A stretch of 64,000 nt of DNA. It comes from a virus. Lineage: Duplodnaviria > Heunggongvirae > Uroviricota > Caudoviricetes. A model generated the notes under the pieces. That model did not search any database. It saw only the letters and a list, made by a program, of their open reading frames with translations, and was not told where the DNA came from. Location: the IMG/VR virus record IMGVR_UViG_3300006153_000006; one strand, given 5' to 3'. Of the stretch, positions 1 to 64,000 are shown piece by piece. A program made the position numbers and the translations under genes. The number at the start of each line of letters is the position of its first letter. The first letter of the stretch is position 1.

Positions 1-143
1 TGTGTGCTACCGACCTGAACCTGCGGCGGGAAACCCTGAAGGCTGCTATTATCTCTTCTCTGTACCACGATTTCACGGAAACCGATGGGGCTGAGCACGA
101 ATAAGCAATCTTACGAAAATAACAACATAAGGAGGCGTGTGAT

Positions 144-470
144 ATGACTTGGACAGATATTGTAAAGCTCGTTATCTATACTCTTATCATCGTCATTCCA
201 CTGGTGTATAACCTCTGGAAGTATGTGAAATTGGCGATGCAAGGGAAAAATTGGAAACCAATTCTCAAGCTGGTGATGGACTTCATGAGTACCGCTGAGG
301 GGATGTATGACAGCGGCGCAGACCGTAAGGAGTGGGTAATGTCGATGGTGGAGACCGCCGCAAAATCCATTGGCTCTACGGTCAACATGGATGAAGTCAG
401 CGAGATGATCGACAACCTGTGCAAGATGAGCAAGAGCGTCAATATTGGCGGTGCAACAAAGAGCAAGTGA
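144..470 (+). CDS. Small membrane protein, holin-like (LL-H-type pattern)
   Basis: 108 aa with an N-terminal transmembrane segment and a charged C-terminus; RBS GGAGG upstream; sits at the left end next to a second small membrane protein, as lysis cassettes often do. Confidence 0.4.
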   Translation: MTWTDIVKLVIYTLIIVIPLVYNLWKYVKLAMQGKNWKPILKLVMDFMSTAEGMYDSGADRKEWVMSMVETAAKSIGSTVNMDEVSEMIDNLCKMSKSVNIGGATKSK

Positions 471-487
471 TAAGGGGGTGAGAGGCC

Positions 488-964
488 ATGTCTATCAATG
501 AAATACAAGACATTGTGTTGAAGGGTGGCGGCGCACTGATCGCCTTGATGACCATCATTCAAATCACTCCGATTAAAGTCAATCCCTGGTCTGGGATCTC
601 CAAGGCGTTTGGTAAGTTGGTCGGTAAGTTTGGCCGCATCATCAACGCAGATGTCCTTTCGGAGATTGAAGAGATCAAGCACCAGCAAAAGGAAACACAG
701 AGCAAGCTGGATGAGCATATTCGCTTTGACAGTGAGCGTGATGCAGATACACATCGGCAGAGAATTTTAAGGTTTGATACAGACCTTGTGGACGGAAGAA
801 ATTTTACGCATGAATACTTTGCCGATATGCTGCTGGATATTGACTACTACGAGAAATACTGTGCGGTACACCCTGACTACAGGAACAATCGTGCCGTATT
901 GGCGATTGCAAATATTAAAAGGGTGTTCCAGCTTCACGAAGAAAACAACGATTTTCTTAAATAA
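488..964 (+). CDS. Small membrane protein, possible second holin or lysis-associated protein
   Basis: 158 aa with an N-terminal hydrophobic segment, directly after the holin-like ORF on the same strand. No motif recognised. Confidence 0.3.
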   Translation: MSINEIQDIVLKGGGALIALMTIIQITPIKVNPWSGISKAFGKLVGKFGRIINADVLSEIEEIKHQQKETQSKLDEHIRFDSERDADTHRQRILRFDTDLVDGRNFTHEYFADMLLDIDYYEKYCAVHPDYRNNRAVLAIANIKRVFQLHEENNDFLK

Positions 965-1084
965 TCAATTCACCCCATGGCACTGTCATGGGCCGTGTGA
1001 CTGACACGGATCAACCTGAAACTCTCGGTTACCTTCCTTTACGGAAGGCAAGTGGTTGACAGGCAACGATAAAATCGGTCATTA

Positions 1085-1141
1085 GGGGGAAGTGCGGTAG
1101 CCTACGGGCACCCTCTTCCCCCTTAAATTTTTACTCTGCGC
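1085..1141 (+). terminator. Rho-independent terminator after the holin-like genes
   Basis: GGGGGAAG ... CTTCCCCC stem followed by a T-rich run. Confidence 0.5.
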
Positions 1142-1156
1142 AAATAGCAATCGATG

Positions 1157-1185
1157 TTGACTTTGGCCTATCTTTTGTATATAAT
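1157..1185 (+). promoter_or_regulatory. Sigma-70-like promoter in front of moron-like genes
   Basis: TTGACT, 17-bp spacer, TATAAT, about 50 bp upstream of the 1238 ORF. Confidence 0.5.
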
Positions 1186-1237
1186 AGTGTTGAAGAAATG
1201 TTTGCATTATTACATAGAGAGATTGTTGGTGTAACAC

Positions 1238-1693
1238 ATGGTTGAACTTTTCTCAGCCCGGTCTATAAAAACTTCTTTGGATTCTATTCGGCAAGGATCG
1301 GCTGGGTTGGATGCGCATAGGACAGCCATGTTGAACCGAGTTCCAAACACTGGTGATTGGGCAAAATTTCCTTGTGAGCATTTATCTATGAAGGACTTGG
1401 CATATCTTACTGCGAAGACTGGTCATGAGTTCGCTATTCTGCGTGGTAAACACGAAGATATTTTGTTTCACGGGGATTCGTATCGGTGTTCCTTTGACGG
1501 AGTGTTGAATGATATGATACGTTCAAAACGTCTCATCATATATGGACACTCTCATCCCGGAGAGAATATTCCGATGCCGTCTACACAAGATAGGCTTGCC
1601 CTAAAAGAAATCGGGCAAGCTGAAAGCCACCTTATTTCTGGTCTAACCGGATATGAGGTTACTTATACATCAGATCAGTTTGAACCTATGTAA
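1238..1693 (+). CDS. Hypothetical protein, moron-like cargo gene
   Basis: 151 aa with its own promoter and terminator, lying between the lysis genes and the integrase. Contains a YGHSHPG motif but no family recognised. Confidence 0.45.
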   Translation: MVELFSARSIKTSLDSIRQGSAGLDAHRTAMLNRVPNTGDWAKFPCEHLSMKDLAYLTAKTGHEFAILRGKHEDILFHGDSYRCSFDGVLNDMIRSKRLIIYGHSHPGENIPMPSTQDRLALKEIGQAESHLISGLTGYEVTYTSDQFEPM

Positions 1694-1706
1694 AGGAGGA
1701 ATAAGT

Positions 1707-1988
1707 ATGTTAAGCGTAGAGAGCGCAAGAAAAATCGGGATAAATGCTTGCATTGACAAGATTGGACGTGACTTTGTCATGGCTCATAAAGATTCCTCCA
1801 CATCCGCCTATGGTGAGTGCGAGGACGGTGTATTCTGTTTCGTTGGCGTTGACGACAACCCGGTGCGTAGCCAAAGAGATGATACGCTTGTGCTGGACAG
1901 TCAAACGTCTTTCCCGTATCGGGCCAGTTGCAGCGTCAATCTTCAGAACGGAACCGCAAAATTTATTGAGTGCGTTAGTCCGGCCTAA
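1707..1988 (+). CDS. Hypothetical protein, second gene of the moron unit
   Basis: Internal ATG with AAAGGAGG RBS; the longer 1653 start overlaps the upstream gene. Confidence 0.35.
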   Translation: MLSVESARKIGINACIDKIGRDFVMAHKDSSTSAYGECEDGVFCFVGVDDNPVRSQRDDTLVLDSQTSFPYRASCSVNLQNGTAKFIECVSPA

Positions 1989-2031
1989 AGGCAATAGTCG
2001 TGTAAGTAACAGACCTGTAGTTTATATCTTT

Positions 2032-2068
2032 GAGAGCTTCCCAGTTTTGGGTGGCTCTCATTTTTTTG
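2032..2068 (+). terminator. Rho-independent terminator
   Basis: GAGAGC ... GCTCTC hairpin followed by T7. Confidence 0.5.
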
Positions 2069-2236
2069 CGCAGAAAAAACAAGGCACCGATATGGCCATT
2101 GCCACGTCAATGCCTTTGTTTTCGTTTATGCCCACAGCAGCCGTTTATAGGCTCATAGAGCGGCTTTAATCTCGGGAATATCCCAGGTCGTTTGAGCCAC
2201 AAAAGCCTTTCTGTGGCCACGCAGCGGGCCAGCTCG

Positions 2237-2428
2237 TTATAAATAGGGTATAGTTTTTGTAACCTTGCCTGTGAGGTGTTTTTCGATATGTTCTTGTGCC
2301 TGTTCCTCGCTGTCAAACTTCATTACATCGTCGAAGTTGTCAGTGTAGTCCATGTCCTTGTTGACAAAATACTTTTTGCCATCAATCTCCACGACGATGT
2401 AGTAGAAGCCTCTGCTCATAAGTATCAC
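2237..2428 (-). CDS. Small hypothetical protein
   Basis: 63 aa ORF with RBS; no motif recognised. Confidence 0.35.
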   Translation of the reverse strand: MILMSRGFYYIVVEIDGKKYFVNKDMDYTDNFDDVMKFDSEEQAQEHIEKHLTGKVTKTIPYL

Positions 2429-2511
2429 CCCGGTTGCGTATGGCCTTGGTTTATTGTAACTGTTCGCCTTATTATATCAAAGGCTGTCTGTCATATCAAG
2501 CCTTCAAAAAA

Positions 2512-2551
2512 AAGAAATGCCCCTGCAAAAAAAAACATGCAGGGGCATTCT
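2512..2551. terminator. Bidirectional hairpin terminator
   Basis: ATGCCCCTGCA A9 CATGCAGGGGCAT: perfect 11-bp stem with an A/T-rich loop. Confidence 0.5.
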
Positions 2552-2573
2552 CCTATTGCCGAGTCCTTTTCAT

Positions 2574-2821
2574 GGTTTGTCGTAAAAGTGTCGTAAAACT
2601 GAGAAATTTTGAACTGTTTATGCCCGGAAAGCATTGGTATCACTGGGTTTTACTTTTACATGGGTTTCATGGTGGGGAAAAGTATTTCAGCCCCGCATAT
2701 CTTATTATAAGTTCTTATATCTTCGCTTTCATACGGTTTGCTGTAACTTTTCATGATGTAACCTCTTATAACTTCTTATAATTTCTTAACGGTTTGTCGT
2801 AAAAATTGTCGTAAAACTCAG
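2574..2821. repeat. attP-like region with paired arm-type direct repeats
   Basis: GGTTTGTCGTAAAAGTGTCGTAAAACTGAG (2574-2603) and GGTTTGTCGTAAAAATTGTCGTAAAACTCAG (2791-2821) bracket an AT-rich stretch carrying CTTATAA iterons, immediately upstream of the integrase gene end. Confidence 0.45.
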
Positions 2822-4083
2822 CTTACTTTGATCTTGCCTTCGAGGTTTGCGAAGCTCGCTTTCTTGCGATCCTTGGTTGCCTCATTGTAGATGTTCATGG
2901 TTGTTGTGATGTCGGCATGGCCCATGATTTCTTGTATGATTTTTAGGTCTCTCTCGTTCTCGCAAAAACGAGTACAGAAAGTATGGCGCAAATTGTGTGC
3001 GGAAAAATGTGGAAGAAGTATTGGATCACGATGTTCTGATTTGGCACGGGTTGTTTCGTCCTTGTTGTAGTCGGCTATCACTCTCCAGATTGCTCTGTTT
3101 ACGCAATGCGGGCTCAGAGTTTCCCCAAATCTGTTTGAGAAAATAAAGCCGCTGTAATCGTCAACTACCTTCCTATTAAACCCATGTTCCATCTGGCGGA
3201 GTCTCTCTTCCAAAAGAGCATGGCGAACTTCTGATAGCATTGGAACGATCCTCGTACCAGCCTTTGTCTTCGGAGTCGTAATGTGGAATGCGCATTTCTC
3301 CTTGTTGTACCTTCGATAAATAAGGCTATGGTCAATGTGGATGATGCCTTCCTCAAAATCGCAGTCATCCCAACGAAGGCCAACGATTTCTCCGACCCTA
3401 CCCCCTGTGCCGAGCATAACAGTAAAGAGTGGAAGCCAATGCCTATACCTTGAATTGGCGACATAGTTGACAAATGCATCCTGCTGCTCTATTGTCAGAG
3501 CATGTCTTTTAGGTGTTTCCCAATCGTGGCTTCGTTTTATCTCGGCCATAACACCGTCTGTTGGATTGATACGGATCACTCCGTCTCTTACCGCTACTGT
3601 AAACACAGGATGAAGGATTGTATGGATAATCTCCATGCTGTTCGGTTTGAACCCCTTATCCTTGATGAGAGAAATGTAGAACTTCTTAATGTCGCTGTAC
3701 TTTATCTTCGCTATGCTCTTGGTTCCAAGCCCATCACGGACATGCATATCATACATATAAATATAGTTGCTCTTTGTCGATTTTTTAAGTTCATATTTCG
3801 TTTCGATATAATCGTCAAAGAAGCGATTGAGCGATGTACGATACGCAGAAAAAGAATCTACGCCGTCTTCAAGGTCACGCCGTATCTGTTTTTCCATCTC
3901 GCGGAGGGACTTCTCGCACTTCTTCCCGGTTGGCACTTTGTCTGTGTCAACCAATTTCCAGCTGTATACGCTGTGTCTTTCCCCCTTTACATCATTATAC
4001 TTGTACTCATACTTTCCATCTTTGCGCTGGCTTTCGCCCTGGCGCAAGAGCCTGCCTCTATCGTCCTTTCTTTTTTCGGACAT
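2818..4083 (-). CDS. int: Tyrosine-type site-specific integrase
   Basis: 421 aa; C-terminal catalytic region with R...HxLRHT ... Y pattern (LRHTFCTRF ... IMGHADITTTMNIYNE). Confidence 0.85.
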   Translation of the reverse strand: MSEKRKDDRGRLLRQGESQRKDGKYEYKYNDVKGERHSVYSWKLVDTDKVPTGKKCEKSLREMEKQIRRDLEDGVDSFSAYRTSLNRFFDDYIETKYELKKSTKSNYIYMYDMHVRDGLGTKSIAKIKYSDIKKFYISLIKDKGFKPNSMEIIHTILHPVFTVAVRDGVIRINPTDGVMAEIKRSHDWETPKRHALTIEQQDAFVNYVANSRYRHWLPLFTVMLGTGGRVGEIVGLRWDDCDFEEGIIHIDHSLIYRRYNKEKCAFHITTPKTKAGTRIVPMLSEVRHALLEERLRQMEHGFNRKVVDDYSGFIFSNRFGETLSPHCVNRAIWRVIADYNKDETTRAKSEHRDPILLPHFSAHNLRHTFCTRFCENERDLKIIQEIMGHADITTTMNIYNEATKDRKKASFANLEGKIKVS

Positions 4084-4187
4084 GGACGCTCCTTTCCGAA
4101 AATGGACTTGGCATAGTATTATGTATTATACCAAGTCCAAATTCTTTTTTCAAGAGACAGCAGTTCAAAATATAGAAATATAGAGAT

Positions 4188-4475
4188 TCAAACGGAACTC
4201 ATATTATCTATGATTTTCTCAAATATTTTACGTTTAATTTGCGGTCTGCTTCCATTCCAGAGGATATAATCTGCGTCTCTATTTTCTTCAATTATTCTCC
4301 TCAACTTGTTTTCACCAATACGGAAGTATCTTGCCGCTTCTTCAACACTTAACGTATACTTCATCCAAACAGGGACTTCGGCGTTCACCCTTGTACCTAC
4401 CTTTCTTATAGTGAAGGCGGGCCAGGATTTACTGGCCCGCCATTTTTTATGCTCCGGTGGAACCCCATCCGCCAT
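4188..4475 (-). CDS. xis: Excisionase-like HTH DNA-binding protein
   Basis: 95 aa; YTLSVEEAARYFRIGENKLRRII resembles the excisionase/HTH_17 helix-turn-helix; directly upstream of int. Confidence 0.55.
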   Translation of the reverse strand: MADGVPPEHKKWRASKSWPAFTIRKVGTRVNAEVPVWMKYTLSVEEAARYFRIGENKLRRIIEENRDADYILWNGSRPQIKRKIFEKIIDNMSSV

Positions 4476-4968
4476 TCCTTACGCCGTCGGCGTCGTCGGA
4501 ATATGTAACGCCGAATGGGACGAAGATCGCTTGCATGAAGCGGTCTCCCGCTTTAATCTCCAAAACCTTCTCCTGGTGAGAGTCGTTCGTAACCTTTGCG
4601 TAGATATGGCCCTCATTGTCGGAGTTGTAGTAATCGCTGTCAATGACGCCAATGGTGTTATCGAGCTGCATACGGTACTTAGTTCCAAGTCCGCTTCGTG
4701 GAGCGCAGCACAGCCACCAACCCTCGTCGATCCTGACGCGGATGCATGTGGGAATCTTTGCGGATGCGCCGGGTTCCAGTGTGACGTTGACGGGAGAGAC
4801 AAAATCGTACCCGGCAGAGCCGGCAGTTGACCGTTTGGGGATGGCAACACAGTCATACATGGCTTTTGCCTCAGCTTCGCTGGCGCCGAACGCGTCTTTT
4901 ACCGCTTCATAGAACTGCCCGAAGCTGACTTTCTCAAACTCTCCAACTCTTTGCATGGCGCACCTCAA
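4447..4968 (-). CDS. dut: dUTP diphosphatase
   Basis: Motifs SAGYDF, RSGLG and GVIDSDYY typical of trimeric dUTPases. Confidence 0.85.
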   Translation of the reverse strand: MRCAMQRVGEFEKVSFGQFYEAVKDAFGASEAEAKAMYDCVAIPKRSTAGSAGYDFVSPVNVTLEPGASAKIPTCIRVRIDEGWWLCCAPRSGLGTKYRMQLDNTIGVIDSDYYNSDNEGHIYAKVTNDSHQEKVLEIKAGDRFMQAIFVPFGVTYSDDADGVRNGGWGSTGA

Positions 4969-5324
4969 TCCTTGCGGATAGCACGATACAGCAGGTTTCC
5001 AACAAGAGCTCCGATTGCCGCCATCAGGAAAGTTTCCAGAGGCGACACCTCGAAGGCGCTTTCAAGTTCAACACCCGTTTCAATATCAGCGTCGTCATCG
5101 GAGCAAGCTGTAGTGATCGTTGGTACACTGTCGTTCCAAAATTCAGAGACAGTCTTCTTTACCACCTTGCCCAGGTCGTTGTACTCATAGGTCGTTTCGG
5201 TGGTATTGTTTGCAAGTTTTAACATAGCGAGTTCTCCTTTATTTTGTTTTGATGTAAAGACCGCAGTGGCACATACCTTCATCCATCTCACGGAACTCCT
5301 TGCACATACACTTGGTATCCGCAT
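4965..5324 (-). CDS. Hypothetical protein with C-terminal hydrophobic segment
   Basis: ORF only; the true start may be the internal Met. Confidence 0.25.
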   Translation of the reverse strand: MRIPSVCARSSVRWMKVCATAVFTSKQNKGELAMLKLANNTTETTYEYNDLGKVVKKTVSEFWNDSVPTITTACSDDDADIETGVELESAFEVSPLETFLMAAIGALVGNLLYRAIRKD

Positions 5325-5421
5325 TTTTAAGAATGGAGCAGGGGCAGTAGCCGGAATTGTCTTTCAGTTTCTGCTTGATTTCCCTGACATAGGTTTCATC
5401 GGGGTTTAATCTGATGTTCAT
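5239..5421 (-). CDS. Small Cys-rich protein, ferredoxin-thioredoxin-reductase-like (CPC ... C.C ... CHC)
   Basis: 60 aa with CPCS, CMC and CHC clusters; sits next to nrdG/nrdD, where such redox partners are commonly found. Confidence 0.4.
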   Translation of the reverse strand: MNIRLNPDETYVREIKQKLKDNSGYCPCSILKNADTKCMCKEFREMDEGMCHCGLYIKTK

Positions 5422-5940
5422 TCAGCTGATCCTTTCTGCATATTGGTTGTCTGAGGCAAGTTCAATGCCAAGAGTCTCGTCAAACCGATGGGGCTTGTTC
5501 GGGATAAACCGGCCAAACTTGACGATGATGTTGCAAAACTGTTTAAGTAGGGCCACCTCGTCCTCTATCTCTTCCGGGTAGTACCCGGTGTAGATAACGA
5601 AAGGAGCTTGGCACCCATTCCGACGGAAGGTGAAGATCAGTTCTGCAAGCTCTCCTACCTGCATGATAGGCTCAAGGCCGCCGACGACGACTGCTTTTGT
5701 GATTGGGTTCCCCATGAAGTGTTGAAACAGAACATCGTCTGGAATGTCCTTGATTGGAGCCTGGGCGAGGGGTGCGTTTTGGCACACCCCTACGTCCAGT
5801 CCGGACTCCGTACAACACTTGAAGTCACAGAAGCAGGTGTTGATAAACATAGCAGGCTCCCTGAAGTTCAGGAAGTCTTCTTCTATAACTCCTTTGACCC
5901 GCATTACATGACCTCTCCTTTTGAGAGAACGTTGTACCAC
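5422..5940 (-). CDS. nrdG: Anaerobic ribonucleotide reductase activating protein (radical SAM)
   Basis: 172 aa with an N-terminal Cys cluster (CFCDFKCC); immediately downstream of nrdD. Confidence 0.6.
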   Translation of the reverse strand: MVQRSLKRRGHVMRVKGVIEEDFLNFREPAMFINTCFCDFKCCTESGLDVGVCQNAPLAQAPIKDIPDDVLFQHFMGNPITKAVVVGGLEPIMQVGELAELIFTFRRNGCQAPFVIYTGYYPEEIEDEVALLKQFCNIIVKFGRFIPNKPHRFDETLGIELASDNQYAERIS

Positions 5941-7832
5941 TTACGATGGCTGAACTCGTTTTTGCGGATCTTCTGATAGCTGCTGACAGGGGTGTAGAAA
6001 CCCACTACGCGAGCGTATGTATCCGCCACGGGTTTTCCGCACACAGGGCACTCGCTTGTGCCGATGAAGGCGTGCTTATCTTCGCAAACCGAGATCTTTG
6101 TTGTGAACGCGAAGTAGATAACACCCTGCTGAGCAACGTAGTTGAGCATATCCCATGCGGTCTCCTCACTGGGGAACCGCCCTTCGATGTTGATGTGAGA
6201 GATACAGCCGCCGCCACACTTCTTATCAAAGAGAGAGCCGAGACGGCACTTCTCCTGAATAGTACACTTCTCCATCAAGGGAATCCACTGGTTAGAGTAG
6301 ATGAAGTATTTATCCTGCTCATACAGAAGATTATCAGCAGCGCAGATAACTCCGGCACAGTTTTCTGCCGGGATCATCTCAAGATTGAAAGTGAAGTCGC
6401 ACTCAAAATTGTCTTTCACATCGTTGATGACATCAAGGATTTCGGTTGCGAACTCAACAGCTTCGTCCGAGTAGGACTTGTTGCCAAGCTCATCCTCTTC
6501 GATGAACCCAAACAGATCCATGACCTCATACATCCCAATGCCGCCGATGGTGCAGAACTGCTTGTCCAGCTCAACAGCACCGTCACGGTAGTTGGGGAGG
6601 AGCCCCTTCTCAATGTTGCGTTTGAGAATGTGGCGCATGGATGTGAGTGCCTTGCAGTCCAGAAGGACACGCTCGCGCAGAATGTCGAGGTATTTCTTTC
6701 TGTTCATTTTGCTCTCATAGGCGATACGAACGAGGTTCACTGTGCTGACCCGGCAGGAGCCAACACTCAGAGCCGTGCCTCCGATTGAGTTGATGAAGGC
6801 GTTGAGTTTACTGGTGTCTGACAACAGTCTGCAACAGTTGCTCAGGATACCAATATTGTCACTAACAAAGAAGTTGGAATCAGACCACTTGATATTGTGT
6901 GCGCTGGCCCAACGTGCGAACTCCTCATCCTGGAACTTGCCGTCCTTGTAGTACAGAGAGTAAGTAAGAACCGGGTAGGTGAACATATTAGTCTCACGGA
7001 TTTCCGAGACGACCTCCATAAACACCTTTTGAAGGGAGATAAGGTCTTCAATGTGGTCAATGGCGAGAGTCCCGTCCGGGAACTCCACGCCACCGAACAA
7101 AGACTCCAGGTAGGGCCGGTCAAAGATCGACACGTTGGTGAAGGAGCTCTGGTCAATGCGGAGGAAGGGCTGGTTTAGCCGATAGATCAGCTTCTGGAAC
7201 TGTTGACGGAGATAGTAGTCCGGGTTTTTCATGCAGTAACCCGCCTCCACATCGCTCTTCCAGAAGTACCATGCCCAGATCAGCACGTTTGGGAGACCGA
7301 CTGCGCCAGACTGCCGGTTGGATAGGAAGGACACGAACTCGATCACATCGTCAAAGTAAGTCGTCAAATGCTTCGGCGGCTGGTTATTGTAGTTGTCGAG
7401 AAAGAAAAGCCCCTCTGTAGCAAGTCTGGACAGGTCATTGGCCCAACAGTACGGGAAATAGCTTGCCGTAGTGCTGTCGTTCAGGTAGAACCCCTTGCTG
7501 AACTCCTGCTCCAGCCACTGCTTCGCCGTACGCAAGCCCCACTGCTTCTTGATGGTGAGAAAAATCTTGTTCAGTGCGAACAGTTTGTCCTCGCTTTTGG
7601 CCTTTTCGGTCATAAAGCTCCGGATATCCTTGTGATTGGCGTTTGCGTTGGGATCTATAGAGGCATCCGCCATCGTATCCTTATCAACAAAGTTGTCGAT
7701 AAACTCAGAGAAGTCAAGCTGGCTCGGGTGAATACCGTTGATGTATTCAAAATCCTCGCCGTACTTCTTTTTCAAGTCCTCAAGGCAACGTTCAAAGTCT
7801 CTTGACAGCTTCAAAGTTATATCCATTGTCAT
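5904..7832 (-). CDS. nrdD: Anaerobic ribonucleoside-triphosphate reductase
   Basis: 642 aa; C-terminal CPVCG zinc ribbon and glycyl-radical motif RVVGFYTP. Confidence 0.85.
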   Translation of the reverse strand: MTMDITLKLSRDFERCLEDLKKKYGEDFEYINGIHPSQLDFSEFIDNFVDKDTMADASIDPNANANHKDIRSFMTEKAKSEDKLFALNKIFLTIKKQWGLRTAKQWLEQEFSKGFYLNDSTTASYFPYCWANDLSRLATEGLFFLDNYNNQPPKHLTTYFDDVIEFVSFLSNRQSGAVGLPNVLIWAWYFWKSDVEAGYCMKNPDYYLRQQFQKLIYRLNQPFLRIDQSSFTNVSIFDRPYLESLFGGVEFPDGTLAIDHIEDLISLQKVFMEVVSEIRETNMFTYPVLTYSLYYKDGKFQDEEFARWASAHNIKWSDSNFFVSDNIGILSNCCRLLSDTSKLNAFINSIGGTALSVGSCRVSTVNLVRIAYESKMNRKKYLDILRERVLLDCKALTSMRHILKRNIEKGLLPNYRDGAVELDKQFCTIGGIGMYEVMDLFGFIEEDELGNKSYSDEAVEFATEILDVINDVKDNFECDFTFNLEMIPAENCAGVICAADNLLYEQDKYFIYSNQWIPLMEKCTIQEKCRLGSLFDKKCGGGCISHINIEGRFPSEETAWDMLNYVAQQGVIYFAFTTKISVCEDKHAFIGTSECPVCGKPVADTYARVVGFYTPVSSYQKIRKNEFSHRKWYNVLSKGEVM

Positions 7833-8043
7833 TCCTCCCGGTTATTGATCCAAGTATTTGCGGCTGAGAAGTTCAACAGCTCACCGTTGACCTTCAGAAC
7901 CGGGACTTGGTTGATGCCCAGGGACAACATTTCTTCAACAGAGTTGTTCTCCTGGTATGCGATCCCCTTTTCTTCCAGCTTTTTCTTCAACACCTTGCAT
8001 TTTGGGCAGTCAGTAGAATAAAGCACGATCATTTCCGGCATCC
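7829..8043 (-). CDS. nrdH: Glutaredoxin-like protein (NrdH-like)
   Basis: MPEMIVLYSTDCPKCKVLK: CPxC thioredoxin-fold start. Start chosen at the internal Met to avoid overlap with the upstream gene. Confidence 0.6.
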
Positions 8044-8060
8044 CTCCTTCCTGTTCTGTT

Positions 8061-8845
8061 TTACGCAGACTCTTCATTGAGCATTTTCCAACGAAACCTC
8101 TTGTCCGGCAGAATATGCCCGTTATCTTCCATTTGAAAGCGTTTATCGTAGTCATGTATTGTGTGCCCGTTTGGCAAAAAGGTTCTTATGCTGTCGGCGT
8201 CCCACTTCAACATAAGCTGCCATAAATCTGGGTAGTTGTGGCGCAGCTGACGGAGCTGGTCTACGCCTTGATTGTGACAGAACCAGCACCCACCCCGTGT
8301 GGAAGTGGCGTATATCGGAGACAGAAGATCGTTTTCTTCACACCACCTACGGCAATCTACTTCTGTCCATCTGACAGCGGCAAGCGGAGACACCTTTTTC
8401 ACACCGTCCAGCCTTGCTAAGCGCTCCGGTTCGTCTGCGGCAATGCCGACATATTGAACGGCATCCTTCGATTGCTTTGCGCATCTGTCTATTGCGGCGG
8501 TTTTCAGTCTGCTATTGCACCACGGGCCACGCTGCAAGGGCCATCCGTAAATTTTGCCTGCAAACTTCCCAGACTCATACTTTGTGTAGAACTGCCTCTC
8601 ATAGGTTAGCACCCCCCCCGCATGGCGCAGACGTGCTCTACCTCGATACCGAGCCTCCGCTTGATCTCTTTGTCGGCCTTCTCCTTAAACGCAACCATTG
8701 GAGGAGGGTCTGCCGGAATGGTGTCGGTTGCCCACAGCTCCGCTGTAACGATACGATCAATCGGCCAACCAAGTATCTCGCAAGCGCCTATGCAAGCCAT
8801 GCTGTCCTTTCCATAGGAGAGAGACAGGATATGTTCAGTTCCCAT
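8061..8845 (-). CDS. PAPS-reductase-like PP-loop ATPase, interrupted by a frameshift at a poly-G tract
   Basis: N-terminal piece (8606-8845) carries SYGKDS; C-terminal piece (8061-8612) carries YVGIAADEPERL and GGCWFC. The two frames meet at a C8 run (plus strand) near 8608-8615. Paralog of the gene at 36171. Confidence 0.6.
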
Positions 8846-9421
8846 TTATTTTTTCACTCTTTCGTATTGTCTGTATGTGATTTTATTGACCTCGCCATAC
8901 GTTTGCTCCCAGTTGTACACACGAACAGCCGGTATGCTCTTCTCGTCAATACCGCGATTGTGCGGGGCGTCCATCAATATCTTCTGGTATTTCCCACCGG
9001 TCAGATTGTGTACGCCGTCGTCAATCAAAACATCGCCGAGGATGATATGCTTGTCCGCAGTTATGATAACGTCGTTCCAGCTAAAGAACGGGAAGTACCG
9101 AAACAGAACGTGTTCCACCTTTGGGACGATTGTCTTATACCCAGCCGTCGTTACCACGAGCACCCTGTGACCGTCATCCATCAGACGTTTCACATACTTC
9201 TGCGCATCAGGTTTCGGCCTGACATCCTTCCATAGTTCCTCCGTGTCAAGAACGTTGAATATTTCCTGCTTCGGCAGACCAGGGAAGAATGTGGGAATGT
9301 GCCAATCCGTTATCTCGTCAGGCTTCACGTTGGTTCCGGACTTGCGGTTCAAGATATTGATCCACGCCGGAAGGAGGTCTTCCATCGTATCGTCCATGTC
9401 TGTCAAAACAGTAAGCTTCAT
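8846..9421 (-). CDS. HAD-family 5'(3')-deoxyribonucleotidase
   Basis: KLTVLTDMDDT HAD motif I and overall similarity to phage 5' nucleotidases. Confidence 0.6.
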   Translation of the reverse strand: MKLTVLTDMDDTMEDLLPAWINILNRKSGTNVKPDEITDWHIPTFFPGLPKQEIFNVLDTEELWKDVRPKPDAQKYVKRLMDDGHRVLVVTTAGYKTIVPKVEHVLFRYFPFFSWNDVIITADKHIILGDVLIDDGVHNLTGGKYQKILMDAPHNRGIDEKSIPAVRVYNWEQTYGEVNKITYRQYERVKK

Positions 9422-9981
9422 TCCATGACCTCCGCCATTGTCATCTGATGTGCGCCGTTCTGCCCCACCAGCCAATCAACGACCCTGGCGCGAAGCCCGG
9501 AAAGGCTGCCATCATTCTGAATAAAGCAGTCGGGTGCAACACCGTCCAGAGCTGTCTCGGAGGGATGCTGCTGCTGTTCTTTGGTGAGAGGGCTCTTGAA
9601 GCCGGGGCGTATGACGCGAATATGGGTCACATCAAAGCCGTGTGACTTCAGATACCCGATCTCGTTGGGGAAGCGGCAGTCTGGAATAAGCACATAATCC
9701 CATTCGTCCGGGAACATGGCGAGTATGTTGGCGACAAACTCCACCCACTGGTCTGGGTTTTTCTCCCGGATAATATCGGTGCCCACATACTGGAGGAGGT
9801 GGCGTCCGTATTCGTCTTTGTTTCCATCCCACCCAAAGAATGTACGGCAGATATATTTCAGCAGGTCGGCGTAGTGCGCCACAAGGACTTTGTAGCCGTC
9901 TGACTGGAGAGCTTCCTTCATCATACCGGCAGTCGTATCCTTGCCATGCTGTGCCTTTCCTGAGATACAAATTACCTTCAT
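9418..9981 (-). CDS. P-loop deoxynucleoside monophosphate kinase-like
   Basis: ISGKAQHGKDT Walker A; phage dNMP-kinase-like size and context. Confidence 0.5.
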   Translation of the reverse strand: MKVICISGKAQHGKDTTAGMMKEALQSDGYKVLVAHYADLLKYICRTFFGWDGNKDEYGRHLLQYVGTDIIREKNPDQWVEFVANILAMFPDEWDYVLIPDCRFPNEIGYLKSHGFDVTHIRVIRPGFKSPLTKEQQQHPSETALDGVAPDCFIQNDGSLSGLRARVVDWLVGQNGAHQMTMAEVME

Positions 9982-10643
9982 ATCTCCACCTCGATATCGT
10001 CAAAGACAACGGGGATGGCTTCTTGAAACGCCCGGAGAACAGGGATAGCTATCTCCCGCATCTGCGGATGCGCGGCCTTGTCCGTCCTCAGCTTGAAGAA
10101 ATGCCTCCACTCTCTCAGGTTCATGGTCACAACGATTTCTGTCTTGGTTGAGTTGTTCAGAACGGAACGGGCGATCTGCGGGGTCGCGCCAAGTTCAAGC
10201 AGATTGAAATAGTGCTTCTCCGCATCCTCGCAGGCGATGAGCCACTCCTGCATGATTTTCCCGACAGTGTTGGAATCCATCAGACGTATTTTACTGTCAA
10301 ATGACAGGCCGCCGCCGATGTTGGAATATGTAACAGAGTTCCCAAACTTGTCCTTTGAGTAATTGCAATAGCGTGTACTCTCCTGAGCGTAGCTCGCCAT
10401 ACGGTGACGAACGATCTCATGAGAAACGCCACGGTCTGTGACGAACCTTACAGAGACAGAGACGTGCTCGATCATCGCCTCATGTCCTCGCTCGATCAGA
10501 TTTGCCACAAAGCGGCGTGCGGAGCCATCTGTGATCTTGTCCTCGCTTTTGTAGCAGGTTCTGCCCACCGTTTCGATAGACTTCAATATCTCCTCCCCGT
10601 CGATGGGAGTAAGGATCTCGAAGCTCGGGTCTATGATTTTCAT
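9978..10643 (-). CDS. thyX: Flavin-dependent thymidylate synthase
   Basis: RHRMASYAQESTRY is the ThyX signature (RHRx7-8S). Confidence 0.85.
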   Translation of the reverse strand: MKIIDPSFEILTPIDGEEILKSIETVGRTCYKSEDKITDGSARRFVANLIERGHEAMIEHVSVSVRFVTDRGVSHEIVRHRMASYAQESTRYCNYSKDKFGNSVTYSNIGGGLSFDSKIRLMDSNTVGKIMQEWLIACEDAEKHYFNLLELGATPQIARSVLNNSTKTEIVVTMNLREWRHFFKLRTDKAAHPQMREIAIPVLRAFQEAIPVVFDDIEVEI

Positions 10644-10671
10644 TTGCTTCCTCGCTTTCAAGTCATGCCGT

Positions 10672-11277
10672 TCAGTAACAGAACACATGACCGCCAATTT
10701 TTTCGTATGTCTGCCTGTCCCTGAAGCCGGATCTACTGAAAAACAGAACATCCTTATCAAGCACAGTCTCACTCTCGTTCAGCACCTGCCTGATAGCCTC
10801 ATAGACCTGTTCTGTTGGCTCTGCGATAGAGCGGTTTGGCCAAGTGGAAAACTGTCCATCCTGTGATAGAACCTCATAGATGGTATCCGGAAACCGGTCA
10901 TGAAGCACCCGGTTGAAGATGACCTCAACAACTGCCTTTTGCCCGGTCAACGACTGGTTACCGGACTCAAGCCATGTAATCTGTGCCACAAGGTCGATCT
11001 CGTCCTGGGTGATAGACTCGGCGACAGACTGGTAGTATGGCTTGCAGTCGGTCTCCTTCTCCACCTCAACATACACTGTCTCAATGATCGGGTCTTGGGG
11101 GACTTCTATGTATACGGTCTCCGGTTCCTTCGGCAGAGACCAAGCGTATACGCCGAGGATCACTACCGTAAGACCGAGAATGATGTTTATCATGTATGAT
11201 AGCTTCTTTTTTTTCACGCTGCTTATCCTCTCTATATCAATGGTAGGCGAATACCGGGCGGCACCCGCCTCCCACAT
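10672..11277 (-). CDS. SleB-like cell-wall hydrolase with N-terminal membrane anchor
   Basis: AVVEVIFNRV ... YEVLSQDGQFSTW pattern of the Hydrolase_2/SleB domain; N-terminal TM helix. Confidence 0.55.
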   Translation of the reverse strand: MWEAGAARYSPTIDIERISSVKKKKLSYMINIILGLTVVILGVYAWSLPKEPETVYIEVPQDPIIETVYVEVEKETDCKPYYQSVAESITQDEIDLVAQITWLESGNQSLTGQKAVVEVIFNRVLHDRFPDTIYEVLSQDGQFSTWPNRSIAEPTEQVYEAIRQVLNESETVLDKDVLFFSRSGFRDRQTYEKIGGHVFCY

Positions 11278-11280
11278 GGT

Positions 11281-11856
11281 TTATTCTTTTCGTTCTGTCA
11301 TGCCGATGAGCATCTCGTCAAGCCCGGGCGTTGGCTCAAACTCGCCGTCAGAACGTCTTGTGACGATCACATTCCTACGCTTTGGCAGCTTCCCAAGGAG
11401 AGCTTTTCCCGGCATGGCCGACACAAACATTCTTTGAAGGCTGTGTGCGCCGGTATTGATACAAAAGCCTGTGTCTTTGAGCTTCAGCTCGTTCTTACTT
11501 GCCGAATGCTCCACCACAAAGACAGACCCTCCGGAAACGACAAGCATTCCAGGCTGATAGCACCGGACTCCCACTCCATACTGTTCGTGGAGAACGATCG
11601 GCCTTGCGTCATAGATCTCAATGCCCGTAGTCTGCTCGATCATATAGATGTCAAAGCCGCGAAACCTTACCACGTTTTGACTGCCGTTGTAGTAATAGAA
11701 CTTTTCAAGCACGCCCTGGCAAAGAGCCTCAGAAACCATCCACGTGTGCATCTGTGGCGTGACAGCGATACCGACATCTATTCCGCAGTTCGCCAGGATA
11801 GTAGCCATCTCTGCGGCTTTTTCAAGCAGCATGAGACTTGCGCTTTCACGGATCAT
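11281..11856 (-). CDS. Hypothetical protein
   Basis: 191 aa ORF; no motif recognised. Confidence 0.35.
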   Translation of the reverse strand: MIRESASLMLLEKAAEMATILANCGIDVGIAVTPQMHTWMVSEALCQGVLEKFYYYNGSQNVVRFRGFDIYMIEQTTGIEIYDARPIVLHEQYGVGVRCYQPGMLVVSGGSVFVVEHSASKNELKLKDTGFCINTGAHSLQRMFVSAMPGKALLGKLPKRRNVIVTRRSDGEFEPTPGLDEMLIGMTERKE

Positions 11857-11859
11857 ATC

Positions 11860-12192
11860 TCACTCACCTCCAACGACCGGGGATACCTCGCAGTTATCGA
11901 CGATACCGTCGAAACAGTTACAGCAAAGGCGAAGGTCTATCTCTTCCGTGTCATGTACGCTCCCATATCCGACACGGGTATGTATGTGGAAGTTCTCCTG
12001 TATGTCGAACTCGTCGAGCGGTTTCCCACAACAGTTGCATACTGGATACGAACTCACCATGGCTCCATCAATCATGTCTGCTATGATTTGCTTCTGTTCT
12101 TCTGTCAGGTTTCGCCACACGTCCGGAAGTTCGCTCAAAACGTCTCTCACATTCTTTGGCAAATGAAACACCCCCTTCTTTACCAAAGTCAA
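11860..12192 (-). CDS. Zinc-ribbon protein
   Basis: CNCCG ... CCNC Cys pairs. Confidence 0.35.
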   Translation of the reverse strand: MTLVKKGVFHLPKNVRDVLSELPDVWRNLTEEQKQIIADMIDGAMVSSYPVCNCCGKPLDEFDIQENFHIHTRVGYGSVHDTEEIDLRLCCNCFDGIVDNCEVSPVVGGE

Positions 12193-12204
12193 GTTTGGTA
12201 CGCA

Positions 12205-12525
12205 TTATTCTGTGGCCGGCGTATCGGGCGTTTCCGGGATCTCCGGAGTGACGGGGGTATCGGGCGTTGCAGGCGTATCGGGTGTGGCGGGGTCAGACGG
12301 AGTGAGGAACGCTTCGACCTCGTCTGCGCAGTCCATGCACAGCTCCTTCATCCAGACGATGTCGCTGGGCTTCTTGTCGATGGGATAGCGCCGATTGTCG
12401 ATCTTATCATCGTCATCGCCGCCACGGCACACGGGCCCGAACATCGGGCGGGTACATTTGACCGTCCGAACCTGCTCCGGCTTCTCGATGATCTTCTTGC
12501 ACCTGTCACAAATCGTACACTTCAT
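12205..12525 (-). CDS. Zinc-finger protein with C-terminal Pro/Thr repeat tail
   Basis: CxxC pairs followed by (TPDTPA)n encoded by GGCGTATCGGG-type tandem DNA repeats at 12210-12300. Confidence 0.35.
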   Translation of the reverse strand: MKCTICDRCKKIIEKPEQVRTVKCTRPMFGPVCRGGDDDDKIDNRRYPIDKKPSDIVWMKELCMDCADEVEAFLTPSDPATPDTPATPDTPVTPEIPETPDTPATE

Positions 12526-12540
12526 ACTGTTTACCTTCTT

Positions 12541-15500
12541 TCAAATTATTTTGTCATAGGAGTAGAGATTGAAGTATTGGCCATTCCGCTTGTATTCACG
12601 GCAGTAAATGATGTCGTCCTTGTTGATGGGAGACTTCATATATGTGGTCTTGAAAACGGTGAACCTCGCTTCTATCCCGCTTCCTATTGACTTTGTATAA
12701 ATGTTGTATCCAAAGATGGAGTTATCCGCCTTCCTGCGGGCAGGGTACACGTCCATCACATACAGCTTGCGGCGATCGCTGTCCTTGCCGGAGACATACC
12801 CGGCATACCCCATCGCTTCACAGAAATTTCTGACCTTGACCGTATCGCTAAAATCCTTCAGGTTCATGTCTCTGATGACCTCTTCCGTCTCACGGAGAAT
12901 AGACATGATATCCAGAAGCGTATAGCTCTTCGCTATACCGCCGGACTTTGTGACGCCGACGGCATATTTCTGAACGATACCCTCAAGCTTCGTTCCGTCC
13001 ACGGTCTCTTTCTTGATTTGCTTTGCGTCTCCGCCCTTGAACAGGTTAAAGATATTGAGCATCTTGAACAGGGCGTTCTGGTTCCCAAATTCAGAGAAGA
13101 AGTCGATCTGTATCAGTATCTCAAGCTGTCGTGAGTTGAGACTGCTTTGATGCTCGATGTCGTACAGAAGATCCATGAAGTATGTATAGTCCTTTTTCTT
13201 GGACATCTCGTACAGCTCCTCCGCCACTGTTGAGTTCATGTACTTCACCGAGGCAAGACCCTTGGCGATCGTCCTCTTTTCCTCATCAAAGAAGTAACTG
13301 CTTCTTGACATACCCCACTTCGGCATGGTGACGGCGATGAGCCGCTTAGCCGCATACTTCGTTATCATGGAGGTCTTCTCTTTGTTGTCGCCAAAGATAT
13401 TTAAGGCGGCTGTCAGGAACTCAAGAGGATGGTAGTAGCGAAGATACCCGCAAATGTACCCGACTGCCGAATAGGCATCGGAGTGGTTCCATGAGAATGC
13501 GTAGGCTGAAGCGTCCAGAATGATTTGCAGGAACGGCTTGATGACCTCCCGGCATTTCTCCACGGTAATGTCGTAATGCTCAGACGAATATCTGACGAAC
13601 CGTTCCTCGATCTCAGGAAGGAGCTTCTCCGTTCCTTTCTTTTTGGCGATGGCTCGCCGAACCGTATCGGACTCCACGTTTGAATATCCGCAAAACTCCA
13701 CAAGGAAACGCATAATGGTCTCCTGCATGGCGATATGTCCAGCTTCCTTGGCGAGCAGGTCATTCAGTTCCCGGAAACCGTTATCGTAGAACTCGCCTCT
13801 TGCAACACTTTCCCGAAAGCTGGCGCAGGCAGGTCTCAGAACGCCGTTACCAAACGACATCCACTTTAGCATGGAGAAATCTGGCACCTTCTCATGGGCT
13901 ATGGCAAGCGTTCTGTCGGACATGAAATTTTTGAGGAACGCCTTTGCTGAGTCAGACTCCCACTGGAAGATCAGAGTTGGGTCATCACGGATACTCTTCC
14001 AGACCTCCATATCGTCAAGGTCTGTGTTGTCCGGGTTGAGCCGCTCTATCCCAAGAGTCTTGCAGGTTTCGTTGATAACGCCCAGGTTATCAAGGCCAAG
14101 CAGGTCGAGTTTCACATACATGAGCTCGTCCAGCTCTTTCATATTTATCATCGAGACCGGGTAGTCCGATGTGGAGACGCTGCAAAGCCCGACTGTCTGC
14201 GCGATTGGCAGGTCGCTGATGAGGACACCACTCGGATGAGTACCGATGGATACTACTGTTCCACGGACGATATCCACATATGAAAACAGTTCCTTGTATT
14301 TCGCCCTGATCCTTTCACGGTCAGCCTCGCTTTTGCTGTCGAGCGCTTTGTTGATCTCTGAGACCTCGCCAAGAGGAATGCCGAGGGCTCTCGCAACGTC
14401 TCTGACAGCGCCCTTTTCCTCTATCGTGTTGAAAGTGATGATCTCGGCGGACTGTACGTTTGGTAGGTTCATCCTGTCCCGCAACACAAATTGCTTGACC
14501 GTATCTCTGTCCTTCCCGGAGTAGTCTGTGTCGATGTCTGCATTTGTCACTCGGGATGGGTTCATAAAACGGAAAAAGTTGAGGTCAAACCGGAGACTGT
14601 CCATCTGCGTGATGCCCAACAGATAGGCCACCATACTTCCAGAGACCGAGCCACGCCCGTACCCGCTCTGGATGCCATGTTCTTTCTCCCATTCACGCAG
14701 ATATGTCTGAAGGAGCATGAAGTCAATGGACTTGGTCGCCTTATATACCTCGATTTCCTCCGAGACCACCTTGCGAAGACGCTCCTCCCCATGACGCCGC
14801 ATGGCATATGGATGACTCACCATGGCTGCCTCTATCTTCTCTTCAAAGGTCTTTTCCGGGTCATCGTAGATATGCGGATACTTTGTGCTTTTATCGAGCT
14901 CAAAGGGTTCTACCATATCGGCCATCCGGTTTGTGTTCTCTATGGCCTCCAGGTACACATCAGCGCTTAACGCGCCCTGGTTCTCATAGGCTTCCACAAG
15001 CTGCTCATAGCTCTTGAACTTCAGATCCCACTTGTCTTCATCCGGAAAGTTGATGTTCTTGGCCTTTTGCAGGATTGAACGGCCCCTCTCATGCTCCTCG
15101 TTCAAAACGTGCGTATCCGTCCCCGCTATGAGTGGGATGCCTGTATCCTGACTGAGTGCGGAAAGCCTTTGATTGTAAACGGCCTGCCGTTGCTCCATGT
15201 GATGCCCGATCTCAAGGAAACACCTGTGCTTGTTCTTTTTCAGAAATTCGAGGAATTTTTCTTGTACATAGCCGTTTGCCTTGGCCAACACGCCACCGAT
15301 ACAGGCGGTAGTGATGAGAATGTTGTCAGACGTTCCGAAAAGCTCCTGAAATGAAATTCTTGGGACATAGTAGAAATGGTTGTCTTTCCTGTTGAAACTG
15401 TCAGACACCAACTGGTTCAGCTCCAAAAAACCATCGTAGTTTTTGGCGATCAGAACGCAGTGGTAGTTGTCTCTTATCTTCTCGTCCAGGCTTTCCGTAA

Positions 15501-15744
15501 GATAAGCTTCAACGGCATGAATATACTTCATCCCCGCGCCTTCTATCGCCGTCTTCTTGTGAAACCACTCCATCACGCTCCCGTGCTCGCTAAAAGCCAT
15601 GGCTTTCATGCCATACGATTTGGCCAACTCGACGTATTCGGCAAAGTCTGTAACGCTGTCGATGTTTGTTACAGCGTTACTCAGCTGAGAGTGCAGATGG
15701 TAGACCGTATAGTTCTTATCCACGCAGCACAAACCTCCTTTCAT
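12541..15744 (-). CDS. DNA polymerase III alpha-type replicative polymerase (PHP domain)
   Basis: More than 1000 aa; N-terminal PHP histidines (YHLHSQLS ... HGS) and polymerase core. Confidence 0.85.
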   Translation of the reverse strand: MKGGLCCVDKNYTVYHLHSQLSNAVTNIDSVTDFAEYVELAKSYGMKAMAFSEHGSVMEWFHKKTAIEGAGMKYIHAVEAYLTESLDEKIRDNYHCVLIAKNYDGFLELNQLVSDSFNRKDNHFYYVPRISFQELFGTSDNILITTACIGGVLAKANGYVQEKFLEFLKKNKHRCFLEIGHHMEQRQAVYNQRLSALSQDTGIPLIAGTDTHVLNEEHERGRSILQKAKNINFPDEDKWDLKFKSYEQLVEAYENQGALSADVYLEAIENTNRMADMVEPFELDKSTKYPHIYDDPEKTFEEKIEAAMVSHPYAMRRHGEERLRKVVSEEIEVYKATKSIDFMLLQTYLREWEKEHGIQSGYGRGSVSGSMVAYLLGITQMDSLRFDLNFFRFMNPSRVTNADIDTDYSGKDRDTVKQFVLRDRMNLPNVQSAEIITFNTIEEKGAVRDVARALGIPLGEVSEINKALDSKSEADRERIRAKYKELFSYVDIVRGTVVSIGTHPSGVLISDLPIAQTVGLCSVSTSDYPVSMINMKELDELMYVKLDLLGLDNLGVINETCKTLGIERLNPDNTDLDDMEVWKSIRDDPTLIFQWESDSAKAFLKNFMSDRTLAIAHEKVPDFSMLKWMSFGNGVLRPACASFRESVARGEFYDNGFRELNDLLAKEAGHIAMQETIMRFLVEFCGYSNVESDTVRRAIAKKKGTEKLLPEIEERFVRYSSEHYDITVEKCREVIKPFLQIILDASAYAFSWNHSDAYSAVGYICGYLRYYHPLEFLTAALNIFGDNKEKTSMITKYAAKRLIAVTMPKWGMSRSSYFFDEEKRTIAKGLASVKYMNSTVAEELYEMSKKKDYTYFMDLLYDIEHQSSLNSRQLEILIQIDFFSEFGNQNALFKMLNIFNLFKGGDAKQIKKETVDGTKLEGIVQKYAVGVTKSGGIAKSYTLLDIMSILRETEEVIRDMNLKDFSDTVKVRNFCEAMGYAGYVSGKDSDRRKLYVMDVYPARRKADNSIFGYNIYTKSIGSGIEARFTVFKTTYMKSPINKDDIIYCREYKRNGQYFNLYSYDKII

Positions 15745-16699
15745 ACAATTTCTTCCACACATCCTCACCCGCATCCACCGGGCTCATCTTCTCCTCCAGC
15801 AGATCGTCCTTGTCAAAGATGTATTCCACCTCGACATAACGTTTTAGTCGTTGGATATTGTCGTCCTCGCGGATATCCACCCCTTTATCGAGGGCAAAGA
15901 CGACCTTACAGCCAAGCTTGACGAGTATTTTCAACTGGTACGGGTTTAGGTGAGACGTCAAAATGGCTCCTGTATTCCTGATACCCCAGGAATCCGCCTT
16001 CATAACCGACTTTGCGCCCTCAAACAGGATGATTTCGTTGCTTGCGGTCACAAAACTGCGGTTATCTGACAGCCCGTAGATGGTATCGAGGATGCCGAGG
16101 GGCTTAAAGTAGGTGTACTTACGCAGTCCCTTCTCTTTCCAGCGCTTGTCGATGGTTCTTCCGGACACATTGATGATCTTCCCGTCCAAATTTCGGATAG
16201 GGTACACAATCCTGTCTGAAAAATCATCGTAAGCCACTGAAAAACGCTTCATTGAGTCATCGGAAATACCTTCTTCCCGCCAAAGCGAGAGCTTTTCTGC
16301 GTCCCAACGGTATCGGTTCATGTAGTTGTCTGGCAAAATCTCCGCTTTTGAGGTTTTGTTGTGCTTTTTCTTCGGCGCAAACCGCTGAGCGACCCTCGTT
16401 GCTTCCATTTTGCGCTTTACCTCACGAACCCCCTTCTCCCCGGCGTATTGGCGGAGAATGTCTGCCGCTTTCGAGTCACTACAATGGTTGTAGGCCTTGA
16501 TAAACGACAGAACATTCCCACCTTTGCCGGACGAGAAGTCGTAGAACCGATTTATCTCTGTGTTGACGGAGAAAGATGGCGTCTCCTCCTGCTTCAGTGG
16601 GGACAAAGCCCAATATTCACCGTTCTTTTCCTCAAACTCTGTGAACTGAGATATGTATTCAAGGATGTCAACGGAGTCGATCAACTCAGAGAGCGTCAT
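15716..16699 (-). CDS. DnaG-like DNA primase
   Basis: N-terminal zinc-binding-like region and a Toprim-like core; positioned between the helicase and the polymerase. Confidence 0.6.
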   Translation of the reverse strand: MTLSELIDSVDILEYISQFTEFEEKNGEYWALSPLKQEETPSFSVNTEINRFYDFSSGKGGNVLSFIKAYNHCSDSKAADILRQYAGEKGVREVKRKMEATRVAQRFAPKKKHNKTSKAEILPDNYMNRYRWDAEKLSLWREEGISDDSMKRFSVAYDDFSDRIVYPIRNLDGKIINVSGRTIDKRWKEKGLRKYTYFKPLGILDTIYGLSDNRSFVTASNEIILFEGAKSVMKADSWGIRNTGAILTSHLNPYQLKILVKLGCKVVFALDKGVDIREDDNIQRLKRYVEVEYIFDKDDLLEEKMSPVDAGEDVWKKLYERRFVLRG

Positions 16700-16738
16700 T
16701 ATTCCACCGCCTTCTCATTATTTAATTATCTTGACTGC

Positions 16739-18082
16739 TCAATATGGTGTCTGTGGGATGTGCTGCCTGGCTTCCTCATAGGAGATCAGGTTCCCGTTGA
16801 ACTGAAGGTCTATGTATTCGCCCTGTGCCATCTGCATACCGTTTCTGTTTAGCACAACCTTGAGCTTTTTGTTACCGCACTCGATTCCGTCAGCCTCGAT
16901 CTCCTCCGGGGTTTTATCCTGTATCATGGCGATTGTAGAAGCGTTACGCCCGATCTTGGCGCTGTCCGCCACCTTGCCGCTGACCGTCGCTTGTGCGGCT
17001 CCAAGACCTGCAATGTTCATATCTCCACAGATCTGGTTCTTAATCATATCCACAAACCGTCCCAACTCCTGGTAGCTGTCAAAGGCGTCACCTTCTGACG
17101 AGCCTTTGAAGTAGTCAACGATCAATACATCGATCCCCTGTGTGTGATTGACCTTCTTGATGGCTGTGTATATGGTCTGTTGGTCAAACATCGGCATATA
17201 AACATGGGTAAATGCCCTTGTCTTGAGCCATTCCTTCTGCTCCTCGATCTTGGCTGCCTCTTCTTTGGTGTAGACGCCGGATGTAAGCCGTTTGAACTCT
17301 ATCCCGGTCAAGTGGGACAGGATTCGTGCGGTGAACAGCCTTGAGTTCAATTCACTGTCAAGATACAAAACCTTGACACCGTGACGCAGCAAGTCTACCG
17401 CGCAGTTGAGCAGCATCATGCTCTTTCCCTGCTTTGCTTCGGCTGCAAAGATGAATAATTCTCCTCTTTCCAGCGTCGCATACTGGTTAAGCGACGGAAA
17501 TTTGAACGGGATACCAGAGAACCCGTCACCCTGTCTGGACTTTACCTGCTCCCAGCAGTCGTCCACGATCTCCGCATAGGGTGGCACCTCATTGGCGGTG
17601 GAAAACTCCACCATGACATCATCCAGAGCCGCATAGATCTTCTGCTCAAGGTCACCCTTGTTTGGGTGCAGGCACATGGCTTCACATTTGCGGAGGCGCT
17701 TCAGCACGTCTCGGCGCAGAGCGCAATCCAGAACGTTGCCGACCAGGATCTTATACTCCTCCACCGTCTGGCGGGCGATAGACTCGCTGTTTTCGATAAA
17801 CTCCTGCAACTCCTCTATCCTAAGTTCGTCCACAAGCTTTCTTGTAGCTTCAGACGATTCGAGAGAGCTGATGATGTTATAGGCGTCTATCGTTTCCACG
17901 CTTTTCTGGGCAAGATTGCTGATTGCCAAATACATACAGGCATTCTGCTTGTCTGTAAAATGGTTTGGCAGAAGGTTCTCCGAGTAGAACACAAACGATG
18001 GATTGTGAATCAGGGTGGCGATAAGGCCGGACTCGCTGGTGATGTTGCTGATCTCTCTTTCATCCATTGTAATACCGTTCAC
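16739..18082 (-). CDS. dnaB: DnaB-family replicative helicase
   Basis: Walker A AEAKQGKS; DnaB N- and C-domain architecture. Confidence 0.8.
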   Translation of the reverse strand: MNGITMDEREISNITSESGLIATLIHNPSFVFYSENLLPNHFTDKQNACMYLAISNLAQKSVETIDAYNIISSLESSEATRKLVDELRIEELQEFIENSESIARQTVEEYKILVGNVLDCALRRDVLKRLRKCEAMCLHPNKGDLEQKIYAALDDVMVEFSTANEVPPYAEIVDDCWEQVKSRQGDGFSGIPFKFPSLNQYATLERGELFIFAAEAKQGKSMMLLNCAVDLLRHGVKVLYLDSELNSRLFTARILSHLTGIEFKRLTSGVYTKEEAAKIEEQKEWLKTRAFTHVYMPMFDQQTIYTAIKKVNHTQGIDVLIVDYFKGSSEGDAFDSYQELGRFVDMIKNQICGDMNIAGLGAAQATVSGKVADSAKIGRNASTIAMIQDKTPEEIEADGIECGNKKLKVVLNRNGMQMAQGEYIDLQFNGNLISYEEARQHIPQTPY

Positions 18083-18870
18083 CTCCTTGACAGTTGGTAG
18101 TAATCACAATGGTCATTCATCTCACACAGGTATCTGCACTTGAAGTAGTCCATGTTCGGACGGAAGTTTTCCTCGTTTTCGATCTGGCAGACCATGTCGG
18201 AGACCCACCGAATTGCCTTGTCATAGTCCTGCTTTACAAATGGCTCTTCGATGAAAAGGTTGTTCCGGAAACAGTTGAAGCACAGCTTATGAGGGAAGAC
18301 TCCATATGTATCTCTAACGAAAGAGGAATAGACGTAGAGCTGGACAAGGTATTCATCCAGTTCTATGTCGGCCTTTGTCGGCGTTGCCCGGTGGCTTCGG
18401 GGCTTCAAAGTCCTGGACTTGTTGTCGATCACAAGAAGCCCGCCGTCCTTTGCGCGGTCTACCCGGTCAATATACCCCACAAACGGGATGTTCCCTACCG
18501 TGGTTTCGACCTTCTGCTCGACGGCCACCACTTCGTTTTCGCTGGGCTGTATACTCTTCAGATACTGAGAGCCGGCGACAAAGTAGTTTATAAACACCTT
18601 GTTGCTGGGCGCACGGCCCAGAACGTGGGTCTTGAAGCCCGTCAAATACTCGGTATGTATCTGCTCCGCTGTCTTTTCACCGGAGTAAAACGCCGCGATC
18701 AGCTCATGGACAAAGCTGCCGTAATCCGAGAAAAACATATTCTTTCTTTGTCCCTTCGGATACCTGATGTACTTGAGATACCATCTATATGGGCAATCTG
18801 TGAACGCCCTGATCCTGGAATAACTCCATGTCATATCCTGGATCAGCGGTTTATAACTCACGTCTCCCAT
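18079..18870 (-). CDS. PD-(D/E)XK nuclease, Cas4/RecB-like, with C-terminal Cys cluster
   Basis: 263 aa with a C-terminal Cys cluster (CFNCF, KCRYLC, HCDYY), consistent in size and position with a Cas4-like PD-(D/E)XK exonuclease. Confidence 0.6.
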   Translation of the reverse strand: MGDVSYKPLIQDMTWSYSRIRAFTDCPYRWYLKYIRYPKGQRKNMFFSDYGSFVHELIAAFYSGEKTAEQIHTEYLTGFKTHVLGRAPSNKVFINYFVAGSQYLKSIQPSENEVVAVEQKVETTVGNIPFVGYIDRVDRAKDGGLLVIDNKSRTLKPRSHRATPTKADIELDEYLVQLYVYSSFVRDTYGVFPHKLCFNCFRNNLFIEEPFVKQDYDKAIRWVSDMVCQIENEENFRPNMDYFKCRYLCEMNDHCDYYQLSRR

Positions 18871-18881
18871 ATTTTACCCTC

Positions 18882-19256
18882 TTAGAACGGGAGTTTCCGA
18901 TCCTCTTCGATCTCTCCACCGTCAACTTCGATCTCCGGTTCCGCCGGAATATGCTCGGGGCTGTCAACGTCATTCTCAAACGAAAAGACCTTGAAGTTGG
19001 TGTAGGTGACCTTTTTTTCCGCATTATACCGAGTGCTGACATCCACATCGCCCAACTTGATGCGGGCGCCTGCCGCCAGCTGGGCTGCCCTCTTAGCCGT
19101 TGCGGTACCCACGCACATCACGAATCCAGAAAAATCCTGCTCATACTCGCCGGTCTGCTTGTTCTTCCGGCTGACAGAGATGCGGAGCTTGGTAGAAGTA
19201 TCGTTTACGGGAGAAACCTCCCAAACCTTTGCAAATGAACCGCTGCGAAAACCCAT
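18882..19256 (-). CDS. ssb: Single-stranded DNA-binding protein
   Basis: OB-fold pattern with acidic C-terminal tail ending EEDRKLPF. Confidence 0.7.
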   Translation of the reverse strand: MGFRSGSFAKVWEVSPVNDTSTKLRISVSRKNKQTGEYEQDFSGFVMCVGTATAKRAAQLAAGARIKLGDVDVSTRYNAEKKVTYTNFKVFSFENDVDSPEHIPAEPEIEVDGGEIEEDRKLPF

Positions 19257-19257
19257 A

Positions 19258-19956
19258 TTAGACCCCTCCTGTAAATGTGTCCTTGAAGTCCTGCAAGAGC
19301 TTTGCGGCCAATGTGGACTCCTCGATATTAAAGTAGTTGCCGTCCTTGACGTACTTGCCGACGAACTTCTTGACGTCATCCGACTTACCGGGATTGGCGA
19401 TCAGGAAAGCCTTGACATTGGCGTCAAAGGCGTCGATGATCTCACTCGTTACCGCCTTGTCCTCTGCGGCAGAGGTCGCCCTCTGCTTACTGCGGAACTT
19501 GTCAGGATCATCGTCCGGCGTTGCGATATTGAAAAATTTGAGCAGGAAATACCGCATGGAGTAGCTGAGACCGGAGCCGAAGCTCTGCGAGCCGTCCTGC
19601 TGGTGGCCAACCAAGACCCAGGAAACCGCCACGCGTTCCTCCGGATTCTCGTTATTGACCCATGTAAACGTCATGTCGGCATTGGTCAGGATCTCGTTGA
19701 CGTTCTCCTCATAGATCTCGCCGGACTTCAGAACCTTTGTTTTCTTCGTGTTGTACGGCAAGACGCGCAGGCTTGCCGAATCAACGCTGGGGATCAGGCT
19801 CAGACCGTACTTGTCCATCAGACCGGATATCCTTGCCAAAATCTCATCCTCGCTGACATACTTATAGTTGTAGCCGGACTTGTTCTTCTGAATGACCTCG
19901 ACTTGCTTGCGGATCTTAGCCAGCTTCTGATAGATGTTCATAGCTTGTTCTGTCAT
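19258..19956 (-). CDS. ERF-family single-strand annealing recombinase
   Basis: N-terminal IYQKLAKIRKQV ... YKYVSEDEIL pattern of Erf proteins. Confidence 0.6.
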   Translation of the reverse strand: MTEQAMNIYQKLAKIRKQVEVIQKNKSGYNYKYVSEDEILARISGLMDKYGLSLIPSVDSASLRVLPYNTKKTKVLKSGEIYEENVNEILTNADMTFTWVNNENPEERVAVSWVLVGHQQDGSQSFGSGLSYSMRYFLLKFFNIATPDDDPDKFRSKQRATSAAEDKAVTSEIIDAFDANVKAFLIANPGKSDDVKKFVGKYVKDGNYFNIEESTLAAKLLQDFKDTFTGGV

Positions 19957-20129
19957 ATCACACCTCGTTTTCGTTAGATTTGTTTGTTGTAAGCGTCATA
20001 GGATACTAAGGTGGACTCATACAAAACCCTCCTGTTCAATAGATTGGCATATTCAAAACCGTCATAACGGCGGATTGCCATCGATTTTTGGGCGTGAAAA
20101 AGCACCCAGCCGAAACCGGGTGCTTTCTA

Positions 20130-21077
20130 TCAGACAAAGAAGGCCAACTTCCATCTCTGATAGTCTTCCATATACTCTCTTGCTTTCGCTTTTTGTACTG
20201 ACTTGACTGTTTTGCCTTTTGGCAGATTATACTCCTTGCCCTCCGTGAACCTGACAGCCGCATCGGAAAAATCCGGTGGGATACCAGCCCTTTCCTGTTC
20301 ATATATTCGATAAAACAAACCGGATAACTTGATGCGTTCATAGCTGAGGAGCTCTGTGGTAAGACCGCTCTTAAATGCGGTAGCCAATGTTCTGGACAAC
20401 CTTACACGGAACGGTTTGATACGGGGCATGGCCTTGATCCCACGCATCAATTCATCCCCCAGAATACGCTGCCGCTTGATCTCACTGTAATTGGGATGCT
20501 TGTAGGTAAACTCGGTCAGCTCGACGGCATTTTTGAAGGATAGAAACGACTCACGATAAAGTGGAATCTCATCGTCTCCAATGACGATCGTCATGGAGCG
20601 CAGATCTACTGCGGAACTTTTCATGGCGAGAGCCTCTGTATCCTCTATACCACAAAATGCCATCCAGAGATAGCAACGATACAGGTTATCGATGGTCTCC
20701 TCTTTTTCTGGGTCATAGACCGCATCGAGATATCTCTGAAGATGGGTCGGCCCAGATACCATTTGACGCCGGACTTTCTCAAGGCTCAGAAGATTGATGT
20801 GTGCAATGCTGTCGCAGGCTCCCTCTATGCCGGAGGCCATACACCATTTGGCATACTCTTGCAGGATGAAACGGTAAGACCACTTTCCCTTGCTGCGAAG
20901 CGCAAAGACCTCATCCGCCACAGGCTGAAGCTCATCAACGCTAAAGGTGCAGATATCCTTCTGCGCAGACTCTTCAAACGGTGTGGTAGCGGCAAAGAGC
21001 GTCTCGGCATTGCGCGCCGTATATACGCTCTTTGTCAAAGATGATATGAACTTGCTTTTCTGTTCCTGGTTATACAT
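20130..21077 (-). CDS. Hypothetical protein (possible replication or recombination accessory)
   Basis: 315 aa ORF; no confident motif. Confidence 0.35.
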   Translation of the reverse strand: MYNQEQKSKFISSLTKSVYTARNAETLFAATTPFEESAQKDICTFSVDELQPVADEVFALRSKGKWSYRFILQEYAKWCMASGIEGACDSIAHINLLSLEKVRRQMVSGPTHLQRYLDAVYDPEKEETIDNLYRCYLWMAFCGIEDTEALAMKSSAVDLRSMTIVIGDDEIPLYRESFLSFKNAVELTEFTYKHPNYSEIKRQRILGDELMRGIKAMPRIKPFRVRLSRTLATAFKSGLTTELLSYERIKLSGLFYRIYEQERAGIPPDFSDAAVRFTEGKEYNLPKGKTVKSVQKAKAREYMEDYQRWKLAFFV

Positions 21078-21095
21078 GGAACATACCTCCTACTG

Positions 21096-21530
21096 TTATG
21101 TAGAAGCCTTTGCGTTCAACGTAGTTGCCGCCTTCCATATACGGAACAGAGATTCCGGATCGAGGAAAGCAATGGCGGATGTGGCCAGAAGGTTTGCCTC
21201 TGTAACACGCTTCATATCTTCATCAGACAGCCTGGTCAGAAAGCGTCCAACACGCTCCTTGGACATTTTCTCGGGGTTTTCACAGAGAACCATACTGTCT
21301 TTTGCCAGACCTCCGGCAGAGGCCCGTATAACGACATGGGTTGGCTGCCCGGATTTCTTTATGGCGCTCGTCAACGGCAGAGCGATGATATTCGGGCTGT
21401 GCGCGTTGCCGACATTATTCTGAAACACCAGACCAGGACGCAGCCCGTTCTGCTCGCTTCCGCTTCCTGTGAAGTTCATCAGGTATATTTCTCCGATTTT
21501 TGGTGAGAACCCTGATCTTTGCCGATCCAA
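21096..21530 (-). CDS. MazF/PemK-family endoribonuclease toxin
   Basis: GEIYLMNF ... RPGLVFQNN ... IIALPLTS ... PTHVVI matches the PemK/MazF fold signature. Confidence 0.8.
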   Translation of the reverse strand: MDRQRSGFSPKIGEIYLMNFTGSGSEQNGLRPGLVFQNNVGNAHSPNIIALPLTSAIKKSGQPTHVVIRASAGGLAKDSMVLCENPEKMSKERVGRFLTRLSDEDMKRVTEANLLATSAIAFLDPESLFRIWKAATTLNAKAST

Positions 21531-21620
21531 GATGTTACATCCCTCCTGATAGATTAAAAACTGATGTTGGCTGGATTATAACACATCTTTCGGCGTTTGT
21601 CAAGATAATTATTTAATTTT

Positions 21621-21926
21621 TTATGCGACGAGGAGCGTATACGTCCTTTCCTTCCCGTTACAGCGGCAAACAATGTCCACTTCAGCACCGATGGCAGTTG
21701 GATCCTCGCGGATATTGAACCCGCTTACCATATTGATACGAAGTGAATTGTTCCCGTCCGTCATGTAAACTACATTGGGGTTTTGCCCAATGATGATAGA
21801 CGAAAAGGTCAGAGACAAAACGATTGGATCGGCAAAATCAGGATCGTCCTGGTTCTCTGACATAAAGATAATTTTACTTGGCTTATTCTTGTTGAAATAT
21901 TCCTTCAACTCAGAAACCCTTTTCAT
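21621..21926 (-). CDS. Hypothetical protein upstream of the MazF-like toxin (candidate non-canonical antitoxin)
   Basis: 101 aa in the same operon position as an antitoxin, but lacks an AbrB/MazE-like motif. Confidence 0.3.
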   Translation of the reverse strand: MKRVSELKEYFNKNKPSKIIFMSENQDDPDFADPIVLSLTFSSIIIGQNPNVVYMTDGNNSLRINMVSGFNIREDPTAIGAEVDIVCRCNGKERTYTLLVA

Positions 21927-22099
21927 GCAGCAACCTCCTGCTTGCGCAAATTGGCACAGTATGGTATACTACAAGAACACTACCGTAGTGCAGTAGTGCG
22001 TCTGTGTAACAGGCCAACCGTGTCTTTCCTGTTTTTTGTAGCGTTGGGGTCAGGACTCCGCCGTGGTGGGCGGTGACGGACATGGTGCACCGAGCGGCC

Positions 22100-22245
22100 C
22101 GGTTTGGTGTTTGGGTGGGCCGCTCTTTTTTCGAGCTTGACATATACTTTTGTTTGTGTTACTATTGCAGTACAAAATTTCGTTTGTGTTTGCTATGTTA
22201 TCACAAGTAAGCTGCCATGTCAATCATCAAGTGGAGGTTTTTCTG
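22100..22245. promoter_or_regulatory. Divergent promoter/operator region of the repressor gene
   Basis: Hairpin GAGCGGCCC ... GGGCCGCTC plus T-run, then TTGACA-17-TACTAT and repeated TTTGTTTGTGTT / TTCGTTTGTGTTTG half-sites before the repressor start. Confidence 0.4.
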
Positions 22246-23043
22246 ATGAATTTTTCTGACAGGCTCAAATCGATACGGATCGACAGAGGGTACACCCAAC
22301 GTACGCTTGGCGAGCTGGTCGGTGTGTCTGAAATGACCATCGGGAACTGGGAACGTGGTGTCAAACAGCCGTCACTCAACTTTCTGCTGGCACTTTCCGA
22401 CGCATTGCACGTCTCTGTAGACTTCCTTATCGGAAGCGACAACAGCATTGCGAGTAACGAAAGTTTTTTCCGTTCACAAGCGGAAAAGAAACTGCTTGAA
22501 CGCTACCGGCTCCTTGACAGTTTAGGGCAAAGAGCCGTTGATGCAGTGTGTTCTATTGAGTACGAGCGAGCCGCACTTCCCAAAGCGGCGGTAAAGAACA
22601 ACATTATCGACCTGAACGCCACGAGAGTGCCGAAGCGGTATGTCCCTCTCTATGCGACGCCGTCAGCAGCGGGATTTTCCGTTCCTCTTGAGGGAGATGA
22701 TTTTGAAATGCTCCTTGCGGACGACACGGTGCCGGAGGAAGCGGATTTTGCGGTCTGGATCCAGGGCGACAGCATGGAGCCGTACATCAAAAGCGGCGAA
22801 ATGGTGTTTATCAACAAGGACGCGGAGCTGAAAAACGGGGATGTCGGCATCTTCAGCGTTGACGGTGCCATGTACTGTAAGCAGTTTTACAGAGACGATC
22901 ACGGAAACGTGTATCTTTTGTCCGCAAATCCAGACAGACAGGATGCCAATGTCACACTGAGCCAGGATTCCGGGCAAACCTTTGTTGCTTGCGGCAAAGT
23001 CGTAATGGATAAGATACCACTGCCTGACTACTTTCAAGTGTGA
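22246..23043 (+). CDS. CI/LexA-like repressor (HTH_XRE plus S24 peptidase)
   Basis: N-terminal HTH (RGYTQRTLGELVGVSEMTIGNWERG) and C-terminal S24 domain with GDSMEP Ser and downstream Lys. Confidence 0.85.
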   Translation: MNFSDRLKSIRIDRGYTQRTLGELVGVSEMTIGNWERGVKQPSLNFLLALSDALHVSVDFLIGSDNSIASNESFFRSQAEKKLLERYRLLDSLGQRAVDAVCSIEYERAALPKAAVKNNIIDLNATRVPKRYVPLYATPSAAGFSVPLEGDDFEMLLADDTVPEEADFAVWIQGDSMEPYIKSGEMVFINKDAELKNGDVGIFSVDGAMYCKQFYRDDHGNVYLLSANPDRQDANVTLSQDSGQTFVACGKVVMDKIPLPDYFQV

Positions 23044-23055
23044 ATATAGTAAAAG

Positions 23056-23097
23056 CTCCTGGAAACCGTTTATATGCGGGTACAGGAGCTTTTTACA
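23056..23097. terminator. Hairpin terminator after the repressor
   Basis: AAGCTCCTG ... CAGGAGCTT followed by TTT. Confidence 0.4.
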
Positions 23098-23626
23098 TAT
23101 ATTTTAGATTGTCATCGAAGTAGGTACTCTGTAACCAATGCAGAGTGCCGGACTTATACCGGAATTGCCCCACATCATCGATGTCATATACTTGTGCTTC
23201 CCAGTCATTTATAGAACCGCACACAAAGATCGGCCTTGCTTCAACCCCATGCGCTACAAGCTCATCTCTTATACGAACCCAAAATTGCAACGTCTCATCC
23301 CAGCATCTTTTACTTTCGTCTGTGATTCCCGGTGCGAGACTTTCAATCCTGTTCAAGTAATGGGTAGTGCACTCTCTAACTTTACCAAGTTTGGCAAGCT
23401 GCATATCAACACGTTTATCTCTTTCTTGCATATCCGGGATAGACTGTTTGACTTTACTCTCCAAGGTAATGTCAACAACGGCAGATTGCCACTTTTCCAG
23501 TCGTGCTTTATGGAAGGCAATTCGTTCTGTCGTTCTCTTTTTGCACTTTTTTGCACCAGCTTTGTCGCTTCCTATTTTCAAAGCATAGAACAACCCGCCA
23601 AACAAGGCTATGAACAGTTCAAACAT
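23093..23626 (-). CDS. Hypothetical membrane protein
   Basis: ORF with an N-terminal hydrophobic helix. Confidence 0.3.
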   Translation of the reverse strand: MFELFIALFGGLFYALKIGSDKAGAKKCKKRTTERIAFHKARLEKWQSAVVDITLESKVKQSIPDMQERDKRVDMQLAKLGKVRECTTHYLNRIESLAPGITDESKRCWDETLQFWVRIRDELVAHGVEARPIFVCGSINDWEAQVYDIDDVGQFRYKSGTLHWLQSTYFDDNLKYM

Positions 23627-23635
23627 TAGACCGTT

Positions 23636-23893
23636 TCACCCCATTGCTTCTTCAATACATTCCCTGGCCTCGTCGATCTTTTCGGACGCATCGTTCAGCT
23701 TGTCTATTGCGTCCTCCATTTTTTCATACCGCTCTGTCGCCTGCAAATTCTCCGGGATGTTGCCCAGCATATCGTCTTCCTGATCTCCTACCTGCTCAAC
23801 GATTGTCTGTGCTTTATTCAAGTAATAGATAGCATCCTTCAACGACTCTCTGCGTTTCTTATTCAACCTTAGACCACAGCCTTTCCACGCCAA
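23636..23893 (-). CDS. Hypothetical coiled-coil protein
   Basis: ORF only. Confidence 0.25.
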   Translation of the reverse strand: MAWKGCGLRLNKKRRESLKDAIYYLNKAQTIVEQVGDQEDDMLGNIPENLQATERYEKMEDAIDKLNDASEKIDEARECIEEAMG

Positions 23894-24233
23894 TAGTCAG
23901 ACGAAGATAACCCTGCGTTTCATTGACGTGAGAAAAATCCGCGTTCTTGATGTAAGATAAAAAGCGATCGTCCTCACCATTCTTGAGCGTCAGAACCGCC
24001 ACCTCAAACGAAACCTTGCCACCAACGGCGTCAATAACAAGGTTATTGACCTCGTCCTCCTCATTTATCAGGTCTACAAGCTCGCACAGCTTCAGCAACT
24101 TCGCGAACTGTCCATCATTCAATATGATTTTATCGGGACACTTCTTTGCCATAGCCAACACCGCTTGTGACATGGTCTCCTTCGCTTCCATACCTGGCAT
24201 AACATCACCCCTTGAGTAAGTATATTTTAGCAC
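23859..24233 (-). CDS. Hypothetical protein
   Basis: ORF only. Confidence 0.25.
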   Translation of the reverse strand: MLKYTYSRGDVMPGMEAKETMSQAVLAMAKKCPDKIILNDGQFAKLLKLCELVDLINEEDEVNNLVIDAVGGKVSFEVAVLTLKNGEDDRFLSYIKNADFSHVNETQGYLRLTIGVERLWSKVE

Positions 24234-24256
24234 AGGACTACTGTGTTTTCAAGGCC

Positions 24257-24886
24257 TCACAATGTACACACTATCTCTACTTTACCGCAGCCATTCTCCC
24301 CGATAAGCTGGAGAATGGAGTTTGCGATAGCAGATACATCTATTTTTCCTTGGAATGTAAACGAGAACTGCGTCATAGTCATTGTCGGAAGATTACATTC
24401 ATTCTCTGCCGGAGCGTTTTCTGCCAGCTCTGCACTACCAGTTTCAGCCTTCTGGACTTCGCACTCTGTCTTATCCTCATCCCCCGACAAGAACTTCTGC
24501 CAAAGCTCTCTCTGCTTGGAAGTCATTTTATGGCCGACGCCAAACGAAAGGCCATAATTGTTCTCGTCAATAAACGACCGTATTGTGGCCGGGGACGCGC
24601 CAAACATGGCGCTCAACGTTGTTAAATTCGCCCCGTATGTCTCGACAAGACCACACAGATATTGCTTCTGCAAGTCTTTCGGATATGCTTTGAACTCCGC
24701 CCAGGTCATGGGTTTAGTCAGTCTATATGTATACACAGAACCGTTCATCCTTTCCCATTGCCGTCTTGTCATACCGTCTGTCGGCATACGGCATTTTTTA
24801 CTTTTGCTCCCGCAAATCCTATGTTTTGCGTTTCTCGCTATACTGGCTCGTTGAGATACTTCCTCGGCGAATATGCTACGACTCAT
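24257..24886 (-). CDS. Hypothetical protein
   Basis: 209 aa ORF. Confidence 0.3.
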   Translation of the reverse strand: MSRSIFAEEVSQRASIARNAKHRICGSKSKKCRMPTDGMTRRQWERMNGSVYTYRLTKPMTWAEFKAYPKDLQKQYLCGLVETYGANLTTLSAMFGASPATIRSFIDENNYGLSFGVGHKMTSKQRELWQKFLSGDEDKTECEVQKAETGSAELAENAPAENECNLPTMTMTQFSFTFQGKIDVSAIANSILQLIGENGCGKVEIVCTL

Positions 24887-25142
24887 CGGGCGCGCCTCCT
24901 GCCCTCATATTTTCTGCGACCTTGAACTTCTTTTCAAGCTCGGTGGGATTCCTCGACTTCCCGAGCCTCTTAAACATTCCGTCCGGCTGTACCTCGTACA
25001 AAAAGTAAAACTCACGGTCACGTTCTTTACTGGTTATGATATAGAGCAGTTCTCCCGCCTTGTTGTAATACCCGACCCATCTGGTCTCGCCTTTTGGATA
25101 CTTATACCTCTTCTCCGGCATCAAAAACACGCTCCGTTTCAA
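24876..25142 (-). CDS. Hypothetical protein
   Basis: ORF only. Confidence 0.25.
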   Translation of the reverse strand: MKRSVFLMPEKRYKYPKGETRWVGYYNKAGELLYIITSKERDREFYFLYEVQPDGMFKRLGKSRNPTELEKKFKVAENMRAGGAPDES

Positions 25143-26328
25143 GCCGCTCCTGCTCTGCCATTTCTTGCAGGGAACGCAAAGTCTGGATACAGTTTGCCAT
25201 AATGACTGCCGCCTGTTCGACCTCTTCCTTGGTGTTGAGTCTTGAAAAGGAGATGCGGACTGTGTTCCTTGCCTGCGTATCGCTTAGACCAATAGCCTTC
25301 AGAACGTGGCTTGGCTCGGCCTCCAAAGACCGGCAAGCTGACCCGGCAGAGATACACACTCCGAGCCTGTCCATGGCAAGAATAAGAGACTCGCCGTACA
25401 CGCCATCGATACGAAGGCTCAAAACCTTTCCGGGATTTAAGAACGTATAGCCGTTCGGGTTGATACCGTTGGCCGCCAGATTACGCTCCGGCATGGAGCC
25501 CGCAAGCGCATTCACAAAGTCCTGCTTCAACGTTGAGACCTGCAACATATGCGCAGACAGGTCTCCCGATGCAAGCTCACAGGCCTTTCCAAGGCCAACA
25601 ATATTGGCCACATTCTCTGTCCCGCCGCGCAAACCGAACTCCTGCTCATGCCCGCCGCAGATAAGGGGTGAAACCGTCTCCCTATCTCTCATATACAAAG
25701 CCCCGATCCCTTTGGGGCCATGTATCTTATGGGACGACATCGTCGCAAAGTCAATCTTATTCTTTTCAACATCGAGATCGTACTGCCCAGCCGCCTGCAC
25801 ACAGTCGCAGTGGAAAAGAACACCCTTTTCCCTGCACAGTGTTCCGATGGCCTGAACATCGCTCACGCTCCCGATCTCGTTGTTGGCAAACATGATAGAT
25901 ACAAGCCCTGTGGTTGGAGTGATCGCGGACTCTACCGCTTCGGCGGTAACGCACCCCTCCGTATCCGGGCGGACATATGTGATATAAAACCCGTCTTTGG
26001 TAAGGCTCTCGGCGGTACGCAAAACGGAGTCATGCTCAATGGCGGAGACCACGATATGCGTCTTACCGGCCTCCTTGAGCTTTGCCGCCACTCCCTTTAA
26101 GACTGTGTTATTCCCTTCGCTGCCGCCGGATGTAAAGACGATATTCTCAGATGGACATGAGAACAGCTTTGCCACCTGACTCCTGGCCTTCCGCACCGCT
26201 TCGGCGGCATTCCGGCCAAGCTCATAAAGCGTTCCGGCGTTTCCATACTGCTCTGTCAGGTACGGCATCATTTCCCTGAGCACATCAGGGTCGATTTTTG
26301 TTGTTGCCGCATTGTCCAGATAAATCAT
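25102..26328 (-). CDS. Cysteine desulfurase (NifS/IscS-like, PLP-dependent)
   Basis: SSHKIHGPKGIGALY PLP-lysine motif; full-length class V aminotransferase fold. Confidence 0.85.
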   Translation of the reverse strand: MIYLDNAATTKIDPDVLREMMPYLTEQYGNAGTLYELGRNAAEAVRKARSQVAKLFSCPSENIVFTSGGSEGNNTVLKGVAAKLKEAGKTHIVVSAIEHDSVLRTAESLTKDGFYITYVRPDTEGCVTAEAVESAITPTTGLVSIMFANNEIGSVSDVQAIGTLCREKGVLFHCDCVQAAGQYDLDVEKNKIDFATMSSHKIHGPKGIGALYMRDRETVSPLICGGHEQEFGLRGGTENVANIVGLGKACELASGDLSAHMLQVSTLKQDFVNALAGSMPERNLAANGINPNGYTFLNPGKVLSLRIDGVYGESLILAMDRLGVCISAGSACRSLEAEPSHVLKAIGLSDTQARNTVRISFSRLNTKEEVEQAAVIMANCIQTLRSLQEMAEQERLETERVFDAGEEV

Positions 26329-26334
26329 TGGAGC

Positions 26335-26589
26335 TCACTCCTTCGTGAAATGATAGTGGGTGTTGACGGTCTCAACGTCTATATCTCCGTTATCACACAC
26401 ATGATACGAGACAACGTTAGACGTGAGGACACGGTGCCAGTCACCGTTTCTTGTTTCATATCTGATGAAACCGCGCTCGCCGATTGTAAGCATCGGAGCC
26501 GCACACCGTTGGTTCCGCATCAGATCGTGGAAAATGTTATATGTATTCTCGTCTTTACTCTCGATGGTCGTGATCCGATAGAGTCCCAT
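26335..26589 (-). CDS. Hypothetical protein
   Basis: ORF only. Confidence 0.25.
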   Translation of the reverse strand: MGLYRITTIESKDENTYNIFHDLMRNQRCAAPMLTIGERGFIRYETRNGDWHRVLTSNVVSYHVCDNGDIDVETVNTHYHFTKE

Positions 26590-26996
26590 TACTTCACCCT
26601 CTTTTCTATCATGTCACAGAGGACACCGAAGTCTGCCTTGCGCTCATCGATTTCATCCTCCAAAATATCGCCGGGCCATTTTGCCCATGCCTCCAAATCA
26701 GAGCGTATGTCGGCAATCAGCGCTTGGGCAAGGTCATAGATGTGAACATCCGCAGTGATGATAGAGTGACCGCCGTCCTCCTTGTCCGTAGTAATGATGA
26801 TGGTTTCATAGTATCCAAAGACGATGGTGTATCCATATCCTTCGGCGTCAAACTCGCACACGGTTTTATGGCCGGTTCGTATGGTCTCTTCCACCGCCTC
26901 CAGAAGCGCATAGGGAACATCATCCATGTAACTGCACCGGTCGCTCCAGTCGCCGATTGAAATCGTGCCCCAACCAGCCCCGTCAAACTTTAGCAC
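26589..26996 (-). CDS. Hypothetical acidic protein
   Basis: ORF only. Confidence 0.25.
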   Translation of the reverse strand: MLKFDGAGWGTISIGDWSDRCSYMDDVPYALLEAVEETIRTGHKTVCEFDAEGYGYTIVFGYYETIIITTDKEDGGHSIITADVHIYDLAQALIADIRSDLEAWAKWPGDILEDEIDERKADFGVLCDMIEKRVK

Positions 26997-27883
26997 TTTT
27001 CACACATCCTTTCGTAGCACTCAATCACGTTCTGCATCAGCATGGCCACCGTCATGGGGCCAACGCCGCCGGGAACGGGAGTGTATGCGTAAGCCTGCTC
27101 ATAAAGTGCGGGATCAAAATCTCCGCAGAGTTTCCCATCTTTGCCCCGGTTCATGCCAACATCGACCAGCACCTTATCAGAGAGGTCAAGGCCGAAGTCG
27201 TAGACCTTGCGTTCTGTGAGAATGCCGCGACACCCCGTGGCCGACACGATAATATCTGCCATTCGTACCGAATTGATAAAGGTTTCATTCAGTGTTTTAC
27301 TGTGGCACAGGATGACCGTGGCATTCCGCTGTTCAAACATAGCGGCAAGCGGTCTACCCACAATATTGCTTCGTCCGACAATGCAGACGCACTTCTCGGC
27401 TATGTCAATTCCATAGGCATCGAGAAGCTTTATGATCCCCTTTGGAGTACAAGGATAATTGAGCGGTTCTTTCCCCGAAAAAAGAGCGGCGGTATTGTAT
27501 GACGACACAAACCCATCCACATCTATGATGGCGAGATCGCGCATTATATTGCTCATTGGAAGAGAGTCGATATCCGCGTTGCCGGTGATCGGCAACTGAT
27601 AGATTGTCGGGATGATTTCATCGAAAAACACTTTTTCTGCGTCTTCATCTCTCAGATAGTCGAAGTGATTAACAACGACTTCAATGCCGATCTCCCCCGC
27701 TCTCTTGACCTTATTGCGAACATAGACCTGCCCGGCCTTGTTGTCGCCCGTTGTTACGATCCTCAGCTTGGGAATAACGCCCTTCTTCTTCAGCTCCGAA
27801 CATCTGTCAAAAAGAGTGTCACAAATTTTCTCCGCTAATACTTTTCCGTTAAGTTCCACTGGCCGCACCCCCAATAATCTCAT
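26990..27883 (-). CDS. folD: Bifunctional methylenetetrahydrofolate dehydrogenase/cyclohydrolase
   Basis: 297 aa with the FolD two-domain pattern (YVRNKVK, PGGVGPMT). Confidence 0.8.
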   Translation of the reverse strand: MRLLGVRPVELNGKVLAEKICDTLFDRCSELKKKGVIPKLRIVTTGDNKAGQVYVRNKVKRAGEIGIEVVVNHFDYLRDEDAEKVFFDEIIPTIYQLPITGNADIDSLPMSNIMRDLAIIDVDGFVSSYNTAALFSGKEPLNYPCTPKGIIKLLDAYGIDIAEKCVCIVGRSNIVGRPLAAMFEQRNATVILCHSKTLNETFINSVRMADIIVSATGCRGILTERKVYDFGLDLSDKVLVDVGMNRGKDGKLCGDFDPALYEQAYAYTPVPGGVGPMTVAMLMQNVIECYERMCEKC

Positions 27884-28412
27884 CCAATGTTCTCGGCGTA
27901 TAATCCATGTATGGCATCATGGCGCCAACGTTGAACATCTTACATGGCTTATCGTACAATTCCTTCATAAGGAACTTGTCGTGTTCCATCATCATATACT
28001 CAAACGAATTATGTACATGACCATAGAGATGGTACCATCCGTAATAATGGTTCTTAAAACAAGGAATTGGATAGTGACACAATACAATGCGCCTGTCCCC
28101 ATCAACGATTTCCATATACTCGTCGATTTTTACGAAGTGCTCTTTGAACTGAGCGCTGTCCACCCTGTCGTGGTTGCCCTTGATAAGAAATTTCTCCCCA
28201 GCAAGAGAGTCCAGAACCGGAATGGCCTCACTCTCTTTGCACCAGAACATATCGCCGAGCACATAGACGATATCGCCCGGGCTGACCACGCTGTTCCACC
28301 TGTCGATCAGCGCCTGGTTCATCTCTTCCAAAGATGTGAACGGGCGGTCATCAAACGCCAAGCAGTTGTTGTGGCCGTAGTGCCAGTCAGAGATGTAGAA
28401 CTTCTTTTGCAT
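27849..28412 (-). CDS. Calcineurin-like metallophosphoesterase
   Basis: DWHYGH, GDMF, GNHD and HVH motifs. Confidence 0.75.
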   Translation of the reverse strand: MQKKFYISDWHYGHNNCLAFDDRPFTSLEEMNQALIDRWNSVVSPGDIVYVLGDMFWCKESEAIPVLDSLAGEKFLIKGNHDRVDSAQFKEHFVKIDEYMEIVDGDRRIVLCHYPIPCFKNHYYGWYHLYGHVHNSFEYMMMEHDKFLMKELYDKPCKMFNVGAMMPYMDYTPRTLDEIIGGAASGT

Positions 28413-28902
28413 TGATATCACTCCTGTGTTTTGGAGAAAACTCCCCGAATATTTCAGCCTCTTTCGCAAGCCTGGCAACAACAGCCTCCTCTTTACTCTT
28501 GAAACGGCCTATGTAAATACGCCTGTGGTCACACATGATGTTCGCCACCCACCTATCCCGTCCGGCCTCATAGTAGACACCGGCAATACCGGATTTGTTG
28601 GAAGAAAACAGCGGCCTGTTCATGTTGTTCTCAGACCTGCTGCACAGGCGAAGGTTTTGTTTTCTGTTATCTGCCTTATTTTGGTTGATATGGTCTACAA
28701 CAAGACCTTGCGGTGCGTGCATGATCTCTCTGTGAAACATAAGAAAGCATAACTTCCCGTTAAATAGGTAACTGCTGGCAAGATACCCATCCTTATCCTT
28801 ATACCATGTGCGTCCTTTGATAAGCCAAAGATCGTCCAAGTCGAACAGAAACTCAGTCCCTTTAACGGTGAGCGAGCCATACGTTTCGTGAAGATCAAGC
28901 AC
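28387..28902 (-). CDS. HNH homing endonuclease with AP2 DNA-binding domain
   Basis: HINQNKADNRKQNLRLCSRSENN HNH motif plus an AP2-like segment (GVYYEAGRDRWVANI ... YIGRF). Confidence 0.8.
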   Translation of the reverse strand: MLDLHETYGSLTVKGTEFLFDLDDLWLIKGRTWYKDKDGYLASSYLFNGKLCFLMFHREIMHAPQGLVVDHINQNKADNRKQNLRLCSRSENNMNRPLFSSNKSGIAGVYYEAGRDRWVANIMCDHRRIYIGRFKSKEEAVVARLAKEAEIFGEFSPKHRSDINAKEVLHL

Positions 28903-30253
28903 CGTCCGTCATCCTCTCTTTGAGAAACTCCATCAGGTCATCGTGGTTGTTGGTAACCTCTTCGTTCATCACAGCGATAAGGCAGTCGTTGAGCAGTGCT
29001 CCGACCATCTTACCTTCCGGGATACCGAGAGACATGACATCATCGCCGTTAATGGCAATGTCTTTTACCGAGAAGCAGTCCTCTTGCTCCACTACCTCTT
29101 TGAAAATGATACCAAGATCGTAGAGCCGACGAAGCCGGGACTCCTGCGTTCCTTCCGCATGAGCCATAATGTCCGCGAGCCTGATTTTCAGAAGCCTTCC
29201 AAATTGCTCAGGGCCGATCTTATGGAGCATCCGGCGAACCACACGCTTTGTCGGCTCCAGCACAGCATCGTGTACACCGATCAGCTCCGCCACGTTATAG
29301 ACGATCTGATTGTTAAATCGCAGGCGGCGCAAAACGCATGAGCTGAGCTGTGAAGATACGTCAGCGTGGCCATAGAAGTGCCCACCCTTCTCGTCCTCCG
29401 TATAACAAGCCGGCTTCCCGACATCGTGGAGAAGGAGCGCAAGTTTTACTGTGATGTCCTTGCCGGTATAATTGGCGACAGCGTGGGCGATATGGTCATA
29501 GACTGTATATTGGTGGAACTTGTTGTTCTGCTCGAACCCAACACAGAATTTCAACTCCGGAATAATGGCGCAGACCACATCTTTATAGTCGAGCAAGATC
29601 TGCAAAACTCCATCGCCCAGCAAGAGCTTGCAAAGCTCTGACGCGATCCGCTCTGCGGACACATTCTGAAGAAGATCTACGTTTCTGTGGATAGAGTCCG
29701 CCGTATTCGTGTCGATGATAAAACCATAGTTTGCTGCAAAGCGAATGGCCCTCAGAAGCCTTAGAGCGTCTTCTCCGAAGCGTTCGTCAGGGCTTCCGAC
29801 ACAAGATATTACTTTCCTTTCAAGGTCTCTGAGGCCACCGTATGGATCAATAAGACCCGCTTCTTTACTGTACGCCATGGCGTTGACGGTAAAGTCGCGC
29901 CTCGCCAAATCCTCCGCAATATTGGAGACGAACTCCACGCTGTCCGGGTGTCGGCCATCGGAATAATCGCCGTCCTTTCGGAACGTCGTAACCTCATAGG
30001 GGACATTTCTTTCGAGGACTGTGACAGTTCCGTGCTTCATACCCGTCTCTATCACGTCGTGGTCTGCAAACAGTGTCTCGACTTCCGCCGGAGTGGCGGA
30101 GGTACAGATATCCCAATCCTTCGGCTCGCGACCAAGGAGACTGTCCCGCACACAGCCGCCAACCACATACGCCTCATATCCGGCGGCGTGGAGTTTATCC
30201 AGTATGGCGGACGCTCCATCGGGTATCTCAATCTTATTTCTCATACGCCACAC
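28895..30253 (-). CDS. cca: CCA-adding tRNA nucleotidyltransferase with HD domain
   Basis: N-terminal GGCVRD ... DWD polymerase-beta-type motif and HD phosphohydrolase motifs (HD ... GK). Confidence 0.85.
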   Translation of the reverse strand: MWRMRNKIEIPDGASAILDKLHAAGYEAYVVGGCVRDSLLGREPKDWDICTSATPAEVETLFADHDVIETGMKHGTVTVLERNVPYEVTTFRKDGDYSDGRHPDSVEFVSNIAEDLARRDFTVNAMAYSKEAGLIDPYGGLRDLERKVISCVGSPDERFGEDALRLLRAIRFAANYGFIIDTNTADSIHRNVDLLQNVSAERIASELCKLLLGDGVLQILLDYKDVVCAIIPELKFCVGFEQNNKFHQYTVYDHIAHAVANYTGKDITVKLALLLHDVGKPACYTEDEKGGHFYGHADVSSQLSSCVLRRLRFNNQIVYNVAELIGVHDAVLEPTKRVVRRMLHKIGPEQFGRLLKIRLADIMAHAEGTQESRLRRLYDLGIIFKEVVEQEDCFSVKDIAINGDDVMSLGIPEGKMVGALLNDCLIAVMNEEVTNNHDDLMEFLKERMTDGA

Positions 30254-31269
30254 CTCAACGCTGTTTCGTTCACACTCATTACAAAATCGTTTACTTTTTT
30301 CATGTCCGGTGCGTCTGGAAGACTCGTATCCTCCGCCGCCTTCCGCATCTTGACCTCATACTCGTCCACCAGGCGAAAGAAGGCGTCGTCGTATGTACCG
30401 TCCTCATGCATATAGGCGCCGTTGCGGATACTCATGAGAAGGTCAAGGTCATCCCCGCGATAGGTCACAATATCACCCTTCTCCAGGATGTCGATACAGA
30501 TAAGGTATAGGCGGATGAGGTGCATGGCGTGTTTGTTTAGATGGTTATCGTCCTTTTTCTTATTCCTGTGGTTCAACCCCTTGTAGTCGGAGACGATATT
30601 GGAGAGGGTGTTCAGCATAACGCTGAAATCGCGCACCGGATACTTCTTGAGGTCAACATCACACAAGACCTCCACGTCAAGATCGTCCCGTTTGCTGTCC
30701 CCGATGGACAAAGAGACAGCCCCACCGTCGAAGTCGGAATACATCGTCTCAAAATGCTTGACGGCCCTTTCCATGGAGCCAAGCATCATACGTTCTCTGT
30801 CCGCCTGAGTCATCCGGTCTTTGGCAAGGGCGTTCTGAAGACGCCGAAGCTGCTGTGTTGCGTACCCACCAAAGGAATTGACCGCCCGGCGGGTAAGGAA
30901 CAGTTTTCTGTTCTCGATAACGCTTTTACCGATGTCCGTGATATAGAAATAATGCTCCGGCTTGCAGCCAAGCAGTTCGATCACGTTGGGGTTACAGTTC
31001 AGTAACAGCTGCACCAGTTTATTAAAGGAGTACACCGTCGTATCCGTCTCGGAATTGACGACCTGCTCGAAATTGGTAAGGCCGAGGAGGTCGCTCCTGC
31101 TGTTCAGAGCGCAGCCACGGACATCTACGTCAGATGAGGGGATATTTGTCCCGTATGCGTAGCTCCCTCCAAGAGTCAGGAAGATGATATTGTCGCCCAT
31201 GTGCTGATTAGTACGGAGGAAGTCATATTCCTGGCCGGAGACCATAGTTTTGATCTGTTCAAGGGTCAT
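30241..31269 (-). CDS. Polymerase-beta-superfamily nucleotidyltransferase
   Basis: GGSYAYG ... SDVDVRG (GS ... DxD) signature. Confidence 0.5.
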   Translation of the reverse strand: MTLEQIKTMVSGQEYDFLRTNQHMGDNIIFLTLGGSYAYGTNIPSSDVDVRGCALNSRSDLLGLTNFEQVVNSETDTTVYSFNKLVQLLLNCNPNVIELLGCKPEHYFYITDIGKSVIENRKLFLTRRAVNSFGGYATQQLRRLQNALAKDRMTQADRERMMLGSMERAVKHFETMYSDFDGGAVSLSIGDSKRDDLDVEVLCDVDLKKYPVRDFSVMLNTLSNIVSDYKGLNHRNKKKDDNHLNKHAMHLIRLYLICIDILEKGDIVTYRGDDLDLLMSIRNGAYMHEDGTYDDAFFRLVDEYEVKMRKAAEDTSLPDAPDMKKVNDFVMSVNETALRCGV

Positions 31270-31463
31270 GCCGCATCTCCTCCGTTTCCGAAATCATCCT
31301 CAAGGGCAAGTGTTACATGGTCTTGATAGTGGTCATTGTCAAACAGCGTAATCCTGAGATAGCTCTTCTCCGGATCGAAGTCAAGCTGGAGAGACGCGTT
31401 CTCATAACCCAACCGTTTGAGATCGATCTCCTTGTTTGTCAAAAATTCATACGGCATATCCAA
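31266..31463 (-). CDS. Hypothetical small protein
   Basis: ORF only. Confidence 0.2.
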   Translation of the reverse strand: MDMPYEFLTNKEIDLKRLGYENASLQLDFDPEKSYLRITLFDNDHYQDHVTLALEDDFGNGGDAA

Positions 31464-31469
31464 TGCTCC

Positions 31470-31970
31470 TCACTGTTCGACTTCATTTTTGTTGTTCCAA
31501 TCCAGCTTCCAATGCAGTTCTTCAGCCTTCATAAACTCCAACAAGGTAAAGCCCACTGTTGTATTACATTTGATAAGGTGATCTGCAAGATGCCCAACAT
31601 TGGACTCATCGTCCAGAATGATAAAGACATCTACCTCCGGGTGTTCATCCAGCCACATCTGGATCTCGTCGCCACGACGGCTGCCATGCGTACCTGGAAG
31701 GTTCGGAGTTTTCCCGAGGATCTCGATACCATCCCGTAGTCCGCCGTTCAACAGACACTCGCGGTAGTTCTCTCTGTTTCTCCATGAGCTCGACACAACG
31801 ATGCTGTACCCGTACTTCTGGCAGAACTCAGACACCCACTGGACGCACTGGAAATTGTTGACCTTGTTGTCTTGGGGGAAATTGTATGTACACTTCTCCC
31901 CCGTCTCGTCCCACATGGGCGTGTTGACTACTCCGTCATAGTCGAGAAAAAGCACATTCACTGAGCCCAC
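31470..31970 (-). CDS. HAD-family phosphatase (polynucleotide 3'-phosphatase-like)
   Basis: LFLDYDGVVN DxDGV motif; sits between the nucleotidyltransferase and the RNA ligase. Confidence 0.5.
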   Translation of the reverse strand: MGSVNVLFLDYDGVVNTPMWDETGEKCTYNFPQDNKVNNFQCVQWVSEFCQKYGYSIVVSSSWRNRENYRECLLNGGLRDGIEILGKTPNLPGTHGSRRGDEIQMWLDEHPEVDVFIILDDESNVGHLADHLIKCNTTVGFTLLEFMKAEELHWKLDWNNKNEVEQ

Positions 31971-32066
31971 CTCCGCACAAATTGAATTTAATTAGCACTA
32001 TTAGCCTGCATAACGAAGCCTTAAACCCTTTACATGCCAAGGTTTTCGGCGGTGTTCAATCTTCAA

Positions 32067-33153
32067 TTACTCGTCATTTGCCAGAAGGAACTCCGGGTTA
32101 ATGACCTTGAAGCTGATGTTCTTTTCATAGTTGCGGATCACAACGCCCTCCCGTTTCTTCCCGGGAAGAAGAACGGTGTTGCCCTTGGCGAACTCCACCA
32201 TATCCGCAATGGTATCCTTGAGAACCATATCAGTTTCAACAACTGGAACGCTCATGATCCCGTACTTGGCAAGCGTCTCTGTCATTTCAAAGGTATTTAC
32301 TTTGCGTCCTTGACGAATAAGGTTGAAGGCATAAAGCTCATACTCTTTTCGCTCATACTTGTTCTTCTGGATGCCCGGGCCGATGATCTCGCCCTGAAGA
32401 ACGATAGTATCCGCATCGCCAATCAGAGAGCGAAGCACTTTTTCAATGTCATACTTCCGCGCCACCGTCCAGTAAGAGCTTCCGTCTGGCTTGCCAAGGC
32501 GAACATTTCTGGAACAGACACCGAACTCATACTTCTTTCGCCCAATCTTACGAAGGAAGAATGTGCCGGACTGGCCATCGACCTTCTCCGTCGCGGAGAA
32601 GTGTGTACCTGCCCCCCCGCTCCTGCTCGAACATGATCGTCTTGTTCTGGATACGCTCCTCGTCGGTCTTGACGATCCAATCCGGGAACCCACCATTCTT
32701 CTTTGGGCCAAGCGCGAGCTTTCGGAACCACGCAAATCGGCACATAAAACCAAATAGTTTCCCATGCTTCTTCTTATTCTTTGCCGCCAGAAGAGCCTGC
32801 TCCTGCTCCGCCTGCGGGTCGTACTTCTTGACACCGAGAACATCTGTTACGTCATCGTCAAGCTCATAGGTACGTCCATTTGGAAGGACTGACATCGGCA
32901 GGACAAGTCCCTGTGAGATCTGTCCGCGCAGCTTGATTGTTTTGACGCGGAACTTACGCTTCCGCAGGAACTCATATTCCGGTTTCTCCGGCATGATGGA
33001 ATCAACCTCAACATAGACGACCTTATCACCAATGTTGAACTCATCTTTCTGGATGACGCACTCCCATCCATCTACCTGTGCGACAACGATCTTGTCCGCC
33101 CCTTCAATAGGCCGAATATCCGCAATCTGTCGGACTGTTGCAAGTCTTCGCAT
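32067..33153 (-). CDS. ATP-dependent RNA ligase (KxDG), interrupted by a frameshift at a poly-G tract
   Basis: EKVDGQS nucleotidyltransferase motif I in the downstream frame, N-terminal domain in the upstream frame; the frames join at a C7 run (plus strand) near 32594-32600 (FEQERGG | AGTHFSATEKVDG). Confidence 0.7.
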
Positions 33154-33180
33154 AGTGTTCTCTCCTTTGAATTTAATTTT

Positions 33181-33714
33181 TTAGAAAACCTCCCACCAAT
33201 AATCAAAGACCTTCCGATGGTGGTTCCCCTTTTGTGCAGGTAAATCCAGCTTCTTTCTTCGTAAGACACGACTGGAATGCTTTTTCCAGAACGTTTTGAG
33301 CTTTGAACTCTTTGGCGGCTTAATATATGTATAGCGGTATGTGGGCTCCGAGTCGATCGGGTGCCAACCACAGCAATGCTCCATCCCAGCCTTGTCGTAC
33401 CCAAGAGCAAAAGCATACGATCCATTGTCGTATATTGCTTTCTTTCTCTTGAATTTTTTACGCTTCATTTCTCGTCGATACGCACTTCCGCCCTTGCGGC
33501 TTCCCTTTATTTCGTTCTTTTCCATGTTTTCCCATGCGTCGTTGCAGTACCCACACATGAAAAATTCTCCTCCAACCTTTTCACAGGCACAGTGGTCATA
33601 TTGGAAGTCACCAAGCTCCGGGTGTTCTTCATATATTCTCTGTCTGTACTCGAACTCCTCAACAATAGGGCAATCTGCACAGGAAAACTCGAACTTTTCA
33701 CAGCCAGCATCCAT
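33181..33714 (-). CDS. Cys-rich putative zinc-binding protein
   Basis: Multiple CxxC/CxC pairs. Confidence 0.3.
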   Translation of the reverse strand: MDAGCEKFEFSCADCPIVEEFEYRQRIYEEHPELGDFQYDHCACEKVGGEFFMCGYCNDAWENMEKNEIKGSRKGGSAYRREMKRKKFKRKKAIYDNGSYAFALGYDKAGMEHCCGWHPIDSEPTYRYTYIKPPKSSKLKTFWKKHSSRVLRRKKLDLPAQKGNHHRKVFDYWWEVF

Positions 33715-33749
33715 CCTTAAACCTCCCGGTCATATGTATTCGCAGGCGC

Positions 33750-34412
33750 TTACCACGAGCTTTGATAGTAGATCATTTGTGTTGTGAAATCTGTGGTTTC
33801 AAGTATGTCATTGATTGCTTTGACTGTGTTCTTGAGGTCTTCGACATAGTATTCATCATACTCCGTACCACCAAAGAAGAAACCCTCCTGCACCGGAAGC
33901 AGCTCCTCCGCAACCTCGGTATTGATAATCACCTTGCCGGGCTCCAGGATGTCATGCCATTCGCCGTTTTCAAGAACCTTTCCGTTCTTTACGATACCGT
34001 TTATCAGGATGCTCTCAGTCAACACTTTGAGGCAGGTATCCCGCAGGTTTTCAAGGTCTTTCTTTGTGACCTCACGGTGGTAGTCGCAGTCATCTACCCC
34101 CCCCTGTACGTTTTCAACAAACCATCCGTGGATTGCGTTTGCCTTTCTCCAATACGCGACCTCCTCCCCGATTGGCCGGTACCAATCGTTTTCGCCGCCA
34201 GAACGAAACTGTTTGTAGAACCCAATCGTCTCCTGATCGGGAAGCCTATCCGCAACATCTTCCCCACACCATTCTGCGAAGGAATTATTGAAACGTTCGC
34301 CCTCTTTGTTCTTCTTGTCAAGCCAGGACAGATAGCTTTCAATCGCATTGATCTCAGCTGGAATGGTTCCTCCATGACGAACATATCGATTGAGGTACAT
34401 ATCCAAACCCAC
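33750..34412 (-). CDS. Hypothetical protein
   Basis: 220 aa ORF; contains an in-frame G8 run encoding QGGV. Confidence 0.35.
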   Translation of the reverse strand: MGLDMYLNRYVRHGGTIPAEINAIESYLSWLDKKNKEGERFNNSFAEWCGEDVADRLPDQETIGFYKQFRSGGENDWYRPIGEEVAYWRKANAIHGWFVENVQGGVDDCDYHREVTKKDLENLRDTCLKVLTESILINGIVKNGKVLENGEWHDILEPGKVIINTEVAEELLPVQEGFFFGGTEYDEYYVEDLKNTVKAINDILETTDFTTQMIYYQSSW

Positions 34413-34454
34413 GATGTTCTACTTCCTTTCAAATATGTAGTCATATAAAAAACT

Positions 34455-34490
34455 TGTTTACCCCATATCGGATAAACAAGTTGCAGTAAA
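34455..34490 (-). terminator. Rho-independent terminator following ncRNA A
   Basis: 10-bp stem AACTTGTTTA / TAAACAAGTT followed by U6 on the minus strand. Confidence 0.5.
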
Positions 34491-34499
34491 TAATAAATA

Positions 34500-34774
34500 T
34501 GCGGGTGAGGATTTGCACCTCACATAGCTCCACTCCATACTGGCGACCGCTTCGGTCGCACAAGGGCTAACGTGTTCACCTTGTTCTGCTGGATGACCAC
34601 TGCTTGCGTTTAGCCGGGTCTACTTTTCACGTCATTCTCACCGACATCACAGCAGTCCGGGCCGTAGAGCCTTACCTTTAAGCGTCTACTATTGCCGTAT
34701 GGGAGACTTACTGGCATTTCTGCTTGCTCCGTTGGCTTTACCAGGACGAAATGCCTGTCTATTCCGCCACCGCA
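34500..34774 (-). ncRNA. tRNA-like structured ncRNA, copy A
   Basis: 275-nt non-coding unit. Its 5' 17 nt and 3' 26 nt (minus sense UGCGGUGGCGGAAUAGA ... AUGUGAGGUGCAAAUCCUCACCCGCA) are identical to the unit at 58653-58885. The 3' end forms a T-arm-like hairpin plus acceptor-like CCCGCA. It has its own terminator. Confidence 0.4.
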
Positions 34775-34790
34775 TATTTAATTTCTAAAT

Positions 34791-35060
34791 TTAATACGAG
34801 TCTCTGACCCTGAATTGAGCAAGTGTGCAGAAGCCGACTCCGTTATACAATCTTTCACGCCTGACCTCTCTGAGCGAAACGGTATAGTGATGATTGTCAT
34901 TAAAGCCCCGCTTCAGCTTCTGAATTACCTGCTCGGCCTCGGCATCGTGTTCTTCCTTCTGGTCGCAATCTGTAGTTATTGCGTATACGATATCGCTCCA
35001 ATCACCGGCAAGTATCATATTGGGGAATGGGATTTTAGTAACTTCAGCCATACAATCCAC
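34791..35060 (-). CDS. Hypothetical protein
   Basis: ORF with GGAGG RBS and a long structured leader. Confidence 0.3.
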   Translation of the reverse strand: MDCMAEVTKIPFPNMILAGDWSDIVYAITTDCDQKEEHDAEAEQVIQKLKRGFNDNHHYTVSLREVRRERLYNGVGFCTLAQFRVRDSY

Positions 35061-35231
35061 CTCCCATTGCCTGTTTAATCCGATTTAGTCCGGTCTTCTC
35101 GGCTATCATAGCCGTAATGCGGCGATCCACCGCTCTCTTTCCCATCCTCGGCGGCTTAGGTGGTAGCTTCCCTGCTTTGGCCTCCAAGGCGATTGGATTA
35201 TACTTGTGCTGACCCATTCCCCGTTCCCTCC

Positions 35232-35498
35232 CTATAGCTGTTTAGTAAAACTGACATCAAGGCTGTCAATGGTCGCTGTCTTAATCCCCATATCTTGAAG
35301 TGCTCTTTCTACTGCTTTTATTGCTTCAAAAGCACTTACAGACGAAAATTTCGGGTTTAGCTTTTTCTTCACCGTTATTAGGTTCGATAACTCCATTTCA
35401 AAAAGTTCTTTCAACTGTGAAGTATTGATTGCAGTTGATTCACAATTAGCAGTCATACTCCACATATATCCACCATACTCGCATCGCAGGGCTGTCAT
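35232..35498 (-). CDS. Hypothetical protein
   Basis: ORF only. Confidence 0.25.
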   Translation of the reverse strand: MTALRCEYGGYMWSMTANCESTAINTSQLKELFEMELSNLITVKKKLNPKFSSVSAFEAIKAVERALQDMGIKTATIDSLDVSFTKQL

Positions 35499-35517
35499 CG
35501 TCTCACCTCCAATAGAA

Positions 35518-35839
35518 TTATTCTTTTATTTTGCCGAGCTCTTTCAGCTTAGACAAGTATGTTTGGTATCGTTTTCCATCAACCCCGTCAAAGCTATTCC
35601 ATTCCTGCTTCCACTCTCGCAGGTCTGCATCGGCAGCCTCTTGCGTGGCGGAAAAATAGCACCAACATTCCATCTTTCTCCAATCGGTACTTACGGCATT
35701 CGTCGTAATAGCCGATGATTCGCTTTGCAAACCTGCCGCAGGAAACAAACGTTCCCAGCGGAGTAAGGTGCTGTTTCATAAAGTTCAGGATGTCTGCTTC
35801 TTCTACCGTCTTATCGAACTCTATCCAGAACATCGACAT
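35518..35839 (-). CDS. Hypothetical protein(s): two overlapping ORFs in different frames, possible frameshift
   Basis: ORFs 35594-35839 and 35518-35748 overlap by about 150 nt; either two small genes or one interrupted gene. Confidence 0.2.
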
Positions 35840-35874
35840 ATCAGTTTGTAATCTTTTTCTTCCATTGTTTTATC

Positions 35875-36177
35875 CTATCTTGTTGGCATTAAATACCTGT
35901 TGGTTAAGATGAGCTCTGCATCTGTTCCGGGAGGAATACAACGAATAGACGTTACAGTCATCCAACTCATCGTATTATGAAACCTCTCCAGTGCTTCCTC
36001 TTTTGTTCGTCCAAGAACATGATGCGTTGAAACGGGGTGCTGCTTCGCATATGTGGCCTGTATTTCCCACAGCCACACGCCCTCCTTTAGAATACACCTA
36101 TCAAGAACCTCACCTTCTCCATACTCTGTTTTGAACGGCTTATATATGAGGGTACACATTAGGCAATATCTCACCAT
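35875..36177 (-). CDS. Hypothetical protein
   Basis: ORF only. Confidence 0.25.
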   Translation of the reverse strand: MVRYCLMCTLIYKPFKTEYGEGEVLDRCILKEGVWLWEIQATYAKQHPVSTHHVLGRTKEEALERFHNTMSWMTVTSIRCIPPGTDAELILTNRYLMPTR

Positions 36178-36920
36178 GTTGTTCGATCCTCCTCTGACAG
36201 AATGCGGTCTATGTCGTGGAGCGTTTTATCTGAAAATGTGTTCCATTTATTGAAGGCAACATCCTCAAGTTCAAGGCTGACGTATTTCCGCCATGCATCT
36301 GGATACCTTTTCCTTATATCCCTATGCTCGGTCAGTTTTGCGTTCGGGCAGAACCAACACCCGCCTCTGCTGGAGAGGCCATAGGTTGGACTTAACAACC
36401 CATACTCTTTGCACAATTCCATCGCATCTTGTTCTGTGAGGCCATATTTCTCCAGAAGAGAGATATTGTTTGTTCTGTGCAGGCTTGCAAGACGCCTCGG
36501 TTCGTCGGCTGCAATCCCAACATACTGGATATATTCACCCTGTATGGCCTTGTAATAGGCACCGATTGCCCTCATTTTACAATCCCGTTTTACAGAGCAA
36601 AGGCCGTTTGGAGGGAAACCATATTTCATTCCCTTGTGTTCCATGTGCTTTGTTGGTTTCTCGATTATTCTGTTGAAAACAGAGAGAAAATCCCTGTCCG
36701 AGTGAACTATGTCTACTTGATATCCCCACCGCTCAAACAGTGGAGATGCCACGTTCTTGACGAAATCAATGTGCTGCGGGTTCTCGCCGCTTATCCCCGC
36801 TTCTTTGTCGAACATTACTTCGGCAAACACAATACTATCAACCGGCTCATTATATATGTGTGCCAGGATAACGCTTGCCGTGCTATCTTTGCCGCCCGAC
36901 CAGCTGACTGAATAGTGCAT
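36171..36920 (-). CDS. PAPS-reductase-like PP-loop ATPase (intact paralog)
   Basis: SWSGGKDS PP-loop, YVGIAADEPRRL and SRGGCWFCPN; full-length counterpart of the frameshifted gene at 8061-8845. Confidence 0.7.
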   Translation of the reverse strand: MHYSVSWSGGKDSTASVILAHIYNEPVDSIVFAEVMFDKEAGISGENPQHIDFVKNVASPLFERWGYQVDIVHSDRDFLSVFNRIIEKPTKHMEHKGMKYGFPPNGLCSVKRDCKMRAIGAYYKAIQGEYIQYVGIAADEPRRLASLHRTNNISLLEKYGLTEQDAMELCKEYGLLSPTYGLSSRGGCWFCPNAKLTEHRDIRKRYPDAWRKYVSLELEDVAFNKWNTFSDKTLHDIDRILSEEDRTTW

Positions 36921-37030
36921 AAAAGGTATGTATCAACAGCATACCTGACATCTCTCGACTACCATTAGATCGATCCGCGATCCGCAAAGGCTTCGATGTT
37001 ACTTGTTCGCCGCTCGCTATCACAAAACAG

Positions 37031-37330
37031 TTAGGCCGCCAAAATCTCCCTTCGCTGCACTTTTGCTGCCTGGAGCATACGTCTCCAGAAATTGATCTCA
37101 GTTTTGTCAGTCCGGCAGATAGCATTGTTCAACATTGCTTCGCATTCTTCTATATTTCGCTCTAAATCACAGAGTTCTGGCTGTGTATCGACACAGCAGG
37201 TGCCACCCATAAACGAAAAATAATTCTCTTGGGCTTTCTGTATTGTTGTGCCGTGCGCACTGCTCTTTGGGTTATATGTTTTCATTGAAGGCGCTCGCCT
37301 ACCTTTCAAACATGATACAATCACGTTCAA
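37031..37330 (-). CDS. Hypothetical protein
   Basis: ORF only. Confidence 0.2.
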   Translation of the reverse strand: MNVIVSCLKGRRAPSMKTYNPKSSAHGTTIQKAQENYFSFMGGTCCVDTQPELCDLERNIEECEAMLNNAICRTDKTEINFWRRMLQAAKVQRREILAA

Positions 37331-37604
37331 TTCGTTGTGTGAGGCTTATATCATCAAGATCTTTCCATGGGATCCAATCGTAATCGTCAGTCACGTCGCC
37401 GGTAATGTCGTATACCCTGCCGCATATCTGCGTCCCGAAGTGATTTATCACCTGGTCATACATAATTTCAGGGCCGTCTTTATAAAACCTCTTGGCAAGA
37501 ATGTCTGCAAACCAATAGCAGCAACCGCAAGTGAAAGCCTCGATGACTTGCTCATATTTTCCGGAGCCGGTGAACCGACTGATGAAGCTGTTTACTTTGT
37601 CCAC
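37299..37604 (-). CDS. Hypothetical protein
   Basis: ORF only. Confidence 0.2.
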   Translation of the reverse strand: MDKVNSFISRFTGSGKYEQVIEAFTCGCCYWFADILAKRFYKDGPEIMYDQVINHFGTQICGRVYDITGDVTDDYDWIPWKDLDDISLTQRIERDCIMFER

Positions 37605-37674
37605 TCAAATCACCACCCGTGCGCGATAACAAGAAAGCCCGCCGGACATCCGGCGGGCTTTACCTTACTGTTTG

Positions 37675-38532
37675 TTACTGCGTTCCTCCGATGGTCACAA
37701 ACGGATTGACAGTAGAACCCATAACCTGTGGCCACTCACCATTCCATTTCTCCACCATCTGAAGCTGTGTATATTCCGGACTGGAGGAAAGCTGTTCCTG
37801 GATGACCTGGATCGCATATGCCTCAGCGTCGGCAGCCAGCTTCTTGGCATCAGCTTCCGCCTGAGCCGCAATAAGGAGCTGCTTTGCCTCCTCTTCTTTT
37901 GCGACGGTCTCGTTCTGTTTGCGGAGTGCCTCCTGTTCGGCGGCAACCTTTGCCCGAATCACATCCTCGAAGCTATCCTCGAAGTCGAGGTTCTTAATGT
38001 TGAAGGCATGGATATTGATGCCATATGTGGCAAAGGACTCACGGAGTTCCGCCTCCACCTGCTCCTGAAGCATAGAGCGATTCTGCACAAGCTCTTCCGC
38101 CTTATATTTACCAGTCGCATTCTTGGTCACAGAGTTTACCTGCGGCACAATCAGCTTGGACTCAACATTCCCAAGGCCAATCGTCTGGATGATATTTTCC
38201 AGTTGTGACACATCATACGACCAGTTGACAGTAAACTCGATCCCCTCCACTGTCTGCGTGTCACGAGTGTAAGCGGAAATCGTACCTTCGTATACCTGCT
38301 CACGAGTATCGACTGTTTCGATGCGCTGGACAAACGGGGCGTGCCATTTCCAACCAGGTGTGAGCCCGGTCTCCACGACCTCGCCAAACTGATACTTTAT
38401 GCCGACATATCCCTGCTGGATAGTCTTATGGCCAAAGAGCAGACAAATCAGAGTGATGATTGCCAACACCACGAGCACTACCGCGATGATCGGCGTATAA
38501 TTACGAACCCTTCTATTCGATCCTTCCATAGT
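37675..38532 (-). CDS. SPFH/Band-7 (stomatin/HflC-like) membrane protein
   Basis: N-terminal TM helix followed by an SPFH core and a C-terminal coiled coil (EEAKQLLIAAQAEADAKK). A poly-C7/poly-A7 tract lies just upstream of the RBS. Confidence 0.7.
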   Translation of the reverse strand, partial: TMEGSNRRVRNYTPIIAVVLVVLAIITLICLLFGHKTIQQGYVGIKYQFGEVVETGLTPGWKWHAPFVQRIETVDTREQVYEGTISAYTRDTQTVEGIEFTVNWSYDVSQLENIIQTIGLGNVESKLIVPQVNSVTKNATGKYKAEELVQNRSMLQEQVEAELRESFATYGINIHAFNIKNLDFEDSFEDVIRAKVAAEQEALRKQNETVAKEEEAKQLLIAAQAEADAKKLAADAEAYAIQVIQEQLSSSPEYTQLQMVEKWNGEWPQVMGSTVNPFVTIGGTQ

Positions 38533-38599
38533 GTCAAGACTCCTTTGTATATATTTTTTTGGGGGGGTGATTTGAGCGGACAAAGTAAACAGCCTGCGT

Positions 38600-39058
38600 C
38601 TACTTACGGTACAATGTGAGATGGCAGTCGGAGAATATATTAACAAGCACATCAACGACTGCGCCCCAATCTCCGCCGCCAAGACCACATCCGATGCGAT
38701 ACGGCATGGCTATTGTCTCCCCTGGCTTAACCCTGTTTTTCAGGGTGTAAAAGCACTTCTTTAGTGCTTCTATATCTGTATGCACTGCGCCATCGCGGCC
38801 ATAGGAGAATTGCCCGAACATATTGACGACCTTTGTTTTGTCTGTCACTTTTACAAACTGTATTTTACCGAGGAGTTCCTCTCTGCCGTGTTCTTTGGAA
38901 TACTTCTCAACGGCGTTGTGATAGCTTTGGTAAACGCATGGCCATTTCGTGCGGATCTGTTTCGCCACGCCGCTTCCCATAACGCCCATGCAGTTCACCT
39001 GGTGGCAGATATATTCGGCGGTAGCGTTCAGAAGGTCGCCGTCAACAATACGGATCAT
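38600..39058 (-). CDS. Macro-domain (ADP-ribose-binding/processing) protein
   Basis: IVDGDLLNA ... HQVNCMGVMGSGVA ... GCGLGGGDW macro-domain motifs. Confidence 0.75.
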   Translation of the reverse strand: MIRIVDGDLLNATAEYICHQVNCMGVMGSGVAKQIRTKWPCVYQSYHNAVEKYSKEHGREELLGKIQFVKVTDKTKVVNMFGQFSYGRDGAVHTDIEALKKCFYTLKNRVKPGETIAMPYRIGCGLGGGDWGAVVDVLVNIFSDCHLTLYRK

Positions 39059-39477
39059 GCTTCGTCACCATCAACCCTGATCGGCTGTACCAAAACACGG
39101 GGATAGTAGACCCGATTGACCATACGGGCTTCGGCCCGTCTTGTTTTTCCGAGGACTTCGTTGAGCTGTCGATAGAAATCGACCCCCAGCTTGGAGCCCA
39201 TAAGCTCGGCGAGAGGATCCAAAAGCTCCACGGTATCCTTGTTCTCTCTTCGCTTTTTGCGGCAGTGCATCAGCTGCGTCGCCACCTTTGCCCTCTCGCT
39301 GTAATCGAGGTTCTCAAGCTCGATCCTGTGCAGGAGGTCTTGCTGAAGCCCATCCATTTGGTGAACTTCCTCATAGCACCGCTCTCTGTCGCGCACCGCG
39401 TCGTTCAAAACCTTGATAAATTCAGACAGGCAGGTGGACAGCTCCGGTGTCTCTTTTCGTTTCGACATCTTGTTCAC
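39055..39477 (-). CDS. Hypothetical protein
   Basis: ORF only. Confidence 0.25.
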   Translation of the reverse strand: MNKMSKRKETPELSTCLSEFIKVLNDAVRDRERCYEEVHQMDGLQQDLLHRIELENLDYSERAKVATQLMHCRKKRRENKDTVELLDPLAELMGSKLGVDFYRQLNEVLGKTRRAEARMVNRVYYPRVLVQPIRVDGDEA

Positions 39478-39785
39478 CTCCCACCTATTAAGTCTAAGAA
39501 TTTTGAATCGTCTTCCGGGTCAAAGGACAATTCTTCCACAATGCTTTCTACCATTGACGCCGGCCATACCCAGCTTTTATCAACTTGAGCAGGTGCCTCT
39601 CCAACATCTTCTGCTATCGTGAAATATCCTCTGTTTGGATATACGCCCAATACCGTCACAACTTGCCCAAAGTATTTTTCCATCTTCGGATGGCAATGCA
39701 AACCGCTTTCAATGCACCGCCATGTCTTGTAAAATTGTACCAACATACCAGGTTGAAGTTCGCTGATTTCGATCAGACCCTCCAT
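39474..39785 (-). CDS. Hypothetical protein
   Basis: ORF only. Confidence 0.25.
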   Translation of the reverse strand: MEGLIEISELQPGMLVQFYKTWRCIESGLHCHPKMEKYFGQVVTVLGVYPNRGYFTIAEDVGEAPAQVDKSWVWPASMVESIVEELSFDPEDDSKFLDLIGGR

Positions 39786-39958
39786 ACGTTCACCACCTAT
39801 CCAAACCTGTGTTCACCATAACCCATGTTGTCAGCAAGGTCAGGTGGCGTAGCGATATCTATCACCGCTGCCACGGCCTCCTCCGCCATAATACATAAAA
39901 ATGCAGATCACAATCACAACGCCAAGCAAAACAAAAACGGAAAACTGCCCCATAATAC

Positions 39959-40744
39959 TTATCCCTCGTTGTATGGGAGCTTGGGAGAGATCAGCTCGCG
40001 GTTTTGGAGGAGGCGGAACGATGGCATAGGCTCCAGTTTATGTCTGTTCCTTGCGTGCAAATCATCAATGCGCCTTTTGGTCGCAACGTCAGCACACTCA
40101 CCGGTGGCAATATAGTTGTCCAAAACGGCGTAAGTGAATCCAAGATTATCCTCGTCAGATTTTCCACACAATCCATCTGACGGAATCTTGCTCACAAGCT
40201 CGTTGGGGAGACCGAGCTCCTGCCCGATCTGCAAAACCTCATTCACCAGAAGGTTGGAAAGCGGGCTGAAATCGCCTGCGCTGTCGCCGAATTTTGTGGA
40301 ATACCCGACATAATCCTCTGAAAGATTGCAAGTATTTGCCACACGCCCGCCGTTCGGGAGCGACTGAGCAACCGCATAGAGGATCGACATACGGATACGG
40401 GCCGGCAGGTTGACGATGGCCTGCTCGTTTGGCTCGCATCCGACCCGTGACAGCCTGTCATGTATAGCTTCAACCGCATCGCCGATATTTACTGTAATAC
40501 TGCGAATACCAAGCATCTCCACCAGCTTTATGCTGTCGTTTATGTCAGCCTGATAGCAGTTCGGCATCAAAACACCGAAGACCCTATCCTTTCCAAGGGC
40601 CTCGACACATAGGGCGGCGACCACACTGGAGTCCTTCCCTCCGGAGATACCCACCACGGCGGAACACTCTGGCCCGTTCTTTACAAAATAATTGCGAATC
40701 CAGTTGATAATGTCGTGTATTGTTTCATTTGGATTTTTCAACAT
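39959..40744 (-). CDS. nadE: NH3-dependent NAD+ synthetase
   Basis: VVGISGGKDSSVVAAL PP-loop and NadE-like length and pattern. Confidence 0.8.
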   Translation of the reverse strand: MLKNPNETIHDIINWIRNYFVKNGPECSAVVGISGGKDSSVVAALCVEALGKDRVFGVLMPNCYQADINDSIKLVEMLGIRSITVNIGDAVEAIHDRLSRVGCEPNEQAIVNLPARIRMSILYAVAQSLPNGGRVANTCNLSEDYVGYSTKFGDSAGDFSPLSNLLVNEVLQIGQELGLPNELVSKIPSDGLCGKSDEDNLGFTYAVLDNYIATGECADVATKRRIDDLHARNRHKLEPMPSFRLLQNRELISPKLPYNEG

Positions 40745-40773
40745 ACTGTTCACCGTCCTATTCTTATTTGGAT

Positions 40774-40808
40774 ATAAAAAAAACCACCGAGAGCCAAGGC
40801 CTCGGTGG
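40774..40808 (-). terminator. Rho-independent terminator
   Basis: CCACCGAGGCC ... GGCTCTCGGTGG hairpin followed by U8 on the minus strand. Confidence 0.5.
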
Positions 40809-40820
40809 TAGTCTATTCGG

Positions 40821-41312
40821 TCATTCACTCCTGAGCGGAACAAGGATCTTTCTAAACCCAAGCGTTACCCTTGTTTTATGGTTAAGCAGCGGATAAATCT
40901 CAACATCGTCTGCATACTGGGAAGCTCGCAGGAACCACTGCTTGTGGCAAAAATCAATATCGGCGGCTTCCATTTCTATAAACCCAATATCCGGAGCAAG
41001 ATCATCTCTTTTGCAAACAAAATTCAGGCTTTCTTCCTCGACTCTGATCCCGTTCTTCACAATGGCAGATGCAATGCTGATACGCCTTACAGCTTCTGGG
41101 TTGAGAATATACACCTCATTCCTCGGCAAGGACTTCATCTGTTCAATCAGCGCATCGACTTCAGCAAAGTCCTCGTCGTCAAACTCTTCCTTATCGTATT
41201 CAAAATCCTGCAAACTTGTCACCTCTTTCCGTTGTTCTGCTCCCTGATTATAGCATTGTTGATGGAAAAATGAAAGATTAAAATTCCCCGTTGTAAAGAT
41301 TGGCGCGGACAT
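40821..41312 (-). CDS. Hypothetical protein (start uncertain)
   Basis: ORF overlaps the upstream gene end; an internal start is likely. Confidence 0.25.
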   Translation of the reverse strand: MSAPIFTTGNFNLSFFHQQCYNQGAEQRKEVTSLQDFEYDKEEFDDEDFAEVDALIEQMKSLPRNEVYILNPEAVRRISIASAIVKNGIRVEEESLNFVCKRDDLAPDIGFIEMEAADIDFCHKQWFLRASQYADDVEIYPLLNHKTRVTLGFRKILVPLRSE

Positions 41313-42783
41313 TTTTCAGCGAGTAGAGCTTGGTAAAGTTTCCATCTTTGAACACCGTGATGAGTTCGTTCCCGCTCTGTGCCTGCTGCCATGTAAGGCC
41401 GTCCTCGTAGGCGTAGCCCGTATCCGTCTTGAACACCCGGCAACAGCCGCGCTGCGACTTCTTGAAGTGCCCGGAGTCTGTCTTGGGGTTCTTGAAGATC
41501 ATGATGGGCTTACCATCTTTATCTTCCGCATAGGTCGCCTTGACGGCGATACCAAAGGTGTCGCGGGTATAGGGGCGATAAGTCGGGCGGATCTTACCGG
41601 TGTCCCAGTCCTCCTCAAAGTCCTCCAGACACTCCATGGAGAAAGAACCCACGCCAAGAGCGACATTGCTGACGGCGAACCCGTTGTTTTCCAGAATCTG
41701 ATAGATACGCTGGCAGCGCTGAGGCGTAATACTGTCGCCGTAGAGAGCCTTGACGTGGGGGTTCAGCACCTTAAATCCCTTGGCATTTACACTGCCGCCA
41801 AAGATGTCCCACAGCTTGAACACGGTTTTGGTGACCACATCCACCGGGTCACCGCTGTCTCCACGGATCGAAATACAGCCTTCGTGGGCCAGGATCTCGT
41901 CTTTGAGCTGTGGAAGAATATTCTCCACCAGGTTCCAGTAATCATAGCTGTCACTGACCACCGAGAAGCTCTTGTGCGGGTAGATCTCCGTCAACAAGCG
42001 GCGCATGTGCGTCACCTCATCGCTGTCAATGGCGAAGTTGGAACACATCACGCTGTGCTCCGTGGACAAGGCGCCGTACGCCACAGGCTCTTCATCGGCG
42101 CGGCACGCATAGTTCTTTTCCAGCCAGAGAATGGCCGGAACAGTCGCCGTGTTCAGGAAACTCAGGCAGAAGGCCGCCGAGCTCTTTGTGGCGCTTTCTA
42201 CGCTCTCCTGTCCGCGCATAGAAAAATCGCCAAGGAGCCTCGCCGGAACAACATCGTCATCACAAGTGCGCTTCGCATACTCGTTGACGATCTTCCGATA
42301 GCGATAGCCAACCTCGGCGGATACCTGTGTGTGCCACATGGAGCAAGAAAGCATCGTTTCAATGCTGTTCACCAACCACACGAAGTCAGGATGTGTGTTG
42401 GATATCTCGATTTGCGGAACATGAATGTCCGTCCGTACGCCCTCCGGGACAGCCCGGATCTCCAACGGCAAATAGCCCAGATCGTGCAGGCCTTTCAGTC
42501 TGTCGTGGCCAACACCGTCTGTTCCGATGGTAGCTCCGAGAACCCTCGTGTACTCATCCCAGACCTGATCGAACGGAACGCCAAAGAAATACTCGTTAAA
42601 CGCTTCAATGAGGTACTCATTGATAAAAGCCTGAAGACCAAACAGCGTGACCTTATCGACATCTTCAAGCCTCGACATTCTCGGCGTATAATAGGAGGCC
42701 ATCTTGGTCAGGCCGACTGGGTATTGCTCGGCATGTGCTGTCTTATAAAAGTCCAAGCAAAGCAACGGATTGTAACGGATCAT
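41278..42783 (-). CDS. Nicotinamide phosphoribosyltransferase-family enzyme (NadV/Namat-like)
   Basis: LDFYKTAHAEQYP, LPLEIRAVPEG, VVSDSYD and IRGDSGDPVD correspond closely to NAMPT signature segments. Confidence 0.85.
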   Translation of the reverse strand: MIRYNPLLCLDFYKTAHAEQYPVGLTKMASYYTPRMSRLEDVDKVTLFGLQAFINEYLIEAFNEYFFGVPFDQVWDEYTRVLGATIGTDGVGHDRLKGLHDLGYLPLEIRAVPEGVRTDIHVPQIEISNTHPDFVWLVNSIETMLSCSMWHTQVSAEVGYRYRKIVNEYAKRTCDDDVVPARLLGDFSMRGQESVESATKSSAAFCLSFLNTATVPAILWLEKNYACRADEEPVAYGALSTEHSVMCSNFAIDSDEVTHMRRLLTEIYPHKSFSVVSDSYDYWNLVENILPQLKDEILAHEGCISIRGDSGDPVDVVTKTVFKLWDIFGGSVNAKGFKVLNPHVKALYGDSITPQRCQRIYQILENNGFAVSNVALGVGSFSMECLEDFEEDWDTGKIRPTYRPYTRDTFGIAVKATYAEDKDGKPIMIFKNPKTDSGHFKKSQRGCCRVFKTDTGYAYEDGLTWQQAQSGNELITVFKDGNFTKLYSLKNVRANLYNGEF

Positions 42784-42784
42784 A

Positions 42785-42985
42785 TTAAAGCCTCCCATTC
42801 AACTTCTTTGCGAGATAAACAGCGAACGCAAACGGGGAAAGAGCGGGCCATAAAACGCCGACAAAAATGTAATCACCTACATCCACATACTCCGGGTACG
42901 TCCGGTTTTTCAGGTTCAAATAGTACAGCGTGAATGTGATAACAGCGCCTATGACAACATACAGGAAGACATACAGCAATATCAT
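42785..42985 (-). CDS. Small membrane protein
   Basis: 66 aa with two hydrophobic helices. Confidence 0.3.
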   Translation of the reverse strand: MILLYVFLYVVIGAVITFTLYYLNLKNRTYPEYVDVGDYIFVGVLWPALSPFAFAVYLAKKLNGRL

Positions 42986-42988
42986 ATA

Positions 42989-43804
42989 TTAACACCGATC
43001 CTTTCCGAGGACGATTATTTTCTCGTGATTGCCCCGATAAATACTATCGGTTGTGAAGACCTTTTCAATTAAACCGGACTCTATAATCTCACCATCGAAA
43101 ATTGTATTCTCGCAGTGGGTCACATAGAGGTAAACCTCCCCGGCCCCCGCTTCCTTGAGAGCATTCGCGGTGTGCATAAACGTTCCGCCACGAGAGCAGA
43201 TGTCGTCCACAATCAAAACAGTTTTCCCGTTCACGATCTCGGCATTGGTCAAGGATAAGCCCTGTATCTTACCAGTCCTCCAATCCCGATGCTTGATACC
43301 AAACACATAGGGGCGGCCCTGAAGCTGCTCGGAATACTTCTTTGTCGCACCTTCATCCGGATAGCAAAGTACAGTTTCATGATCGCCAATCCATGAGAGC
43401 ACGCGAATCACGTTGTCCATAACGCCCCGCACCTCGACCCTGTCAATGAGCGCCGTTGCGACATTGGAGTGCGGGTCTGTCACAATGACCTTGTCAAAGC
43501 CAAGCGTATTGATGAACTCTGCAAACCATTTGAGTGTGAAAATTTCATCCTCATTTTTCACGCGATCCATTCTTGCGTTGGGGATATACGGAAGCTCAAG
43601 AGAAATCCCGATATGGGGGATGCGGCTCCGAATATGATGAACGATGTGCCACAGAACCATACACTCATGATCTCCATCGTATTTCCACAGAATGGAAACT
43701 CCATCCTGACTACGTAGCTCTATGTGGGCGGTGCTTACACGAGCAGACAGCGTATAGTCCGGAAAATGCTTCTGTTCAACGTTCTGGCCGTCAATATAAA
43801 TCAT
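42989..43804 (-). CDS. Ribose-phosphate pyrophosphokinase-like enzyme (Prs/Adps-like)
   Basis: PRPP-binding loop VLIVDDICSRGGT and an N-terminal Prs-like half; shorter than cellular Prs (271 aa). Confidence 0.8.
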   Translation of the reverse strand: MIYIDGQNVEQKHFPDYTLSARVSTAHIELRSQDGVSILWKYDGDHECMVLWHIVHHIRSRIPHIGISLELPYIPNARMDRVKNEDEIFTLKWFAEFINTLGFDKVIVTDPHSNVATALIDRVEVRGVMDNVIRVLSWIGDHETVLCYPDEGATKKYSEQLQGRPYVFGIKHRDWRTGKIQGLSLTNAEIVNGKTVLIVDDICSRGGTFMHTANALKEAGAGEVYLYVTHCENTIFDGEIIESGLIEKVFTTDSIYRGNHEKIIVLGKDRC

Positions 43805-44165
43805 GCTACCCCTCCTATCCCAAACAGGTCAAACATTTCACTGTCGCTGGAACATTCTATTTCGGATGTATCCCCAAGGTAAATGACCCTTTTATATTCG
43901 TCATATTGCCGTCCATCGTAGTCAGACTTGTAGCCTCTTTTCATCAGAACGGAGCTACCAGATGTATAGAGACGAACACAGTCCATATCCCCCATGCTAT
44001 CTTCGCTCGCCGATGCTCCTGTCACCCATCGAACGCCGAGCAAATCTATATGCCGAAGAAACTCTGGCCTCAGCTGTTTCTCTGGAACCCAAACAATCAC
44101 ACTGACACAGTCTCCTTGCACCATGCTGTCAGAAAATTCTTCCTCCCACATAGAGCGACCCCCAA
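43801..44165 (-). CDS. Hypothetical protein
   Basis: ORF; the longer annotated start overlaps the downstream gene. Confidence 0.25.
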
Positions 44166-44717
44166 TCATTCGTTTTCGATACTGATCTGGCACATCTTCA
44201 TGGCGGCAAGAGCGTTCCGATGGCTCTCCGGCGTCACGCCTGCACAGCATGAGGCATCAACCGAGATCGGAATTTCCGGAAAGAATGCCTTGATGAGTAA
44301 AGCGTTGGAGATAACGCAGATATCCGTACACAGACCGACCAGCGTAATGGAATCAATGCCATTCTCATCGCTGATTGCATTCAAAATGTCTGGGAGATCC
44401 CGACTGCCAAACGTTTCCTTATATAAAGTAACCGAGCGCTGGATATGGCTATCATCTTTTTGGGCAGCGACTGCATCAGCCACCTCTTCCCGAAGCTTCC
44501 ACCCGTCCGTTCCGTAAATGCAGTGCGGAACCGGAAGATTTTTCCCTTCGAGAGTGTTGAGATAACCTTCTTCGTGGGTATCCATCGTGCAGATGATACC
44601 GCCGTCCCATCCCTGGATCTTGGAAACCGCATTGTCAACGATCTCCTGCGCTTCTTTGGTGCCAAGAGAACCGTCGATAAAGTCGTTCTGCATATCTACT
44701 ACCACAAGGATCTTCAT
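44166..44717 (-). CDS. Isochorismatase-family hydrolase (nicotinamidase PncA-like)
   Basis: MKILVVVDMQNDF start, catalytic Cys context (LVGLCTDICV), 183 aa. Confidence 0.75.
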   Translation of the reverse strand: MKILVVVDMQNDFIDGSLGTKEAQEIVDNAVSKIQGWDGGIICTMDTHEEGYLNTLEGKNLPVPHCIYGTDGWKLREEVADAVAAQKDDSHIQRSVTLYKETFGSRDLPDILNAISDENGIDSITLVGLCTDICVISNALLIKAFFPEIPISVDASCCAGVTPESHRNALAAMKMCQISIENE

Positions 44718-44968
44718 TTCTTTTGTCCTCCGTTATTTTGCTTTTTTCAATGTTGTCTGTATGCGGTGGCCTTGTCTTGGGTCGAGGCCAAGCATATACC
44801 GGAAGTGCCACCTCGTGCGTCTGGCTTGACTAAAATATGCCCTGCATATTTTAGTTCAAGGCACTCGCACGAGGTGCAGCACCCCACTTGATACTTCTAC
44901 CATCGGTAAGAAGCTGTCGCCGTATGTATCAGGAACAATCAGCAACAAATCTACACAACATCGGGGGC
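44718..44968 (-). repeat. Structured intergenic element (a), divergent member of the family around the RT gene
   Basis: Shares the hairpin motif CTTCT(T)ACCATCGGT(A/G)AGAAG and the flanking TACTTCT with elements at 46697, 48184 and 49441; also contains a roughly 36-bp near-perfect hairpin at 44775-44850. Confidence 0.4.
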
Positions 44969-45466
44969 TTAACCCGCTTTACACAGGTTTACAAAACCCT
45001 CATTCATTTCCCGGGCATTATCTTTTATCTGAGCCATTCGCTGTGCCGTCTGCTCAAAGCAGGCCTTTGCCACATCGTCCATGGAAACGTCGTCTTCAAT
45101 TTCAAAGTCATCGTCGTCCTCGTAGTCTTCTTCGATGTCCTCATCCTCTTCGTCATCGTCCCATACTCCCTCGCTGTCTGCCCAATCAAGAACATCGTTC
45201 TTATAATCCTCAAAATCATTGTCCACGCCATCGTAATCAAAGCTGCTGTGGCGGATATAAAAGTCATATCCTGTTGGGATACTACCGAGCCAATCGCGAA
45301 TATCTCTCCAGGAATCATACCCAACGGCGTCACGTATGTCTTCGTCTATCATACCGTCACGTTCATCGTCATCGTAGATATCTTCGCACACATCGCACCC
45401 GTTCTCGTTGCAAAAGCTAACCAGGTCATAGAAATCATTGACGGTGTCGATAAATTCACGTCTTGT
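44969..45466 (-). CDS. Highly acidic protein (possible DNA-mimic/anti-restriction-like)
   Basis: About 166 aa dominated by D/E runs; RBS GAGGAGG before the internal Met. Confidence 0.35.
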   Translation of the reverse strand, partial: TRREFIDTVNDFYDLVSFCNENGCDVCEDIYDDDERDGMIDEDIRDAVGYDSWRDIRDWLGSIPTGYDFYIRHSSFDYDGVDNDFEDYKNDVLDWADSEGVWDDDEEDEDIEEDYEDDDDFEIEDDVSMDDVAKACFEQTAQRMAQIKDNAREMNEGFVNLCKAG

Positions 45467-45667
45467 CATTTCTGACGCCTCCTCAAAAATAATATAATAT
45501 GGTTCCATATGCCGCTTTTGATGATCCTTACTCAGGATATCCGCCGGACAGTGCCGGAGTTGAACTGGCTTCACCAAAAGCATCAATCATCTAATGCTTA
45601 CCACCCAGGCGGAGCGACAAATGGCAATGCGAAGAAAGGAGATGTAGGACGGAGCCGTATCCGTCCT

Positions 45668-45742
45668 TGGAGCTGGTAGTAGGACTCGAACCCACGACAC
45701 TCGACTTACAAAACCGATGTTCTACCACTGAACTATACCAGC
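45668..45742 (-). tRNA. tRNA-Thr (anticodon UGU), CCA encoded
   Basis: Cloverleaf: GCTGGTA acceptor, GTTC/GAAC D-stem, anticodon loop TTTGTAA, T-loop TTCGAGT, 3' CCA. A perfect 8-bp hairpin follows. Confidence 0.75.
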
Positions 45743-45879
45743 GTAAATGGTGCCACGACACATCATGACACCAAGCTCTACGTCCGCAAAACACCGTGTG
45801 CACCCGGCTGGTTTCTCCTCCTTTGGCCCTCGGAGATCAACCCAAGTACCTGTCGGAAAAAGCATAACCAATAGAGCAA

Positions 45880-45955
45880 TGGAGCTGGAGACGGGACTTG
45901 AACCTGTGACAAGACGCTTACGAAGCGCCCGCTCTACCGACTGAGCTACTCCAGC
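45880..45955 (-). tRNA. tRNA-Thr (anticodon CGU), CCA encoded
   Basis: GCTGGAG acceptor, GCTC/GAGC D-stem, anticodon loop TTCGTAA, T-loop TTCAAGT. Confidence 0.75.
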
Positions 45956-45998
45956 AAGGATAGCCAGTCTTTCCCGGCTGCCAGGCATAGCCTGCTTG

Positions 45999-46679
45999 TT
46001 AAAGCAGAGGAACCACCTTATTGTACAAAGCAACAAACTGCTCGTTTATTTGCCTATCAATATGATAATGACCAAAAAACCATCGCTTGAATGTAAGATC
46101 TTGCCTGACTCTTTCGTGAAAGCTCACGATCGGGTCGTTTTCGTACCATTCCGCGATAAACTGTTGTACACTTCTTGGCGCACAATGTGTAATGACATAG
46201 TCTACTTCCCAGTTGACGGCTTCGAGAGCTTGCACGGCGCGTTCCATCTCGTCATTGGACGGGATCTCCTGCGGCCACCACGAGATATGTTCTCTCCGCT
46301 GTGCCTTATCCACAGAGCGTGCACCACCCATCACGTAGATCTTCTTCCCGCCGATCGTTAAGACCTGTCCGCGCTCCAAATGATAGATGCTTTCGGTCAC
46401 CTGACGGACATAGCCGCCGAACATGGGAATGAGTTTCAACTCGCGAAGAATATCGAAGTTCTCGTGGTTACCGTCCACAAATAACGTGGTAAAGGGCTTG
46501 TTTGCCAGCCAATCCTGCCAGTACATTTCCCTTGCGGAACCATACCAGACCAGGCCGAAGTCGCCAGCGATTATTACATAGTCGCTTTTGCTCAACTCTT
46601 TCTGCTGTGGAAAATTCCTCGTATTCAGCTTGGAGATATCATAATCGGCGTGCGTATCGCCAGTTACATAGACCATACC
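45999..46679 (-). CDS. Calcineurin-like metallophosphoesterase
   Basis: VYVTGDTHADYD, GDFG, DGNHE and FGHYH motifs; the annotated 90-aa N-terminal extension is probably not translated. Confidence 0.7.
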   Translation of the reverse strand, partial: GMVYVTGDTHADYDISKLNTRNFPQQKELSKSDYVIIAGDFGLVWYGSAREMYWQDWLANKPFTTLFVDGNHENFDILRELKLIPMFGGYVRQVTESIYHLERGQVLTIGGKKIYVMGGARSVDKAQRREHISWWPQEIPSNDEMERAVQALEAVNWEVDYVITHCAPRSVQQFIAEWYENDPIVSFHERVRQDLTFKRWFFGHYHIDRQINEQFVALYNKVVPLL

Positions 46680-46696
46680 TTTTACTCCTTCAAAAA

Positions 46697-46986
46697 AATG
46701 TGATCTCATAGAGAATAATAGACATCTGGAGACGGAGTCTACGGCGTCTTGGATGTGTGGGAGCCGAGTCATGTCGGCGAACTGGTGTGCCATCCTGTTC
46801 TGATTTTGGTGCGAGATGTCTCGATTCTGGGGGTTTGCTGCGATCGGCATCGCGTATTTCCGTCGCCAATGACTCAGCGTTCGAGCTGGCGTGTTTGCGC
46901 AGCCTCCTGCTGCCCCGTCTTTCATCCAGCTATTTGTTACTTCTACCATCGGTGAGAAGCACCGCGAACGGTTATACATCACATTT
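46697..46986 (-). ncRNA. Structured intergenic element (b) with 9-bp terminal inverted repeats
   Basis: AAATGTGAT ... ATCACATTT termini. The 3' 55 bp is near-identical to element (d), and the central hairpin motif is shared with (a) and (c). Confidence 0.45.
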
Positions 46987-46995
46987 GTTTTGTAA

Positions 46996-48183
46996 TTATC
47001 TCAGGTCTTCCCTAATGCACGCTATGATATCTACGCCATACTTTTTGCTTGCATGTTCGACGATCTTGTCTATCACATCCTTTTCCACCATCCGGTAGTA
47101 GTTGTAATAGCCATCGAGCGTTCTGATATCGCCCGCCTCCCATGGTGTACCGTTTTTCCGGTCAAAGATGTAATTGTGGATCATATTCTGGAACTGCTGC
47201 TTCCGCCGGTACCCTATGGTAATATTGTTGTCCTTGTTGAGCATGACACCGAGGTTCCAGTTCCGCCCAGCAGAAGACCCATACCGTGTCTTTTTGACGT
47301 TCAATGAGAACGGCGCATGATACTCTTCCAGCGTCCTCAGCAACAGGTCTTGTACCTGCCAGATGTCGAATGCGTACCTGGATGAGATGATGAAATCGTC
47401 CGCATACCTGGTATATATCATCCTCTGCTTCAGCGGGGTCTCCTCGCCGTCAGCGCCGGTCAGAACACCGGCACGCTCAAACTCCATATACCTCAGCCTT
47501 TTGTTCAGGTTAAAGTCGATGGGGATCATCATGATGTTTGTAATCGTCGGGGACACCGGGGTGCCTTGAGGCAGACCCCCATTCAGAGTTGCAAGTTCAA
47601 GTGCCTTCTCAAGCTCAGCACGCCCTTCCTCTGTCCTAACGACCTCGCTGAACGGGAACACCATGCTGAACTGCTGCATCATAAACTCCAAAGTTGTGCT
47701 GCCAAAGAAATCATGGAGGTCAAACTTCCCAAACCAGCGGCTCTCGTTCTGCTGGTGACGCTTTACCGCATCAATGGTACAACGGCCCTTAATGTATGCA
47801 AACGCGGAGGTATGATAAAGGGCGTGAAAGTCCTCCTCAAAAATCAGCTTGAGCTGACGGAGCGCGTTCATCAATTCCGGCAGAGGCTCATCTATTTTGC
47901 GCAGACCACCGGACTTCTTTGGGATATGGAATGTATGGTACAAATCACTCCTCTTGGACTCTCTGAGCTTTTCAGTACCTGCATTGAACTCCTTCAGCTT
48001 TCTAACCAAGTAGCCAATATTGAGGCCATTTGTAAAGCGTTCGCTCACTTCCTCAACGGCATACGTTTTTGTGTTTCCTACACTTGTGTTATACGGTGCA
48101 TAATCAGAAAAGCTTTGCGAGATAAACTCTTCAAAAGTCATCTGATGATACATCGGAGATTGATGGACTGTAATGTACACCAC
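46996..48183 (-). CDS. Reverse transcriptase (retron/unknown-group type; QGxxxSP and YADD)
   Basis: RT motifs FHIPKKSGGLRKIDEP (1/2), GKFDLHDFFGST (A), LPQGTPVSP (4) and YTRYADDFII (C); GTG start with GGAGG RBS. Confidence 0.85.
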   Translation of the reverse strand: MVYITVHQSPMYHQMTFEEFISQSFSDYAPYNTSVGNTKTYAVEEVSERFTNGLNIGYLVRKLKEFNAGTEKLRESKRSDLYHTFHIPKKSGGLRKIDEPLPELMNALRQLKLIFEEDFHALYHTSAFAYIKGRCTIDAVKRHQQNESRWFGKFDLHDFFGSTTLEFMMQQFSMVFPFSEVVRTEEGRAELEKALELATLNGGLPQGTPVSPTITNIMMIPIDFNLNKRLRYMEFERAGVLTGADGEETPLKQRMIYTRYADDFIISSRYAFDIWQVQDLLLRTLEEYHAPFSLNVKKTRYGSSAGRNWNLGVMLNKDNNITIGYRRKQQFQNMIHNYIFDRKNGTPWEAGDIRTLDGYYNYYRMVEKDVIDKIVEHASKKYGVDIIACIREDLR

Positions 48184-48516
48184 TTTCGTTTCCTCCTTCC
48201 TTTTTTAGTTGCCTGTAACCAAAATAGAGGCTGCTGCCTGGTGCTTTGGATCTATCTTTATGGTTTGGCTGCAAGTGTCATCTGAGCTACGTCATCTGAC
48301 ATGTGGTCTGGCATTCGATTCATTGCGGCTGTATTGTTTGCTGGTGTCCTGTCGGGTTTCTGGTGTTTCGTGACATTGAGATTCTTTATTACTCAAGCTT
48401 GAAGACGTCAAGTAGCTCCTTGTGCGCCTCTTTCTTTTCCTGGCTATTTGTTACTTCTGTCTTCGACGAGAAGCTCGTTTTTTCAAAACGACATTTCGTT
48501 ACAGGTTTTTGCGCAC
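48184..48516 (-). ncRNA. Structured non-coding element (c) immediately upstream of the RT gene, with 8-bp flanking inverted repeats
   Basis: CCTGTAAC / GTTACAGG repeats at 48205 and 48500 in an a1/a2-like arrangement; contains the UCGUUUU/AAAACGA hairpin and the shared GCUUCUC ... GAAGUAACAAAUAGC motif. Confidence 0.45.
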
Positions 48517-49422
48517 TTATGGCTGCGCCATACCAAAGAATGCAAACATCTCTTCTGTGGTGCTCGGTCTCATTTCTTTAACACCCTTTGGCAAAATCCT
48601 ATATTCCTTATCCCCGATCTGCTCGACTCTCGATTTCGGGTTAAGAGATACCAAAGGACGTACGCCACGGAACTCACTTGCCATTGCGGAACCCAGATAA
48701 CTGGACTTGTCAACGGTAGCGTTTGAACCACGGAATCGCTTGCCCATATCTGCAAGGAAATAACTCAGGTAGTATCTGTCTCCATCTGCCATTCTCGTTG
48801 TACCCAAAAGCTTTTTGGCAAGGTCTTGCGTCGGGTGCGCCCGAACGCCCCGCCGCTTCTTGAACAGATTGAGCCTGTCATTATCTCCATACATATCCTT
48901 AACGGTCGGGATACGAACTAACGACGTGAATTCACCCGTATCAAGCTTTGTGGTTTTCTCCAAGAGCGCCGCTATCTCATAGCTGTCAAAGTACCGTAAA
49001 AATCCTGCGTGCTGAGACTGATCGCTCATTGACGGTAAATACTGACGCGCCGGGGGCGCGTCATACTTATGCTGCGGACTATACCATCCATCCTTTGCGC
49101 TGTTCAGATATTGCAGCAAAGTCGATACCTCAAAGTGCGGATTTCCACGGCGCAAGACTCTGTTTTCCCCGCTGCCATCATACTCATAGCCGCTCCCGAT
49201 CTCATACCAGCCATCAGGCCGATAGTCACCTGGCCACTCTTCTGTTGCATCGAGAACGCAGATGTCCACTACGCCCTCGGAAATAAAATCGCAGTTTGGA
49301 GTTGCCTTCAGCCATCTGAGCGGCGCCGGGGTGGCATCACCACCAAAGGCTGTGTACTGACCAAAGACCAATACATCTCCGAGGCTCATGCTTCTTAATG
49401 TACGACTCATTCTTTTTTTCAC
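48517..49422 (-). CDS. Hypothetical protein
   Basis: 301 aa ORF between elements (d) and (c); no family recognised. Confidence 0.35.
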   Translation of the reverse strand: MKKRMSRTLRSMSLGDVLVFGQYTAFGGDATPAPLRWLKATPNCDFISEGVVDICVLDATEEWPGDYRPDGWYEIGSGYEYDGSGENRVLRRGNPHFEVSTLLQYLNSAKDGWYSPQHKYDAPPARQYLPSMSDQSQHAGFLRYFDSYEIAALLEKTTKLDTGEFTSLVRIPTVKDMYGDNDRLNLFKKRRGVRAHPTQDLAKKLLGTTRMADGDRYYLSYFLADMGKRFRGSNATVDKSSYLGSAMASEFRGVRPLVSLNPKSRVEQIGDKEYRILPKGVKEMRPSTTEEMFAFFGMAQP

Positions 49423-49440
49423 CTCCAGTTTCCCAAATTC

Positions 49441-49714
49441 CTATGTGATCTCATATAGATTCTGACTCATCCGTACAGGATCCGGAAGATTTTCCTTCAG
49501 TGGGCGGAGGAGGCGTTCGGCGCCAGATGCTTTGGGTGGCTCCCCTGAATCGGACACTCTTCTGGGTGTGGTTCGCTTCTTGAGCGCACCTGACCAGCAG
49601 CGTCTCTTGCCGGCGAGCTCAGGTGCACTGGGCTGCCTGGTGTCTTCTTTCTCTCAGCTATTTGTTACTTCTACCATCGGTGAGAAGCACCGCGAACGGT
49701 TATACATCACATAG
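49441..49714 (-). ncRNA. Structured intergenic element (d) with 9-bp terminal inverted repeats
   Basis: CTATGTGAT ... ATCACATAG termini, covarying with element (b); 55-bp 3' identity to (b). Confidence 0.45.
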
Positions 49715-49719
49715 TTTAA

Positions 49720-50397
49720 TTAAAACGCATCCAACATAAAGTTGAATGCGTCAATGAGTACGAGCTTTTTAATTGGCTTTCCATTCCAAAAATTCATGAA
49801 ATTTGCCACACCAAGAGCACATACCATCCGAACAGTCGGACAGACAGAAAGTGTGATGCGGCAAGCGGACATCGGTGTTTCTTCTTCCGCCTCTTCATGA
49901 GAGAACTCCATGGACGCCAGAAAATCTTTCTTCATCTTGTAGTCAGACCAATCGGCTGCGTAATGCTGCGCATCCTCCAGCCTTGTGCGGAAATCAAACA
50001 TCGCTTTGACATATTGGTTGTCCATGTGCTTCTCCACAATGGCCCGACGAAGTTCGATATTATCCACACACAAGAACACAAACCCGGAAAGCTGCTGACC
50101 ATCCCAACCCTTGCTCTCCAGCTTAATATCGTCCTCGGCATCCGGGTTGATCTCCAGGATCATATCTCTGACAGCCTCCACTTTTGGCCGCCCGACATCT
50201 TTCTGGCGAAACATCTGATTTGCCAAATTCTTGGGTTCGACAACATCAAAATCCCAAAGCACAAACTTTGTCAGACCGTTTCTTGCCAGCATTTCCGCGA
50301 CGGTCGAGCCGACAGACCCACAACCTACGATGTGGATCTTGGCGGGATGCTTCTCCGGCTGAAAAACATCATAGCTTTTTGACAAGTCCATTTCCAT
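49720..50397 (-). CDS. ThiF/MoeB-family E1-like adenylyltransferase
   Basis: IHIVGCGSVGSTVAEMLARNG Rossmann motif, 225 aa. Confidence 0.7.
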   Translation of the reverse strand: MEMDLSKSYDVFQPEKHPAKIHIVGCGSVGSTVAEMLARNGLTKFVLWDFDVVEPKNLANQMFRQKDVGRPKVEAVRDMILEINPDAEDDIKLESKGWDGQQLSGFVFLCVDNIELRRAIVEKHMDNQYVKAMFDFRTRLEDAQHYAADWSDYKMKKDFLASMEFSHEEAEEETPMSACRITLSVCPTVRMVCALGVANFMNFWNGKPIKKLVLIDAFNFMLDAF

Positions 50398-50405
50398 CCC
50401 TCCAA

Positions 50406-51290
50406 TTATTTGCGTCTATAGTATCCATACGGATCGTCGTCATCATCCATCGGAAGTGTGAGTTGAGTACCTCCTTCACCGGGCTTTTTCCAGCCATCCC
50501 CGATTTTGCTTTTCGGTTTGTCGTTCGCCCAGTTGGATGCTCCCTTCTCACCCTCGTCCTTCTTCTTGTCTGCGGCGGCTGGCGTCACAGGAGGGCGATA
50601 CGGTTCGTAGCTACTGCCGGCACCGTTATAGGTCGGGGTTGTGTAGGATTTCTCCACAACAAGGCTCTTGGCCTCCTTTATGAACTCCTCAAAGCTGACG
50701 ACGCCGCCTTCGAGCCTAACTTCGACATCCCCATCCTCAAACAGCGTGTTCTTGCGCATATCGTAGATCTTGATGAAGCTTTTGAAGCTCTTGTTATAGA
50801 TCATGAAGATGTAGAAATCATCCGGCCCAAGCTGGGCGACGATTTCTTCCTGATGATTGAGATCCACAGAAGAAGGAGAAACGGGCATATTCACATGAGA
50901 ATGGCCCTGCATGTGGATGTTATAGAAACGTTCATCCTCGTCATTCTCCATGATCCATCTGGCATACTTCTCCGTGTCCATTTCAACCGTAGTCGCAGCG
51001 ACAGTCTGCGGGTAGACAAGAATATCCGAGATGATGTACTCGTCTGCTTCCTCGTTGTCGATACGAGCAGCAACGCCATGCCACGCAACCTCCTTGTTGA
51101 ACTCTTGAAGGAGCATGACCATTTTGCACCATGCCTCTGGCGTAAAATATACGGTTGCCTTCTTGTGCGCAGACTCAAATGTCTTGCTGAAGTTGAACTT
51201 GCCATCGGTCAGCGGCCCCATGGCCAACGACTTCTCGAAATCTTTTTTGCACTCCTCGATCATTTCAGGAGTCATGTTCAAAATTTTGCT
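50406..51290 (-). CDS. JAB/MPN (JAMM) metalloprotease-domain protein
   Basis: HMQGHSHVNMPVSPSSVD matches HxHx7Sx2D; low-complexity basic C-terminus. Confidence 0.6.
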   Translation of the reverse strand, partial: SKILNMTPEMIEECKKDFEKSLAMGPLTDGKFNFSKTFESAHKKATVYFTPEAWCKMVMLLQEFNKEVAWHGVAARIDNEEADEYIISDILVYPQTVAATTVEMDTEKYARWIMENDEDERFYNIHMQGHSHVNMPVSPSSVDLNHQEEIVAQLGPDDFYIFMIYNKSFKSFIKIYDMRKNTLFEDGDVEVRLEGGVVSFEEFIKEAKSLVVEKSYTTPTYNGAGSSYEPYRPPVTPAAADKKKDEGEKGASNWANDKPKSKIGDGWKKPGEGGTQLTLPMDDDDDPYGYYRRK

Positions 51291-51297
51291 CATGTAA

Positions 51298-52791
51298 TTA
51301 TGCCTCCTCTTCCTGTGCTTGTGTCTCCCCATCCTGACCTGTCGCCTCCTGACTCTCAATCCACTCAATAGCGGCAAGTGGTTTCACAACTTTACCATCG
51401 GGAAGCTCGATGCACTGGGTTTGATTGCGATACATATCGTTCATGAACTCTCCGATGACGACCGAGTCTCCGAAATTGAGACTTTTTGAGGAAGAAACGC
51501 ACTGCTCGATCGCTCCAATATAATTCCTGTCACGCAGGAACTGATTGATGACCCTTTCATGATTTCCAAGACAAGCGTGATACTGAATATGCGGGTTTGG
51601 CATCATGTTCTTCATTTCAAGCGGGAACTCATGCTGTCTTATACCACGAACGCTGCCATTCAAATCGAAAGTATATCCGGCACAGAACCTAAGACGAAGC
51701 GTTCTGTCGCTGAAGACCGCTTTGATGAGCTTCGCCATCCTCTCGCCGCTTATGGCACCATGCGCCCGAGTGTAGATGTAGCTGTGATTATTGCGAAGCA
51801 TACTTTCGACCATTTCTTCATCGAAATACTCGCAATATCCAAATGCAGCGAACTGCATCATAGAGTCTGAGACAGTCTCCAAATAGAGCGAGGCATTACA
51901 CAGAAAATAGTCCATGATTTCAGACTCATCCCCGCCGGATGCAATCTTCTGATGAAGCCCAAGAAGTTTGATGGACAATTCGTTACGCTGCGAGAGGATA
52001 CTTGCAATCGAGTTATTCATCCTCTCAAACTCTGCTTCCTTTGAGGCAATTTGCTGTTCAACTCTCTGTGCCTCGATACGCTCAAACCGGGTCTCAAACC
52101 CTTTGAGGAGCTTTTCGATACGCATTTTCTTGAAGTCATACCGCTCTGCAAGCTTTTTGAGACACGCCATATACTTGTCCGGATCCTTCTCGGTAAGAGA
52201 CAAAAACAGCGCCAGCTCGTCCTCGGTCAGCTTGTCCGTATCTTTCCCGGCATTAAAATACCATGGCATACACGGCACGATAGCGCGCTGAAGATAATGG
52301 AGCTTGCGGATGTCAAGCGCCTCGACGAACAGAACAACAGACCGAAGCTCGACATTGATGAAACACACCACTCGGAATGACTTTCTGAAATATGCAGTTA
52401 CAGGCTCCAAATTGTGGAACCCATCATACATACTCGGGAAAGTGCTCTCAATGGCATCGAAGCTGATGTTATTACCGTCAGCTCCTCCGTTGATGTTGTG
52501 AATAAAGAATGTGCCTGCACTGTCAGAATAAATCTCCCTTGCTACAGCAGACACCACATCACGCTTAGATGCACCCGACAGATTTTCAGCCCGATAGGAA
52601 CTCTGGCTAAACCTTAACTCCACAGTATCTTCTTCTCCCATGCGCTGTGGAAGGATTGCACGGAGCGTGGAAAGAAACGAATTATCTCCGTTGTATGACA
52701 CACCAAAGACGTTTCTGAAGTAGTCATTGGCAAAATCAGTACAAAACGGAGTCTCTCGGACGATTGCCCTAAACATATCTTGACACCCCAC
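51298..52791 (-). CDS. Hypothetical protein (497 aa, central coiled coil)
   Basis: ORF only. Confidence 0.35.
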   Translation of the reverse strand: MGCQDMFRAIVRETPFCTDFANDYFRNVFGVSYNGDNSFLSTLRAILPQRMGEEDTVELRFSQSSYRAENLSGASKRDVVSAVAREIYSDSAGTFFIHNINGGADGNNISFDAIESTFPSMYDGFHNLEPVTAYFRKSFRVVCFINVELRSVVLFVEALDIRKLHYLQRAIVPCMPWYFNAGKDTDKLTEDELALFLSLTEKDPDKYMACLKKLAERYDFKKMRIEKLLKGFETRFERIEAQRVEQQIASKEAEFERMNNSIASILSQRNELSIKLLGLHQKIASGGDESEIMDYFLCNASLYLETVSDSMMQFAAFGYCEYFDEEMVESMLRNNHSYIYTRAHGAISGERMAKLIKAVFSDRTLRLRFCAGYTFDLNGSVRGIRQHEFPLEMKNMMPNPHIQYHACLGNHERVINQFLRDRNYIGAIEQCVSSSKSLNFGDSVVIGEFMNDMYRNQTQCIELPDGKVVKPLAAIEWIESQEATGQDGETQAQEEEA

Positions 52792-52894
52792 ATTTCAAGT
52801 TATATTGTTGTCGATTGCCGGAGTTGAACCGGCAAACCCAAATCGACATAGAAAATGGCGGCCCAACTGGGCCGCCATTTTATGTGGTTATGTA

Positions 52895-53122
52895 TCAGGC
52901 GTTATCGGCCTTGACCACATTCAGCAGGAAGCACTTGGAGGTGATGCCCATCTGCTGGAAGGTCTTATCCAGATCGCCGGGCTGGAGGGGAGCGCCATCC
53001 AGGTGCATAGTGCCACGGGTGTAGTCGATCTCGTTGTTCTCCAGGCAGGTACGGAGAGTGGTGTTCTCGTCGATGAGAACGGCCTCGCGCTTGGTGTTGT
53101 TGCCCACAGTGACCTTAATCAT
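52895..53122 (-). CDS. Small beta-grasp-like protein (MoaD/ThiS-like start MIKV, no C-terminal GG)
   Basis: 75 aa; MIKVTV ... LQPGD pattern reminiscent of ThiS/MoaD, but ends KADNA. Confidence 0.3.
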   Translation of the reverse strand: MIKVTVGNNTKREAVLIDENTTLRTCLENNEIDYTRGTMHLDGAPLQPGDLDKTFQQMGITSKCFLLNVVKADNA

Positions 53123-53219
53123 AGTTCATTTCTCCTTTTATTCGTTGTTTTTTTTAGTTGGTTTGTAGTGGTTGAGCCCGCCGGAAACCCCGGCGGGCTC
53201 AAATTGCGGATGGTGTCGC

Positions 53220-53624
53220 TTAGGCGACAGTGATAGTCTCCATCACAGCATCCTTCTCTGCCTTCACGGAAGCCAGAGCGGAATCCACCTGAGCCTCAAC
53301 CTTGTTGAGGTTGATGATAGCGGCGCCGACCATGTCGGCAACGGCCTGCTTCATGTCAGCACCGGCGCTGGCAGGGACAGGAAGGGTGATGGTGGCCAGG
53401 CCGCTGCCATCGTGGGCAACGGAGCCGAAGCTGGCGCCGTACTCGGTGATGCTGCCGGTGCCATTGGTGGTGCCCACGGCGAAGACAGCCTCACGCTTGC
53501 CATCCTCGTTCGTCTCGAACAGAGTCAGAGCCTTGGGGCGGTACTTCTCCAGGGTCTTGATGTCCTCCAGCTTCTTGGTGCTGGTGACGACGACTGCGTC
53601 GCCTGCGATCGTGATTTTTGCCAT
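53220..53624 (-). CDS. Hypothetical protein, possibly virion structural
   Basis: 134 aa, Ala/Gly/Thr-rich; no motif recognised. Confidence 0.3.
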   Translation of the reverse strand: MAKITIAGDAVVVTSTKKLEDIKTLEKYRPKALTLFETNEDGKREAVFAVGTTNGTGSITEYGASFGSVAHDGSGLATITLPVPASAGADMKQAVADMVGAAIINLNKVEAQVDSALASVKAEKDAVMETITVA

Positions 53625-53711
53625 TTTTTCGATCTCCTTTTATAAATATGTACCCATTGGTTCACCTTTCGGCTATCCACTCACGCCACGAGGAGGCTGG
53701 GCCATGTGAGC

Positions 53712-53740
53712 AAAGGAAAAGCCCAGCTTTCGCTGGGCTG
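53712..53740 (-). terminator. Rho-independent terminator after the 53810 gene
   Basis: CAGCCCAGC GAAA GCUGGGCU followed by UUUUCCUUU on the minus strand. Confidence 0.5.
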
Positions 53741-53809
53741 ATTTTTCCTCATATTGTTTGCTGTTTTTTTCGTACCACTTTTCGTGGTACGGATTTATTC
53801 GATTAGGGA

Positions 53810-54469
53810 TTAGAATGCGAAAGCGGGGGCCAGCCCAAAGGAAAGACTCGCATAGTTGTAGTAGGCGCCGCCGTCGGTGTACACAAAGCAGAAGTAGCTG
53901 CTGCCGTTGCAAAAAGGGGAACGCAACAGCAGATATTCTCTGTCGCCTCTTCTCACTTTGTAGTACGGCACATCCTCCTGCCGGTAATATTCATACCAAT
54001 GTCCCTCGCCAGGAGCTGAGTAGATGCACCTGCCGAACAGCTCTTTCTCGGACTTGATAAAAAATCTATCCTCGGTTTCTATCAGCTCATTGCTGCCATC
54101 AAAAGTGTTTGCGGTCAACTTTAGAACGGGAACCGCCACGTCGATGATCTCGTCCGGCATGAGTTCAAATATGCTTTCGCCTGGCTCATTCATCATCCTG
54201 CGCAGCTTGGTCGCTGCCCAAGACCCCTCATTTGTGTCTGCATCATTCCATGGATAACGCTGTGGCATACAATCAACCATTTCCCACGTCAGAGGTAGAA
54301 TAAGCCCGTCTTTAGTTCTGTCGTGATTTCTCCCAATAATTCTAAACTCGACTGGGGTTCCGTCTTTCAGAACGGCACTTTTTGTATCGCCAACATTGAA
54401 CATGGAGGCTGCCGCAGGGCCAAAACCCCTTATCGTCCTCCATGAATACTCCTCCAAGGCTCTTGGCAT
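53810..54469 (-). CDS. Paralog A of a putative receptor/ligand-binding protein with a DGR-like variable C-terminus
   Basis: 219 aa; homologous along its length to the 59627 gene. The last 35 aa lie between the conserved LLRSP and GLAPA flanks and differ only at codon positions 1 and 2. A GC-rich GGGCTGGCCCCCGC stretch and a hairpin follow. Confidence 0.5.
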   Translation of the reverse strand: MPRALEEYSWRTIRGFGPAAASMFNVGDTKSAVLKDGTPVEFRIIGRNHDRTKDGLILPLTWEMVDCMPQRYPWNDADTNEGSWAATKLRRMMNEPGESIFELMPDEIIDVAVPVLKLTANTFDGSNELIETEDRFFIKSEKELFGRCIYSAPGEGHWYEYYRQEDVPYYKVRRGDREYLLLRSPFCNGSSYFCFVYTDGGAYYNYASLSFGLAPAFAF

Positions 54470-54471
54470 AT

Positions 54472-55140
54472 TTACTCCCCCTGTTCCGTAAAATCAAAAT
54501 CCCCAAAATCCGATAGTCTCCCGGCTGTCGTGTTCTCATCATCAATGTCGAGGTACGGATACTCGTTAAAGAATTGAACCCCAGTTTCATCCGGTGTCCA
54601 TGTGGGATGATATATGGAAATGGACTCTTCTTCTGCAAGCATCTTCCCGATTTTTCTAATGAAGTCATCGCAAAACCCTTCATATGTCAGCTGTTCGACC
54701 TCATCAGGCGTAACGTTCAGCAATGTGCTCATGAAGTCCATAGCTGCAAGATGTAACTCATCATCACGTTCGTAGATAATATCATCGAGCATTTCGATCT
54801 GGCCTTCTTCATCCAGCGGCGCTGGCTCGTCTGGCAGGTCGTCACCATAGTCGCTCATCACCGTAACTGGAAATAAATATTTCCGATACACCTTTGTTGC
54901 AATTTCACGACATTCTAAAGCACAGGTTGCGGCCTCTCCATACTCGAACTCTTCATCACGAAACACCTTGAAAAATGGGATGCCACTTTTTTCTTCTAAG
55001 TAAACGCTGTATCCGGTGTTCACGTTCTCGGCAATACAGACCATTTCTTTACCCAAACGTTCTATATTGCTTTCAAAAAATTGCCAAACATCGTATGCGC
55101 TCAAATGAATTTTTACTTCACCTTTCTCAGGCACACGCAT
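54472..55140 (-). CDS. Hypothetical acidic protein
   Basis: ORF only. Confidence 0.3.
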   Translation of the reverse strand: MRVPEKGEVKIHLSAYDVWQFFESNIERLGKEMVCIAENVNTGYSVYLEEKSGIPFFKVFRDEEFEYGEAATCALECREIATKVYRKYLFPVTVMSDYGDDLPDEPAPLDEEGQIEMLDDIIYERDDELHLAAMDFMSTLLNVTPDEVEQLTYEGFCDDFIRKIGKMLAEEESISIYHPTWTPDETGVQFFNEYPYLDIDDENTTAGRLSDFGDFDFTEQGE

Positions 55141-55163
55141 TCCCTCCCACCATTATTATTTTT

Positions 55164-55240
55164 TGGTCTGAGTGGAGGGACTCGAACCCTCGGCCTCGTG
55201 ACCCCAAATCACGCCGTCTACCAACTGACATTACACCCAG
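55164..55240 (-). tRNA. tRNA-Pro (anticodon UGG), CCA encoded
   Basis: Acceptor CTGGGTG/CACTCAG, anticodon loop TTTGGGG, T-loop TTCGAGT. Confidence 0.7.
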
Positions 55241-55243
55241 ATT

Positions 55244-55334
55244 TGGCGGCGGAGGTGGGATTTGAACCCACGGGCGGGATTCCCACCAGCGGTTTTCAAG
55301 ACCACCGCATTCAGCCAGACTCTGCCACTCCGCC
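55244..55334 (-). tRNA. tRNA-Ser (anticodon UGA), type II with long variable arm, CCA encoded
   Basis: Acceptor GGCGGAG/CTCCGCC, anticodon loop CTTGAAA, variable arm TGGGAATCCCGCC, T-loop TTCAAAT. Confidence 0.7.
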
Positions 55335-55344
55335 GTTTTTATCG

Positions 55345-55857
55345 TTATTGCTTTTGAATGCCAAACAGAGACATCATATCTTCATCTGTCGATACTTCAA
55401 AGTCTTTTGCATAACCGGAAAACATTTCGTCTGTCCAGTTTGAGGGAGACCCATCTATGTGATATTTCCCGTATTCTGTTATTTCCTTAATTGTTACAGC
55501 GCTACCAGCAAAGCGCATCATTTCTTCAATCACGGAATCGGTGATTGGATTTACGCCAAACATCATATAATCTTTCCCTAAGCGTAAATCTTCTCTTACA
55601 AAAACCATATCTCCTGGAACATACTGCGTCTGGATTGCAAAACCAACAAACATTTCACCGGGCCATATATATTCATACGCATCAGTTTCCGCAACGGTAT
55701 ACAGGTCATTGCCAAGAGCTGCGGTGATTTGGACTATGCAACCGGCAAGAGCCGCCATTCGCTCTGGCACATAGTAATCCCTGTAATATTCGCCCTCTTG
55801 GATATCACCTTTGACCACAACAAAGTCGCCCTTGTTATATTTTATAGCAGACAGCAT
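55345..55857 (-). CDS. Hypothetical protein
   Basis: 170 aa ORF with a long structured 5' region. Confidence 0.3.
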   Translation of the reverse strand: MLSAIKYNKGDFVVVKGDIQEGEYYRDYYVPERMAALAGCIVQITAALGNDLYTVAETDAYEYIWPGEMFVGFAIQTQYVPGDMVFVREDLRLGKDYMMFGVNPITDSVIEEMMRFAGSAVTIKEITEYGKYHIDGSPSNWTDEMFSGYAKDFEVSTDEDMMSLFGIQKQ

Positions 55858-56111
55858 ACCAACACCCCTCTATGCGTCAATATAATGGGGTTGCCGGTTT
55901 ACCACCCTCCACCGGCAGGATGCACGCATTCGACTCATATCACCCGTTGTACCTCCGGGGATATGGCCGAAACCCCACATCAAGCAGCATTTCTTGACTA
56001 ACCCATCCGACTTTCGGCTTTTGTTCGACTGGTGGGCTGCCAGCCTAACCGCACCATTTCCCCGACATCTGTGGGGCGGTTACGGTTACCCCTGCGACTT
56101 GCTCGCAGGGC

Positions 56112-56187
56112 TGGTGGAGACAATCGGACTCGAACCGACGACCCTCTGCTTGCAAAGCAGATGCTCTCCCAACTGAGCTATGTCCCC
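56112..56187 (-). tRNA. tRNA-Ala (anticodon UGC), CCA encoded
   Basis: GGGGACA acceptor with G3-U70, GCTC/GAGC D-stem, anticodon loop TTTGCAA, T-loop TTCGAGT. Confidence 0.8.
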
Positions 56188-56633
56188 ATGAATGGGGCGG
56201 GACAACGCCCGCCCCTATATAAATCAATCCGCTACCACCCAGCCTGGTGGTTATCCCCACGGTCACATACTCACCCGACAAACCATTCTCTCCAGGGTTT
56301 TGTAAAGCGTTTTTAATTTTTCTTTGAGCGCCACTGCGCTGAACTTTACACCCTTATAAGCGTTGAGGGCTGAATGTTAATCCTTGATCGTTAAGTCGTA
56401 AGCTTTACAGCTCATTGTAACCGCACACATTGCGGTTTCATCTTGATTTGATACAAGATATTTCAAAACTTTTACATACCCAAAATGTAGGTTTTGAAGT
56501 AGGAGTTGAACCTACTAACGGCTTATCAAGCCAATACCAAGGAGCGCCTTTTCTTTTTTACTTTACTTATCTGTAATGGCGCAAAAACAGAGAAGGAATA
56601 TGATTTGGGGTTTTCGGGTGGCAGCGAAATTGA

Positions 56634-56891
56634 TTACTCAGAAATCAGAACCACATCAGACGAGTGGCACAGGTACGTCTTCCCGTTAATCGTCACCTGG
56701 ATCTGGTCGCCGTCCTCATAATCCTTCCACGAAGTGACCTCACCCCGCAGAATAGACCCGTCAGGAAGACTGATGATGGCGCTCTTGAAGGTAAACGTGG
56801 TGTCAATGAGTTGATAGTTTCCGCAAGACGCCAGCATCATCATAATGGCGGCAAGAGCCGCCATTATACCTACGATTCTCTTTTTCACCAT
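56634..56891 (-). CDS. Small lipoprotein
   Basis: Signal peptide ending in a lipobox-like LASC. Confidence 0.45.
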   Translation of the reverse strand: MVKKRIVGIMAALAAIMMMLASCGNYQLIDTTFTFKSAIISLPDGSILRGEVTSWKDYEDGDQIQVTINGKTYLCHSSDVVLISE

Positions 56892-56900
56892 ATCACCGCC

Positions 56901-57542
56901 TTAATACTCGACAGAAATCTCGGTCATGGCGTTGGACACGGAAAGGGTGGAGTCCACATCAACCATGAAGGCGGAAATCTCGGCCTCCAAAGCCTCAATC
57001 TTTTCCGCGACCTTGAGAGGATCCACCAACTCCACGGTCTGGGCGGCGACAAAGTCGGCCCGAACCCTCTTGACGTCATCAGAAGCGTTCTTCATGTCGG
57101 TGTTGCCATAAAGGGACTTGATGTACTCGTCTGCCCGGTGTTCCAGCTCATCGCCGTTTGCCTTGTCGGCAGACTGCTTGGCCTTTGCATAGGAATTACG
57201 GAGCTCAGCGAGAAGCAGCTTCTTCAGCTCCATACCGTGGTTCTTCATCTCGATGGCCTCCGCCACAGTGTACTCCTTGCCAGCGATCGTCACCTTGGTG
57301 GTCGCGTTAGACAGAACCACCGCCCGCTTGATGGCATCACGGCGGCGAATGAGGTCAACGACCTTGTCGTAGCCAGCCTCCATGTTCTTACAGAACTCCG
57401 CAACAGAAACGCCAGAAATCTTCTGGTTAGAGTGCTTGTTGGCTGTGATGAAGGTAGTCTCGTCGATGGCACCATATACACGAGAATCCAGCGTCTTTAA
57501 CTCGCTCAGAGCCTTATGCACGTTCATGGTTTCTTTGGTCAT
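56901..57542 (-). CDS. Hypothetical coiled-coil protein (possible scaffold-like)
   Basis: ORF only; helical and charged. Confidence 0.3.
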   Translation of the reverse strand: MTKETMNVHKALSELKTLDSRVYGAIDETTFITANKHSNQKISGVSVAEFCKNMEAGYDKVVDLIRRRDAIKRAVVLSNATTKVTIAGKEYTVAEAIEMKNHGMELKKLLLAELRNSYAKAKQSADKANGDELEHRADEYIKSLYGNTDMKNASDDVKRVRADFVAAQTVELVDPLKVAEKIEALEAEISAFMVDVDSTLSVSNAMTEISVEY

Positions 57543-57682
57543 GGTAATCTTTTCTCCTTTATCTTTGAAATTTATTTCAGCTCTTAATGAGCTGCGGTCG
57601 ATAACATTTGCAAACCAAAACCCTCGGCTAACAGTTTGCCTGACGCTCCCAATTCACTTCGTCGTGCGTCGTTTCCCTATGT

Positions 57683-57779
57683 TGGTGCTCAAGCAGGGAC
57701 TCGAACCCCAAACCTTACGCTAATCTGGCGCTAATACCGAGTATAGATCGGCTGCTCTACCGATTGAGCTACTTGAGCA
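57683..57779 (-). tRNA. Atypical tRNA-like gene (94-nt body, internal 7-nt direct duplication, anticodon loop UCUAUAC)
   Basis: Perfect 7-bp acceptor GCTCAAG/CTTGAGC plus CCA, canonical D-arm and T-loop TTCGAGT. The variable region is 26 nt and contains a CGCTAAT direct repeat. The anticodon would be UAU if the loop is read conventionally. Confidence 0.5.
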
Positions 57780-57895
57780 TCTATGCCGCACTCTCGGTGT
57801 AGCTGTCTGCCGAAAATTGAAACTCGCCATTCAGATATACCTCAAAATGACCCCTGACCGCTTTTACTTCATATCCATCCGGCATATCCGGCACC

Positions 57896-58612
57896 TCACT
57901 TTACACACAGTGTTTTGCGCTTTATTTTTCCATTCGATGTGTATTGATAACATTGGTAAAACAACAAGTTGCCGTATCCCAAATACTCCAACTCATCATC
58001 GATGTAGAACCGTGGCCGCTCAATCCATTTAGCTGCTATTACCTTAAGCTGAACGATCTTTTTCTTCTTCCCTTTGTTCGCAAAGATTTTTGATGGAAAT
58101 TCCAGCCCGTTTTTAGATAGATAATTTCTTATCGTCTCCTCGGATGGATTTGCGCTGTTGATGAAGATAGAAAAACCCTCCTCGCAAAGCCAGCGATAGA
58201 GGGTATGGAACTTTTTGTTGGTAATCGTATGGTCAAAGTCCAAAACCACAATCGGATTTGCGGATTTATACATCATCAACAAGTCAATCACGCTCGATCT
58301 GTCTTCCTTGACGATGCTATCCGCATCATCTGTCTGAAATTCCCTCGTGATTTTGTAAATACCACGCAACTGGTTTGTTAAAAACTCCATGTATGACAAA
58401 ACGCCTTTGAACTGCATTGTATCCAGGAGATTTCTCAGTTCATCCTCGGAGAAAATGCGATAGACGAACAGACTTTTCATTAGATGCTTCAACCTAATTG
58501 TCTCGCGGCGGGTCAAAAGCGTTTTGCTTATCCCATACTTATTGCACACATCGGTAGGCATACCGGTCAAGTAATCATGGCAGATATCGTAGGAAACCAT
58601 AGTATCATTCAT
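57896..58612 (-). CDS. HAD-superfamily hydrolase
   Basis: VVLDFDHTIT DxDxT motif. Confidence 0.5.
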   Translation of the reverse strand: MNDTMVSYDICHDYLTGMPTDVCNKYGISKTLLTRRETIRLKHLMKSLFVYRIFSEDELRNLLDTMQFKGVLSYMEFLTNQLRGIYKITREFQTDDADSIVKEDRSSVIDLLMMYKSANPIVVLDFDHTITNKKFHTLYRWLCEEGFSIFINSANPSEETIRNYLSKNGLEFPSKIFANKGKKKKIVQLKVIAAKWIERPRFYIDDELEYLGYGNLLFYQCYQYTSNGKIKRKTLCVK

Positions 58613-58652
58613 AATCTTACCCCCCTACCGAAGTGCTGTTTTATAAAGAATG

Positions 58653-58885
58653 TGCGGGTGAGGATTTGCACCTCACATGATGTGGATTATACCTGGCAGA
58701 CCCTCTGCGCACTGAGCTACTCCGCCCTGTCCCCCTTGCGGGAGCGCCGAGTGGGACTCGAACCCATGTCCACATCTATCTGGACTGCATCTTAGCGTTT
58801 ACTGTTGCGTGGGCTTCGATTACGAAACAACACGCTTTACTACTTGTCCAACATTCCTGCTGGAAGTATCTATTCCGCCACCGCA
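58653..58885 (-). ncRNA. tRNA-like structured ncRNA, copy B
   Basis: 233-nt unit with the same 5' 17 nt and 3' 26 nt as copy A and a different core. The core has a D-arm-like GUAGCUCAGUG and a second T-loop-like GGGUUCGAGUCCC. Confidence 0.4.
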
Positions 58886-59173
58886 CGAATTAACTGTGAC
58901 ATGGCTTTTGGAAGCCATCAAGAGCAAATGATGGAATGAGCCGCTCTTTGCCATCACTACAAGCACAAACTGCAATGCCAGGATCTTCAGTCCAACGCTT
59001 AAACTCTGCGGTATAGCTCGCATACCCGCTGGTCATTTTCCCGGAAAACCCGTTATACACGAAGTTTTTGACTCGCATCAAACTCACATCCATTCGTTTA
59101 TTTTTTTGCAGCACGCAAACCCCCTGAACGTACTGCTGCCGACTGCCCTTTTGTTTCCAGTCGGCTCCCCTCT

Positions 59174-59583
59174 TGGTGGAGGTGGGGGGAATCGAACCCC
59201 CGTCCAAAATCCCTACTCGCTCAAAACATTCTTACGCAATATCCATTTCTTCGTTATGCCTTGCGGCGGCTCGATTAGAAATAGCAAGAAACAGCCGGGG
59301 CGTACCAGCTCTGGTACTGCTTCCACCACTCGGTTTTATGGCAGCCGAGAACCACAAAGGTGCTGAGTCTATACATACCCACAACCTTTACCGGCCCAGC
59401 GAGGTCTGCTGTGGGAAGTTCGCCTTTGCTCAGGCGGCAGCTCCCTCAAGAGCGGCAATCAGAGCGGGGTGAACCATAACGATCTCAGTGTTATTGTTGG
59501 CATTTGTGTTTGTTGTCCCTTAAGGTGGTAACATCCCTGCGTGTTTTGAGTTATCAGAACCCTGTCGAAACCATTACACCCCC
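59174..59583 (-). ncRNA. ssrA: tmRNA (ssrA)
   Basis: 5' GGGGGUGUAAUGGUUUCGACAGGG matches the tmRNA 5' consensus. The 3' end GGACGGGGGUUCGAUUCCCCCCACCUCCACCA gives the T-arm, an acceptor with G3-U70 and encoded CCA. An internal ORF ending in alanines (ALIAALEGAAA) is a possible tag. Confidence 0.75.
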
Positions 59584-59626
59584 ATGTTCCCGCCCCGTTT
59601 GGGGCGGGGATTTTTTTGATTTTAGA

Positions 59627-60457
59627 TCAGGTACATAAAGCGGGGGCCAGCCCAATGGAATAACTCGCACTGGTGTAGTCGGCGTTGCCGTTGGAGTTCA
59701 CACGGCAGAAGTTGCCGCTGGCGTTGTAACTAGGGGAACGCAACAGATTATATCTTCGGTCGCCATCCTTATCCTTTTTATAATAAGGAATACCCTCTTG
59801 CTTATAGAAGTCATACCAATGTCCCTCACCAGAGGCAGAATAGAAGCAGCGACCGTATAGCTCGACCTCGCTCTTGAGCCATACCTTGCAAACCTCCCGC
59901 AGGATATCACTACTTCCCCCTCCGGCTGAGGTAAGCTTAATGACTGGCTTGATGATGGCCTGAAGTTCATCGGAACACCGCCCGAGGAAGTCTCCATTCA
60001 ACCATTTCCCTGCATCAGAAGTGATAAAACCGCCTTTGTTTGTCCCGCATTCATTCATACAGCGATTTTCCTTGTACACATAGACCATGTCCCAAGAGAT
60101 GGGTGCTTTTCCACTCCCATCAGCAAGGTCGTCATGGTTAAATCCGATAATCTGCCAAACAGCGATGTATCCATCCTTCATGTGATCATGTTTGGTTGCA
60201 CCGAGTGCAAAAAACTGCTGCGCATTTCCAGACTTGCCAATACGATCAATGGCATCCCAGCTGATATGGTCGAGATTGGTAAGTGGGCTTGGCGGAACAG
60301 CAACAGAGACTGCGAGCGGACACGATGCAACAGCTTTCCGCAAAGCGTCCTCCAACCCTGTTACCGTAAAATTATCAAGTTTTAAGACGATCTCCATCTT
60401 CATCCCTCCATCAACCAATTTATGTCTTGCGCCCTTGGAGGCTCGAACTCCAGACAC
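59627..60457 (-). CDS. Paralog B of the putative receptor/ligand-binding protein, with an AAC-rich DGR-like variable C-terminus
   Basis: 276 aa; C-terminal SYNASGNFCRVNSNGNADYTSASYSI encoded by AGT TAC AAC GCC AGC GGC AAC ... with many AAC codons. Same LLRSP/GLAPA flanks and GC-rich 3' stretch as paralog A; a GC hairpin follows the stop. Confidence 0.5.
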   Translation of the reverse strand: MSGVRASKGARHKLVDGGMKMEIVLKLDNFTVTGLEDALRKAVASCPLAVSVAVPPSPLTNLDHISWDAIDRIGKSGNAQQFFALGATKHDHMKDGYIAVWQIIGFNHDDLADGSGKAPISWDMVYVYKENRCMNECGTNKGGFITSDAGKWLNGDFLGRCSDELQAIIKPVIKLTSAGGGSSDILREVCKVWLKSEVELYGRCFYSASGEGHWYDFYKQEGIPYYKKDKDGDRRYNLLRSPSYNASGNFCRVNSNGNADYTSASYSIGLAPALCT

Positions 60458-60500
60458 TCGCCTTAAAAGGACGATGCTTTCCCAACTGAGTTAATGGCGC
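60428..60500 (-). tRNA. tRNA-Lys (anticodon UUU), no encoded CCA
   Basis: Anticodon stem UCGUC/GGCGA with loop CUUUUAA, T-arm UGGAG UUCGAGC CUCCA; one A-G mismatch in the acceptor and a weak D-stem. Confidence 0.55.
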
Positions 60501-60501
60501 A

Positions 60502-60528
60502 GAAAACCCAGGCGCAGACACGCCTGGG
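60502..60528 (-). terminator. Hairpin terminator upstream of tRNA-Lys
   Basis: CCCAGGCG ... CGCCUGGG 8-bp stem followed by UUUUCUG on the minus strand. Confidence 0.4.
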
Positions 60529-60857
60529 TAGAGAAATCACAATCGCCAAACCGTCTTGCAATAGAAGATCCGTTACTCTCACGCTTGGGCGCTCATAGTA
60601 TTTACGAGTTGGCCCACGGAGCCTCTGCTAAAACTTAGCCCTAATCGCTCTACGACTGTCCACTCCTCACTTCACAGCTATCGCAATCAGGCTTGGCAAT
60701 CACGGTACATCTCAACCCCTCCGCTGGTGTCGTCAGTCGGAACCGTTCTTCATTTATAGGCCGGGGTCAGCCAAACACAATTTTCACCCCATCGCTCCAT
60801 CGCACAGCGTGTGGGGAAGGCCCGTTTCTGCCTCCGTGGCTGGTGGAACCATACCTG

Positions 60858-60932
60858 TGGTGACCCGGATGGGACTCGAACCCATGTTACCGCCGTGAAA
60901 GGGCAGTGTCTTAGCCACTTGACCACCGGGCC
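60858..60932 (-). tRNA. tRNA-Glu (anticodon UUC), CCA encoded
   Basis: Acceptor GGCCCGG/CCGGGTC, anticodon loop CTTTCAC, T-loop TTCGAGT. Confidence 0.75.
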
Positions 60933-61364
60933 ATGTGGAGAGCTGGCGAATTTCCGCAAGCTCTCCGATGGGTGCTTATGGACTCGAACCATTGATACCC
61001 CAAGACTATATTCTTTATGATAGCAAGAAAGGGAGGTGAAAAGATGGCAGGGAAAGGAGGCCGCCATAGTCTTTGGTATACACCCATGAAGGGGTTGGCG
61101 GTTTTCCTTTATGTCCTCACCAGCCGCCAGAAGGGAGCGTTGTTTATGTGTGCCGCCGGAACTCCGCCCGGAAATCGGCGTGACCCCTCGCAGACCCCGC
61201 TCTATGTCTACTTGCCTTATTACGGTGGCCAACCGCCCGATATGTGTTGGCAATGTTGAGTTTGCAACCTCTCATGCTTCTATCATAACGGGACTAAGCG
61301 TTGGGGTGGAAAACCACCCCGCCGGAATCGTACCGGCCCAGGCAATAGTGCCATCGAACCTCGC

Positions 61365-61865
61365 TTATACTTGATACTTAACCGGGATTTTAGGTGCAAT
61401 CCATGTTCCGATACTCATGACCGCCGCATCCATAACCCATACAACAAGGCTTTTCGGGGCCTTGACAACAAGCGGAATAGAGTACAAGAAACACTCAATG
61501 AGTGTTTTGGCGACAAAGACACCAAGGAATGTTGCGCTCACGATTATCAAGACCCGCTTGATTGTGCTTGCGTTACTCTTGACGCCGTAATGACCGACCC
61601 AAAGACCAATCAGTACATTCCCAACGATCCAACCGGGCGGGAACCAGCCTGATGTCAGAAGGCTCACGAACAGGCACCCGACACCACCGACCACTGCTCC
61701 GACAATAGACCCAAAGTAGTAGCAGTAAACCGCAAATACGATGTACCCAAGGTCAAGACTCGCATGACCAATGACCGGGATTTTTGCCGTCATACTGACA
61801 GCAACATACAGGGCTATACCAAGCCCAAGAAGGCAGACCGTACGAACTCCGTTTGACTTTTTCAT
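61365..61865 (-). CDS. Polytopic membrane protein (ECF-transporter S-component-like)
   Basis: 166 aa with 5-6 predicted TM helices rich in G/V/I; size and pattern resemble substrate-capture S components such as QueT/BioY-like proteins. Confidence 0.4.
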   Translation of the reverse strand: MKKSNGVRTVCLLGLGIALYVAVSMTAKIPVIGHASLDLGYIVFAVYCYYFGSIVGAVVGGVGCLFVSLLTSGWFPPGWIVGNVLIGLWVGHYGVKSNASTIKRVLIIVSATFLGVFVAKTLIECFLYSIPLVVKAPKSLVVWVMDAAVMSIGTWIAPKIPVKYQV

Positions 61866-62062
61866 ACCGTCTCACCTCAAACGACAGCCCATACGATACA
61901 AGCCATCAGAAAAAGACCGGCAGAAAATGCCGGAAGCCCAGACAGGAGCTTAGCCACTCGACGATTACGGCGATTGACCTGACGCTCACGACGGCGGGCG
62001 CACTTGGCAATATACCTTTCGGCCCGGATTTCCCTTTCTTCCATAGACATGACAGCCCCTCC

Positions 62063-62316
62063 CTACGCCGTACGGCCAACGATGGAAGATCGCTCCATAG
62101 CGAAATTCCCGCAGGGCCGCTCACGGATAACCTTGCCATCCTTGTTCTTCTCCTGGATAGTACCATGGCAAACCCAGACATTGGTGCCGGAAACCTTCTC
62201 CATGATGGCGCCGCACTTCTTGCAGACTTTCTTGTTCTTCTCCTCGGCGACTTTGGGCTTGATGCCCATAATAGCCCCCAGTTCGGCAAACGACTTGACC
62301 ACAATGTTCTTCATAT
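62063..62316 (-). CDS. Small zinc-ribbon protein
   Basis: CKKCG ... CHG Cys pairs; internal start with RBS. Confidence 0.3.
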
Positions 62317-62478
62317 ACGATCTCCTCCCTTTCAATGATAGGCATATACGGTCAGGGACTCTACAGGTTTCAAAATACCACCCGCAGATTGTTTCCCACA
62401 GACCGCCCGTCTTGGGCGGTTTCGTCGTAATTTTCAACGACTCGTCAGTGTGGTTTTTATAGGAGTGAGGATACCTGT

Positions 62479-62622
62479 TTAGTCGTCCTCACGCTCGGGG
62501 CAGGACTCCTCATGTTCCGGATAGCAGTCGGGACAGAGAGGCTTACCGCAGTAAGGGCAAAACTCCACCTCATCGGCGGGGATGTCGATACCGCACTCAT
62601 GGCATTTGAACTTTTCGCCCAT
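62479..62622 (-). CDS. Small Cys-rich zinc-ribbon protein (not in the ORF track)
   Basis: 48 aa MGEKFKCHECGIDIPADEVEFCPYCGKPLCPDCYPEHEESCPEREDD with AAGGAGG RBS. Confidence 0.35.
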   Translation of the reverse strand: MGEKFKCHECGIDIPADEVEFCPYCGKPLCPDCYPEHEESCPEREDD

Positions 62623-62625
62623 ACC

Positions 62626-63378
62626 TTAGCCCTCCTTCTTGGCCTTGAACTCCACCTCATAGGTGGCGCCGGGGGTCACGATGCGGTGGCAGATCTCCGC
62701 CAGATAGTTGACGAAATACCGATGGTTGGCACAGGTGACGGTGAGAGCCTTCCGGCTCTTCTTGGAATAGATGGACATCAGGTAGTTCACATCATGGGAT
62801 GTGGGCTTGTAGTCCCCGCCGAGCATAGCGGTGACGATACTCTGGAGACTCTTGAGCAGATTGGTCTTGCTTGCCGGGTTCTTGCCCATGTCATACTCAC
62901 GGGCAACCTCGCTCATAGCGTAGCTGTCATTGATCTTCTTGGGATTGATACCCAAGTCAACGGCTTTCTGAGCCGTCATGACAAAGTTCATCTTCTGAGC
63001 GATATGGGGCCACTTCTCGTCGGCCCCGATACCGCCGCAATACTTGTTGAGCTTGAGAAGGTCGATAGTACGTTCCTTCTCAACGATACCCCGGACAGGA
63101 ACCTTATCATCGCCCTTCTTCTCGTCCTTGACCCCGATGGTCATAAAGGAAAGGCGCTGGACGGCGGTGAGCATGGGGTCGGGGGTGTTCTTGCAGTCCT
63201 CGAAGCACATATCCCGAACGGTGGCAGTGTACTCGTTGATGATCTGGGTGAGGGTCTCATCGGTCTTGGATGCGTCCTCAAACTTGCCGGTCTGGATAGC
63301 CTCATTGTAAGCCTTGACCAATTCCTCGGCCTTGCCTTTCAGTTCGACCAACTTGGCCTCATTTTCAGCTCTGGTCAT
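62626..63378 (-). CDS. Hypothetical protein
   Basis: 250 aa ORF preceded by a long structured upstream region. Confidence 0.35.
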   Translation of the reverse strand: MTRAENEAKLVELKGKAEELVKAYNEAIQTGKFEDASKTDETLTQIINEYTATVRDMCFEDCKNTPDPMLTAVQRLSFMTIGVKDEKKGDDKVPVRGIVEKERTIDLLKLNKYCGGIGADEKWPHIAQKMNFVMTAQKAVDLGINPKKINDSYAMSEVAREYDMGKNPASKTNLLKSLQSIVTAMLGGDYKPTSHDVNYLMSIYSKKSRKALTVTCANHRYFVNYLAEICHRIVTPGATYEVEFKAKKEG

Positions 63379-64000
63379 AATAGTTACTCCCTTCTTATTT
63401 TTGTATCAAGCGGTTTACCGCTCAAGAAAGCCGCCGGAGTTGATACCCCGGCGGCTCTATCAACGGTAAACCCCACGCCGGTAGTGCCGGCCCCGCATTT
63501 CAACGGTGGGCCGTCAATACGACCAACCGTTGTTACGGTATTCCGTGGCATAAGCGTCGTTTCTAACGCCTACCGGCTCATGGGGGAAATTTTCATTCTT
63601 CACAATACTCGACCAAATTAGGTTTTCATACCATGCGCCTTCTGTTCGGCTCCTCGGAGCATAACCACCCTGGGGTGGGAACATTGGACGATACTAATAG
63701 CCCTCAATGATCTTTTTCGCATAGCCTTCAGTTCCTCAAGCCGAGTTTAGGCTCATAGGCACAAACCTCCGGGGATTTTCACAATCTCGAACCCGTAGCT
63801 TAATTCTACGGCACCGGCGACAGATGGATATACCATCAATGCTTTTCTTTAACGTCCTCAAGCTGGACACAAGGCCATAGCTGGAAGTGCCGGACATCTC
63901 CGGTTGTATTCCGTAGCCTCTCAAGGCGGGGCGGCTTGCCCTTGCCTTTCACCCTACACCGCAAAGGGGCAACCCCCTTTTGCCCAAACGTGGGCGGCGG

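Follow-up and report, generated by a model that had tools for sequence, protein, structure and literature searches.

The window, as we call the 64,000-nt stretch of phage DNA analysed here, carries two related genes on its minus strand. Gene A (53810–54469) encodes a protein of 219 amino acids that is essentially one DUF6273, or C-type-lectin-like, domain; gene B (59627–60397) encodes 256 amino acids, with a domain of the same kind (Pfam DUF6273, 8.7e-11) and an N-terminal extension of about 40 amino acids. An earlier note on this DNA had extended gene B to 60457, where the reading frame is open to a GTG. Because a tRNA-Lys gene occupies 60427–60501 and so overlaps the longer frame (59627–60457), the ATG at 60397 is the more likely start, and the gene is called as 256 amino acids on the source contigs. 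The two genes are paralogues, as had been claimed (40% identity over 218 amino acids, E = 1e-49).

Near their 3′ ends, A and B share the identical flanks CTGTTGCGTTCCCCT and GGGCTGGCCCCCGCTTT, previously described as GC-rich and IMH-like. Between these flanks 15 of 26 codons differ, at 20 nucleotides, with 12 of the differences at the first codon position, 8 at the second and none at the third. The earlier account was right about the confinement of differences to positions 1 and 2, and wrong about the count, as its figure of 18 differing codons is reached only by including three codons past the 3′ flank, where third-position differences reappear. Elsewhere in A and B, 190 aligned codons contain 283 differences, 43% of them at the third position; the chance of finding 0 of 20 there is about 1.3e-5 (Fisher’s test, p = 2.4e-5).

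Conserved elements at the ends of the variable repeats

The variable stretches of A and B fall within repeats (VRs) that are homologous to a template repeat (TR) described below. VR-A occupies 53819–53924 (minus strand; 106 nt homologous to the TR) and encodes residues ~183–217 of protein A, and VR-B occupies 59637–59741 (minus strand; 105 nt homologous to the TR). These are the two VR genes that had been recognized before; a third repeat, VR-C, also exists, on the plus strand at window-equivalent positions of about −5469 to −5359, where it forms the C-terminal end of a 713-amino-acid target.

A GC-rich element with an IMH-like end closes each repeat on its 3′ side (GGGCTGGCCCCCGCTTTC at 53819–53836 in VR-A and GGGCTGGCCCCCGCTTT at 59637–59653 in VR-B, both on the minus strand), and this 3′ end is identical across VR-A, VR-B and VR-C. 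The VRs read GGGCTGGCCCCCGCTTT where the TR reads GGGCTGGCCCCCGATTT, a C/A difference that is fixed in all VR and TR copies: every VR copy, among at least 13 distinct VR sequences, has GCT (as GCTTT), whereas the invariant TR has GAT (as GATTT). This fixed A-to-C change at the end of the homology looks like an IMH/IMH* pair.

Each gene end is followed by a GC hairpin, a feature of the earlier note that holds for both genes and extends to the third target. The hairpin after VR-A (53771–53791, minus strand) is CGTACCAC GAAAA GTGGTACG, that after VR-B (59589–59608, minus strand) is CCCGCCCC AAAC GGGGCGGG, each with an 8-bp stem, and that after VR-C is CCGCCAGC GAAA GCTGGCGG; all three have stems of 8–9 bp and loops of 4–5 nt. 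Folded as DNA, the VR-A hairpin reaches −8.5 kcal/mol (z = −5.85) and the VR-B hairpin −12.4 kcal/mol (z = −3.9), with 0 of 200 shuffles folding equally well in either case, and the VR-C hairpin has z = −4.9. At all three VRs the hairpin starts 28 nt past the end of the TR homology and 21 nt past the first base of the stop codon, across a similar A/T-rich spacer (AATC.AA.AAATCC). No run of T follows the hairpin in the sense direction at any of the three sites, so the hairpins are not typical terminators of the target genes; the BPP-1 element includes an inverted repeat, rich in GC, downstream of its IMH (PMC5758913). A gap of 5 nt separates the VR-B hairpin from the 5′ end of the tmRNA gene (59174–59583).

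A retron-like reverse transcriptase within the window

The window itself contains no TR, as had been reported from inspection by eye. BLAST returned no match, the best other ungapped match to the VRs was 50 of 111 positions, and an all-against-all scan of 60-nt windows recovered only the VR-A/VR-B pair and an unrelated 60-nt repeat. There is a reverse transcriptase (RT) gene in the window (46996–48183, minus strand), and its earlier description as retron-type is borne out: it carries QGTPVSP and YADD, matches the NCBIfam retron St85 model (8e-45, with 153 bits against a cutoff of 235) and matches PADLOC retron RT types, including RT_II-A and RT_I-A, at 1e-41 to 1e-20. The sequence immediately upstream (48184–48516) has no Rfam match, no significant fold and no msr/msd-like structure (z = 0.46).

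The earlier note had raised the idea that this RT diversifies VR-A and VR-B as an unconventional partner of a diversity-generating retroelement (DGR), and its position speaks for this, at 5.6 kb from VR-A compared with 58 kb for the DGR cassette described below. We nevertheless consider such a partnership very improbable. The RT motifs are QGTPVSP and YADD rather than [I/L]GxxxSQ and its best matches are to retron families; sequence resembling the TR occurs neither nearby nor anywhere else in the window; the upstream region has no significant structure; and the genome has, at another site, a complete DGR whose TR matches. With no TR near this RT and a DGR-clade RT in the cassette itself, a role for it as partner is unsupported. 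The enzyme is retron-like and unrelated to the DGR, and phage-borne defence or counter-defence is a possible function.

The retron-like RT gene is downstream of a 301-amino-acid open reading frame (ORF) (48517–49422, minus strand) with a weak Hoc-like/Ig PHROG match, and the pair sits between ThiF/E1-like and metallophosphoesterase genes. A direct repeat of 60–67 nt (46918–46984 and 49646–49712; 58 of 60 positions identical) brackets this retron-like cassette, and a 113,841-bp contig from another sample ends exactly at the repeat. Its 16-nt core, AGAAGTAACAAATAGC, is present in three copies, the third at 48443–48458, against 0.03 expected. We considered the repeat as an insertion scar and found this doubtful: copies of the core lie upstream of three consecutive minus-strand genes, which makes a repeated promoter or leader more likely than a scar.

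The template repeat and its cassette

The TR and its RT lie outside the window, one of the two outcomes that had been foreseen, about 4.5 kb before position 1 in the same phage. We reached them through the integrase gene of the window (2818–4083) on other contigs, in loci that extend to ~7 kb before position 1. One of these loci, L012, is 99.986% identical to positions 1–14083 of the window (2 mismatches), with its plus strand corresponding to the minus strand of the window. There the TR occupies 18536–18646 (minus strand), equivalent to window positions −4562 to −4452 on the plus strand, and reads TGGGAGCGTTCCCCT AAT TAC AAC AAC AGC AAC AAC TTC TGC AAT GTG AAC ACC AAC GGC AAC GCC AAC AAC AAC AAT GCG AGT AAT TCC AAT GGGCTGGCCCCCGATTTC. 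This is the third copy predicted by the earlier note, with A at all VR-variable positions, beside an Avd-like gene and a DGR-type RT.

The gene order of the cassette in the direction of transcription was taken from a second locus, L022. It begins with a 114-amino-acid protein with a weak Mtd_N match and continues with the 713-amino-acid protein of the tail-fibre module, which has Big_2-like repeats and, at its C terminus, a DUF6273 domain with VR-C as its last part. Then follow an Avd-like ORF of 186 amino acids (window-equivalent −5198 to −4638, plus strand), the TR, an Rfam RT-2 RNA (L012 18276–18520, minus strand; about −4436 to −4192; 129 bits against a gathering score of 40, E = 7e-31), an RT ORF of 426 amino acids that ends at window-equivalent −3016 (plus strand), and XkdX/DUF4376, holin and endolysin genes. 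The RT-2 match stops one nucleotide before the ATG of Met35 in the RT ORF and the PHROG alignment begins at residue 34; Met35 is probably the start of the RT, which begins 160–260 nt 3′ of the TR, depending on the choice of start codon. Measured from the cassette, which has the opposite strand orientation, VR-A is at 58.3 kb and VR-B at 64.1 kb; should the genome be a circle of 114 kb, the way round the other side is ~56 kb and ~50 kb, respectively.

For the cassette we read contigs that come from other samples (L012, L022 and others) rather than the contig of the window. Its placement on the same molecule is based on the 99.986% identity over the 14-kb overlap and from the accessory protein cluster P0121 (100% identical), the longest contig of which, at 114,058 bp, has the size of the window’s own contig. 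In L015 and L025 (JGI 3300006204 Ga0081182_1000073), the Avd-like gene is preceded by a 139-amino-acid ORF that matches Pfam Sulfatase (PF00884) and by a truncated 193-amino-acid ORF, in place of the DUF6273 target, and there is no VR-C. An alternative form of the cassette could account for this, as could a chimeric assembly at the hypervariable site.

The cassette RT carries LGVEPSQ and YMDD. Its best PDB match is 8ub7_A (1e-12), the RT chain of the Bordetella DGR ribonucleoprotein, and its best NCBIfam match is a group II RT, with retron models weak. By its sequence it is a DGR-clade RT, with motif 4 of the [I/L/V]GxxxSQ type. The 186-amino-acid accessory protein matches Avd by predicted fold only, as an Avd-like four-helix protein with a long C-terminal helix; searches of Pfam, NCBIfam, PDB by phmmer and PDB by profile returned no sequence match to Avd. 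The structural model thus identifies it as the predicted Avd-like accessory determinant of the cassette.

Substitutions fall at template adenines

The core of the TR has 35 adenines in 106 nt, and it is at these adenines that the VRs depart from it. All 21 mismatches between the TR and VR-A and all 15 between the TR and VR-B are at TR adenines (P ~8e-11 and 6e-8, respectively); the 21 comprise 20 mutagenized sites and the fixed C of the IMH, and the 15 comprise 14 such sites and the same fixed C. The copies in other loci behave alike (17 of 17 mismatches for VR-A in L005, 15 of 15 for VR-B in L007, and 13 of 13 and 23 of 23 for VR-C in L012 and L014), and across the VR copies of this phage there are no substitutions at the 67 scored non-A positions. 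The TR itself is identical in 14 contigs. Its homology to VR-A and VR-B starts at GCGTTCCCCT, and that to VR-C reaches ~15 nt further upstream, with two more mutated adenines.

The 34 mutable adenines of the TR make up 15 AAY codons and 4 codons with a single A. They permit up to 15^15 × 4^4, or ~1.1e20, peptides, among which stop codons are impossible; each C-type-lectin-like domain could thus have up to ~1e20 variants of its ligand-binding face.

We considered whether the pattern might have arisen without reverse transcription, by ordinary divergence of paralogues under diversifying selection or by gene conversion among the three lectin genes. The three genes are indeed paralogues with identical flanks, and recombination could keep such flanks uniform, but several observations leave this explanation with a practically negligible probability. 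Third positions, which hold 43% of the differences elsewhere in the same genes, hold none of the 20 here, and all of the substitutions coincide with adenines of a template that is non-coding, invariant and adenine-rich. The fixed difference between A in the TR and C in the VRs marks a direction, and gene conversion among VRs cannot generate novel sequences in which only adenine sites have changed. VR-A and VR-B are, we are almost certain, non-adjacent variable repeats of one canonical DGR, which has its cassette a short distance beyond the window, on the opposite (plus) strand.

Variation of the repeats between samples

Evidence for diversification comes from comparison between samples. Relative to the window, L004 has 3 differences over 11,375 aligned nucleotides and L005 has 18 over 11,353, all of them in VR-A; L007 has 19 differences over 5,800 aligned nucleotides, all of them in VR-B. 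Every one of these changes, at 3–19 sites per comparison, is at a TR adenine, and the surrounding DNA has none, so that the hypervariation confined to these positions that the earlier note had proposed to look for is present in the population data.

Proteins tell the same story. The closest database proteins to A (P0001–P0006) are 92–95% identical to it; they match exactly over residues 1–170 or more and diverge almost only at residues 185–211, between LLRSP and GLAPAF. The exceptions are three residues immediately before this interval, in P0003, P0005 and P0006, and a single N-terminal position of P0006. For VR-C there are at least eight versions. VR-B has the same sequence in six of the seven loci that carry it, and may therefore turn over more slowly, having been diversified less often than VR-A or VR-C.

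The uniformity of VR-B is also what favours a reading of VR-A and VR-B as fossils, written by the DGR in the past and now evolving like ordinary genes at sites remote from the cassette. This we regard as highly unlikely. VR-A has changed at 3 sites in L004 and at 18 in L005, and VR-B at 19 in L007, against no change in the other 5.7–11.3 kb compared; all changes between samples are at TR adenines; the VR holds almost all of the differences in the six further protein variants; and both sites retain an intact IMH and hairpin, just as the TR and RT are intact and invariant. Both remote repeats thus appear as active targets of the DGR.

In L004 the three differences cluster in the 3′ third of VR-A, a pattern that fits a short conversion tract from the IMH end, in what is a single case. 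Several contigs end at or beside a VR; this fits heterogeneity within samples, which contig ends do not prove.

The target proteins

The C-type-lectin-like fold that the earlier note had named as a candidate is seen in the structural model of protein A, built with 54 homologues (pLDDT 89.2). In the model the VR encodes the predicted ligand-binding surface of this C-type-lectin-fold target. One template serves to rewrite the binding tips of three lectin-like proteins. The 713-amino-acid target is presumably a receptor-binding tail protein.

For the small proteins A and B (219 and 256 amino acids), we weighed whether they are free binders rather than receptor-binding proteins of the virion, which we think rather unlikely. 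Their genes are in an accessory region rich in tRNA and tmRNA genes, 58–64 kb from the cassette and inverted with respect to it. As free binders, soluble or expressed by the lysogen, they could bind surface glycans of the host or of competitors, or act in superinfection exclusion or counter-defence; if this were true, one template would diversify structural and non-structural phage proteins in parallel. Between A and B, a 213-amino-acid protein (56901–57542, minus strand) matches phrog_1491, annotated as ‘tail fiber protein’ (E = 5e-55), at a site far from the main tail and lysis module. The match hints that this region may encode virion-associated proteins, and it leaves room for a structural role of A and B.

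The phage genome

Protein A has an exact match on a JGI metagenome contig (3300006139|Ga0080702_1000031) of 114,058 bp. Window positions equal positions on this contig minus 50,030, and the contig stops 28 nt past the window. The 113,841-bp contig from another sample has a different break point and runs on past the end of the window, which suggests that the phage genome is circular or circularly permuted, at ~114 kb. Our loci cover ~88.6 kb of this (window-equivalent −15.2 to 73.4 kb), and the three VRs are those within the covered portion.

The genome encodes a YonO-like polymerase of the RdRP family, YonV_C, DNA polymerase III alpha, NrdD, ThyX and dUTPase, together with an integrase with Xis, an endolysin, eight tRNAs and a tmRNA. 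The phage is large and temperate and comes from gut-type metagenomes, and its relatives were found in Clostridiales and Oscillospiraceae metagenome-assembled genomes (MAGs). In the annotated phage collection, it has only tRNA matches at the DNA level and relatives at ≤33% identity at the protein level. The viral_contigs collection gave 0 matches when scanned with the VR pattern (N at predicted TR-adenine sites), and metagenome_contigs gave 0 when scanned with the A-free flank and third-codon positions. Because the latter pattern worked on the window, we take both collections to be without this phage.

Between 45668 and 60932 there are eight tRNA genes, all on the minus strand (Thr twice, Pro, Ser, Ala, Ile-tat, Lys and Glu). 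The tmRNA gene is full-length (59174–59583, minus strand; 114.9 bits) and has the tag ANNNTEIVMVHPALIAALEGAAA. In this region, the tRNA and tmRNA genes are interspersed with both remote DGR targets. Rfam RAGATH motifs match at 63767–63837, 63460–63593, 61211–61340 and 56544–56628, all on the minus strand; RAGATH-16 is over its gathering score (79.1 against 65.6 bits), and RAGATH-4, RAGATH-36 and RAGATH-27 are under theirs (E = 3e-11 to 5e-3). A cluster of several candidate structured RNAs lies near the targets.

An identical 421-amino-acid integrase (2818–4083 in the window) is also found in L013 and L017 (GCA_948791565.1 and GCA_965645665.1), where its contexts are bacterial housekeeping genes and a different, smaller prophage with an S24 repressor, PemK and ERF. 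It is indexed in 242 blocks of the collection, and the integrase module appears to be common to different elements.

A model for diversification and comparison with known systems

[quoted passage not shown] By analogy, a complex of RT and Avd-like protein would bind the RNA of the TR and spacer and copy it into cDNA, random nucleotides would go in opposite template adenines, and the cDNA would then replace a VR. Three features would determine which target is used and in which direction transfer proceeds: the GC-rich 3′ element, the IMH, which is GCTTT in the VRs and GATTT in the TR, and the hairpin 28 nt downstream. All three genes have their own copy of these cis elements, so that a single TR and RT would act in trans, over 58 and 64 kb in the case of VR-A and VR-B.

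The likeness to the BPP-1 DGR (mtd–avd–TR–brt) is close. Both have the order target, Avd or Avd-like gene, TR, structured spacer RNA and RT; in both, substitutions are adenine-specific, the VR is at the C terminus of a C-type-lectin-fold protein, and a GC-rich 3′ end of the VR with an IMH/IMH* difference is followed by a GC hairpin. The best structure match of the RT is 8ub7_A, and the accessory protein resembles Avd by fold. The systems differ in that BPP-1 has one target, whereas here there are three, two of them inverted and at 58 and 64 kb; in the target domain, which is Mtd in BPP-1 and DUF6273 here; and in the Avd-like protein, which here has 186 amino acids and a long C-terminal helix, without detectable sequence similarity to Avd. 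The spacer RNA differs as well: RT-10 has been placed in BPP-1 (PMC5737381), and here Rfam RT-2 is in the position of a DGR spacer RNA, between the TR and the probable start of the RT. The presence of RT-2 inside a DGR, in the interval from TR to RT, supports a speculation of Weinberg et al. (PMC5737381).

DUF6273 is known as a C-type-lectin-like DGR target domain in gut phages, including phages with two targets and small targets that consist of DUF6273 only (PMC10743442), and Faecalibacterium prophages have a large and a small DUF6273 target, with the VR at the C terminus of the domain (PMC11792537). The Faecalibacterium phages Lelie and CP11 (PMC11792537) and the nd4 and nd12 systems, including the tentaclins (PMC10743442), share with our phage an origin in gut Firmicutes, DUF6273 or C-lec targets with the VR at the domain C terminus, and the pairing of a large structural target with a small DUF6273-only protein. 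In contrast to those phages, which are of ~30–50 kb, the phage described here has ~114 kb, with a YonO-like RNA polymerase, DNA polymerase III alpha, eight tRNAs and a tmRNA, and it has three targets, the two small ones in a tRNA-rich region far from the cassette. It should be a useful case for asking what small DUF6273-only targets do, which the literature on gut-phage DGRs leaves open (PMC10743442). Surveys restricted to short contigs or to regions adjacent to the RT overlook such targets (PMC8144416), and the element here illustrates this blind spot for targets remote from the RT.

Wu et al. (2018) described phage DGRs with adjacent and non-adjacent targets, nearly always within 50 kb of the RT (PMC5758913). 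As in those elements, one target here is adjacent and the others are elsewhere in the same (pro)phage, an arrangement that implies action of the RT and TR in trans; the distances here, 58.3 and 64.1 kb along the linear map or ~50–56 kb along the other arc, are at or just beyond the range of that survey. The present element is a clean natural case in which three genes of a large phage are served in trans by a single DGR template and RT. Each target has the same recognition module (a GC-rich end, the IMH and, at a constant distance of 28 nt, a hairpin) and all three are diversified against a zero-divergence background, which makes the element a useful test case for the minimal needs of a DGR target site.

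Chromosomal DGRs with several targets, such as those of the Treponema denticola TvpA family, Legionella LdtA and Stenotrophomonas, diversify surface lipoproteins. Unlike them, the element described here and all of its targets travel with a phage genome. It shows every defining DGR feature that was tested. Its architecture is known, with target distances at the upper limit of those reported. We see in it a clear instance of an established system, ordinary in kind and without a new mechanism; what stands out is that two of its targets are inverted and non-adjacent, at 58 and 64 kb from the TR.
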